Positions 1 to 18,415 of a stretch of 18,415 bases of DNA are shown here, piece by piece. The stretch lies in the sequence record CP014066.2; one strand, written 5' to 3'. The notes under the pieces were generated by a model. That model ran no database searches. It was not told the DNA's origin and was given only the letters and a program-made list of their open reading frames with translations. Source of the stretch: a plasmid. Numbering within the stretch: position 1 is the first letter of the stretch; each line of letters starts with the position of its first letter. The translations under genes and the position numbers were made by a program.

Positions 1-981
1 AAGCGGTGAGCGCACTCCGGCACCGCCAACTTTCAGCACATGCGTGTAAATCATCGTCGTAGAGACGTCGGAATGGCCGAGCAGATCCTGCACGGTTCGA
101 ATGTCGTAACCGCTGCGGAGCAAGGCCGTCGCGAACGAGTGGCGGAGGGTGTGCGGTGTGGCGGGCTTCGTGATGCCTGCTTGTTCTACGGCACGTTTGA
201 AGGCGCGCTGAAAGGTCTGGTCATACATGTGATGGCGACGCACGACACCGCTCCGTGGATCGGTCGAATGCGTGTGCTGCGCAAAAACCCAGAACCACGG
301 CCAGGAATGCCCGGCGCGCGGATACTTCCGCTCAAGGGCGTCGGGAAGCGCAACGCCGCTGCGGCCCTCGGCCTGGTCCTTCAGCCACCATGCCCGTGCA
401 CGCGACAGCTGCTCGCGCAGGCTGGGTGCCAAGCTCTCGGGTAACATCAAGGCCCGATCCTTGGAGCCCTTGCCCTCCCGCACGATGATCGTGCCGTGAT
501 CGAAATCCAGATCCTTGACCCGCAGTTGCAAACCCTCACTGATCCGCATGCCCGTTCCATACAGAAGCTGGGCGAACAAACGATGCTCGCCTTCCAGAAA
601 ACCGAGGATGCGAACCACTTCATCCGGGGTCAGCACCACCGGCAAGCGCCGCGACGGCCGAGGTCTTCCGATCTCCTGAAGCCAGGGCAGATCCGTGCAC
701 AGCACCTTGCCGTAGAAGAACAGCAAGGCCGCCAATGCCTGACGATGCGTGGAGACCGAAACCTTGCGCTCGTTCGCCAGCCAGGACAGAAATGCCTCGA
801 CTTCGCTGCTGCCCAAGGTTGCCGGGTGACGCACACCGTGGAAACGGATGAAGGCACGAACCCAGTGGACATAAGCCTGTTCGGTTCGTAAACTGTAATG
901 CAAGTAGCGTATGCGCTCACGCAACTGGTCCAGAACCTTGACCGAACGCAGCGGTGGTAACGGCGCAGTGGCGGTTTTCAT
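1..981 (-). CDS. intI1: Class 1 integron integrase IntI1, first 327 codons (start codon at 981..979). The ORF runs off the window start and continues at 18415
   Basis: The reverse complement of 961..981 reads ATGAAAACCGCCACTGCGCCG (MKTATAP). The gene is adjacent to attI1 and contains Pc. The sequence matches the remembered 5'-CS. Confidence 0.93.
866..894 (+). promoter_or_regulatory. Cassette promoter Pc, weak PcW variant: -35 TGGACA (866..871), 17-bp spacer, -10 TAAACT (889..894), no TGN
   Basis: Hexamers read directly. Located inside intI1 and oriented toward attI1 and the cassette. Confidence 0.8.
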
Positions 982-984
982 GGC

Positions 985-1010
985 TTGTTATGACTGTTTT
1001 TTTGTACAGT
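985..1010. promoter_or_regulatory. P2 hexamers TTGTTA (985..990) and TACAGT (1005..1010) with a 14-bp spacer (inactive form, no GGG insertion). The LexA box CTGTTTTTTTGTACAG (994..1009) overlaps the intI1 promoter
   Basis: Direct reading. CTGT-N8-ACAG palindrome. Confidence 0.7.
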
Positions 1011-1054
1011 CTATGCCTCGGGCATCCAAGCAGCAAGCGCGTTACGCCGTGGGT

Positions 1055-1123
1055 CGATGTTTGATGTTATGGAGCAGCAACGATGTTACGCAGCAGGGCA
1101 GTCGCCCTAAAACAAAGTTAGGC
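1055..1123 (+). other. attI1: attI1 recombination site; core GTTAGGC at 1117..1123, crossover between 1117 and 1118
   Basis: Canonical attI1 sequence ...AGTCGCCCTAAAACAAAGTTAGGC immediately upstream of the first cassette. Confidence 0.75.
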
Positions 1124-1126
1124 CGC

Positions 1127-1660
1127 ATGGACACAACGCAGGTCACATTGATACACAAAATTCTAGCTGCGGCAGATGAGCGAAATCTGCCGCTCTGGAT
1201 CGGTGGGGGCTGGGCGATCGATGCACGGCTAGGGCGTGTAACACGCAAGCACGATGATATTGATCTGACGTTTCCCGGCGAGAGGCGCGGCGAGCTCGAG
1301 GCAATAGTTGAAATGCTCGGCGGGCGCGTCATGGAGGAGTTGGACTATGGATTCTTAGCGGAGATCGGGGATGAGTTACTTGACTGCGAACCTGCTTGGT
1401 GGGCAGACGAAGCGTATGAAATCGCGGAGGCTCCGCAGGGCTCGTGCCCAGAGGCGGCTGAGGGCGTCATCGCCGGGCGGCCAGTCCGTTGTAACAGCTG
1501 GGAGGCGATCATCTGGGATTACTTTTACTATGCCGATGAAGTACCACCAGTGGACTGGCCTACAAAGCACATAGAGTCCTACAGGCTCGCATGCACCTCA
1601 CTCGGGGCGGAAAAGGTTGAGGTCTTGCGTGCCGCTTTCAGGTCGCGATATGCGGCCTAA
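1127..1660 (+). CDS. aadB: Aminoglycoside 2''-O-nucleotidyltransferase ANT(2'')-Ia (gentamicin/tobramycin/kanamycin resistance), gene cassette
   Basis: 177-aa product MDTTQVTLIHKILAAADERNLPLWIGGGWAIDARLG... recognised as AadB. ATG 5 nt after attI1 core, followed by attC. Confidence 0.93.
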   Translation: MDTTQVTLIHKILAAADERNLPLWIGGGWAIDARLGRVTRKHDDIDLTFPGERRGELEAIVEMLGGRVMEELDYGFLAEIGDELLDCEPAWWADEAYEIAEAPQGSCPEAAEGVIAGRPVRCNSWEAIIWDYFYYADEVPPVDWPTKHIESYRLACTSLGAEKVEVLRAAFRSRYAA

Positions 1661-1714
1661 CAATTCGTCCAAGCCGACGCCGCTTCGCGGCGCGGCTTAA
1701 CTCAGGTGTTAGAT
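1655..1714 (+). other. attC: aadB attC (59-be), ~60 bp: inverse core GCCTAAC (1655..1661), core GTTAGAT (1708..1714)
   Basis: Imperfect inverted repeat bounded by RYYYAAC/GTTRRRY cores. The 3'-CS starts right after it. Confidence 0.75.
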
Positions 1715-1816
1715 GCACTAAGCACATAATTGCTCACAGCCAAACTATCAGGTCAAGTCTGCTTTTATTATTTTTAAGCGTGCATAATAAGCCCTACACA
1801 AATTGGGAGATATATC

Positions 1817-2164
1817 ATGAAAGGCTGGCTTTTTCTTGTTATCGCAATAGTTGGCGAAGTAATCGCAACATCCGCATTAAAATCTAGCGAGGGCTTTACT
1901 AAGCTTGCCCCTTCCGCCGTTGTCATAATCGGTTATGGCATCGCATTTTATTTTCTTTCTCTGGTTCTGAAATCCATCCCTGTCGGTGTTGCTTATGCAG
2001 TCTGGTCGGGACTCGGCGTCGTCATAATTACAGCCATTGCCTGGTTGCTTCATGGGCAAAAGCTTGATGCGTGGGGCTTTGTAGGTATGGGGCTCATAAT
2101 TGCTGCCTTTTTGCTCGCCCGATCCCCATCGTGGAAGTCGCTGCGGAGGCCGACGCCATGGTGA
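1817..2164 (+). CDS. qacEdelta1: Truncated small-multidrug-resistance (SMR) efflux protein QacEdelta1 (3'-CS)
   Basis: 115-aa product [27 protein letters not shown]... with the characteristic altered C-terminus. Overlaps the sul1 start. Confidence 0.93.
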
Positions 2165-2997
2165 CGGTGTTCGGCATTCTGAATCTCACCGAGGACTCCT
2201 TCTTCGATGAGAGCCGGCGGCTAGACCCCGCCGGCGCTGTCACCGCGGCGATCGAAATGCTGCGAGTCGGATCAGACGTCGTGGATGTCGGACCGGCCGC
2301 CAGCCATCCGGACGCGAGGCCTGTATCGCCGGCCGATGAGATCAGACGTATTGCGCCGCTCTTAGACGCCCTGTCCGATCAGATGCACCGTGTTTCAATC
2401 GACAGCTTCCAACCGGAAACCCAGCGCTATGCGCTCAAGCGCGGCGTGGGCTACCTGAACGATATCCAAGGATTTCCTGACCCTGCGCTCTATCCCGATA
2501 TTGCTGAGGCGGACTGCAGGCTGGTGGTTATGCACTCAGCGCAGCGGGATGGCATCGCCACCCGCACCGGTCACCTTCGACCCGAAGACGCGCTCGACGA
2601 GATTGTGCGGTTCTTCGAGGCGCGGGTTTCCGCCTTGCGACGGAGCGGGGTCGCTGCCGACCGGCTCATCCTCGATCCGGGGATGGGATTTTTCTTGAGC
2701 CCCGCACCGGAAACATCGCTGCACGTGCTGTCGAACCTTCAAAAGCTGAAGTCGGCGTTGGGGCTTCCGCTATTGGTCTCGGTGTCGCGGAAATCCTTCT
2801 TGGGCGCCACCGTTGGCCTTCCTGTAAAGGATCTGGGTCCAGCGAGCCTTGCGGCGGAACTTCACGCGATCGGCAATGGCGCTGACTACGTCCGCACCCA
2901 CGCGCCTGGAGATCTGCGAAGCGCAATCACCTTCTCGGAAACCCTCGCGAAATTTCGCAGTCGCGACGCCAGAGACCGAGGGTTAGATCATGCCTAG
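2158..2997 (+). CDS. sul1: Sulfonamide-resistant dihydropteroate synthase Sul1
   Basis: 279-aa product [28 protein letters not shown]... The ATG overlaps the qacEdelta1 end, as in the 3'-CS. Confidence 0.94.
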
Positions 2998-3124
2998 CAT
3001 TCACCTTCCGGCCGCCCGCTAGCGGACCCTGGTCAGGTTCCGCGAAGGTGGGCGCAGACATGCTGGGCTCGTCAGGATCAAACTGCACTATGAGGCGGCG
3101 GTTCATACCGCGCCAGGGGAGCGA

Positions 3125-3625
3125 ATGGACAGCGAGGAGCCTCCGAACGTTCGGGTCGCCTGCTCGGGTGATATCGACGAGGTTGTGCGGCTGATGCACG
3201 ACGCTGCGGCGTGGATGTCCGCCAAGGGAACGCCCGCCTGGGACGTCGCGCGGATCGACCGGACATTCGCGGAGACCTTCGTCCTGAGATCCGAGCTCCT
3301 AGTCGCGAGTTGCAGCGACGGCATCGTCGGCTGTTGCACCTTGTCGGCCGAGGATCCCGAGTTCTGGCCCGACGCCCTCAAGGGGGAGGCCGCATATCTG
3401 CACAAGCTCGCGGTGCGACGGACACATGCGGGCCGGGGTGTCAGCTCCGCGCTGATCGAGGCTTGCCGCCATGCCGCGCGAACGCAGGGGTGCGCCAAGC
3501 TGCGGCTCGACTGCCACCCGAACCTGCGTGGCCTATACGAGCGGCTCGGATTCACCCACGTCGACACTTTCAATCCCGGCTGGGATCCAACCTTCATCGC
3601 AGAACGCCTAGAACTCGAAATCTAA
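3125..3625 (+). CDS. orf5: orf5, GNAT-family N-acetyltransferase of the 3'-CS
   Basis: 166-aa product MDSEEPPNVRVACSGDIDEVVRLMHDAAAW... in the standard position downstream of sul1. Confidence 0.85.
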   Translation: MDSEEPPNVRVACSGDIDEVVRLMHDAAAWMSAKGTPAWDVARIDRTFAETFVLRSELLVASCSDGIVGCCTLSAEDPEFWPDALKGEAAYLHKLAVRRTHAGRGVSSALIEACRHAARTQGCAKLRLDCHPNLRGLYERLGFTHVDTFNPGWDPTFIAERLELEI

Positions 3626-3912
3626 CGTCCGTTCGGGCATCGAGGTCCATGTCGGGGTGGGACGGGCCCGTGGCTTCAAGATCACTTGCAGTCCGACCGC
3701 GATGTCTTGGTTGCGCGAGAGGTTGTCGATATCCTCCACTTCCATCATCAACCCTGGATAATGCCGCCGCCGTCATCGCCGCCGACGCCCGTGCCGGGCT
3801 TTTCGGGCCTGTCAGGCTTGCTCGGCCTTCAGCCTGCCTGGGCGAGATCTCCGGCGGACGGATTAACGGCGGAGCTTCGCCGCCTTTCGTGCGTGTGAAG
3901 GCCGAAGATAGG

Positions 3913-4791
3913 GCTCTGTTGCAAAAATCGTGAAGCTTGAGCATGCTTGGCGGAGATTGGACGGACGGAACGATGACGGATTTCAAGTGGCGCCATTTCC
4001 AGGGTGATGTGATCCTGTGGGCGGTGCGCTGGTATTGTCGCTATCCGATCAGCTATCGCGACCTTGAGGAAATGCTGGCGGAACGCGGCATTTCGGTCGA
4101 CCATACGACGATCTATCGCTGGGTCCAGTGCTACGCCCCGGAGATGGAGAAGCGGCTGCGCTGGTTCTGGCGGCGTGGCTTTGATCCGAGCTGGCGCCTG
4201 GATGAAACCTACGTCAAGGTGCGGGGCAAGTGGACCTACCTGTACCGGGCAGTCGACAAGCGGGGCGACACGATCGATTTCTACCTGTCGCCGACCCGCA
4301 GCGCCAAGGCAGCGAAGCGGTTCCTGGGCAAGGCCCTGCGAGGCCTGAAGCACTGGGAAAAGCCTGCCACGCTCAATACCGACAAAGCGCCGAGCTATGG
4401 TGCAGCGATCACCGAATTGAAGCGCGAAGGAAAGCTGGACCGGGAGACGGCCCACCGGCAGGTGAAGTATCTCAATAACGTGATCGAGGCCGATCACGGA
4501 AAGCTCAAGATACTGATCAAGCCGGTGCGCGGTTTCAAATCGATCCCCACGGCCTATGCCACGATCAAGGGATTCGAAGTCATGCGAGCCCTGCGCAAAG
4601 GACAGGCTCGCCCCTGGTGCCTGCAGCCCGGCATCAGGGGCGAGGTGCGCCTTGTGGAGAGAGCTTTTGGCATTGGGCCCTCGGCGCTGACGGAGGCCAT
4701 GGGCATGCTCAACCACCATTTCGCAGCAGCCGCCTGATCGGCGCAGAGCGACAGCCTACCTCTGACTGCCGCCAATCTTTGCAACAGAGCC
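3913..4791 (+). mobile_element. IS6100 (IS6 family), complete; 14-bp terminal IRs GGCTCTGTTGCAAA at 3913..3926 and 4778..4791 (inverted)
   Basis: Terminal inverted repeats read directly. A 254-aa IS6-type transposase ORF lies between them. ~880 bp overall. Confidence 0.92.
3973..4737 (+). CDS. tnpA: IS6100 transposase
   Basis: 254-aa product MTDFKWRHFQGDVILWAVRWYCRYPISYRDLEEMLAERGISVDHTTIYRW... (IS6/IS26-family DDE transposase). Confidence 0.93.
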   Translation: MTDFKWRHFQGDVILWAVRWYCRYPISYRDLEEMLAERGISVDHTTIYRWVQCYAPEMEKRLRWFWRRGFDPSWRLDETYVKVRGKWTYLYRAVDKRGDTIDFYLSPTRSAKAAKRFLGKALRGLKHWEKPATLNTDKAPSYGAAITELKREGKLDRETAHRQVKYLNNVIEADHGKLKILIKPVRGFKSIPTAYATIKGFEVMRALRKGQARPWCLQPGIRGEVRLVERAFGIGPSALTEAMGMLNHHFAAAA

Positions 4792-4918
4792 TCCGTCGCC
4801 ATGCTCACCTCGCTTTGGTGCACACGAGTATTGAGCATAGTCGAGATTGGTGCAGATCACTTCTGATATTGAACTGTCAGGAGCTGGCTGCACAACAGCC
4901 ATTACGCCCAATCAACTG

Positions 4919-4943
4919 GTGCAGTCGTCTTCTGAAAATGACA
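4919..4943 (-). repeat. IRt, 25-bp terminal inverted repeat of the Tn402/class 1 integron backbone (TGTCATTTTCAGAAGACGACTGCAC on the minus strand)
   Basis: Exact 25-mer. It follows the short tni-end remnant after IS6100, as in In4-type integrons. Confidence 0.9.
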
Positions 4944-5027
4944 TATGCGCCTAGCTCAAAACACCAGCCTTAAAGAGCCTTTTCAAGACAGTTTCAGCGC
5001 GATGGACTCGGGGGCAGGGAAGGGCTA

Positions 5028-5054
5028 TTATCACTAGGTATTACTATGTGATAA
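5028..5054. promoter_or_regulatory. Inverted repeat TTATCAC-N13-GTGATAA (with inner CACTAGGTA/TACTATGTG half-sites) 10 bp upstream of the antitoxin ATG; putative autoregulatory operator/promoter of the TA operon
   Basis: Palindrome read directly. The position is typical of RHH antitoxin operators. Confidence 0.5.
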
Positions 5055-5064
5055 GAGGCCCACT

Positions 5065-5337
5065 ATGGCAACGTCTCTCAAGATCGACGACACGCTGAAA
5101 GGTCGCGTCCAGCACCTCGCCAGCCAGCGCCGCCGCTCGCCCCACTGGATCATGCTCGAAGCGATCCAGCAGTACGTCGAGCGCGAAGAAGCCCGCGAGA
5201 GCTTCAAGCAGGAAGCCTTGGCGTCCTGGGCGGCCTACAAGGAAACCGGCCGCCACCTGACCGGCCAGGAAGTTCGCACCTGGTTGAACACCTGGGGCAC
5301 CAATGACGAAAGGGCGGTGCCTGAGTGCCACAAGTAA
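5065..5337 (+). CDS. Ribbon-helix-helix antitoxin (ParD/CopG-like) of a type II TA pair
   Basis: 90-aa product. N-terminal beta-strand/helix motif KIDDTLKGRVQHLA. Overlaps the downstream ParE/RelE-like gene by 13 nt. Confidence 0.7.
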   Translation: MATSLKIDDTLKGRVQHLASQRRRSPHWIMLEAIQQYVEREEARESFKQEALASWAAYKETGRHLTGQEVRTWLNTWGTNDERAVPECHK

Positions 5338-5618
5338 TCGTCACCGAAGGCGCGGCGGAAGGCTTGGAACGATGCCGGCGGTTCCTGGCCGTCAAGGCAC
5401 CGGACGCCGCCAGGCGTGCCGGCCAGGCCATCGAGCGGCAATTCCTGCTGCTGGAGACGGCCCCCGACATTGGCCGGCCGTTCCCTGAAATGCCCGAGCT
5501 GCGCGAGCTGGTGATTGCCTTCGGTGATTCCGGCTATGTGGCTTTGTACCGCCACGAACCGGCCGACGATGCGGTGTATGTTCTGGCCTTCCGGCACCAG
5601 AAAGAGGCGGGCTACTGA
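5325..5618 (+). CDS. ParE/RelE-family toxin (GTG start)
   Basis: 97-aa basic protein with a ParE-like C-terminus (...YVALYRHEPADDAVYVLAFRHQKEAGY). Classic antitoxin-toxin overlap. An RBS AAAGGG lies 8 nt upstream of the GTG. Confidence 0.65.
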   Translation: MPQVIVTEGAAEGLERCRRFLAVKAPDAARRAGQAIERQFLLLETAPDIGRPFPEMPELRELVIAFGDSGYVALYRHEPADDAVYVLAFRHQKEAGY

Positions 5619-5788
5619 TGACCACCAAGACCGTGAGCGCCGCCGTGCCGGCGGCCGTGAAGGCCGAAGCTGCCGCCGTCGCGGCCGCGCACGGCATGAG
5701 CATGGCCGCGCTACTGCGCGAGCTGCTGGCCCGCGTAGCCGCCCGCGATGCTGAAACGCTGGCCTGGCTCGATAAGGCCCGCCGATGA
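5618..5788 (+). CDS. Small RHH-fold protein (56 aa) not listed in the ORF track; its start overlaps the toxin stop (TGATG) and its stop overlaps the next ATG (ATGA)
   Basis: Product MTTKTVSAAVPAAVKAEAAAVAAAHGMSMAALLRELLARVAARDAETLAWLDKARR. It has an RHH-like beta-strand plus helix pattern and is translationally coupled on both sides. Confidence 0.45.
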   Translation: MTTKTVSAAVPAAVKAEAAAVAAAHGMSMAALLRELLARVAARDAETLAWLDKARR

Positions 5789-6393
5789 CCGACCCGAAGA
5801 ACCTGGAAAGCTGGCTGCATGAGAAGGCCGGCCCGGCCTATGACGCATTGAAGGCCGATCCGGCCCGCGCCGTCACGGCTGACCAGGTGCGCCGCACGCT
5901 CGATGAGCTGCTGGCCGAGGCCGAAGCAGCCGGCCAGCATCCATTGCCGCCCGAGCAACGCGAATGGGTGGATGCGCCTGCCGTTGGCCGCGAGTGGCCG
6001 GCCTGTGAAACCCTGGAAGCCGACCAGGTGCGCGCACGCCTGCATGACGACGCAATGGCCGAAGCCTTCCGCAAAGACCCGGCCTATGCGGTGGAACTGC
6101 TGAACAGCATCCTTGAGGATGGCGACCAGGACGAATTGCTGATCGCGCGCCGCCAGATAACGGAAGCGTTTAGTGAAAGGGTCGCCGACATTGCCCTGGC
6201 TATCGCGCTGGCCCGCCGCGTCGATGCGGGCCTGGACCCGCTGACGCCCTTCGACCCGGCCGAACATCTGACCACGGCCGAGGCCGTGGCCGCGCTCCTT
6301 GCCGACGCCGAAGCCACCGGCGATGCGGCTTACATCGAGCACGCGCACCAGGTCGCAGCACGTGCGCGAACCATGCACGGCCTGGAAGGGTAG
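5785..6393 (+). CDS. Acidic 202-aa protein. The N-terminus resembles a ParD C-terminal domain. It is followed by two tandem copies of a motif resembling the N-terminal (non-HTH) half of HigA-family 'addiction module antidote' proteins
   Basis: Internal repeat DPAYAVELLNSILEDGDQDELLIARRQITEA / DPAEHLTTAEAVAALLADAEATGDAAYIEHAHQVA. Strongly acidic composition. Fourth gene of the TA operon. Confidence 0.45.
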   Translation: MTDPKNLESWLHEKAGPAYDALKADPARAVTADQVRRTLDELLAEAEAAGQHPLPPEQREWVDAPAVGREWPACETLEADQVRARLHDDAMAEAFRKDPAYAVELLNSILEDGDQDELLIARRQITEAFSERVADIALAIALARRVDAGLDPLTPFDPAEHLTTAEAVAALLADAEATGDAAYIEHAHQVAARARTMHGLEG

Positions 6394-6567
6394 GGCTGGC
6401 CAGCATCGCCATTTCTGGCGGTGCTGCAGGAGGATCTCATCGCCGGAAATGACGATGCGAGATCCACGCCAAGGGAAAGGGCAGGGCGGCCGTCATCGCT
6501 CGATCTGGCGATGCTCGAGAACGCCGGCGCGCATCGTCGGAAACGGCGATGCAGGCCCGAAAACAAC

Positions 6568-6591
6568 AAGGGCGGCCACTGGCCGCCCTTA
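6568..6591 (-). terminator. Rho-independent terminator hairpin AAGGGCGGCCA-CT-GGCCGCCCTT. The T-rich tail is on the minus strand (GTTGTTTTC), so it terminates the leftward trbJ-...-orf77 array. It may also act weakly for the convergent TA operon
   Basis: 11-bp GC-rich perfect stem and 2-nt loop followed by a U-tract on the minus strand. Confidence 0.6.
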
Positions 6592-6607
6592 CTGTTCCTG
6601 GTGGGGC

Positions 6608-6841
6608 CTACGCGGTGAGTGACTGCCGCACCGCGTCCAGGGCCTGGCGGAAGTCGTCCCGCGTGGCTTGGCCCGTCTCGGCCTGGTAGTACAGCACCAT
6701 GAACATATTGGCGACGGCTTCCGCCATCGGCGAGAGCTGCCGCGCCGCCTCTTGGTCGATCCAGTCCAGGGCCGCGAGCTGTGCGGCCGCATGATGGACT
6801 GCCTGGGTTGCGATTGCATTGGTAGGATTCAAAGTTGCCAT
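6608..6841 (-). CDS. Hypothetical protein, 77 aa
   Basis: ATG start with RBS GAGGTG at good spacing. Protein-like composition. Directly followed by the terminator. Confidence 0.5.
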   Translation of the reverse strand: MATLNPTNAIATQAVHHAAAQLAALDWIDQEAARQLSPMAEAVANMFMVLYYQAETGQATRDDFRQALDAVRQSLTA

Positions 6842-6904
6842 GATTCACCTCTGTGGTAGGTGGGTTGTGGAAGTGTCGGCCGGCCCCACGCCGGCCGGCG
6901 CGCT

Positions 6905-7162
6905 TTACCGCTGGCCGCTGCTGTAGATGCCGGCGGCCTCGGCCAGCGGCGTGTTCCTGTTGCTGCCGCTGTAGCTGTTGCTCGATGACCTGGCCGCTGG
7001 CCTGGTGGCCTCGATGGCAGACGGGACAGGGCGATCAACGAAGGCCGCCACTTCCGCCGCTGCATCAAGCTCGGTTGATTGGTCGCCAGGCTGCTCAAAC
7101 TCCACCGCCTGACGCTGCACCTGGTCGAGCGCCAGGCAGTCGAAAAATCCACTACGTTTCAT
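6905..7162 (-). CDS. Hypothetical protein, 85 aa (ATG at 7162; the ORF track shows an upstream GTG)
   Basis: RBS GGAGG 7 nt upstream. The start lies 2 nt after the trbL stop. Confidence 0.45.
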   Translation of the reverse strand: MKRSGFFDCLALDQVQRQAVEFEQPGDQSTELDAAAEVAAFVDRPVPSAIEATRPAARSSSNSYSGSNRNTPLAEAAGIYSSGQR

Positions 7163-7164
7163 AG

Positions 7165-8826
7165 TCACGCCTCCGATTTACCGTGCTCGCGGTTGGCGAA
7201 CGCGGCCACTTCATCATCAGGATCGGCAGCGGCCGAATCGGCCCCTGCCAAGTTGTTGTCGCCGAATGTCGGCACCGCCTCGGCAGCGCCGGCCTGGTCG
7301 CTCTCCGCGCGCGCCCTGATCGCCGCCGCGATCTTCCCGCCGGTGGTGTCGGCGATGCGCTCGGCGGCGGCGGCGCGGATGCTGGCGGCCTTGGCCTTCG
7401 CAACCTCTCCGACGCCTTGCATCAGGTTCGCGCTGGCGTCGGCCGTCACGCGGCCCGCCGTGCCAAGCGCCGATGCGGCCGAGGCCAGCAAGCCGGGGCC
7501 GGTGCTGCCTGGTGCGGCCTGCTGGCCGCCTTGCTGGGCGTTCTTGTTGCCGGCGTCGTCGCCCCCTTTCGAGCTGGAACCGCCGCCCGATTTACCGGAC
7601 TGCTGCCCATTGCCGCCACCCGAACCGCTGGCACCTCTGCCCGAGCTGCTGCCGAAACCGGCGGCCTGTGCAAGTGGTGTAGTGGTGCCTGCACCTGAGC
7701 CTGACCCGCCACCAAAGCCAGCAGCTTGCGCAAACGAGCCAGCATCGCTGCCGGAGTCGGAGCCACCGCCGAGCATGGGCATTCCGCCCGATTCACCGCC
7801 AGCGCTCGATCCTGCTTTCTCGAACGCTGCCTTGATCGCCGACATGCCGCCGGCGGCCGAGGCTGCACCACCCATCACGGCCGCACCAGCCACGCTTGCC
7901 GCACCGGCGGCCATGCTCGCCGCGCCCATAGCCGCACCGATGGCAGCACCCGCGCCGAAGTTGCCGATGCCACCCGCGCCGCCGATACCCGAGCCGGTGA
8001 TGATGCCGGCGATGAGAGGGGGCACACGATTGACCAGCATGAGCAACGCCACGCAGAAAACCAGCATCACGCCCAGCTCTTCAAAGTTCAGCGTGCCGGT
8101 GTTCATCCTGGCGTAGAAGCTGGAAAGCAGGTCGTTCCCGATGCCGACCAGGAGCACCATCGTCATGATCTGCACGGCCACGCCCAGCACGGTCTTGTAG
8201 TAGTTGATCGCCATGTCGGACGTCCAACGCGAACCACCGAAGCCGAGGAAGAAGATGCCGGCGTACATCAGCAGCCAGCCCGAGACGAGCAGCAGCAGCA
8301 TATTCACGGCGACAACTGCCAGCAGGATCAGGATGCCAACGCTCAAGGCCACACCGATGAAGCTATCCACGGGCGACCAGATCGACGAGTTTGTGAATGC
8401 CTGCTTCAAGATCATGAAGCCGATATCCACGATGCCCGAGGGTGTCACCGATGCCACCCCGGATGCCTGCTCACCGATCCGGGCCAGTGACTGGATGATC
8501 GAGTTGGCGAAGGCGGGGCCGTTGCGCAGCAGCCAGAGGAAAAAGCCGAAGAACAGAATGAAGCGGATGAACTCGGCGAAGAACTCGCCAATGTCGGCCT
8601 TGCGCAGCGCCATGAAGCCGAACGTGAAAACCAGCGAGATCGTGCCCAGCGTCCAGAACAGGAACATCGCGGCATTCATCACCACCGTCTGCCAGGACGT
8701 GGCCCGCGTGGCGAACTCCGTCACCACCTGGTCAAGCATCCCCTGGTTGGTGAGCTGGGCCGATGCAGCGGTGGAGTAGAGCGCGAGGGTGACGCCGATC
8801 AGCGCCGCCTTGTGCAGTGCTTTCAT
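7165..8826 (-). CDS. trbL: TrbL/VirB6-family conjugal transfer membrane protein with a long Gly/Ala/Ser-rich C-terminal tail (553 aa)
   Basis: N-terminal signal sequence MKALHKAALIGVTLALYSTAASA. Multiple TM helices. Follows trbJ-trbK as in RP4. The track ORF 7165..8991 has no in-frame stop upstream, so its start was trimmed to the ATG with an RBS. Confidence 0.8.
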   Translation of the reverse strand: MKALHKAALIGVTLALYSTAASAQLTNQGMLDQVVTEFATRATSWQTVVMNAAMFLFWTLGTISLVFTFGFMALRKADIGEFFAEFIRFILFFGFFLWLLRNGPAFANSIIQSLARIGEQASGVASVTPSGIVDIGFMILKQAFTNSSIWSPVDSFIGVALSVGILILLAVVAVNMLLLLVSGWLLMYAGIFFLGFGGSRWTSDMAINYYKTVLGVAVQIMTMVLLVGIGNDLLSSFYARMNTGTLNFEELGVMLVFCVALLMLVNRVPPLIAGIITGSGIGGAGGIGNFGAGAAIGAAMGAASMAAGAASVAGAAVMGGAASAAGGMSAIKAAFEKAGSSAGGESGGMPMLGGGSDSGSDAGSFAQAAGFGGGSGSGAGTTTPLAQAAGFGSSSGRGASGSGGGNGQQSGKSGGGSSSKGGDDAGNKNAQQGGQQAAPGSTGPGLLASAASALGTAGRVTADASANLMQGVGEVAKAKAASIRAAAAERIADTTGGKIAAAIRARAESDQAGAAEAVPTFGDNNLAGADSAAADPDDEVAAFANREHGKSEA

Positions 8827-9092
8827 GGCTTCGCCCCCTTCTGGTCTTTCGGGTCGGCCAGTTCGAGCCAGTTCATGGGCTTCTCGGTCGGCGCGATGCC
8901 GCCGGCGGCTGGCGACCGGCGCGAGCACAGCCCGGCGAATTTCTCGCGCGTGGCCCTGTCCTCGATCTTCTTGATCGCCTCGATCTGGCAATTGGTGTCA
9001 TTGACCTCTGGCATGGGCGGGATGGCCGGCTTGTTGTCGCAGCCGGCCATCAGCACCACCACGAGGCCGGCAAGCAGCATCGTTTTCTTCAT
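8823..9092 (-). CDS. trbK: Small lipoprotein in the TrbK position (entry-exclusion protein candidate), 89 aa
   Basis: Lipobox LMAGC after a hydrophobic signal. Located between trbJ and trbL with ATGA overlap to trbL and an RBS GGAGG. Confidence 0.55.
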   Translation of the reverse strand: MKKTMLLAGLVVVLMAGCDNKPAIPPMPEVNDTNCQIEAIKKIEDRATREKFAGLCSRRSPAAGGIAPTEKPMNWLELADPKDQKGAKP

Positions 9093-9107
9093 GGTGCAGG
9101 GCCTCCG

Positions 9108-9893
9108 TCAGCGGGTCAGTTCGAGCCAGTTTCTCGGGCTTGCCGTGCGCTCGATCCTGGATTCCCTGGAAGTCGCGCCGGCGGCCTGCTGCTGCGCTTC
9201 AAGGTCGGCCTGCGCCTGCATCCTGGCGGTAGCGGCGTTCTGCTGCGCGATCAGCAAGCCACGGATTTGCAGGAGCTGGTTCGCCTGGTTGGCGGCGAGC
9301 TGGTTGGCGAAGCCGATAGCCTGCATCTGGCCGGTCGCGCCTTGTGCGGCCGACTGGAGCCGTTCGAGCTGGCGAGCGTCGGCGGTAAGGTTGCGCTGCT
9401 GCTGCTCCAGACCCTTGAAAAGCGCGTCGTTCGCCTTCTTCTGGCTCTCGCTCGACAGGCGGCGGTTTTGCTCCATCGCGGCGCGCTCGGCATCCGAGCA
9501 CCCGGCGGCCGAGAAGCACGGCGAGCTGCGGTAGTAGCTCACATCCTGGAATTTGCCCAGGTAGGCATCGAGACTGCCGAGCTGGTTCCTGTAGTAGTCC
9601 AGCGTGTTGACGGCATTCATCAGCCCGTTGATCGTGGACTGCGCCTGATCCCAGATGTAGGCCGCCGGGGCCATCGTGTTTTGCAGCATGTTCTCGTACT
9701 GCTGCAATTGGGTCTGGTACTGCTCGATCTGCTTGAGCGTCTGCGCCACCGACTCGATGGCCGTCATGACGTTCTGCACCAGGTTCCCGCCGTCGATGAC
9801 GGGGATGCCGGCCTGCGCTGGGGTGATGATGATGCTGCCGGCCAGGACGGCGGCGAGCGCGGTTTTAGCCGCTAAAAGGCGGACGTGCTTCAT
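9108..9893 (-). CDS. trbJ: TrbJ (VirB5-like) conjugal transfer protein, 261 aa
   Basis: Product MKHVRLLAAK...AQAGIPVIDGGNLVQNVMTAIESVAQTLKQIEQYQTQLQQYENMLQNT... closely parallels RP4 TrbJ from memory. Confidence 0.85.
   Translation of the reverse strand: MKHVRLLAAKTALAAVLAGSIIITPAQAGIPVIDGGNLVQNVMTAIESVAQTLKQIEQYQTQLQQYENMLQNTMAPAAYIWDQAQSTINGLMNAVNTLDYYRNQLGSLDAYLGKFQDVSYYRSSPCFSAAGCSDAERAAMEQNRRLSSESQKKANDALFKGLEQQQRNLTADARQLERLQSAAQGATGQMQAIGFANQLAANQANQLLQIRGLLIAQQNAATARMQAQADLEAQQQAAGATSRESRIERTASPRNWLELTR
9864..9876. promoter_or_regulatory. KorB-operator-type palindrome TTTAGCCGCTAAA (OB-like site 1), inside the 5' end of trbJ
   Basis: Exact match to the RK2 OB consensus TTTAGC(G/C)GCTAAA. 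One of four copies. Confidence 0.7.
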
Positions 9894-10083
9894 GGTCGAG
9901 TTCCTCGATGTGATGAAGTGGCTGCTCTGAACCGCACCTAGAAGATGCGGAGCTGGGCCATCACAGAGACAGCTCGCCACGTCGCGCTGTCCGGTACCCG
10001 ACCTTGGCGACACCGTTGCGCCCGGCCATTTTTGTTGAACATCGGTGTAGTGCTATCTAACGTCATTCGCGCCAGATAGCAAA

Positions 10084-10111
10084 ATTATACATTAAGCACG
10101 CATAACGACAA
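10084..10111 (-). promoter_or_regulatory. Sigma70-type promoter on the minus strand: -35 TTGTCG, 16-bp spacer, -10 TATAAT. Reads toward trbJ-trbK-trbL
   Basis: Perfect -10 hexamer. Paralogous to the parA promoter at 17136..17163. Confidence 0.55.
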
Positions 10112-10128
10112 GCACAAAAGCACGCAAT

Positions 10129-11961
10129 CTATCGCCCGCGCCCCTTGCCCTTGTCCTGGCGTTTGGCCTTCTTGGCTTCCATCTGCGCCCGTAGCCGTGC
10201 CTGGCGCTGTTCCAGCTCGGACGGCGCGGGCTTGGCCGGCTGCTGCACTTTGGCCGGCGGCGGTGTCGGGGTGGCCTGGGTCGGTGCTTGTGCCGGCCGC
10301 TGGGCTTCGCCCTCGATGTGCAGCCCGTCGAGCTGGCCCAACGTGCGCAGGCCATGCCGGCGATGCGGTGGCGGTTCCTGGCCGACAGGGGGCACACCCA
10401 GCCGGCGCTTGGCCTGGGCCTTGGTGGCCTCGGCCTGCCGCCGGCTTTCCAGTGCCGGATCGGCGAAGGTGATGGGGAGCTGGGCATCGACGGCCGCCCG
10501 GATCACGGCAGCCTTGAACTCCACGCTGCCGCTGACAGTGATGCGCTCGCCGTAGCGTTCCATTGCCAGGCGCAGCGCCGCCGCCACGCCGGCGCGGTCG
10601 GCCTGGCTGGACACGGCCAGACGCTCGCCGTCATCGCGCACGGCCGAGCTGCCGGCGCGGTAGATGATCGTGCCCTTCTTCGTGATGCTGTCGATCACCG
10701 GGGTATGGCCGGGCTTCGCCTGGCCGTCGCCCTGGATGGTGTCGCCCTTGAGGCCCTGGGCCGCCTCGCGGGCGCGCAGCGCATCGAGCGCCTGGCCGTC
10801 GCCGGCCGTTGCCTGCTGCTTGAGCCAGTCGGCCCACGGCCGCCGGCGGTGCTCGTTGTAGATCGCCGCCCGCTCCTGGTCGTGGCGCTTGTGGATCGCC
10901 TCCAGGTCGGCCCGCAGCGCGGCGCTGGCCTGGGCATACAGCAGCTTCTTGGTCAGCCGGCCATCGGTCAGGTGCTTGATGGCCGCCCGCCGGGTGGCCG
11001 CCGCCTTCTTGGCGTTCTCGATGGCCCGATCCTTCCGGCGCTTCGCCTCGGCCAGCACGCCGGCCCTGGCGGCCGTGAGGGTCTGCTGTGCGCCCTTGTA
11101 CCGGGCGTAAAGCTCGGTCGTGTCCAGGCCGCCGCGCAGACGCATCGGCCGGCCCTTCTGGTAGTTGCGCCGTGCCGGCGCGGCCTGGCGCTCGGGCGAC
11201 GCCTCGAACGTGCCAAGCCGCTTTTCCAGGGCAGGCTTGGACAGGTCGCGGGCCAAGGTGCTGGCCTTGATGATCGTGCCGTCGCCGGCCTCGATGACCA
11301 GGCCGTTACCGCGTGCGCGCAGCGCCAGGCCGTTATCGCGCATGACCTGGTGCAGCTCGGCCCAGCTCGCCGCGCCCTTGATCTCGTCCAGGCACTCGCG
11401 CTTGATCCAGCCGACCAGGCTTTCCACGCCGGCGTGCTGCTCCAGGTCGCCGGCCCTGGCGGCCGCGCCGCGCTGGCGTGACTCGTGGTTGTCACGCTCC
11501 AGGCCGTAGTCGCGTTCCAGGGTCGTGCAGAGGTCGGCCAGCGCCCGATGCGAGTAGTACGGCTCCTGCATCGTGCCCCTGGTCGGGTGAATCTTGTTGA
11601 TGGCGATGTGGATGTGCAGGTTGTCGGTGTCGTTATGCACGGCGCTGACGCGCTGATGCTCGCCCAGGCCCAGCCCGTCGCAGATGCGGGCCTCGATCTG
11701 CCGCAGGGTGTCGGCGCTCGGCTGCTCGCCGGCGCGAAAGCTGACGATCAGGTGATAGGTCTTGTCGCCCTTGGCCCGCGTGTTGGCCTGCTGGGTCGCC
11801 AGCACCTCGGTGATGGCATCGCGCACGGTGTCGGCGGCGCAGTTCGTGACCTGCACCTGGCCCAGCCGGTGGTCTTTGCTCTGCGCGTCGGTGACATACC
11901 GCACCAGGCCGGCGAAGTCGGACTTACCCAGCGAGCGCATGGGCACGTGCTTGGCGATCAC
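10129..11961 (-). CDS. traI: MobP-family relaxase TraI (GTG start), 610 aa
   Basis: N-terminus VIAKHVPMRSLGKSDFAGLVRYVTDAQ... and the HxH motif HNDTDNLHIHIAINKIHP match RP4 TraI. The start overlaps the traJ stop (GTGA). Confidence 0.88.
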   Translation of the reverse strand: MIAKHVPMRSLGKSDFAGLVRYVTDAQSKDHRLGQVQVTNCAADTVRDAITEVLATQQANTRAKGDKTYHLIVSFRAGEQPSADTLRQIEARICDGLGLGEHQRVSAVHNDTDNLHIHIAINKIHPTRGTMQEPYYSHRALADLCTTLERDYGLERDNHESRQRGAAARAGDLEQHAGVESLVGWIKRECLDEIKGAASWAELHQVMRDNGLALRARGNGLVIEAGDGTIIKASTLARDLSKPALEKRLGTFEASPERQAAPARRNYQKGRPMRLRGGLDTTELYARYKGAQQTLTAARAGVLAEAKRRKDRAIENAKKAAATRRAAIKHLTDGRLTKKLLYAQASAALRADLEAIHKRHDQERAAIYNEHRRRPWADWLKQQATAGDGQALDALRAREAAQGLKGDTIQGDGQAKPGHTPVIDSITKKGTIIYRAGSSAVRDDGERLAVSSQADRAGVAAALRLAMERYGERITVSGSVEFKAAVIRAAVDAQLPITFADPALESRRQAEATKAQAKRRLGVPPVGQEPPPHRRHGLRTLGQLDGLHIEGEAQRPAQAPTQATPTPPPAKVQQPAKPAPSELEQRQARLRAQMEAKKAKRQDKGKGRGR

Positions 11962-12335
11962 GATTGTCCGCCTCGCGGCCGCACCACGCTTTCCGCGATG
12001 GTGCTGATCTTGTCCTGGGTCGCCTCGATCCGGGCCAGCAGCGCCCGGATGGTGTCATCGCCGAAGCGGGCCGTGCGCGGGTCGTCGGTCAGCCAGAGCT
12101 TGAGCAGGCCGCCCAGCCGGCCGAGGTCGCCATTCACGCGCACCAGGTCGCGCACGTTCTCGAAGTCGGTCACGCCTTTGACCTGGTAGCCCTGGCCGAC
12201 CGCCAGCAGGTAGGCGGACGTGCTCATGCCGGCGGCCTGGGCGTTGGCCTCGATGGCGGCCCGTTCATCCGGCAGGCAATAGACCTTGATGGGCGTGCTG
12301 CCCTTCCTCGTTACCTTGTTCTCGTTGGCCTCCAT
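11958..12335 (-). CDS. traJ: Relaxosome accessory protein TraJ (oriT-binding), 125 aa
   Basis: Product ...GSTPIKVYCLPDERAAIEANAQAAGMSTSAYLLAVGQGY...NGDLGRLGGLLKLWLTDDPRTARFGD... is very similar to RP4 TraJ from memory. Confidence 0.85.
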   Translation of the reverse strand: MEANENKVTRKGSTPIKVYCLPDERAAIEANAQAAGMSTSAYLLAVGQGYQVKGVTDFENVRDLVRVNGDLGRLGGLLKLWLTDDPRTARFGDDTIRALLARIEATQDKISTIAESVVRPRGGQS

Positions 12336-12427
12336 CTTGGCGTCCTCTGTCGTTGCCGGCGGCCGCCGGCTGGCCCCGCAGGGCAGGATGCCCCGTTGAG
12401 CGCCGCAGGCGCGAATAAGGGGAAGTG

Positions 12428-12480
12428 AAGAGGATCACCATGCTTGCATGGTGGGCCTACTTCACACATCCTGCCCTCTA
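12428..12480 (+). other. oriT: oriT: TraJ-binding inverted repeat CACCATGC-TT-GCATGGTG (12428..12445) and nick region GGGCCTACTTCACACATCCTG|CCC (predicted nic between 12473 and 12474)
   Basis: Near-identical to the RP4 oriT nick region (GGGCCTACTTCACCTATCCTGCCC) from memory. Lies between divergent traJ and traK. Confidence 0.75.
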
Positions 12481-12690
12481 TTCAGCATTGCATTCAATGC
12501 GGAAACTATACACGCGCCATTGTGGATTTGCATGGTATCTAGCAAGGAAACCTAGCGCCTATGGATGCAACACGGCAAAATGCAGGGGAATCCGCTTGCT
12601 TGCAGGACTTCACGCGCCGTTTCAGCGCATATTCCATGTGCTTTCCACTAGCTTTACACACATGAACCCGCGTGCATTACACAAACAGGA

Positions 12691-13119
12691 ATGAAGCCGA
12701 TGGGAACCCGATACACCGATGAACTTGCCGCCTGGGCCGATCAGAAGGCCGAGAAGAAGCGCCGCCAGGACGCGGCGGCAGTAGCGTTTCTGGCGGTGCG
12801 CGGGGATGTGGTCGAGGCAATGGAAGCCGGCTACGCGCTGACGACGATCTACGATCACATGCACGAAACCGGCCGGGTGAAAACCAGCTATGAGACGTTC
12901 CGCCGGCACGTCCAGCGGTTCATCAAGGCAGCGCCGGCCGACACCGCGCCGCCGACACCGAAGGCCGCCACCAGGTCGGCCAGCAACTCGCCGACCACCG
13001 TTCCAGCCGTCACGCCAAAGCCGGCCGTACCAGCTCCGGCCAGCCCTGCCAGCGAGCAAGCCGGGAAGATTCCCAGCTTCAATTTCAACCCGACGCCGAA
13101 CAAAGAGGACTTGCTGTAA
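12691..13119 (+). CDS. traK: TraK oriT-binding relaxosome protein (alternative start at 12700), 142 aa
   Basis: Product ...YTDELAAWADQKAEKKRRQDAAAVAFLAVRGDVVEAMEAGYALTTIYDHMHETGRVKTSYETFRRHV... parallels RP4 TraK. Divergent from traJ across oriT. Confidence 0.8.
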   Translation: MKPMGTRYTDELAAWADQKAEKKRRQDAAAVAFLAVRGDVVEAMEAGYALTTIYDHMHETGRVKTSYETFRRHVQRFIKAAPADTAPPTPKAATRSASNSPTTVPAVTPKPAVPAPASPASEQAGKIPSFNFNPTPNKEDLL

Positions 13120-13180
13120 GCGCCCCAAGGGGCAAGTCGGACGCCAAGGGGAATATGCGTGCTGTTTGCCTTGCGTGCTT

Positions 13181-13193
13181 TTTAGCGGCTAAA
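13181..13193. promoter_or_regulatory. KorB-operator-type palindrome TTTAGCGGCTAAA (OB-like site 2), preceded by the TTGCGTGCTTTT motif shared with the two TATAAT promoters
   Basis: Exact 13-mer. Confidence 0.7.
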
Positions 13194-13197
13194 GCGT

Positions 13198-13247
13198 GCC
13201 CCTCAAGTGTCAATGTGCTGCCTGGGCTTTATTGACACTTGAGGGGC
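13198..13247. repeat. Perfect 17-bp inverted repeat GCCCCTCAAGTGTCAAT-N16-ATTGACACTTGAGGGGC. Each arm contains the RK2 oriV iteron sequence TGACACTTGAGGGGC
   Basis: Arms at 13198..13214 and 13231..13247 are exact reverse complements. Located between the convergent traK and kfrA 3' ends. Confidence 0.8.
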
Positions 13248-13253
13248 GGTCGA

Positions 13254-14159
13254 TCACTCGCCGCCGGGCTTTTTCCTGGTCGGCTTCGCCTCGGCCGCCG
13301 GCGGCGTGATGCGAGCCAGCAGCGCGGCCGATTGTTCCTTGAGCGTGTCGAGCTGCCCGGCCAGGCGGGCGGCTTCCTCGCGGGCCTGTGCGGCCGCCTT
13401 CGTGGCCTGGTCGCGCTCGGCCTGGGCGGCGGTGAGGCGTTCGGCCATGCGATGTGCCTCGCCCGCTGTGGCCTTGCGCTGTTCCTGGTGAGCTTCCTCG
13501 CTGGCCTCGGCCTTGGCCTGTACCTTCACCAGCTCGGCGCGCACCTGGTCGAGTTGAGCGGCGGCCGCCTGGCTGGCCTTCTGCTGTTCAGCCAGTGCCC
13601 CGCGTGCCTGGTCGGCGTCCTGGTGCGCCCTGTCCAGTTCCGTGCGCAGCTCGCCGGCCCGGCGCTCGATCTCTTGGGCGCGGGCCTCTGCCGTGTGCGC
13701 CTGTTCCTGGGCGGTAGCCAGTTGGCCGCGCAGCTCGTCGGCTTCGCCGCGTGCGGCCGCTTCGGCGGCCTCGATGGACGCCAGGCGGGATTGCAGGGCT
13801 TCCACGTCGCCGGCCAGTTTGTCGGCCAGCTCGGTTGCCTCGTTGCGGTCGGCTTCCAGCTCGGCGCGGGCCTTCTCCAGCCCTTCCCGCTCAACGGCAA
13901 GGCGGGCGTTCGCCAGGTCGAGGGCGATTGTCCATAGGTCGCTGCCCAGTTCGGCCAGGCGGTCGGCGACGGCCTGGGGCGCAGGCTCGCGCAGGGGCGC
14001 GGCGGCGGTGGCCTGGCGGGCCTTCCACTCGTTCAGGGCCGGGGAAATGGTTGTGTAGCTCCCGCCGGTGATCTGCCGGATTGCCTCAAGCGTGGGCTTC
14101 TGGCCGGCGGCGGCCAAGTCGTCGGCGGCGGAAAAAATCTGCTCTTTCGTGACTGCCAT
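13254..14159 (-). CDS. kfrA: KfrA: N-terminal DNA-binding domain plus long Ala/Glu/Gln-rich coiled-coil, 301 aa
   Basis: N-terminus MAVTKEQIFSAADDLAAAGQKPTLEAIRQITGGSYTTISPALNEWKARQ parallels IncP-1 KfrA. Alanine-rich heptad-like tail. RBS AGGAG. Confidence 0.85.
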   Translation of the reverse strand: MAVTKEQIFSAADDLAAAGQKPTLEAIRQITGGSYTTISPALNEWKARQATAAAPLREPAPQAVADRLAELGSDLWTIALDLANARLAVEREGLEKARAELEADRNEATELADKLAGDVEALQSRLASIEAAEAAARGEADELRGQLATAQEQAHTAEARAQEIERRAGELRTELDRAHQDADQARGALAEQQKASQAAAAQLDQVRAELVKVQAKAEASEEAHQEQRKATAGEAHRMAERLTAAQAERDQATKAAAQAREEAARLAGQLDTLKEQSAALLARITPPAAEAKPTRKKPGGE

Positions 14160-14189
14160 AGCGGTTGCTCCTGTATGAAATGTAGTGTT

Positions 14190-14230
14190 GTAGTATGTTG
14201 TATGATACTACTACATACTACGATTTACAA
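14190..14230 (-). promoter_or_regulatory. kfrA promoter/operator. Inverted repeat GTAGTATG-N16-CATACTAC with internal GTTGTA/TACTAC direct repeats overlaps a putative -10 TATCAT (reverse complement of 14202..14207) and -35 TTGTAA (reverse complement of 14225..14230), 17-bp spacing
   Basis: Palindrome and hexamers read directly. KfrA is known to autoregulate through a palindromic operator. Confidence 0.55.
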
Positions 14231-14839
14231 GCCCTACAGGAAAATACTACGCCGCTACCCTGGGGCCAGCCCGGCCGCGAGCGCGTGACGGTCGAAATTC
14301 GGCCCTGGAAGGCCCGTAGAGGCGTTTTTAGGGGGTCGGCGGCCCTACCCCCTGGCCTCGGCCGGTTTCGCGCCTCCTGGGCGCTCCTGGGTGGCCTGGC
14401 CGTGGTGCGCTTGGGCCTGCATCGTTGGATGTGGCGATGCTGGCCAGCTCGCCCGCCCTTTTTCTTGGCGTTCAACCTGCGGCCTTCCAGCTCGCGCCGG
14501 CGGTCGAGATTGGGCACGACCTCGGCAAACCGCTTTTCCTGCTAAACCTGCTTTTCTTGGGCTGTCGAGTTGCCGCGGTGCTCGATGAGTGTGCAGGCGG
14601 TGGAGCTGTCACCGGCGCGGCTTGCCGCGCTCTTGGTAAGCCAGTCCTGGCCGTTAGGCCAGGCACGATTGCCGGAGGGGGAGCCGGCGAAGCCGGGGGA
14701 ACCCCGCAGGGGTGCCCCGCCGAAGGCGCAGGCCGGCGCCGTAGGCGACGGGGCGGAGGGCCGAAGGCCCGGAGGGTAGGCGCGCCCGTAGGGCGTTGCG
14801 GCGGTTCGGTTTGCGCTGTCGGTTGAGTTTTCCACCGAT

Positions 14840-15147
14840 TTGGCCTGCCTATTACCAGCAATAAATTTATAGGAAAGACATTAAAGGCAAACCTTACAGG
14901 TTTAGGGGGGGGGCGATTTCACGAACCAGGGGGGGGGCGATTTCACGTGGATAAGCCACCCAAGGGGGGGGCGATTTCACGAACCAGGGGGGGGCGATTT
15001 CACGTGGATAAGTGCGGCTATCCACAGGGTTTGTCCCCAGTTCAGGGCCTGGCCGAGGGGTGTGTGCCTGGTCAGCCCTGAAACGACGCGGCCGCCTCGA
15101 TCTCGGGGCGGCCGGTGCGGTGCTGTAAGGGGGGGGGCGATTTCACG
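14840..15147. repeat. oriV: oriV candidate. AT-rich tract 14840..14895, then five direct iterons G(8-9)CGATTTCACG at 14896..14913, 14919..14937, 14954..14971, 14977..14994 and 15129..15147. DnaA-box-like sequences lie at 14936..14945 and 15003..15012 (CGTGGATAAG, i.e. TTATCCACG on the minus strand) and 15019..15026 (TATCCACA)
   Basis: Repeats read directly, spaced ~23 bp apart in pairs. Adjacent to the 3' end of the rep gene. Confidence 0.75.
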
Positions 15148-15149
15148 AA

Positions 15150-15161
15150 GTTTAGCTAAAC
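15150..15161. promoter_or_regulatory. KorA-operator-type 12-bp palindrome GTTTAGCTAAAC (OA-like), overlapping the rep stop codon and abutting iteron 5
   Basis: Exact match to the RK2 OA consensus. Single copy in the window. Confidence 0.6.
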
Positions 15162-16166
15162 CGTGGGGCCGCCCTTGTAGGGGATGGGCGGTGGCGAGCC
15201 GATCAGCAGCACGCCGCCGGTGACAGGCTTCACCCTCGCTTGCGGATAGACGGCCAGCACCTTCTTGAGCGCCGGCAAAAACTCCTTCTTGAAGTCCTTG
15301 TCGGGGTCTTTGCCTCGGTACTCCTGGGCGAACTGCTCGCGCAGCGCCTTCCAGTGCAACGTCACACCTCGGCCTTCGATGCGGTGCAGTCGGTGGGCCA
15401 GCCACGCATACACGTCCAGGGCCAGCGCGGAACCTTTCAGGGCGTGCAGAGCGCGATTGTCCAGCGGCACGGCGCTTTCGATCAGGGAGCCGTAGTAGTC
15501 CTCTGACAGCACCATGACGCCGGGCCATAGGGCGCGCTGCTGCGTGTCCTTGTTCGACACCCAGGCGTCGAATTGCTGCACCGGCTGGCCGTTGTAGGTG
15601 CGCCCCTTGAACCCGAGTTGCAGGCGAGCGGCGGCAAGGGCGTGCATCTGCTTCCGTAGCGTCGTGTAGCGGCGGCCGTCGCTCTCCATCCCCATCAGCC
15701 GCAGGAACTCGGCGGCACTGTCGCCGATGGGAATCTCCCGCTCCTTGTTGCGCACGGCGAAGGTGGAAACCCACGCCAGACCAAGCCGGGGCATGACGCC
15801 ATAGGGGATAGGTTGCAGCACCGGCCCCTTCCCTTCGTCCAGATAGCCGGCCTGGACATTGACCCAGGCCGCGCCGGACTGTCGCATGAACTCACGGCCT
15901 TCGACCTTGGCGCGAGGCAAACCGACCTGGCACAGCACCGCATGAGTGAAAGCCATGTCCTCGCCGGCCGGCGGGGTGGTGGCAATCTCCGCGCTGGCCT
16001 CGATCAGCTTCTGGTCGGCCCCGGTCAAGATGAGGCCGGCCGGCGTGATCTTCTTGGTTTGGCGCTTCGGCGGCGGCAATGCTGCCTTGGCCTGCGCCTG
16101 GGCCACCAGGTCGCCCATGATCTCGCCGATCTGCTGCGCGCCCTGCCCTTCTCGCTTCTTGGTCAT
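15156..16166 (-). CDS. trfA: Plasmid replication initiator, TrfA-family (probable), 336 aa
   Basis: Balanced, protein-like composition in contrast to the overlapping junk ORFs. Adjacent to the iterons. RBS GGAGGG. Recognised as TrfA-like from memory, not from a computed alignment. Confidence 0.65.
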   Translation of the reverse strand: MTKKREGQGAQQIGEIMGDLVAQAQAKAALPPPKRQTKKITPAGLILTGADQKLIEASAEIATTPPAGEDMAFTHAVLCQVGLPRAKVEGREFMRQSGAAWVNVQAGYLDEGKGPVLQPIPYGVMPRLGLAWVSTFAVRNKEREIPIGDSAAEFLRLMGMESDGRRYTTLRKQMHALAAARLQLGFKGRTYNGQPVQQFDAWVSNKDTQQRALWPGVMVLSEDYYGSLIESAVPLDNRALHALKGSALALDVYAWLAHRLHRIEGRGVTLHWKALREQFAQEYRGKDPDKDFKKEFLPALKKVLAVYPQARVKPVTGGVLLIGSPPPIPYKGGPTV

Positions 16167-16180
16167 GCTGGTGGCCCTCC

Positions 16181-16193
16181 TTTAGCGGCTAAA
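16181..16193. promoter_or_regulatory. KorB-operator-type palindrome TTTAGCGGCTAAA (OB-like site 3), 2 bp upstream of the rep RBS in the 29-bp parG-rep intergenic gap
   Basis: Exact 13-mer. Confidence 0.7.
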
Positions 16194-16195
16194 AG

Positions 16196-16447
16196 TCAAT
16201 GGCCGTGCCGCTTCTCGTACTCATCGAAGGCCAAGCGCAGCAGCTCGTTCAGCTTGAGGTCGTGATTGGCTGCGAACACGCGGAAGCGGCGGCGAAGGTC
16301 GGCCGACACGCGAAAGTTCAGCGGCACATTGTTGGCCTCTGCTTCCTCGGCCGGCGCTGCGCTGCGGGCTGGCACGTTGGCAACTGGCGCGGCCTGGCCC
16401 TTGGTTGCGACCAGGCCGGAAAGGTCGGCGGGTTTCTTGGCTGCCAT
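16196..16447 (-). CDS. Small RHH centromere-binding-type partition protein (ParG/ParB-small-like), 83 aa
   Basis: C-terminal RHH signature NVPLNFRVSADLRRRFRVFAANHDLKLNELLRLAFDEY. Immediately follows parA (stop and start adjacent). Confidence 0.6.
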   Translation of the reverse strand: MAAKKPADLSGLVATKGQAAPVANVPARSAAPAEEAEANNVPLNFRVSADLRRRFRVFAANHDLKLNELLRLAFDEYEKRHGH

Positions 16448-17098
16448 TTATACGGTTTCCTTCTTTTTGGTTTTCGTCTTTACGTGCAAGCGTTCAAGCA
16501 CGAAAGACAATAATTGTCGCATTTCCTCGGCGCTTCGGCTCTTGGCGTCTGTCTCGCTCACTGTGCGGCCATCGACCATCGAGGCCGCGTAATCCACGCG
16601 GTCATGCACGATTGCCGGAGCCACGGCCCCATGCGCTGACAGGGCGGCGACGGCCTGCACGGTCAGCCTGGCGGTCGGCTTGGCCTGGGTGACGGCAAAG
16701 GCGAACGGCCGGCCGGCTTCCTGAGCAATATCCACGGTGCTGCCAACAGCGCGCAGGTCGTGCGGGCTGGGCCTCGTCGGGATCAGCACCAGGTCGGCCA
16801 GCTTCACCACGTCGCGGATGGCGGCCGTAATCGCCGGCGGCGTGTCGATGACGGCCAGCTTGAACCCTGCCGCTGCCAGGCCCTCTAGCTTCGTCGCCAG
16901 CTCGGCCAGGCTGGCCGATGCCAGCGCGGGCGTATCGGCCTCGCGCGAGTTCCACCAGGCCGACAGCGAGCCTTGCGGGTCGGTGTCGATCAGGACTGCC
17001 GGCCCTGCGCCCTCCTGCTCGGCTGTGACGGCCAGGTGAGCGGCAAGGGTAGTCTTGCCCGCGCCGCCCTTCTGGCTTGCTATGACGATGGTTTTCAT
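16448..17098 (-). CDS. parA: ParA-family partition ATPase (small type Ib), 216 aa
   Basis: Deviant Walker A KGGAGKTT at the N-terminus (MKTIVIASQKGGAGKTTLAAHLAV). Confidence 0.85.
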   Translation of the reverse strand: MKTIVIASQKGGAGKTTLAAHLAVTAEQEGAGPAVLIDTDPQGSLSAWWNSREADTPALASASLAELATKLEGLAAAGFKLAVIDTPPAITAAIRDVVKLADLVLIPTRPSPHDLRAVGSTVDIAQEAGRPFAFAVTQAKPTARLTVQAVAALSAHGAVAPAIVHDRVDYAASMVDGRTVSETDAKSRSAEEMRQLLSFVLERLHVKTKTKKKETV

Positions 17099-17135
17099 TC
17101 TGCTTTGCGTGCCTCCGAGCTAAGACAATATGGCA

Positions 17136-17163
17136 ATTATACGCCATTAACGCATAGCAGCAA
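17136..17163 (-). promoter_or_regulatory. Sigma70-type promoter on the minus strand: -35 TTGCTG, 16-bp spacer, -10 TATAAT. Apparently the sole promoter for the parA-parG-rep operon
   Basis: Perfect -10. An OB-like site lies 27 bp upstream of the -35. Confidence 0.55.
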
Positions 17164-17189
17164 GCACAAAAGCACGCAAAGCAGATAAT

Positions 17190-17202
17190 TTTAGCCGCTA
17201 AA
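17190..17202. promoter_or_regulatory. KorB-operator-type palindrome TTTAGCCGCTAAA (OB-like site 4), overlapping the resolvase stop codon and upstream of the parA promoter
   Basis: Exact 13-mer. Confidence 0.7.
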
Positions 17203-18106
17203 GTTTGCGCCGCCGCGCCCGCTCGGTGTCTGCCAGGTCGCCGGGCCACGTCGCCAGCTCGTCATCGGTGAGGCCCGCCAGGATTTGCGGCAGGTTTTGG
17301 GTTCGGTACGGGGGCATCGGCAGATCAGCGGCCGGGCCTTCATCATCATCTAGGAAAGCCGGCTCGGGCAGCTCGGCCGCGCCCTGCTCCACGTCGGCCG
17401 CCTCGCCGGCGTCGGCCTCGGTCAATGCGTCCTCCACGAAAGCGCCATGCCTGGCCGCCTCGGCCTGGCTCATGTCACGGCTGGCCCATATCCGTTTGAC
17501 CTGGGCCACGCTGCACCCGGCCAGCTTGGCCGTCTCCGCGATGCTCTGGCCGATGCTGCGCAACGCGATCACCTGGGCGCGTAGCTTCGGATCGGCCCGC
17601 CGTCCCTTGTAGCGGCCGTCCCGCTTCGCCAGCTCGATGCCCTGGCGCTGCCGCTCGCGCCTGTCCTCGTAGTCGTCGCGGGCCATCTGTAGGGCCAGCT
17701 TCAAAAGCATGTCCTGGACGGATTCCAGGACGATCTTGGCGACGCCCTGGGCCTCGGCCGCCAGGTCGGATAGATCGACCACGCCAGGGACGGCCAGGCG
17801 CGCACCCTTGGCCCGGATCGAGGCCACCAGGCGCTCGGCCTCGGGCAAGGGTAGGCGGCTGATGCGGTCGATCTTCTCGGCAATGACCACCTCGCCCGGT
17901 TGCAGGTCGGCCACCATGCGCAGCAGCTCGGGCCGGTCAGCGCGTGCGCCGCTGGCTTTCTCGCGGTAGATGCCGGCCACGTAGTACCCGGCGGCCTTCG
18001 CGGCCGTGATGATCCCTTCCTGGCGTTCAAGGTCTTGCGCGTCGGTGCTGACGCGCAGATAGACCCGCGCCACCATCGGCGCGGCTGCTGGCTTCGTCCT
18101 GCTCAT
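17198..18106 (-). CDS. Serine recombinase (resolvase family) with an acidic C-terminal extension. Start chosen at the ATG preceded by AAGGAG (an alternative upstream ATG lies at 18124)
   Basis: N-terminal catalytic motif VARVYLRVSTDAQDLERQ. Occupies the position of RK2 ParA resolvase, divergent from the ParE-type TA operon. Confidence 0.8.
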   Translation of the reverse strand: MSRTKPAAAPMVARVYLRVSTDAQDLERQEGIITAAKAAGYYVAGIYREKASGARADRPELLRMVADLQPGEVVIAEKIDRISRLPLPEAERLVASIRAKGARLAVPGVVDLSDLAAEAQGVAKIVLESVQDMLLKLALQMARDDYEDRRERQRQGIELAKRDGRYKGRRADPKLRAQVIALRSIGQSIAETAKLAGCSVAQVKRIWASRDMSQAEAARHGAFVEDALTEADAGEAADVEQGAAELPEPAFLDDDEGPAADLPMPPYRTQNLPQILAGLTDDELATWPGDLADTERARRRKL

Positions 18107-18180
18107 GCTGGCTCCTTTGGGCATACCTGAATGCGCCTATCGTAGCCCGGCAGGCTCATTTATCAAAGCACGATCTATAT

Positions 18181-18205
18181 TGTCGTTTTCAGAAGACGGC
18201 TGCAC
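18181..18205 (+). repeat. IRi, 25-bp terminal inverted repeat at the intI1 end of the integron (TGTCGTTTTCAGAAGACGGCTGCAC)
   Basis: Exact 25-mer. Partner of IRt (23/25 identical in inverted orientation). Confidence 0.9.
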
Positions 18206-18382
18206 TGAACGTCAGAAGCCGACTGCACTATAGCAGCGGAGGGGTTGGATCCATCAGGCAACGACGGGCTGCTGCCGGCCATCAGCGGACGCAGGGAGGA
18301 CTTTCCGCAACCGGCCGTTCGATGCGGCACCGATGGCCTTCGCGCAGGGGTAGTGAATCCGCCAGGATTGACTTGCGCTGCC

Positions 18383-18415
18383 CTACCTCTCACTAGTGAG
18401 GGGCGGCAGCGCATC
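18383..18415 (-). CDS. intI1: intI1 3' end (10 codons DALPPLTSER plus TAG), in frame with 1..981 if the window is circular
   Basis: The reverse complement of 18383..18415 reads GATGCGCTGCCGCCCCTCACTAGTGAGAGGTAG. Frame continuity gives 1,014 nt = 337 aa plus stop. Confidence 0.8.
   Translation of the reverse strand, partial: DALPPLTSER

Follow-up and report, generated by a model that had tools for sequence, protein, structure and literature searches.

An 18.4-kb resistance plasmid with an IncP-1-like relaxosome carries a trbJ-trbK-trbL cassette that may act as an interface to helper conjugation systems

Plasmid CP014066.2 was analyzed over a window comprising the whole stretch of DNA (18,415 nucleotides). 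On balance, it is probably a mobilisable plasmid that parasitises helpers with P-type Trb systems, in which trbJ, trbK and trbL would form a helper-interface cassette setting exclusion specificity and the Kor sites would be read by the helper. A wider proposal, namely, that TrbK of P-type systems generally excludes by displaying the tail of its cognate TrbJ, and that helper regulators act on the Kor operators of orphan elements, is put forward as plausible rather than probable.

The window represents an entire circular resistance plasmid (18.4 kb), since joining its ends restored an intact 337-aa IntI1; the gene absences given below thus apply to the entire replicon. The backbone, from the toxin–antitoxin genes through trbL-trbK-trbJ-traI-traJ-oriT-traK-kfrA, was 99.9% identical to that of pMRCP1333 (AP025276.1), and ~96% nucleotide identity was found with the pMATVIM-7 backbone in two aligned pieces (51% of CP014066.2 between 5768 and 18145). 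The six transfer genes were identical in kind in CP014066.2, pMRCP1333 and pMATVIM-7/pPE52IMP, and a class 1 integron was located near a resolvase gene in all of them, whereas the integron content differed (aadB, qacEdelta1, sul1 and IS6100 in CP014066.2). The replication protein, RepA_C (PF04796), matched those of pMRCP1333, an Ottowia plasmid and an E. cloacae GIM-1 plasmid (84%), whereas its comparison with the pMATVIM-7 replication protein revealed no similarity. Consequently, CP014066.2 shares the transfer and maintenance backbone of the pPE52IMP/pMATVIM-7 family and falls outside that family as defined by RepA (PMC9501424). According to Pfam and NCBIfam scans, the non-transfer ORFs belonged to the integron, toxin–antitoxin, replication, partition and resolvase functions only.

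All six transfer genes listed in the earlier note (traJ, traI, traK, trbJ, trbK and trbL, with oriT) were recovered where it had placed them, by profile matches and by identity to the R751 proteins. The relaxosome region contained the following features:

10129..11961, minus strand: traI, MOBP relaxase, 610 aa (NF041893, 566 bits vs. cut-off 250; PF03432, PF22863)
11958..12335, minus strand: traJ, oriT-binding relaxosome protein (NF010451, 191 bits vs. cut-off 134)
12372–12476, minus strand: Rfam traJ-II motif, overlapping the oriT core
12380..12477, plus strand: oriT core, the traJ–traK intergenic region aligned with R751 oriT
12380–12390: inverted copy of the nick-region sequence, within the oriT core
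12431–12458: imperfect inverted repeat, within the oriT core
between 12473 and 12474: predicted nick, motif ATCCTG/C (slash at the nick), within the oriT core
12691..13119, plus strand: traK, DUF5338/TraK family (PF17273, 83 bits vs. 25.9)

Identity to the R751 proteins was 73% for TraI (first 525 aa), 60% for TraJ and 44% for TraK; TraI lacked ~140 C-terminal residues present in R751 TraI. The genes traJ and traK are divergent, with oriT between them, and the nick region ACTTCACACATCCTGCCC is identical in R751 oriT (a match of 18 bases surrounding the nick). Thus, the relaxase, TraJ and TraK flanking oriT, and the nick motif that mark a MOBP (IncP-1-type) system were all present. In the proposed mechanism, TraJ and TraK would bind oriT, and TraI would nick it.

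A tblastn search with 20 R751 Tra/Trb proteins found only TraI, TraJ, TraK, TrbJ, TrbK and TrbL in the entire circle; TrbB–I, TrbM/N, TraF, TraG and TraL/M were absent, which bears out the claim of the earlier note that TraG and TrbB–I were lacking. Complete Tra2 (trbB–L) with traF and traG, characteristic of IncP-1, was thus reduced to TrbJ, TrbK and TrbL, and TrfA, taken with oriV as the IncP-1 replication marker, had no tblastn match. Neither tblastn nor the Pfam/NCBIfam scans of the complete circle detected a VirB4-type ATPase, coupling protein, pilin or core-complex gene, so the coupling protein, VirB4-type ATPase and mating-pair core of a self-transmissible plasmid were not found. These absences, together with the MOB-suite type of the near-identical pMRCP1333 (mobilizable), argue against self-transmission through an unrecognised minimal system, for which two T4SS subunits speak and nothing more, and which we regard as the least probable of the readings considered. 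CP014066.2 would instead be mobilised only with an IncP-1-type helper giving T4SS and coupling protein, as the earlier note had predicted; the co-resident helper would supply the coupling protein TraG, TrbB–I and TraF. Homology is consistent with this, as is work on relatives: pMATVIM-7/pPE52IMP-type plasmids have already been considered mobilisable only, and pPE52IMP alone gave no transconjugants (PMC9501424; data not shown in that paper), while PIMEs with the same traIJK/trbJKL set were mobilised by the IncP-1 plasmid pB10 (bioRxiv 10.64898/2026.01.12.698999).

The trb region and its surroundings contained the following features:

6608..6905, no strand assigned: ptaRNA1 type I toxin–antitoxin, downstream of trbL
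6608–6841, minus strand: ptaRNA1 toxin (PF12703, 134 bits)
6835–6905, plus strand: PtaRNA1 antitoxin RNA (RF01811, 84.7 bits)
6905..7168, minus strand: orf87, overlapping the trbL stop; the TrbL C-terminal motif recurs in it (AEVAAFVDR)
7165..8826, minus strand: trbL, VirB6-type, 553 aa (TIGR02783, 251 bits vs. cut-off 129; PF04610)
8823..9092, minus strand: trbK, entry-exclusion-type lipoprotein, 89 aa (TIGR04359, 78.7 bits vs. cut-off 23)
8859..8897, minus strand: TrbK C-terminal segment IAPTEKPMNWLEL, a copy of the TrbJ tail
9108..9893, minus strand: trbJ, VirB5-type, 261 aa (NF010452, 423 bits vs. cut-off 286)
9111..9158, minus strand: TrbJ C-terminal tail RIERTASPRNWLELTR, tail class A
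10084..10111, minus strand: sigma-70-like promoter candidate between traI and trbJ, TTGTCG-16-TATAAT (10/12 consensus matches)

The trbL start follows the annotation of the 99.9%-identical pMRCP1333, the program-made ORF extending to 8991. TrbL combined a conserved N-terminal membrane domain, a low-complexity Gly/Ser/Ala middle and a conserved C-terminal motif, DEVAAFANRE; orf87 had no Pfam or NCBIfam match. Identity to the R751 proteins was 58% for TrbL (N-terminal 280 aa), 53% for TrbK and 74% for TrbJ, and the TrbJ core was 93% identical to that of pBP136. The exclusion lipoprotein gene suspected in the earlier note is present: the profile score, the lipobox LMAGC with Asp at mature position +2, and the location between trbJ and trbL agree with TrbK_RP4 (TIGR04359). 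The promoter candidate, a consensus match only, was found unchanged in the Ottowia plasmid.

The retention of trbJ and trbL, which the earlier note had called unusual and a possible deletion scar, proved to be common: among the 80 nearest TrbJ loci in one-genome-per-species representative data, ~68 carried trbJ-(K)-trbL without trbB–I. This architecture has already been described in several element families (pPE52IMP, GIsul2, IncP islands and ~1,100 PIMEs), and the finding itself is thus known. Median dN/dS values, calculated for 42 class-A orphans, each compared with CP014066.2, were 0.147 for trbJ, 0.238 for trbK, 0.111 for the trbL N-domain (under the strongest constraint among the three genes, its membrane and cytoplasmic motifs included) and 0.233 for traI. 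The orphan trbJ, trbK and trbL are therefore under purifying selection as strong as that on traI. The ORFs were intact in dozens of species, and the cassette was found in chromosomal elements as well as on two replicons unrelated to each other. Of 74 orphan loci, 42 had the ptaRNA1 toxin and 33 had orf87 downstream of trbL, whereas 10 complete trb operons had neither. It is highly improbable that an IncP-1-like conjugative ancestor lost most of Tra2 and left trbJKL as decaying remnants; the homology of these genes to IncP-1 Tra2 genes and their position beside Tra1-core genes would fit such a loss, whereas purifying selection, intact ORFs, orphan-specific synteny, the promoter-like site and the spread of the cassette contradict it. 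We instead propose that trbJ-trbK-trbL with orf87 and ptaRNA1 may form a helper-interface cassette that is conserved and spreads horizontally.

TrbJ and TrbK were found to co-vary in their C-terminal tails, of which at least 10 types occurred; TrbL followed the same classes. Local alignment scores between the two tails were 37–62 within and 12–23 between classes (permutation p < 5e-5), except that the related classes A and E scored high against each other. Within tail classes, identity was 79–96% for the TrbL N-domain and 79–82% for the TrbJ core, compared with 44–70% and 68–78%, respectively, between classes. The tail match was also present in Ti, Neisseria, Xylella and Sphingopyxis systems. 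Cassettes of class A (CP014066.2), C (L006) or D (L009) were found on one shared plasmid backbone. Complete trb operons with a class-A tail also exist (Thauera p2A1, L033/L036), and with such a helper a class-A cassette would be redundant. The similar tails showed a modest excess of identical codons (54% vs. 43% expected), by which some gene conversion is possible, and the joint inheritance of the tail, trbK and trbL can stem from physical adjacency alone. Exclusion requires the C-terminus of TrbK, and IncP TrbK has no known donor partner (PMC8923210). The co-variation, of which the searchable literature yielded no earlier report, suggests tail mimicry as the mode of exclusion and is a testable clue to IncP-type entry exclusion. 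If this is the case, the TrbJ tail, matched to class-specific exposed TrbL segments, would be both the long-sought specificity determinant and the donor-side target of IncP-type exclusion, tail display would explain exclusion by TrbJ itself when made in recipients, and orphan trbJ-trbK-trbL cassettes would be portable "specificity swaps".

Under the mechanism that we favour, inner-membrane TrbK, and probably TrbJ too, would exclude incoming P-type machines of their own specificity class from a plasmid-holding cell. In a donor with a helper, the helper subunits would be replaced by TrbJ, the VirB5 of tip and stalk, and by TrbL, the VirB6 at the stalk base, and the hybrid machine, bearing the specificity of the cassette rather than of the helper, would allow the plasmid to enter cells already holding the helper. 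The specificity determinant would be the shared TrbJ/TrbK tail co-varying with TrbL. A rather unlikely alternative confines the cassette to the recipient: TrbK and TrbJ would guard against entry or contact-dependent killing by P-type T4SS donors, nothing would enter the helper machine, and TrbL would owe its retention simply to the stabilisation of VirB5-type by VirB6-type proteins. VirB6 is said to stabilise VirB5 in A. tumefaciens, in work attributed to Hapfelmeier et al. in 2000. Recipients are shielded from the RP4 T4SS by TrbJ as well as by TrbK, TrbJ alone being sufficient for protection (PMC11045733), and in Ti-plasmid exclusion the two act jointly, TrbJ protecting there as well. Against a purely recipient role, the TrbJ core shared 68–93% identity with that of genuine IncP-1 machines, with the tails diverging, as expected if TrbJ must still fit the helper apparatus, and the constraint on the trbL N-domain (dN/dS 0.11) seems beyond the needs of a chaperone. 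SGI1 served earlier as the analogy from which subunit replacement was proposed for GIsul2 and IncP islands (PMC5704250); however, PIME1, unlike SGI1, did not reduce helper co-transfer (bioRxiv 10.64898/2026.01.12.698999), so the analogy may be loose, and this result also favours the recipient-only role.

An adaptor role is improbable, in which exclusion is a side issue and TrbL and TrbJ fit the helper channel to the shortened TraI–DNA substrate of the plasmid or make more helpers or recipients usable. VirB6 is in contact with the substrate DNA in A. tumefaciens, and VirB5 lies at the pilus tip; these facts, the missing ~140 residues of TraI and the copy of the TrbL C-terminal motif in orf87 would suit an adaptor. 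Meanwhile, many orphan loci (e.g., L007, L027 and L028) carried trbJKL with no detectable relaxase gene nearby, as does GIsul2 (PMC5704250), which indicates that the cassette is not tied to one relaxase, and an adaptor leaves the constant retention of trbK and the TrbJ-tail copy in TrbK unexplained.

Perfect KorB (OB) and KorA (OA) operators, without strand assignment, were located as follows:

9864..9876: OB TTTAGCCGCTAAA, inside trbJ codons 6–10 (LLAAK)
13181..13193: OB, between the 3' ends of traK and kfrA
15150..15161: OA GTTTAGCTAAAC, overlapping the rep stop codon
16181..16193: OB, 15 nt upstream of the rep start codon
17190..17202: OB, ~90 nt upstream of parA

Four perfect OB sites were thus present vs. 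0.14 expected, along with one perfect OA, whereas tblastn found no KorB, KorA or TrbA homologues in CP014066.2; of the IncP-1 korA-incC-korB set, only a distant ParA was detected (32% to IncC over 160 aa). Most orphan elements likewise had Kor operators without korB/korA, of which no earlier report was found in the searchable literature. The OB inside trbJ was kept in 67 of 75 orphan loci and occurs in R751 and pBP136 as well, so this site is inherited and gives no evidence of adaptation; OA had the same location in L001, L007 and L015. The operators suggest that CP014066.2 is read by the regulators of a helper, with trbJ, rep and parA possibly under their global control. These regulators would then control, partition or induce orphan elements, or be titrated by them.

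PIMEs, GIsul2 and the "IncP island" resemble CP014066.2 in having orphan trbJ-(K)-trbL, often with traI, traJ, traK and an IncP-type oriT, and for PIME1 an IncP-1 helper has been shown experimentally. Such elements use a tyrosine integrase, with AlpA, for chromosomal integration and are excised on helper entry, whereas CP014066.2 is maintained autonomously as a plasmid by replication and partition genes of its own. Neither an IME-type integrase nor AlpA was detected in it, the recombinases being integron IntI1 and a serine resolvase only; it is therefore not a PIME, for which an integrase, alpA and repA with trbJ and trbL in the chromosome are characteristic. Chromosomal orphan loci, considered apart from assignment to these named families, shared with CP014066.2 KorB operators without korB and ptaRNA1 after trbL. 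The likeness to SGI1 is one of concept: the mating-pair subunits of that mobilisable element (TraG, TraH and TraN) replace those of its IncC helper and alter exclusion (PMC5704250), and SGI1 hijacks the helper parABS, helper-type partition or regulator sites being common to SGI1 and CP014066.2 (PMC10954446). However, the systems are MPF-F and MPF-T, respectively, with unrelated proteins, and subunit replacement was demonstrated experimentally for SGI1, whereas for CP014066.2 we infer it. Compared with R751 and pBP136, CP014066.2 lacks TrfA/oriV, KorA, KorB, IncC, TrbB–I, TrbM–P, TraF, TraG, TraL, TraM and primase, whereas TraI, TraJ, TraK, TrbJ, TrbK and TrbL are orthologous, and the oriT nick region, the OB inside trbJ and the TrbJ–TrbK tail match are shared. 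The tail is of the NWLEL type in CP014066.2 and of the SPxRxW type in R751 and pBP136, and trbL is followed by orf87 and ptaRNA1 in the former and by trbM in the latter.

Profile scans placed six transfer genes in the window, which is GC-rich and densely coding, and all six matches exceeded the curated cut-offs where such cut-offs exist:

7165–8826, minus strand, trbL
8823–9092, minus strand, trbK
9108–9893, minus strand, trbJ
10129–11961, minus strand, traI
11958–12335, minus strand, traJ
12691–13119, plus strand, traK

Because trbL is unannotated in pBP136, R751 was used as the reference for the comparison of transfer proteins, and the identity was 74% for TrbJ, 53% for TrbK, 58% for the N-terminal domain of TrbL, 73% for TraI (first 525 residues), 60% for TraJ, and 44% for TraK. 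A tblastn search with twenty R751 transfer proteins gave no further matches in the window beyond these six genes. End-to-end joining of the window restored a full-length IntI1, so the window is circular and complete, and it truly lacks a coupling protein and TrbB-I. Thus, the gene set and locations given in the earlier note (a relaxosome plus trbJ-trbK-trbL only, with no coupling protein or TrbB-I) were confirmed. Its core interpretation is reasonable. TrbK carries the lipobox LMAGC followed by Asp, which in this position is the usual inner-membrane retention signal. Searches of PDB sequences revealed no solved relatives of TrbJ, TrbK or TrbL.

The traJ–traK spacer was alignable to the oriT of R751 and retained the nick region ACTTCACACATCCTGCCC; therefore, the nick is predicted between positions 12473 and 12474. 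The nick-region sequence recurs in inverted orientation at 12380–12390. The Rfam "traJ-II RNA" motif (12372–12476, minus strand, 109 bits) overlaps the oriT inverted repeat and the nick region, so that one and the same conserved sequence may have been described both as an RNA motif and as a DNA transfer origin. The following features were found in the remaining part of the plasmid:

18175–18415 joined to 1–775, minus strand, intI1, spanning the window ends
911–4737, class 1 integron aadB-qacEdelta1-sul1-orf5-IS6100 (aadB, ANT(2'')-Ia; orf5, GNAT)
1071–1142, Rfam AAC_AAD leader/attI motif
6608–6905, ptaRNA1 type I toxin–antitoxin system (toxin and PtaRNA1 RNA), downstream of trbL
6905–7168, minus strand, orf87, overlapping the trbL stop

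Other ORFs were kfrA, a RepA_C replication gene, parA with a ribbon-helix-helix partner and a serine resolvase gene, and the second toxin–antitoxin system besides ptaRNA1 was RelE/ParE-CopG.

The backbone was 99.9% identical to that of pMRCP1333 (Pseudomonas) and about 96% identical to that of pMATVIM-7, with many further relatives in Pseudomonas, Achromobacter, Serratia, Enterobacter, Xanthomonas and Acidovorax. Plasmids pNOR-2000 and pAX22 were excluded as family members, as they carry traA, traC, traD and traG on a different backbone. The RepA_C-type replicon was found in the window, pMRCP1333, an Ottowia plasmid and an E. cloacae GIM-1 plasmid, and the replication protein of pMATVIM-7 differs from this type. 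The same transfer backbone is thus carried by two unrelated replicons (rep at 15156–16166, minus strand, in the window versus 5853–7328 in comparison locus L002) and is also present in chromosomal elements. The plasmid adds to an already known lineage of small carriers of integron-borne resistance with a broad host range. Its spread would rely on IncP-1-type helpers, a dependence that is relevant when resistance to carbapenems (carbapenemases) and aminoglycosides is followed in Pseudomonas, Achromobacter and Enterobacterales.

The earlier note regarded this architecture as unusual, which does not agree with its distribution. In a scan by TrbJ alignment (one genome per species), about 68 of the best 80 loci were orphan, namely, trbJ-(K)-trbL lacking trbB-I within 10 kb, and only about 11 lay in complete trb operons. 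Such sets have also been published in several element types: pPE52IMP (2022) has the identical gene set with traG and trbB-I missing, was judged "mobilizable" and gave zero transconjugants (PMC9501424); trbJ-trbK-trbL-only sets were described in GIsul2 and the "IncP island" in a 2017 review (PMC5704250); and trbJ and trbL are the core markers of 1,136 "PIME" elements, integrative mobilisable elements described in a 2026 preprint (bioRxiv 10.64898/2026.01.12.698999). Being both widespread and already in the literature, the architecture is not a new finding, and its interest rests in two side observations, namely, the co-variation of the TrbJ and TrbK tails and the orphan KorB/KorA operators, by which questions of IncP-type exclusion and helper sensing can be put to a direct test.

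The suggestion that the genes are a deletion scar was likewise rejected. Median dN/dS between the window and 42 orphans with the same type of TrbJ/TrbK tail (class A) was 0.147 for trbJ, 0.238 for trbK, 0.111 for the N-domain of trbL, 0.341 for its low-complexity C-terminal part, and 0.233 for the relaxase gene. A promoter-like site matching the consensus (TTGTCG-16-TATAAT) lies between traI and trbJ, the latter being located directly after trbI within the trb gene cluster in IncP-1 plasmids. Downstream of trbL, the ptaRNA1 toxin was found in 42 of the 74 orphan loci and orf87 homologues in 33 of 74, versus none of the 10 complete operons, in which trbM follows trbL instead. These dN/dS values, the orphan-specific synteny, the promoter-like site and the spread over unrelated replicons and chromosomal elements argue against a scar, and a scar and self-transfer, even taken jointly, are very improbable; the trbJ-trbK-trbL cassette is a maintained, mobile unit. 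The leader of about 170 nt from the promoter-like site to the trbJ start (9894–10083, minus strand) is kept among family members, and the promoter region upstream of it exists in two unrelated versions. In orf87, AEVAAFVDR is a copy of DEVAAFANRE, the motif conserved at the C-terminus of TrbL; in some Vibrio-type loci, the TrbL motif itself lies on a separate downstream ORF.

In the proposed mechanism, the plasmid would provide its own relaxosome and the helper would provide TraG and the Trb apparatus, and the trbJKL cassette would give exclusion in the host of the plasmid. In donors, the cassette products would most probably take the place of the tip and stalk subunits of the helper, resulting in a machine with the cassette's own specificity. 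By analogy with SGI1, such sets were previously proposed to reshape the mating apparatus of the helper and thereby defeat exclusion (PMC5704250). One PIME was induced and mobilised by the IncP-1 plasmid pB10, and trbJ, trbK and trbL were not mutated in that work (bioRxiv 10.64898/2026.01.12.698999). The proposal as a whole is considered somewhat probable, and a role of the cassette products as a substrate adaptor improbable. TrbJ alone in recipients protects against the RP4 machine (PMC11045733), and in exclusion by the Ti plasmid the effects of TrbJ and TrbK are synergistic. A role of trbJKL in immunity only is considered rather unlikely.

Alignment of divergent modules revealed that the last 12–20 residues of TrbJ and of the lipoprotein are alike within a module and unlike between modules:

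Window, TrbJ RIERTASPRNWLELTR (9111–9158, minus strand), TrbK IAPTEKPMNWLEL (8859–8897, minus strand)
X. cucurbitae plasmid, TrbJ RASPADNF, TrbK KPSPADNF
pF010_2, TrbJ NRSKAKGY, TrbK DRSKSKGY
R751, TrbJ RASPARTW, TrbK KPSPKREW
Comparison locus L080, TrbJ RASTGRTW, TrbK KPSTGRTW

The tails co-varied over at least 10 types (loci L002–L098). For 63 distinct pairs, local alignment scores were 37–62 within and 12–23 between classes, the one exception being A and E, two related classes that also scored high with each other; the mean score was 49 for cognate pairs versus 15.6 for shuffled tails, and the observed sum was reached by none of 20,000 permutations. The match was also found in pTi-SAKURA (about 25 residues), Xylella pXFAS01, Sphingopyxis pCMS1, a Klebsiella plasmid and a Methylomonas plasmid, and in pConj of Neisseria, the gonococcal conjugative plasmid (L093, ~1290–1560), where a 46-aa lipoprotein that lacks annotation and ends in a TrbJ-like tail is encoded between trbJ and trbL. 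In pDS1 (L095, ~1370–1600), the lipoprotein body and tail are in separate reading frames, a layout that points to a frameshift or sequencing error. Identical tail residues had identical codons in 54% of cases versus 43% expected; with codon identity only this high, the match is mostly maintained at the level of the protein, and recent gene conversion as its sole cause was rejected.

TrbL identity tracked the tail classes (79–96% within, 44–70% between), whereas that of the TrbJ core did not (79–82% and 68–78%, respectively), and plasmids with the same backbone held class A, C or D cassettes. Between the window and pBP136, the TrbJ core was 93% identical and TrbL only 57%. In pBP136 (L003, 19839–20603), the tail, TrbK and TrbL are R751-like despite this window-like core, which implies a putative recombination breakpoint near TrbJ residue 225. 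Adjacency alone could account for the joint travel of the tail, trbK and trbL, but it leaves the TrbJ–TrbK tail match unexplained. Class-specific TrbL positions were concentrated in three hydrophilic segments, a clustering that, with no reliable topology, is only suggestive.

The C-terminus of TrbK is essential for exclusion, and IncP TrbK has no identified partner on the donor side (PMC8923210), a situation that dates back to 1996. According to a 2026 preprint, VirB5 is bound by a protection factor belonging to the killing T4SS of Xanthomonas, and the same preprint asks whether exclusion proteins elsewhere target VirB5 homologues. A shared TrbJ/TrbK tail would account for these results, for the protection by TrbJ alone and for its synergy with TrbK, and the co-variation provides a concrete hypothesis on the donor-side partner of TrbK, testable by tail swaps. 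No report of a shared tail was found in the searchable literature, the coverage of which is incomplete, so that a prior description is possible.

The second observation concerns operators of IncP-1 regulators:

9864–9876, perfect KorB operator TTTAGCSGCTAAA, inside trbJ codons 6–10
13181–13193, perfect KorB operator TTTAGCSGCTAAA
16181–16193, perfect KorB operator TTTAGCSGCTAAA, 15 nt upstream of the rep start
17190–17202, perfect KorB operator TTTAGCSGCTAAA, about 90 nt upstream of parA
15150–15161, perfect KorA operator

In R751 and pBP136, the patterns used fell in the control regions where they were expected, which validates them. The four perfect KorB operators compare with 0.14 expected by chance, even with two mismatches allowed, and no KorB, KorA or TrbA homologues were found in the window. 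Among 75 orphan loci (1.28 Mb), the KorB operator inside trbJ was found in 67, with 133 further perfect KorB operators versus 0.04 expected; none contained a KorB gene, and operators without korB or korA were likewise present in 66. No paper connecting KorB with orphan trbJKL elements was found in the searchable literature, and KorB is not mentioned in the PIME preprint, which explicitly leaves helper sensing and exploitation unanswered (bioRxiv 10.64898/2026.01.12.698999). From the operator patterns, the likely inference is that KorB and KorA of the helper regulate or partition orphan trbJKL elements, or are titrated by them. This would resemble SGI1, which hijacks the parABS system of IncC (PMC10954446), and the orphan KorB operators suggest a way in which mobilisable elements of a very large class may sense IncP-1 helpers or exploit them. 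A KorA operator adjoins rep in both replicon types.

What the first reader, a model, noticed from the sequence alone, without database searches (positions are those of the whole stretch)
9864..17202. Four perfect KorB-operator-type palindromes but no korB gene
TTTAGC(G/C)GCTAAA occurs exactly four times: 9864..9876, 13181..13193, 16181..16193 and 17190..17202. This is far more than chance for a 13-mer. Every copy is at a regulatory junction: the trbJ 5' end just downstream of the trbJ promoter, between traK and kfrA next to the iteron inverted repeat, 2 bp before the rep RBS, and just upstream of the parA promoter. In RK2 this palindrome is the binding site of KorB (a ParB homologue and global repressor). 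No ~350-aa ParB/KorB homologue is encoded here; the only par-associated DNA-binding protein is an 83-aa RHH protein. The plasmid's key operons (par-rep, trb remnant) may therefore be wired to be repressed or partitioned by KorB supplied in trans from a co-resident IncP-1 plasmid. This would be a satellite or parasitic regulatory arrangement. Alternatively the small RHH protein has taken over this operator.
Basis: partly seen in the sequence, partly recalled or inferred. Interest (0 to 1): 0.8.

Follow-up and report, generated by a model that had tools for sequence, protein, structure and literature searches.

The report
Orphan IncP-1 control sites on satellite plasmid
A small mobilizable resistance plasmid carries perfect binding sites for three proteins of IncP-1 plasmids (KorB, KorA and the replication initiator TrfA) but none of their genes, so it and many relatives appear built to be read by an IncP-1 helper plasmid, although no binding has been tested.

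Summary
TTTAGCSGCTAAA occurs exactly four times, where none is expected by chance. The window is a complete 18,415-bp circular plasmid with no korB, korA, trbA, korC or trfA.

Two further kinds of IncP-1 site are present. One is a perfect KorA operator (15150-15161), which overlaps the rep stop codon and lies 2 nt from a resident iteron. The other is an inverted pair of perfect TrfA iterons (13198-13247) next to the 13181 palindrome.

About 20 korAB-less relatives from beta-, gamma- and alpha-proteobacteria carry the same set. They span several Rep and partition types and two relaxase types. The sites sit at fixed positions while their flanks diverge.

RHH proteins fall into at least four types. 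Each type has its own operator motif, and that motif changes together with the RHH type at both the parA and trbJ promoters. The palindrome never changes. KfrA also has its own R751-like operator.

The oriT is IncP-1 type. Related plasmids share a cell with IncP-1beta plasmids in two sequenced strains.

Best reading (about 0.55): conserved cross-talk in trans with IncP-1 helpers. No binding or phenotype has been tested.

The parts
9864..9876 (.). KorB-operator palindrome OB-1, inside trbJ codons 6-10 (encodes L-A-A-K)
   Evidence: Exact match. Same position and same encoded residues as the palindrome in R751 trbJ at L003:25579, so it was inherited with the trb module.
13181..13193 (.). KorB-operator palindrome OB-2, between the 3' ends of traK and kfrA, flanked by GCGTGC boxes
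   Evidence: An iteron followed by this palindrome downstream of kfrA recurs in most korAB-less relatives.
13198..13247 (.). Inverted pair of perfect IncP-1 TrfA-type iterons (TTGACACTTGAGGGGC at 13198-13213 on the minus strand and 13232-13247 on the plus strand)
   Evidence: Two exact 16-mers, with 0.12 expected even at three mismatches. The same 15-mer clusters in the oriV of R751 and p2-T1. The iteron sequence is given in PMC3614916 and PMC3273809.
15150..15161 (.). Perfect KorA operator OA (GTTTAGCTAAAC), overlapping the rep stop codon and 2 nt from a resident iteron
   Evidence: 0.01 expected by chance. With one flanking base it forms a 13-nt invariant run in 10 rep loci of mean 80% nucleotide identity.
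16181..16193 (.). KorB-operator palindrome OB-3, between the RHH stop codon and the rep ribosome-binding site
   Evidence: A palindrome at the 5' end of rep is present in all 10 RepA_C-type loci, and in front of other rep variants next to at least four partition types.
17190..17202 (.). KorB-operator palindrome OB-4, overlapping the resolvase stop codon, centred about 67 bp upstream of the inferred parA transcription start
   Evidence: Present at the same junction in front of two unrelated partition-operator arrays.
17099..17185 (-). parA promoter (TTGCTG-N16-TATAAT) with a resident operator: TTGCGTGC / GCACGCAA inverted repeats
   Evidence: (repeats I20 and D8). The motif is specific to this RHH type.
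16448..17098 (-). parA, a 216-aa ParA ATPase with no N-terminal DNA-binding domain (type Ib)
   Evidence: Pfam AAA_31/CbiA/ParA hits. One of only two protein families found in all 17 loci compared.
16196..16447 (-). 83-aa ribbon-helix-helix partner of ParA (ParG-like)
   Evidence: Pfam RHH_10, E = 1e-7. One of at least four RHH types in the family, each with its own operator motif.
15156..16166 (-). rep, RepA_C-family initiator, unrelated to TrfA
   Evidence: Pfam RepA_C. No TrfA hit in the window.
14906..15155 (.). Resident iterons (GGGGGGGGCGATTTCACG, five copies), marking the plasmid's own oriV
   Evidence: Repeat family D2 and the sequence itself.
14180..14235 (-). kfrA promoter with GTAGTAT / ATACTAC repeats, the probable KfrA operator
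   Evidence: A very similar repeat block lies at R751 kfrAp, where the KorB and KorA operators are separate neighbouring sites. KfrA operators are promoter-overlapping repeats (PMC7783346).
13254..14159 (-). kfrA, 64% identical to R751 KfrA over aligned columns
   Evidence: Pfam KfrA_N, alignment, tblastn.
12336..12690 (.). IncP-1-type oriT (nick region conserved with R751), containing the traJ-II RNA motif
   Evidence: Alignment with R751 oriT. Rfam RF01760 at 12372-12476.
10129..12335 (-). traJ (11958-12335) and traI relaxase (10129-11961), IncP-1-like
   Evidence: Pfam. TraI about 72% identical to R751 TraI in the best segment.
12691..13119 (+). traK homologue
   Evidence: Pfam DUF5338. Annotated as TraK family in relatives.
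10083..10127 (-). trbJ promoter carrying the same resident operator motif as the parA promoter
   Evidence: 45-nt direct repeat D8 shared with 17135-17179, promoter scan. pMATVIM-7 has its own RHH-type motif at this exact position.
7165..9893 (-). trbJ (9108-9893), trbK entry-exclusion gene (8823-9092) and trbL (7165-8826), a remnant of the IncP-1 Tra2 region
   Evidence: tblastn against R751: TrbJ 76%, TrbK 50%, TrbL 57%.
17198..18124 (-). 308-aa serine resolvase. The class 1 integron is inserted just upstream of it.
   Evidence: Pfam Resolvase plus HTH_7. Integron content.

Best explanation
The four palindromes are genuine KorB operators. They belong to a larger conserved set of IncP-1 cis-acting sites: four KorB operators, one KorA operator and two TrfA iterons. 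The plasmid that carries them replicates, partitions and regulates itself with unrelated proteins (a RepA_C initiator, a type Ib ParA with an RHH partner, and KfrA). It has no korA, korB or trfA.

The plasmid has an IncP-1-type oriT and relaxosome. No coupling-protein gene was found, and of the mating-pair apparatus only trbJKL is present. It must therefore pass through cells that hold an IncP-1-like helper in order to transfer.

Proposed mechanism, inferred from published RK2 biochemistry. In such a cell, helper KorB loads at the four operators as a CTP-dependent sliding clamp. The spacing is about 1 kb, 1 kb, 2 kb and 3.3 kb, so clamps could cover the whole 8-kb backbone. Helper KorA bound at the rep/oriV boundary would latch KorB there. 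Helper TrfA would bind the iteron pair.

Without a helper the sites would stay empty and the plasmid would run on its own circuits.

Shown here: the sites, their exact identity to defined operators and iterons, the absence of the cognate genes, family-wide positional conservation, separate operators for the resident RHH and KfrA proteins, the IncP-1-type oriT, and natural co-residence for two relatives.

Inferred: binding in vivo, and every phenotype.
For: - Exact matches to the RK2/R751 KorB operator, four copies with 0 expected. One KorA operator with 0.01 expected. Two TrfA iterons. The operator and iteron sequences are as published.
- No KorB, KorA, TrbA, KorC or TrfA by tblastn or Pfam on a complete circle. 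Complete relatives also lack them.
- About 20 korAB-less loci carry 2-4 exact KorB operators, and most of them also one exact KorA operator. Loci with only distant KfrA and no KorB have none. Loci with a distant KorB (39-41% identity) also lack the canonical palindrome.
- Anchoring on rep rather than on the sites: all 10 RepA_C loci (mean nucleotide identity 0.80) keep a perfect KorA operator at the rep stop and a KorB operator at the rep 5' end, one of them with a single mismatch. The KorA operator plus one flanking base is the third-longest invariant run in 1,842 columns.
- In the other Rep type the KorA operator sits mid-way in the rep promoter region. This recalls R751 trfAp, where it overlaps the -10.
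- The flanks of the KorB operators are near random (pairwise identity 0.3-0.5) while the arms are 0.97-1.0.
- The resident RHH operator motif changes with the RHH type at the parA promoter, at the post-kfrA site and at the trbJ promoter. The KorB operator never changes.
- The kfrA promoter has its own R751-like repeats.
- The oriT nick region is conserved with R751.
- Co-residence: pKAM339_3 with the IncP-1beta plasmid pKAM339_2, and p3-T1 with the IncP-1beta plasmid p2-T1, which encodes KorA, IncC, KorB and TrfA.
- Mechanistic basis: KorB slides at least 1.5 kb from its operator and is latched by operator-bound KorA (PMC11790492).
- Precedent: SGI1 hijacks the ParB/parS system of its IncC helper (PMC10954446).
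Against: - No experiment has been done, so binding in vivo and any benefit are inferred.
- The plasmid is self-sufficient for replication and partition. The relative pSMC1 is described as highly stable.
- None of about 12 isolate genomes with such plasmids in the species-representative collection also yielded an IncP-1 kfrA locus. Three of five strains checked in the plasmid collection had no IncP-1 partner among the neighbouring records that could be retrieved.
- Repression of a satellite's rep, par and relaxase genes by its helper is not obviously advantageous.
- The trbJ site is plainly inherited. Other sites could have arrived by recombination, because homology blocks between relatives end within a few bases of OB-3, OB-4 and one iteron.
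- The measured conservation of the operator arms is partly by construction, since sites were collected by similarity to the operator. Only the rep-anchored and iteron-anchored tests avoid this.
- Some relatives carry single-mismatch sites.
Confidence: 0.55

Rival explanations
1. One or more unrecognised resident factors, plasmid- or host-encoded, with the same specificity as KorB and KorA bind these sites. The network would then be self-contained and unrelated to IncP-1 helpers.
For: The sites are conserved in many hosts that carry no detectable IncP-1. Several small ORFs in the family have no Pfam match. The sites sit directly beside the resident RHH operator arrays.
Against: Only ParA and KfrA are shared by all 17 loci compared, with the resolvase in 14. 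Type Ib ParA has no domain for sequence-specific binding. KfrA has its own R751-like operator at its promoter. A 13-bp palindrome is too compact for a resolvase dimer site (established knowledge of serine resolvases). No sequence similarity to KorB or KorA was found. A resident mimic would have to reproduce three different IncP-1 specificities, including that of TrfA.
Confidence: 0.15
2. The sites are relics or recombination joints. They came from IncP-1-like ancestors or arose as microhomology crossover points during module shuffling, and they persist without a present binding function.
For: The trbJ site is orthologous to the IncP-1 one. The plasmid is a mosaic of pNOR-2000-type and pMATVIM-7-type modules. 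Homology blocks with relatives end at 16194-16199 (OB-3), at 17189-17190 or 17208 (OB-4) and at 13232 (an iteron). Some family members have TrfA-like Rep genes (L015 36%, L035 80%).
Against: At about 20% nucleotide divergence an unselected 12-mer would rarely stay perfect, yet the KorA operator is perfect in 10 of 10 rep-anchored loci and the KorB operator in 9 of 10. The sites flank rep genes that are unrelated to trfA. The KorA operator is always next to an iteron or in the rep promoter region. Breakpoints at conserved islands are expected whatever conserves them, so one search does not discriminate.
Confidence: 0.15
3. The 83-aa RHH partner of ParA has taken over the palindrome as its centromere or operator.
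For: It is the only DNA-binding protein linked to the par operon. Two palindromes bracket the par operon. RHH tetramers can bind short palindromes (general knowledge).
Against: At least four RHH types occur in the family. Each has a different operator motif at its own parA promoter and next to the post-kfrA palindrome: GCACGCAA here, TTTACTCA, CGTAAAA and CTATCTAGCT/AGCAGCTAG in others. The palindrome is identical in all of them. The trbJ promoter operator also switches with the RHH type. In the pNOR-2000 type no palindrome lies upstream of parA at all.
Confidence: 0.03
4. The palindrome in front of rep acts at the RNA level, as a small hairpin abutting the Shine-Dalgarno sequence that tunes rep translation or mRNA processing, rather than as a protein-binding DNA site.
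For: The arrangement of palindrome, then GGAGG, then ATG is conserved in front of several rep variants.
Against: The same 13-mer occurs at places that are non-transcribed or transcribed convergently, and inside trbJ. In some relatives it lies within the first rep codons. The central base varies, so the hairpin would have at most 5 bp and a 3-nt loop. This idea does not explain the KorA operator or the iterons.
Confidence: 0.04

Closest known systems
IncP-1 (RK2/R751) global regulon: KorB with its OB operators, KorA with its OA operators, and TrfA with the oriV iterons
   Same: The DNA sites are identical (TTTAGC(G/C)GCTAAA, GTTTAGCTAAAC, TGACACTTGAGGGGC). There are several KorB operators per replicon at promoter-proximal and distal positions. 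One lies inside trbJ at the orthologous position. In relatives the KorA operator lies in the promoter region of the replication gene, as at trfAp.
   Different: korA, incC, korB, trbA, korC and trfA are all absent. Replication uses a RepA_C initiator with its own iterons. Partition uses a type Ib ParA with an RHH partner. There are only two TrfA iterons, in inverted orientation, which is not an origin-like array.
SGI1 and its IncC helper plasmid (helper ParB/parS hijack and AcaCD-dependent promoters; PMC10954446)
   Same: A mobilizable element carries cis-sites for the partition and regulatory proteins of the conjugative helper it depends on for transfer.
   Different: SGI1 is an integrative element with experimentally proven binding and phenotypes. 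Here the element is an autonomous plasmid, the helper family is IncP-1, three classes of helper site are involved, and nothing has been tested.
Type Ib partition systems with an RHH centromere-binding protein (ParF/ParG-parH of TP228)
   Same: A small ParA without an N-terminal DNA-binding domain, followed by an RHH protein of about 75-110 aa. Short repeat arrays lie at the par promoter and at a second site.
   Different: This describes the resident system only. The palindrome is not its repeat unit. It sits beside the arrays and is invariant across RHH types.
pMATVIM-7 (p07-406) / pPE52IMP family and pNOR-2000 / pAX22 family of Pseudomonas resistance plasmids
   Same: The window is a mosaic of the two: res-parA-RHH-rep-oriV-kfrA of the pNOR-2000 type, and traKJI-trbJKL plus toxin-antitoxin genes of the pMATVIM-7 type. 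It is 99.9% identical in backbone to pMRCP1333.
   Different: The papers that could be read describe the genes and note that parB is absent (PMC9501424). None mentions KorB or KorA operators or TrfA iterons. The original p07-406 and pNOR-2000 papers could not be read.

Membership tests
KorB operator (OB) of IncP-1 plasmids | 13-bp palindrome TTTAGC(G/C)GCTAAA | tested here: met
   Four exact copies with 0 expected. Identical to the sites in R751 and to the published sequence.
KorB operator (OB) of IncP-1 plasmids | Several copies spread over the backbone, near promoters of replication, maintenance and transfer operons or distal to them | tested here: met
   One upstream of the parA promoter, one at the rep ribosome-binding site, one inside trbJ about 210 bp downstream of its promoter, one between traK and kfrA.
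KorB operator (OB) of IncP-1 plasmids | Cognate korB (a ParB-family gene of about 350 aa) on the same replicon | tested here: not met
   tblastn with R751 KorB gives no hit better than E = 0.03. Pfam finds no ParB domain. The window is a complete circle.
KorB operator (OB) of IncP-1 plasmids | Bound by KorB, with repression or partition as the result | not testable with these tools
   Needs EMSA, ChIP or reporter assays.
KorA operator (OA) of IncP-1 plasmids | 12-bp palindrome GTTTAGCTAAAC placed at a controlled promoter, with korA on the replicon | tested here: inconclusive
   The sequence is met exactly once, at 15150. Here it lies at the rep stop codon next to an iteron, with no recognisable promoter. 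In pMATVIM-7-type relatives it lies in the rep promoter region. korA is absent.
IncP-1 plasmid | trfA with an oriV iteron array, the korA-incC-korB central control operon, and complete Tra1 and Tra2 regions | tested here: not met
   No TrfA, KorA, KorB, TrbB or TrbE hits. Only kfrA, traK/J/I, oriT and trbJKL are IncP-1-like.
Type Ib ParA/RHH partition system | A short ParA, an RHH partner, and repeat arrays serving as operator and centromere | tested here: met
   ParA of 216 aa and RHH_10 partner. GCGTGC boxes lie at the parA promoter and next to the post-kfrA palindrome. The motif changes with the RHH type. Binding itself was not tested.
Helper-responsive mobilizable element (SGI1-like hijack of helper proteins) | Depends on a defined helper family for transfer, carries cis-sites for helper proteins, and co-occurs with the helper | tested here: inconclusive
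   IncP-1-type oriT and relaxase; no coupling-protein gene found and only trbJKL of the mating-pair genes. Helper cis-sites are present. Co-residence with IncP-1beta was seen for two relatives, not for this plasmid itself. The functional response is untested.

The most novel reading that the evidence does not exclude
A whole, widely distributed family of mobilizable resistance plasmids (pNOR-2000-like, pMATVIM-7-like and their hybrids such as this one) is a dedicated molecular satellite of IncP-1 plasmids. It keeps orphan KorB operators, a KorA operator and TrfA iterons as a three-channel interface. Through it the satellite senses the helper, rides the helper's KorB-IncC partition apparatus, and manipulates helper copy number and transfer by titration or origin handcuffing. 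The same conserved sites act as the joints at which replication, partition and transfer modules are exchanged.
Probability: 0.35. Interest if true: 0.85.

Novelty: new variant of a known kind. Interest (0 to 1): 0.74.

Why it matters
IncP-1 plasmids are the model for global plasmid gene control. KorB was recently shown to be a CTP-dependent sliding clamp that KorA latches.

If other plasmids keep operators for these proteins, the IncP-1 regulon reaches beyond its own replicon. It would then be a natural case of one plasmid reading another plasmid's regulators.

This would bear on several questions:
- how carbapenemase-carrying mobilizable plasmids of Pseudomonas, Achromobacter, Aeromonas and Enterobacterales coexist with their helpers and spread with them;
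- incompatibility and copy-number interactions that replicon typing does not predict;
- plasmid-curing strategies based on KorB, KorA or iteron decoys.

The sites are few, exact and easy to mutate, so the idea can be tested directly.

Tried and rejected
- **Chance.** Rejected.
- **A hidden or divergent korB, korA, trbA, korC or trfA.** None found by six-frame tblastn with R751 proteins, or by Pfam on 30 ORFs from the window and relatives.
- **korB lying outside the window.** Rejected, because the window closes on itself inside intI1 and the complete relative pMRCP1333 lacks korB.
- **The RHH protein as binder.** Rejected by covariation.
- **KfrA as binder.** Unlikely, because it has its own R751-like operator.
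- **A protein shared by all palindrome-bearing plasmids.** ORF clustering found only ParA and KfrA in all 17 loci, and the resolvase in 14.
- **The 97-aa ORF at 14542-14835,** annotated in pMRCP1333. It has no Pfam match, its sequence is low-complexity, and it is not annotated in the RefSeq relatives examined. I treat it as probably non-coding.
- **A promoter at the KorA operator in the window.** No acceptable -35 hexamer was found on inspection.
- **Literature.** Searches for the operator and iteron sequences, KorB/KorA binding sites and the plasmid names found no description of these sites in korAB-less plasmids. One hit was only a PCR primer that happens to include the palindrome upstream of parA of pSMC1. 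The p07-406 paper (PMC2533458) is not held, and the pNOR-2000 paper is not open access, so an earlier mention cannot be excluded.
- **Co-resident plasmids.** Look-ups by neighbouring accession numbers failed for several strains.
- **RK2 itself** (BN000925) is not in the collection, so R751 was used instead.

Full report
**1. What the window is**

The window is a complete circular plasmid of 18,415 bp, opened inside intI1. An uninterrupted 310-codon IntI1 reading frame runs across the join of its end and start.

Its backbone (4943-18145) is 99.9-100% identical to pMRCP1333, a 16,592-bp circular mobilizable plasmid from Pseudomonas paralcaligenes (AP025276.1). The remainder is a class 1 integron region carrying aadB, qacEdelta1, sul1 and IS6100.

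Reading the minus strand, the backbone runs in this order:
- resolvase (18124-17198)
- parA (17098-16448)
- an 83-aa RHH gene (16447-16196)
- a RepA_C-family rep (16166-15156)
- five resident iterons (15155-14906)
- kfrA (14159-13254)
- traK on the plus strand (12691-13119)
- oriT
- traJ and traI (12335-10129)
- trbJ, trbK and trbL (9893-7165)
- a PtaRNA1 type I toxin-antitoxin pair and a ParE/CopG pair

**2.

TTTAGCSGCTAAA occurs exactly four times, at the stated coordinates. None is expected by chance, and there are no near-matches. The half-site hexamers occur essentially nowhere else.

There is no korB. R751 KorB, KorA, TrbA and KorC give no credible tblastn hit, while R751 KfrA, TrbJ, TrbK and TrbL are found easily. 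No ORF has a ParB domain.

**3. Two further kinds of IncP-1 site**

The first is a perfect KorA operator, GTTTAGCTAAAC, at 15150-15161 (0.01 expected). It overlaps the rep stop codon and lies 2 nt from the outlying resident iteron.

The second is the inverted repeat beside the 13181 palindrome. It consists of two perfect copies of TTGACACTTGAGGGGC. This is the IncP-1 TrfA iteron:
- The same 15-mer forms the iteron clusters of R751 and of every IncP-1 locus examined.
- In p2-T1 the cluster lies in the gene-free gap next to trfA.
- The sequence is given as the TrfA iteron in PMC3614916 and appears in the RK2 five-iteron fragment of PMC3273809.

The plasmid therefore carries sites for three IncP-1 proteins and encodes none of them.

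**4. This is a family trait**

Every related korAB-less plasmid I fetched has the same kit. These are pMATVIM-7, an Achromobacter plasmid, a 14-kb Xanthomonas cucurbitae plasmid, and two plasmids with Ti-type TraA relaxases from Enterobacter kobei and Aeromonas caviae.

A KfrA-based scan of one genome per species returned 78 loci. They fall into four groups:
- True IncP-1 loci have KorB and 4-9 palindromes.
- About 20 loci lack any KorB or KorA hit and still have 2-4 exact palindromes. Most of these also have one exact KorA operator. Their hosts include Burkholderia, Extensimonas, Hydrogenophaga, Rhodoplanes, Kerstersia, Orrella, Sphingobium, Pigmentiphaga, Gellertiella and Ottowia.
- Loci with only a distant KfrA and no KorB have none.
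- Loci with a distant KorB (39-41% identity) also lack the canonical palindrome.

The sites occupy fixed structural positions:
- at the 5' end of rep, 8-12 nt before the ATG or inside the first codons, in front of several rep variants and next to at least four partition types;
- downstream of kfrA, next to one or two TrfA iterons;
- at the resolvase stop codon in front of the par promoter;
- immediately upstream of traA, beside the oriT inverted repeat, in the MOBQ-type plasmids;
- inside trbJ.

The KorA operator overlaps the rep stop next to an iteron in RepA_C-type plasmids. In pMATVIM-7-type plasmids it lies in the middle of the rep promoter region. This recalls R751 trfAp, where it overlaps the -10.

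**5. Are the sites under constraint?**

Across non-redundant sites the arms have pairwise identity 0.97-1.0, while flanks in the two most diverse classes are 0.3-0.5. In total 57 of 64 unique sites have perfect arms. That measure is biased, because sites were collected by resemblance to the operator.

Two tests avoid the bias:
- I anchored on rep. Ten RepA_C loci with mean nucleotide identity 0.80 all have a perfect KorA operator at the same alignment column. With one flanking base it is the third-longest invariant run in 1,842 columns. All ten have a palindrome at the rep 5' end, one of them with a single mismatch.
- I anchored on the iteron. The iteron nearest kfrA is followed within 3-8 nt by the palindrome in most relatives, with 0-1 arm mismatches. 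A few relatives (L011, L044, L002, L005) have the iterons without it.

**6. Who binds the palindrome?**

*Not the RHH protein.* The ParA partners are all RHH-like but fall into at least four types, each with its own motif at its own parA promoter:

| Plasmid type | Motif |
|---|---|
| This window | TTGCGTGC / GCACGCAA |
| ParG type (L006 and relatives) | TTTACTCA / TGAGTAAA |
| L045 type | TTTTACG / CGTAAAA |
| pMATVIM-7 type | CTATCTAGCT / AGCAGCTAG |

For three of the types the same motif reappears next to the post-kfrA palindrome. The trbJ promoter carries the window's motif here and pMATVIM-7's motif in pMATVIM-7. Homologous DNA resumes immediately afterwards. So the resident RHH protein has its own small regulon, whose operator co-varies with the protein. 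The palindrome never varies.

*Probably not KfrA.* Its promoter has GTAGTAT/ATACTAC repeats very like those at R751 kfrAp, where the KorB and KorA operators are separate neighbouring sites. Published KfrA operators are promoter-overlapping repeats (PMC7783346).

*No other shared candidate.* Clustering all ORFs from 17 loci shows that only ParA and KfrA are universal, with the resolvase in 14.

An invariant binder supplied from outside is therefore the simplest answer. IncP-1 KorB and KorA have exactly this specificity.

**7. Ecological link to IncP-1**

The oriT aligns with R751 oriT, and the nick region is conserved. TraI, TraJ and TraK are IncP-1-like. No coupling-protein gene was found, and of the mating-pair apparatus only trbJKL is present. 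Transfer therefore needs an IncP-1-like helper.

Two relatives share a cell with IncP-1beta plasmids:
- In Aeromonas caviae KAM339, pKAM339_3 coexists with pKAM339_2, which encodes TrfA, IncC and a KorB-type ParB.
- In Acidovorax sp. T1, p3-T1 coexists with p2-T1, which encodes KorA, IncC, KorB and TrfA.

Three other strains had no IncP-1 partner among the neighbouring records I could retrieve. None of about 12 isolate genomes in the species-representative set yielded a second, IncP-1-type kfrA locus. The plasmids therefore do not need IncP-1 to persist.

**8. Most likely mechanism**

KorB loads at its operator as a CTP-dependent clamp, slides at least 1.5 kb, and is latched by operator-bound KorA into a repressive complex (PMC11790492).

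In the window the four palindromes are about 1, 1, 2 and 3.3 kb apart along the maintenance and transfer backbone. The single KorA operator sits at the rep/oriV boundary. A helper would therefore be expected to do four things:
- coat and silence par-rep and trbJKL;
- park a KorA-KorB complex against the resident origin;
- bind TrfA to the iteron pair;
- tether the plasmid to KorB-IncC partition complexes.

Conversely, a multicopy set of such sites would titrate KorB, KorA and TrfA away from the helper. Which of these effects is selected cannot be decided from sequence.

SGI1, which hijacks the ParB/parS system of its IncC helper, is the closest precedent (PMC10954446).

**9. Rivals**

- An unrecognised resident binder. 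It would explain conservation in helper-free hosts, but there is no candidate.
- Relics or recombination joints. Homology blocks between the window and relatives end at 16194-16199, at 17189-17190 or 17208, and at 13232. These are the edges of OB-3, OB-4 and one iteron. However, any conserved island between swapped modules would give this picture, and relics should not stay perfect at 20% divergence.
- An RNA-level role for the palindrome in front of rep. This cannot explain the other sites.

**10. Novelty**

I found no paper describing KorB or KorA operators or TrfA iterons in these plasmids. One family paper notes only that parB is missing (PMC9501424). The original p07-406 and pNOR-2000 papers could not be read.

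The sites themselves are a known kind. Their conserved presence as an orphan set on helper-dependent plasmids is, as far as I could see, an undescribed variant of helper-satellite cross-talk.

Noticed in passing
window 15150-15161: A perfect KorA operator (GTTTAGCTAAAC) overlaps the rep stop codon, 2 nt from a resident iteron. An exact copy is present in every complete korAB-less relative fetched and in most of the other korAB-less loci.
   Followed up: yes
window 13198-13247: The inverted repeat downstream of kfrA is a pair of perfect IncP-1 TrfA iterons, although the plasmid has no trfA and uses a RepA_C initiator with different iterons.
   Followed up: yes
window 10083-10127 and 17135-17179: The trbJ and parA promoters share a 45-nt block (80% identical) with TTGCGTGCTT boxes. 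In pMATVIM-7 both promoters instead carry AGCAGCTAG/CTATCT boxes that match its different RHH protein. The resident RHH protein therefore appears to control trbJKL as well as par.
   Followed up: yes
window 16194-16199, 17189-17208 and 13232: Homology blocks between this plasmid and relatives end within a few bases of OB-3, OB-4 and one iteron. These conserved sites mark the borders of exchangeable replication, partition and transfer modules.
   Followed up: partly
L007 (pKAM339_3) 142, 7463, 10704: This relative lives with an IncP-1beta plasmid, and three of its four KorB-operator sites carry a single mismatch. One is a pre-rep variant (TTTAGTGGCTAAA on the rep-coding strand) seen in no other locus. 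Two of the variants are shared with other lineages, so they are not all recent.
   Followed up: partly
window 1-4943 and 18146-18415: A class 1 integron (intI1 split by the window ends, aadB/ANT(2'')-Ia cassette, qacEdelta1, sul1, orf5, IS6100) is inserted directly upstream of the resolvase gene. That is the expected target of Tn402-type transposons, which insert at res sites. pMRCP1333 has a different cassette array (qacF, aac(6')-31, blaIMP-1) at the same place.
   Followed up: partly
window 6608-6905: A type I toxin-antitoxin pair: a PtaRNA1-family toxin ORF (6608-6841, minus strand) and the PtaRNA1 antisense RNA (6835-6905, plus strand; Rfam 84.7 bits).
   Followed up: no
window 12372-12476: A traJ-II RNA motif (Rfam RF01760, 109.5 bits) lies in the traJ leader within oriT.
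   Followed up: no
window 5785-6393: A 202-aa ORF downstream of the CopG/ParE pair corresponds to two separate regulator genes (an XRE-family gene and a 'transcriptional regulator') in the Xanthomonas and pMATVIM-7 relatives. It appears fused or rearranged here.
   Followed up: no
window 14240-14900: About 600 bp between the resident iterons and the kfrA promoter is conserved as DNA in many relatives, but has no convincing gene. The 97-aa ORF annotated in pMRCP1333 is low-complexity and has no Pfam match. The region may be part of oriV.
   Followed up: no
window 14160-15155: Relative to pMRCP1333 the window has 12 extra bases somewhere in the iteron/poly-G region. This is the only length difference in the 11.2-kb shared backbone.
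   Followed up: no

Follow-up and report, generated by a model that had tools for sequence, protein, structure and literature searches.

The 18,415-nt stretch of plasmid DNA analysed here (record CP014066.2; 'the window') carries, between the convergent genes traK and kfrA, an inverted pair of perfect iterons of the type bound by the IncP-1 initiator TrfA. Textbooks present iterons as elements of the origin and of copy control, found on the plasmid that also encodes their initiator. In their sequence the two arms are known IncP-1 iterons; they depart from origin iterons in their context, which offers neither an array nor origin elements nor a cognate trfA. Comparison with other carriers indicates that such perfect iterons are most likely kept under selection on mobile elements that lack the initiator and need IncP-1 plasmids for transfer. 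A first-pass annotation of the DNA had proposed three readings of the pair: a transcription terminator, a vestige of an IncP-1 oriV, and a site for the TrfA of a co-resident plasmid. The comparative evidence favours the TrfA site. It also goes beyond the earlier view of a single site, because what the comparisons point to is a family-wide, widely distributed module.

Results

An inverted pair of IncP-1 iterons between traK and kfrA

The two arms, each 17 nt long, are 100% complementary and stand 16 nt apart (Table 1), exactly as first described. They form the longest perfect inverted repeat in the window at a spacer limit of 100 nt, and the longest arms in 30 first-order Markov surrogates measured 10-14 nt. 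The sequence TGACACTTGAGGGGC occurs in the window in two copies only, even with three mismatches permitted. The traK stop codon (13117-13119) lies 78 nt before the left arm, in agreement with the earlier estimate of about 80 bp. From the right arm to the kfrA stop codon (13254-13256) we measured 6 nt, correcting the 5 bp given before. The neighbouring site had been called OB-like; it is there, and the wording was too weak, as it is a perfect KorB operator. No Rfam family matched the pair site.

The annotation had given the arm sequence as that of an RK2 iteron, and this identity was borne out. GGTATTGACACTTGAGGGGCGCG is part of an oligonucleotide from the RK2 oriV that served as a TrfA ligand (PMC3273809), the IncP-1beta iterons are given as TGACACTTGAGGGGC (PMC3614916), and exact copies of the arm sequence are found in the oriV of pBP136 (IncP-1beta). 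Both arms follow the iteron pattern (A/T)TGACA(C/G)(T/A)TGAGGGGC. The right arm with its flank, 20 nt in all (ATTGACACTTGAGGGGCGGT), equals 'iteron 10' of pBP136, and identities of 20-21 nt take in the flanks of pBP136 iterons 10 and 1. A variant occurring in relatives, GCCCCTCAAATGTCAAT, is also a natural RK2 iteron. Outside the searched motif, orphan and oriV iterons alike prefer Y at -2, R at +16 and S at +17; in this comparison of information content the flank positions alone are usable, the core being biased by the way the loci were collected.

The pair is not an oriV array, consisting of two inverted copies with a 16-nt spacer and having no origin features. Its derivation from pBP136 iterons 10 and 1 by deletion was considered and rejected, given the opposite orientation and the lack of flanking homology. 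As a promoter, the arms offer a perfect -35 hexamer (TTGACA), but no matching -10 hexamer lies 16-18 nt away on either strand of the window. Likeness to IHF sites, DnaA boxes, dif/Xer sites or res sites was, by eye, poor. We found no mention of this iteron site in the searchable literature; subscription papers on p07-406/pMATVIM-7 and Rms149 lie outside its coverage and may hold one.

Table 1. Features of the window that bear on the iteron pair
Feature	Position	Strand	Remarks
KorB operator OB, perfect	9864-9876		At the trbJ 5' end; same place in pBP136
oriT, IncP-type	12372-12476	-	19-bp inverted repeat; nick region CACATCCTGCCC (ATCCTG motif); Rfam traJ-II match
traK (DUF5338)	12691-13119	+	47% identity to pBP136 TraK; left neighbour of the pair, convergent with kfrA
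Post-traK signature	13122-13147	+	Hairpin GCCCCAAGGGGC and GGACGCCAA; conserved
Terminator-like hairpin	13141-13183	+	RNA fold; hairpin 13141-13176, then GCUUUUU; likely traK terminator, upstream of OB and pair
KorB operator OB, perfect	13181-13193		TTTAGCGGCTAAA; 4 nt from the left arm
Left arm	13198-13214	-	GCCCCTCAAGTGTCAAT; 17-nt IncP-1 TrfA-type iteron; minus-strand reading ATTGACACTTGAGGGGC
Spacer	13215-13230		GTGCTGCCTGGGCTTT, 16 nt; non-conserved; 15 to about 120 nt in relatives, usually with GC hairpin and T-run terminator
Right arm	13231-13247	+	ATTGACACTTGAGGGGC; 17-nt IncP-1 TrfA-type iteron
kfrA (KfrA_N domain)	13254-14159	-	50% identity to pBP136 KfrA
kfrA promoter	14180-14230	-	TTGTAA-17-TATCAT; GTAGTAT/CTACAAC repeats resemble the IncP-1beta KfrA operator, not the iteron
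Iterons of own oriV	14906-15155	+	Five copies of GGGGGGGGCGATTTCACG, with DnaA-box-like sites TTATCCAC; AT-rich stretch 14860-14900
KorA operator OA, perfect	15150-15161		GTTTAGCTAAAC; overlaps rep stop codon and oriV edge
rep (RepA_C, PF04796)	15156-16166	-	No TrfA-family match
KorB operator OB, perfect	16181-16193		Just upstream of rep
KorB operator OB, perfect	17190-17202		Upstream of parA

The host plasmid lacks a cognate initiator

The window is a small mobilizable resistance plasmid of the pMRCP1333/pMATVIM-7 kind. Apart from the integron cassettes it hardly differs from pMRCP1333 (16.6 kb, Pseudomonas paralcaligenes), and its backbone is common to pMATVIM-7 and about a dozen clinical plasmids. 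Its transfer genes are traJ, traI and traK, and only trbJ, trbK and trbL represent the mating apparatus. With an IncP-type oriT and relaxosome genes, and without a mating-pair formation system, the plasmid has the make-up of a hijacker.

IncP-1 operators are spread over the window: four perfect OB sites (at 9864, 13181, 16181 and 17190) and one OA, at promoter-like or gene-boundary positions. The proteins TrfA, KorA, KorB, TrbA and KorC are absent from the window (best tblastn E-values 0.04-0.8). No cognate trfA was found on the window replicon, for which Pfam gives RepA_C and tblastn with pBP136 TrfA a best E-value of 0.83. The resident Reps of the carriers were also considered as TrfA proteins and rejected, Pfam, NCBIfam and BLASTP showing RepA_C, RPA and HTH types instead. 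The sole trace was a weak match of 43 aa between TrfA and the window Rep (E 1e-3).

The plasmid's own origin extends over 14880-15160 in the window. This origin and the rep gene lie 1.66 kb from the pair, as the annotation had noted in describing the pair as away from rep. Nor does the pair have the properties of an operator of the resident Rep: the resident iteron GGGGGGGGCGATTTCACG differs, and the pair is 1.9 kb from rep itself, at the 3' ends of traK and kfrA.

In plasmid relatives it is the 17-mer that is conserved

We compared the traK/kfrA region among related plasmids. In the MOBQ plasmids (pNOR-2000, pGES-GZ, pLM16A1, pbAMD1 and others), which have traG and an orf as left neighbours and a Rep of the RepA_C or RPA type, the order is OB, 2-8 nt, iteron, a spacer of ~85 nt with a GC hairpin and T-run, inverted iteron and kfrA stop codon. 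One locus (L005) has a 16-nt spacer like that of the window, matching both ends of the long spacer, and looks like a deletion of the terminator part. In pAMBL1 the right arm is lost and a single iteron is left; at another locus (L008) OB and the left iteron remain and kfrA is replaced. These two losses of one arm imply that the pair is dispensable for maintenance, an observation that speaks against TrfA docking.

In pMATVIM-7, which has the third Rep type (HTH), the arrangement is exactly as in the window, and a metagenome-assembled contig (L029) carries a segment of traK, iteron pair and kfrA identical to that of the window. In HTH-Rep plasmids (Pseudomonas, Achromobacter, Acidovorax and Xanthomonas), traK is the same and the 3' half of kfrA is similar, but the intergenic region differs: OB is missing, and two direct iteron copies are each followed after 11-19 nt by CGTGAAATCGCCCCCCCC. 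This motif is the iteron of a RepA_C replicon that the HTH-Rep plasmids do not have. Its first copy plus ~40 nt is homologous to the window oriV (score 47 versus a shuffle maximum of 28). The pMATVIM-7 family has been published as having no iterons near repA. We rejected the pair as the missing HTH-Rep origin, as it is also present in plasmids with other Reps, and 23-bp repeats (GTAATACGGACGGACTT...) are found at the 3' end of the HTH-Rep rep gene.

The 17-mers thus persist across three unrelated Rep types (RepA_C, RPA and HTH), two relaxase types and chromosomal elements, while their flanks diverge. Spacers and flanks can be exchanged, and arms occur in inverted or direct orientation or alone; the conserved unit is the 17-mer. 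An OB at 2-9 nt from an iteron, most commonly 7, recurs in plasmid relatives and in the PIME-like elements described below.

Iterons in GIsul2, PIME-like and other chromosomal elements

An exact-match scan of species-representative genomes (596 Gb) yielded at least 119 loci. For an exact 17-mer we estimate that ~70 single matches are expected by chance in this amount of DNA, so lone chromosomal matches are uninformative. The structured loci fell into four classes: IncP-1 origins (8-10 iterons, one of them inverted), kfrA-linked pairs, chromosomal pairs and a composite OB-N7-iteron. At about 35 chromosomal loci from many genera, among the at least 119, the pair is divergent with a 48-nt spacer. 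This chromosomal class is GIsul2.

The gene order of GIsul2 is guaA, int, alpA, IncQ-like repA/repC with their own 22-bp iterons, a palindrome resembling the KfrA operator, the iteron pair, an IncP-type oriT, an RHH gene, OB, trbJKL and the ptaRNA1 toxin. It is colinear with the window order of oriT, traK, pair, kfrA with its operator, oriV and rep. Both share the post-traK motif, a GCCCC..GGGGC hairpin with GGACGCCAA; this signature also precedes the left iteron in GIsul2-type islands, at locus L020 and in HTH-Rep plasmids. Variation between GIsul2 variants affects 1 of 34 arm columns compared with 48 of 191 elsewhere (Fisher p=0.003, calculated on few related sequences). The second arm of GIsul2 reads TGATAC, altering a position that is invariant (C) in the sampled oriV iterons, and this deviation is a further observation against TrfA docking.

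Other islands hold parts of the same set. Another E. coli island, which lacks kfrA, has in this order an oriT, a single perfect iteron, an IncP-1beta-type KfrA operator and its own iterons. In a PIME-like element, OB-N7-iteron lies between convergent alpA and int. Excision, replication and mobilisation of PIMEs, shown for PIME1 elements, are brought about specifically by the IncP plasmids pB10 and pKJK5 (bioRxiv 10.64898/2026.01.12.698999). GIsul2 belongs to the PIME family, which carries traK/J/I and trbJKL modules. The same preprint describes how PIMEs sense their helper as unknown, and mentions neither TrfA nor KorB (bioRxiv 10.64898/2026.01.12.698999).

Proteins that could bind the pair

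The sole known ligand of the 17-mer sequence is IncP-1 TrfA. In the five carriers checked (the window, pMATVIM-7, pNOR-2000, the HTH-Rep plasmid L011 and the GIsul2 region) we found no gene for TrfA, and KorA and KorB are not encoded there either. The annotated carriers have IncP-type transfer parts and IncP-1 operators, without a mating-pair system. According to PMC4980987, which cites Perri 1991 and 1993, TrfA strongly prefers DNA with at least two iterons, and it is reported to bind stably only where two or more are present; the recurrence of pairs fits this preference.

A rather unlikely alternative is that the pair binds a protein encoded by the element or by the host, such as KfrA, a partition RHH protein or an unannotated factor, and coincides with the iteron in sequence. 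In plasmids the pair always abuts kfrA, KfrA-operator-like palindromes adjoin the iterons in GIsul2 and at two further loci (L088, L139), and the adjacent OB is likewise without a known resident binder. However, we found no protein common to all compared carriers, and single genomic occurrences are, by our estimate, near chance level, with no sign of a host regulon. Two types of KfrA operator occur, the GTAGTAT type in the window and pBP136 and the AAGAATAAT type in pNOR-2000 and L011, and neither resembles the iteron; the RK2 KfrA operator is also of the latter type. GIsul2-type islands and L139 carry the iteron and no kfrA. KfrA is therefore an unlikely binder of the pair, as its operators are unlike the iteron and islands carry the iteron without kfrA.

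Other roles for the pair

The terminator proposed by the first-pass annotation can be widened to a hairpin that acts in both directions and ends or stabilises the converging transcripts of traK and kfrA; its likeness to the iteron would then be incidental. The position suits this role, between convergent genes and 6 nt past the stop codon of kfrA, which has no other obvious terminator in the window. The 17-bp stem also folds well as RNA on both strands (minimum free energies of -83.2 and -56.6 kcal/mol for the tested fragments; z = -3.5 and -6.3). However, the pair lacks a U-tract on either strand and has a loop of 16 nt, and our terminator scan made no call there. The scan was strict (loop limit 3-8 nt) and did not call the 13141-13183 hairpin either, although that hairpin, ending in U5, is the likely terminator of traK, upstream of the pair. 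Relatives have a separate canonical terminator between the arms, or direct repeats unable to pair, or one arm only, and right-arm variants (TTAAGGGGC) disrupt a pair in the plus-strand RNA. What the homologues conserve is the sequence and not the pairing; a need for structure would not hold all 17 nt to the TrfA iteron in contexts that are unrelated. The stem is strong, but without a U-tract and with a hairpin that relatives do not keep, we consider the terminator reading weak and quite improbable. In the window plasmid the RNA hairpin may stabilise or end the kfrA transcript as a by-product.

The second earlier proposal, a vestige of an ancestral IncP-1-like oriV, fared no better; taken as a neutral remnant of replicon replacement, we regard it as very improbable. 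It would suit the IncP-1-related backbone (TraK and KfrA at 47% and 50% identity to pBP136, oriT, trbJKL and the OB/OA sites), the one inverted iteron held by IncP-1 origins, and the 20-21-nt identities that include flanks of pBP136 iterons 10 and 1. However, beyond the motif there is no similarity to an IncP-1 oriV, and the window arms are divergent whereas pBP136 iterons 10 and 1 converge over 490 bp. Moreover, the 17-mers have stayed perfect amid spacers and flanks that can no longer be aligned, with three Rep types, two relaxase types and in chromosomal islands.

Proximity to oriT raises the idea of a single-stranded DNA hairpin in the leading region (oriT, traK, pair), serving as a priming or early-expression signal in the recipient. 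In the window the pair lies 0.7 kb from the IncP-type nick site, towards traK; it is ~250 bp from the IncP-type oriT in GIsul2, where an outer repeat (GTTGGACGCC/GGCGTCCAAC) extends the palindrome. But the direct-repeat and single-copy versions are unable to form a hairpin, the pair of the MOBQ plasmids is 3.5 kb from oriT, and the equality of the stem with the TrfA iteron would be left unexplained, which makes such a signal highly improbable.

The minimal RK2 oriV requires five direct iterons as well as DnaA boxes, AT-rich 13-mers and a GC-rich block. A second origin replicating the plasmid with helper TrfA is accordingly scarcely credible: the two iterons are perfect and TrfA acts in trans on oriV, but they are only two and inverted, with no DnaA boxes, AT-rich 13-mers or GC-rich block nearby.

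Discussion

In this study we describe perfect IncP-1 iterons on mobile elements that do not encode TrfA. We give about an even chance to the explanation that the pair consists of orphan TrfA-binding sites through which an IncP-1-dependent hijacker interacts with its helper, by titration and handcuffing or by sensing. A docking point for helper TrfA is the most likely role because many elements that are dependent on IncP-1 helpers, but unrelated to each other, have retained these sites. With an IncP-1 helper present, TrfA monomers would occupy both arms. The bound arms would titrate TrfA and handcuff with the helper oriV, and the most likely consequence would be an IncP-1-directed effect on copy number or incompatibility. 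Alternatively or in addition, TrfA on the iterons together with KorB on the adjacent OB could report the presence of the helper to the hijacker. We infer TrfA occupancy in vivo and its effect from the comparison of carriers. Destabilising its helper would seem a high price for a dependent element to pay, a consideration that stands against TrfA docking.

The foreign RepA_C iterons beside the TrfA iterons of the HTH-Rep plasmids suggest a general use of the initiators of other replicons. A wider and more tentative idea, which we consider possible but somewhat doubtful, is that hijackers (the pMATVIM-7 and pNOR-2000 families, GIsul2 and PIME-like elements) share a 'helper code' of cis sites for helper-encoded proteins. 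Its sites would be TrfA iterons (alone or in inverted or direct pairs), OB (often 7 nt away), OA and, in islands without kfrA, KfrA operators. By such a code, a hijacker could detect an arriving IncP-1 plasmid and switch its genes for excision, replication and transfer, throttle the helper, or do both. The iteron pair and OB of the window would be the plasmid version of this helper sensor, and with the RepA_C iterons of the HTH-Rep plasmids the same principle would apply to further co-resident replicons.

If helper TrfA binds the pair, the site would be a natural control point between elements and a possible explanation of incompatibility or copy-number effects between resistance plasmids and their helpers. 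The pair is also a concrete and mutable candidate for how GIsul2/PIME-type islands sense an incoming IncP plasmid, the question raised in the 2026 preprint. The clinical weight of the matter lies in the cargo, as carriers spread VIM, IMP and GES carbapenemase genes and sul2 in Pseudomonas, Achromobacter, Enterobacterales and Acinetobacter.

The closest known counterpart in sequence is the oriV of the IncP-1 plasmids (RK2/RP4, R751, pBP136), whose iterons, bound by TrfA monomers, have the same 17-nt sequence ATTGACACTTGAGGGGC as the window arms. There, 8-10 copies stand in direct orientation at 22-23 bp, whereas the window has two that are inverted and divergent. The IncP-1 oriV has DnaA boxes and AT-rich and GC-rich regions; the window pair is without these, has a KorB operator adjacent and no trfA. 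'Iteron 10' of the IncP-1 oriV, a lone copy opposite to the others, is like one arm of the window pair. In pBP136, however, it converges on a cluster of five iterons over 490 bp of AT-/GC-rich origin DNA, on a plasmid that encodes TrfA.

GIsul2 and the PIMEs resemble the window plasmid in their IncP-type oriT, trbJKL, ptaRNA1 toxin and OB, and the pair of GIsul2 lies between oriT and its own origin. Unlike the window plasmid, they are integrated in the chromosome and carry int and alpA as well as IncQ-like repA/repC.

The Rep operators of pPS10, F, R6K and pSC101 consist of inverted half-iterons and, like the window pair, form an inverted repeat of iteron sequence. These operators lie across the cognate rep promoter and are built from the resident iteron, whereas the window has full-length foreign iterons at the 3' ends of convergent genes.

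Extra iterons outside a working origin bind the initiator and can couple origins by handcuffing. Iteron-borne incompatibility is exemplified by cloned RK2 oriV iterons, which inhibit RK2, and by incA of P1 and incC of F. The window pair likewise provides at least two initiator sites outside the active origin, 1.66 kb from it. By this analogy, the site would act as an iteron-type incompatibility or handcuffing determinant aimed at the initiator of another plasmid. The known cases of iteron incompatibility and handcuffing are self copy control by a plasmid's own initiator, whereas the window pair would target the initiator of the helper.

Candidate KorB and KorA operators

The window contains four perfect matches to the IncP-1 KorB operator (OB) and one to the KorA operator (OA), all putative binding sites, while neither korA nor korB is present on the plasmid itself (table below).

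Perfect matches to IncP-1 repressor operators in the window
Operator	Position	Location
OB	9864-9876	trbJ 5' end
OB	13181-13193	adjoins iteron pair
OB	16181-16193	upstream of rep
OB	17190-17202	upstream of parA
OA	15150-15161	overlaps the stop codon of rep, oriV edge

Arrangements of TrfA-type iterons in other elements

Between its convergent genes alpA and int, one PIME-like element carries a composite of OB, 7 nt and an iteron, with a small hairpin after the iteron (locus L063, 3329-3365). The OB-7 nt-iteron composite recurs at six further loci (L039, L059, L137, L019, L033 and L103), and its 7 nt is also the commonest OB-to-iteron spacing in MOBQ plasmids. Head-to-head (convergent) iteron pairs with spacers of 9-14 nt were found at three loci (L070, 1246-1284; L071, 3131-3201; L125, 1882-1947), two of which have an adjoining OB. 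Such pairs show the same two sites in a third geometry.

The traK-kfrA interval of an HTH-Rep mobilizable plasmid (L011, 5253-5413) holds two units in direct orientation, each consisting of a TrfA-type iteron and then a RepA_C-type iteron, CGTGAAATCGCCCCCCCC. Four other HTH-Rep plasmids (L007, L009, L015 and L016) share this arrangement, and the two-unit segment has partial homology to the window oriV. These plasmids encode the initiator for neither iteron type (TrfA or RepA_C).

The sites of GIsul2 are packed into ~1 kb (L026, 2230-3210; also L138, the GIsul2 of E. coli 6409), comprising an IncP-type oriT, a divergent iteron pair enclosed by the outer repeat GTTGGACGCC/GGCGTCCAAC, a KfrA-operator palindrome of RK2 type and IncQ-like RepC iterons. 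The kfrA gene is absent, and no repB primase gene was seen near this stretch. An E. coli island (L139, 9000-10000) combines oriT and one perfect TrfA-type iteron with an IncP-1beta-type KfrA operator composed of GTAGTAT/CTACAAC repeats. This island also lacks kfrA, and its set of sites suggests that such islands reuse several helper-protein sites.

Some IncP-1beta plasmids carry an extra perfect iteron ~1.4 kb past iteron 10 (L044, 2451-2465; also L078, L098, L106, L122 and L130). It lies immediately upstream of the ORF after klcA, probably klcB, and its GAGGGGC, 6 nt 5' of the ATG, resembles a ribosome-binding site. Arrays of 6-8 perfect RK2-type iterons occur at L051 (6782-7024) and L101 (105-341), one from Fluviicoccus and the other from another contig. 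No IncP-1-like TrfA was detected within the flanking sequence examined, and the arrays may belong to unrecognised TrfA-type replicons.

Other features of the window and related plasmids

Rfam matched the antitoxin RNA PtaRNA1 at 6835-6905 (+), beside small ORFs; a ptaRNA1-family toxin gene adjoins it downstream of trbL. The block of trbL, small orf and toxin is common to the window, GIsul2 and pMATVIM-7. A GC-rich segment of ~660 bp (14220-14880) is flanked by the kfrA promoter on one side and oriV on the other; its annotated putative ORF of 97-99 aa had no match in Pfam or NCBIfam. Positions 1-5000 form a class 1 integron region, with an Rfam AAC_AAD leader/attI at 1071-1142. The integron cassettes set the window apart from pMRCP1333; there is no other large difference between the two plasmids.

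Follow-up and report, generated by a model that had tools for sequence, protein, structure and literature searches.

A predicted IncN/SGI1-type oriV with G-run-headed iterons next to the RepA_C gene of plasmid CP014066.2

The replicon of Salmonella genomic island 1 (SGI1) has been characterised by two groups (PMC7826253, Szabo et al. 2021; PMC7433901, Huguet et al. 2020). Its Rep is a RepA_C protein with 60% identity to RepA of pXAC64, described as IncN2/N3-related. The oriV is found directly downstream of repA and comprises four repeats (consensus GGGGGHRATTATGCGY), several DnaA boxes adjoining or overlapping them, and an AT-rich region that contains an inverted repeat (PMC7826253; PMC7433901). 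With RepA provided in trans, a 155-bp core can replicate, and replication is independent of PolA (PMC7826253; PMC7433901). Loss of one or two repeats, or of the AT-rich inverted repeat, abolishes replication, and RepA shifts both a four-repeat fragment and a single-repeat fragment in gels (PMC7826253).

The IncN group was represented in this study by pAZ1114-3, pLH87-a-B, and p07B18002_A_KPC. Its classical studied member is pCU1, which is also cited in PMC7826253. The IncN origin consists of a TTTTCCAC box, an AATTA..AGG AT-rich block ending in ACCTTACAGGTTTA, iterons headed by G6-10, TGGATAAC, and a GGGTTATCCACA box; the five iterons are contiguous, their tails are (C/T)(A/G)ATTTAACG or ATTTATCT, and a TrfB-related gene lies beside the origin. 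A further set of related plasmids, pNOR-2000, pAMBL1, pAER-a82d, and pMRCP1333, belongs to MOB-suite rep_cluster_995. The TrfA-oriV system of RK2/IncP-1 shares the general logic of tandem iterons, DnaA boxes, and an AT-rich element; its iterons are tandem 17-bp repeats with the core TGACAnnTGAGGGGC.

The stretch of DNA analysed here (sequence record CP014066.2, 18,415 nucleotides), from a small antibiotic-resistance plasmid, is referred to as the window. By homology, the region at about 14828-15147 is very probably the oriV of an iteron-controlled theta replicon of the IncN/SGI1 type, served by the adjacent RepA_C initiator. The window origin is a further example of the IncN/SGI1-type RepA_C iteron replicons, an origin type that has already been characterised. 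Experimental work on the window plasmid or its immediate clade was not found in the literature surveyed.

Repeats, initiator, and other elements of the origin region

The initiator gene and the repeats beside it are as follows.

15156..16166, minus strand: repA, 336 aa; Pfam RepA_C (PF04796), E=6.6e-20
14905..14923, plus strand: iteron 1, G9 + CGATTTCACG; G-run 14905-14913
14929..14947, plus strand: iteron 2, G9 + CGATTTCACG; G-run 14929-14937
14964..14981, plus strand: iteron 3, G8 + CGATTTCACG; G-run 14964-14971
14987..15004, plus strand: iteron 4, G8 + CGATTTCACG; G-run 14987-14994
15129..15147, plus strand: iteron 5, solitary, G9 + CGATTTCACG; G-run 15129-15137; 143 bp from iteron 4

The original prediction of five direct repeats, arranged as two pairs and a single copy, was confirmed: GGGGGGGGCGATTTCACG occurs five times without mismatch on the plus strand (14906, 14930, 14964, 14987, and 15130). 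Dinucleotide-preserving shuffles contained a mean of 0.04 matches, with five or more copies in none of 200, and a search of the whole 18.4 kb for a sixth copy with up to three mismatches found none. The G-runs read from the sequence are 9, 9, 8, 8, and 9 long, in agreement with the earlier observation of eight versus nine, and all G/C homopolymers of at least 7 in the window are inside the five iterons. Iterons 1-2 and iterons 3-4 form two near-identical units, each laid out as iteron, AACCA, iteron, TGGATAAG, with 31 nt identical between them. The repA stop codon (15156-15158) is 8 bp from iteron 5 and 151 bp from iteron 4. The tail CGATTTCACG, allowing one mismatch, is confined to the five iterons and is absent upstream of repA and parA. 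Since a KorB-operator-type palindrome rather than an iteron lies upstream of repA, expression of the gene is probably not iteron-controlled.

The initiator was initially thought to be TrfA-like, but this was rejected. RepA_C is the only Pfam family found in RepA, even at E<=10, and a TrfA domain is also absent from the other scanned ORFs of the window. RepA is 70-72% identical to three IncN RepA proteins over 285 aa (E about 1e-146); its identity is 100% to the protein of pMRCP1333, 96% to that of pNOR-2000, 95.5% to that of pAMBL1, and 80% to that of pKAM339_3. A large protein collection holds more than 1,600 relatives, all with PF04796, and an NCBIfam search with RepA gave no meaningful match. 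The AlphaFold2 model, made with a 30-sequence alignment, has a mean pLDDT of 35, and sequence and profile searches of the PDB with RepA returned no matches; a winged-helix (WH1-WH2) binding mode for RepA, as in the fold class of RepE, pi, and pPS10 RepA, therefore rests on the literature, where RepA_C proteins are placed among the winged-helix initiators (preprint, bioRxiv 10.1101/2024.09.03.610885). The claim that the iterons are unrelated to those of RK2 was upheld: TGACAnnTGAGGGGC has no match with up to three mismatches in 14800-15200, and the only two matches in the window are at 13198-13247.

The remaining elements of the region are listed below. DnaA-box-like sequences are 9-mers with one mismatch to TTWTNCACA, the E. 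coli consensus, unless stated otherwise.

14828..14836, plus strand: DnaA-box-like TTTTCCACC, 1 mismatch, on the repA-distal flank of the AT-rich tract
14850..14904: AT-rich tract, candidate unwinding element, with TTAnAGG-type 7-mers at 14852, 14867, 14881, and 14894
14946..14954, minus strand: DnaA-box-like TTATCCACG, 1 mismatch, overlapping the last 2 bp of iteron 2
15003..15011, minus strand: DnaA-box-like TTATCCACG, 1 mismatch, overlapping the last 2 bp of iteron 4
15018..15026, plus strand: DnaA-box-like CTATCCACA, 1 mismatch, forming an inverted pair with the box at 15003
15031..15039, plus strand: degenerate third box TTGTCCCCA, 2 mismatches, read from the alignment; the weakest element
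15089..15114: GC-rich inverted repeat CGGCCGCCTCGA/TCGGGGCGGCCG, separating iteron 5 from the core of the origin
15150..15161: 12-bp perfect palindrome GTTTAGCTAAAC, which takes in the repA stop codon and has exactly the sequence of the RK2 KorA operator OA; sole copy in the window
16181..16193: palindrome TTTAGCGGCTAAA that fits the consensus of the RK2 KorB operator, 15 bp upstream of the repA ATG

The number of one-mismatch boxes in the whole window (14, with about 9 expected) is not above chance, so only their clustering, with four of the 14 within 200 bp, and their conservation count as evidence. Boxes had been predicted after the second iteron of each pair. Both are present, but the first TTATCCACG is at 14946-14954 rather than at 14936-14945. 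The TATCCACA at 15019-15026, which had been placed between the pairs, actually follows the second pair. In the candidate unwinding element the 7-mers are 13-15 bp apart, and GC content is 30% at 14850-14899 compared with 60-84% on both flanks. The inverted repeat at 15089-15114 is conserved in the rep_cluster_995 clade and may form a hairpin in the repA transcript. In and near the origin, Rfam gave only a chance let-7 match below threshold, and a promoter and terminator scan of 14100-17300 gave nothing beyond the shuffle expectation.

Relatives of the origin and its likely mode of action

The 321-bp origin region has matches in 188 plasmid records. Twenty-odd of these were fetched for comparison together with 14 genome or metagenome contigs from a search for the iteron-plus-box pattern, and 21 origins were aligned. 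The order common to all 21 is a box, the AT-rich block, poly-G-headed iterons, a TGGATAA box, and a TATCCACA-type box; GGGTTTATCCCC follows the last of these in some relatives only. Each aligned origin has four or five iterons, every one headed by a G-run. This order is seen in IncN, Xanthomonas pXap41 and plb, Burkholderia pPHB194, Salmonella pWES-1, and the GES-5 plasmid pG5A4Y413, and also in an Agrobacterium pAt plasmid, pNOR-2000, pAMBL1, and the window. Element by element, the region can be aligned with origins from IncN plasmids and from many plasmids of Pseudomonas, Xanthomonas, Aeromonas, and Burkholderia, and in all relatives compared the oriV is directly downstream of the repA stop. 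Although poly-G iterons had been considered unusual, the poly-G head is an old, conserved hallmark of the whole origin family and is not peculiar to the window plasmid. Two other candidate connections were discarded: the pMOS94 lineage has another replicon, with iterons TTCGTCACTCCAGGGACCG, and the IncP-6 (Rms149) iterons are described in papers from the Zhou laboratory as 17-bp GCGCCTGCCTTTGAGTA repeats, which are unrelated.

Conservation differs among the elements. At the position of the 14828 box, TT(T/A)TCCAC is kept from IncN plasmids to the clade of the window, and the AT-rich block AATTAC..AAATTTATAGG..TTAAAGG..ACCTTACAGGTTTA (its end also written ACC(T/G)TAC(A/C)GGTTTA) is conserved family-wide. 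The box after iteron 2 (14946) occurs in some clades only, while TGGATAA follows the last iteron of the array in all aligned origins, including IncN, except Xcf_plb (GGGATAA). The 15018 box is conserved in most non-IncN sequences of the alignment, with altered forms in Agro_pAt3 (TAATCCACA), Xcf_plb (CATCTACA), pPHB194 (AGTCCACA), and pG5A4Y413 (TCATCCACA). The third box is TTATCCCCA in pNOR-2000, pAMBL1, and Azonexus, among others, and is variable elsewhere. The position of iteron 5 is kept in relatives, at a core-to-core distance of 138-151 bp.

The window and SGI1 both have a RepA_C (PF04796) initiator with the oriV immediately downstream of repA, repeats that open with a G-run and close with an AT-containing tail terminating in CG (GGGGGHRATTATGCGY in SGI1, G8-9CGATTTCACG in the window), DnaA boxes next to or overlapping these repeats, and, on the far side, an AT-rich region that holds short repeats. 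SGI1, compared here by its published description, differs in having G5 runs and another tail sequence where the window has G8-9, and a solitary fifth iteron at the repA stop is not part of that description. In SGI1, repA (encoding RepA/S003) is expressed from a helper-dependent AcaCD promoter with an S004 leader, whereas repA of the window follows a parA-RHH pair and a KorB-operator-type palindrome. In addition, SGI1 is an integrated island and the window element is a plasmid. IncN resembles the window in RepA (70-72% identical) and in an origin that aligns throughout, but its contiguous array contrasts with the two pairs of the window, it is without the solitary iteron at the repA stop, and its TrfB-related gene stands where the window has KfrA. 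Members of rep_cluster_995 are closest in detail, with the tail CGATTTCACG, the 2+2+1 layout, the palindrome at the repA stop, and RepA 96-100% identical to that of the window. They differ in G-run length (9, 8, 8, 7, 8 in pNOR-2000; 6, 6, 5, 5, 9 in pMRCP1333), and the first-pair spacer is TGGAAA in pNOR-2000 but AACCA in the window. RK2/IncP-1 differs from the window both in the initiator, since RepA is without a TrfA domain, and in the iterons of the oriV.

An origin of the IncN/SGI1 type should have at least four direct repeats, each starting with a G-run and continuing into an (A/G)AT-type tail that finishes in CG; the window has five such copies. Because the window origin matches the SGI1 description feature by feature, the iteron-oriV reading is well supported by homology. 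The original prediction, in which an iteron-type oriV combines DnaA boxes and an AT-rich tract with a rep gene beside it, thus stands, as the region aligns with IncN/RepA_C origins and the SGI1 homologue is proven (PMC7826253, PMC7433901). Origin function, binding of RepA to the repeats, and PolA independence were demonstrated for that homologue and are expected by analogy in the window plasmid.

On the same basis, RepA would bind the four tandem 18-19 bp iterons (G8-9 + CGATTTCACG) and host DnaA would bind the boxes that overlap iterons 2 and 4, together with the inverted partner box at 15018. RepA and DnaA together would then open the 30% GC tract at 14850-14904, followed by helicase loading. 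The G-run would serve as the family-conserved head of the iteron, and the 10-bp tail as the part recognised in a clade-specific manner. Iteron 5 is probably outside the minimal origin, and could be guessed to be an auxiliary or copy-control site acting, for example, in handcuffing.

A different function for the repeats was also considered. Upstream of repA, on the same strand, are genes for a resolvase, a ParA ATPase, and an 83-aa ribbon-helix-helix protein, with KfrA on the opposite side of the origin. The direct repeats could be the partition site (centromere) or operator of this ParA/RHH (ParG-like) system, since the array ends the same-strand resolvase-parA-RHH-repA run. Type Ib centromeres are likewise arrays of short direct repeats. 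If this were so, the repeats would be expected to follow the partition protein, but pAMBL1 and pKAM339_3 have an identical ParG (WP_003159117.1) and different tails (CGATTTCACG and TCTGATCTATCG, respectively). The iteron tail is 10-12 bp long and varies by clade, being CGATTTCACG, TCCGATTTCACG, TCTGATCTATCG, TGCGATTTATCG, CGATTCAGCG, or YRATTTAACG, and judged from these sequences it tracks the RepA clade and not the partition protein. The centromere reading was rejected for this reason and is extremely improbable. Other observations also oppose it: the IncN loci used here (about 2.6 kb each) carry the repeat array without an annotated parA or parG, the DnaA boxes and the AT-rich tract are features of an origin, and SGI1 has repeats of the same kind that are bound by RepA and essential for replication (PMC7826253).

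Lengths of the G-runs

The varying G-runs were originally proposed to cause phase-variable initiator binding or copy number. In this explanation they would be a slippage-driven contingency switch, in which added or lost G residues alter iteron spacing or RepA affinity, and origin firing or copy number varies heritably and reversibly as a result. Lengths among relatives with the same iteron tail do range from 5 to 10, although these are consensus assemblies. A case in favour is pMRCP1333, which differs from the window by one substitution in 4,467 bp but is shorter by exactly three G in every one of iterons 1-4 (6, 6, 5, 5), so that its core spacing is 21/31/20 compared with 24/34/23. Its iteron 5 and nearby G5 runs are the same as in the window, and the concerted loss is therefore unlike general homopolymer compression; either it is a polishing artefact specific to the repeats, or the iterons really did contract in concert. 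Against a switch, an independent metagenome contig with 14 SNPs in 4,367 bp and no gaps has exactly 9/9/8/8/9 and spacing identical to the window, which indicates that the window lengths are reproducible and stable over that divergence. Six independently sequenced copies of pXap41 show no substitutions over 480 bp, their only differences being in the lengths of the G-runs; in the two outliers, strains R1 and T1, every G-run is shortened, including the G5 runs that are not in iterons. Both of these are Nanopore R9/Flye assemblies polished with Pilon (PMC8914263). Much of the G-run variation between records is demonstrably technical, and comparison between records is confounded by sequencing technology. 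Length also appears to be restrained. Clades with G6-7 have TC/TG after the run and clades with G8-9 do not, the distance from the start of the run to the GAT of the tail being 9-10 in each case, and nearly all relatives have core-to-core spacings of 22-25 / 33-34 / 22-23. The constancy of both distances points to a length constraint and not to free variation. The phase-variable proposal was thus unsupported, and a contingency switch is very unlikely.

The difference between eight and nine, or the exact lengths in the window, could themselves be sequencing or assembly errors that conceal uniform runs. Several platforms are prone to errors in homopolymers of 8-9, technical length errors do occur in database relatives, and the lengths in pNOR-2000, pAER-a82d, and others disagree by plus or minus 1. 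The same lengths were nevertheless obtained in the independent assembly of the slightly diverged relative, and in this family the iterons within one origin as a rule differ by one G. This explanation is unlikely, though it is more credible than the switch. The earlier warning that the G-runs are a likely source of assembly error is justified for database relatives such as pXap41, but the lengths in the window itself are corroborated by the independent contig.

A related idea is that the G-runs act as both a conserved head and a tunable element, in which slippage, a frequent event at G8-9, would shift the register of the iterons and might also affect whether paired G-runs can fold into a G-quadruplex on the unwound G-rich strand, so that lineages drift or switch between copy-number states. 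A canonical G4 motif, with loops of up to 7 nt, is absent and only a long-loop quadruplex could form. ViennaRNA with the G4 option, which uses an approximate energy model, predicts a four-layer quadruplex from iterons 1 and 2; this long-loop structure from the paired G9 runs is a possibility and does not count as evidence. Such a tunable element is a long shot. If it did exist, the concerted loss of three G in pMRCP1333 would be a real example of it, and a contingency locus would have been described within a replication origin for the first time. The reading preferred here is that long G-runs are a feature shared across the family and a recognised hazard in sequencing, rather than a demonstrated genetic switch.

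Plasmid backbone and implications for resistance plasmids

About 72% of the window (4943-18180) matches the IMP-1 plasmid pMRCP1333 at 99.9%; the integron segment differs, with an aadB-type adenylyltransferase and sul1 in the window. The transfer/kfrA/par backbone is 96% identical to that of pMATVIM-7, but the rep gene of pMATVIM-7 is different, encoding a 491 aa HTH protein assigned to IncP by MOB-suite. The shared backbone with a different rep gene indicates that the RepA_C replicon module was swapped onto that backbone. For the pPE52IMP/pMATVIM-7 family it was stated that no iterons or origin were found (PMC9501424); given the different rep gene of pMATVIM-7, this statement concerns another replicon. 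The pNOR-2000 type is conjugative (MOBQ/MPF_T), while the window has the MOBP backbone of the pMATVIM-7 type.

Several RK2-type cis elements are also present in the window. The position of the GTTTAGCTAAAC palindrome is conserved within the clade, and the KorB-operator-type palindrome upstream of repA, one of four in the backbone, is conserved in relatives. The G-centred variant TTTAGCGGCTAAA is presumably also a form of OB. The sequences of OA and of one OB (TTTAGCCGCTAAA) are given in PMC2680271. Two perfect TrfA-type iterons TGACACTTGAGGGGC form an inverted pair at 13198-13247, downstream of kfrA and 1.7 kb from the oriV; this pair is the RK2-type inverted repeat named in the original prediction. 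Among the ORFs scanned in the window, cognate genes for these RK2-type elements were not detectable, and as the window has no TrfA, the pair at 13198-13247 is not a rival binding site for its RepA.

The rep_cluster_995 replicon and its relatives carry VIM, IMP, GES, and KPC carbapenemase genes in Pseudomonas, Aeromonas, Enterobacterales, and Achromobacter; the oriV of replicons of this type is mostly unannotated among the records retrieved. If G-run length did tune copy number, it would be a simple mutational mechanism linked to resistance-gene dosage. As four to five runs of G8-10 are systematically mis-called in long-read assemblies, origin "variants" in databases should not be taken as biology. 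The practical value of the present assignment is in the annotation of resistance-plasmid origins. Because iteron tails change with the RepA clade, incompatibility determinants can be predicted from them, and placing the origin with the IncN/SGI1 type makes the SGI1 two-plasmid assay available as an experimental template.

RK2-type operator and iteron sequences

A perfect 12-bp palindrome, GTTTAGCTAAAC, occurs once within the window, and its sequence is identical to that of the KorA operator (OA) of the IncP-1 plasmid RK2 (OA taken from PMC2680271). It is kept at the position of the repA stop codon across the whole rep_cluster_995 clade, and pMATVIM-7 also has it, upstream of a rep gene that is unrelated to this repA (L023 3895-3906). 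Palindromes of the RK2 KorB-operator type, TTTAGCSGCTAAA, are present in four perfect copies, a count reached in none of 200 shuffles, and the copy preceding repA is kept in relatives. The consensus of the RK2 TrfA iteron, TGACACTTGAGGGGC, has two perfect matches downstream of kfrA, which form a 17-bp inverted repeat with arms 16 bp apart. This inverted pair is kept in pMATVIM-7, pNOR-2000, pMRCP1333, and several metagenome contigs.

RK2-type sites in the window
15150-15161, GTTTAGCTAAAC palindrome spanning the repA stop codon, 2 bp past iteron 5
9864-9876, TTTAGCSGCTAAA palindrome near the trbJ start
13181-13193, TTTAGCSGCTAAA palindrome downstream of kfrA
16181-16193, TTTAGCSGCTAAA palindrome 15 bp upstream of the repA ATG
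17190-17202, TTTAGCSGCTAAA palindrome upstream of parA
13198-13212, minus strand, TrfA-type iteron
13233-13247, plus strand, TrfA-type iteron

Within the window, no KorA/TrfB-family or TrfA gene was found and no KorB/ParB-family gene was detected. The TTTAGCSGCTAAA palindromes may be bound by the 83-amino acid RHH protein encoded beside parA, or by KorB from a helper IncP-1 plasmid.

G-run lengths and the origin flank

Across the 480-bp origin region, the six pXap41 records have no substitutions, and G-run lengths are the sole differences. In strains R1 and T1, both Nanopore R9 assemblies, all G-runs are shortened, including non-iteron G5 runs, despite Pilon polishing; the deposited sequences of these two strains probably contain homopolymer errors in the origin. 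pMRCP1333 (L001 3206-3436, compared with window 14905-15147) differs from the window by one substitution across 4,467 bp. Its iterons 1-4 are each exactly 3 G shorter (6, 6, 5, and 5) and iteron 5 is unchanged at G9, a pattern that may have arisen from an assembly artefact specific to the repeats or from a genuine concerted contraction.

The interval between kfrA and the origin is GC-rich (up to 84%) and contains overlapping ORFs, neither with a Pfam match, one of which is a hypothetical protein in the pMRCP1333 annotation.

14542-14835, minus strand, ORF
14195-14545, plus strand, ORF

Because its right-hand end (about 14780-14830) is kept together with the origin in relatives, this stretch may be non-coding DNA flanking the origin.

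Backbone and replicon module

The window carries integron-type resistance genes at 911-1660 and 2071-2997, one an ORF of the aminoglycoside 2''-adenylyltransferase family and the other a sul1-type dihydropteroate synthase, as well as toxin-antitoxin genes.

5065-5618, ParE/RHH toxin-antitoxin genes
6608-6841, ptaRNA1-type toxin gene

From 5768 to 18145, the window shares its transfer, kfrA, and par backbone with pMATVIM-7 (NC_009739; L021-L023) at 96% identity, but the rep gene of pMATVIM-7 differs, encoding a 491-amino acid HTH protein typed as IncP by MOB-suite. At the place of that gene, the window has the RepA_C replicon that it has in common with pNOR-2000. The difference between the window and pMATVIM-7 is a swapped replicon module on a common backbone.
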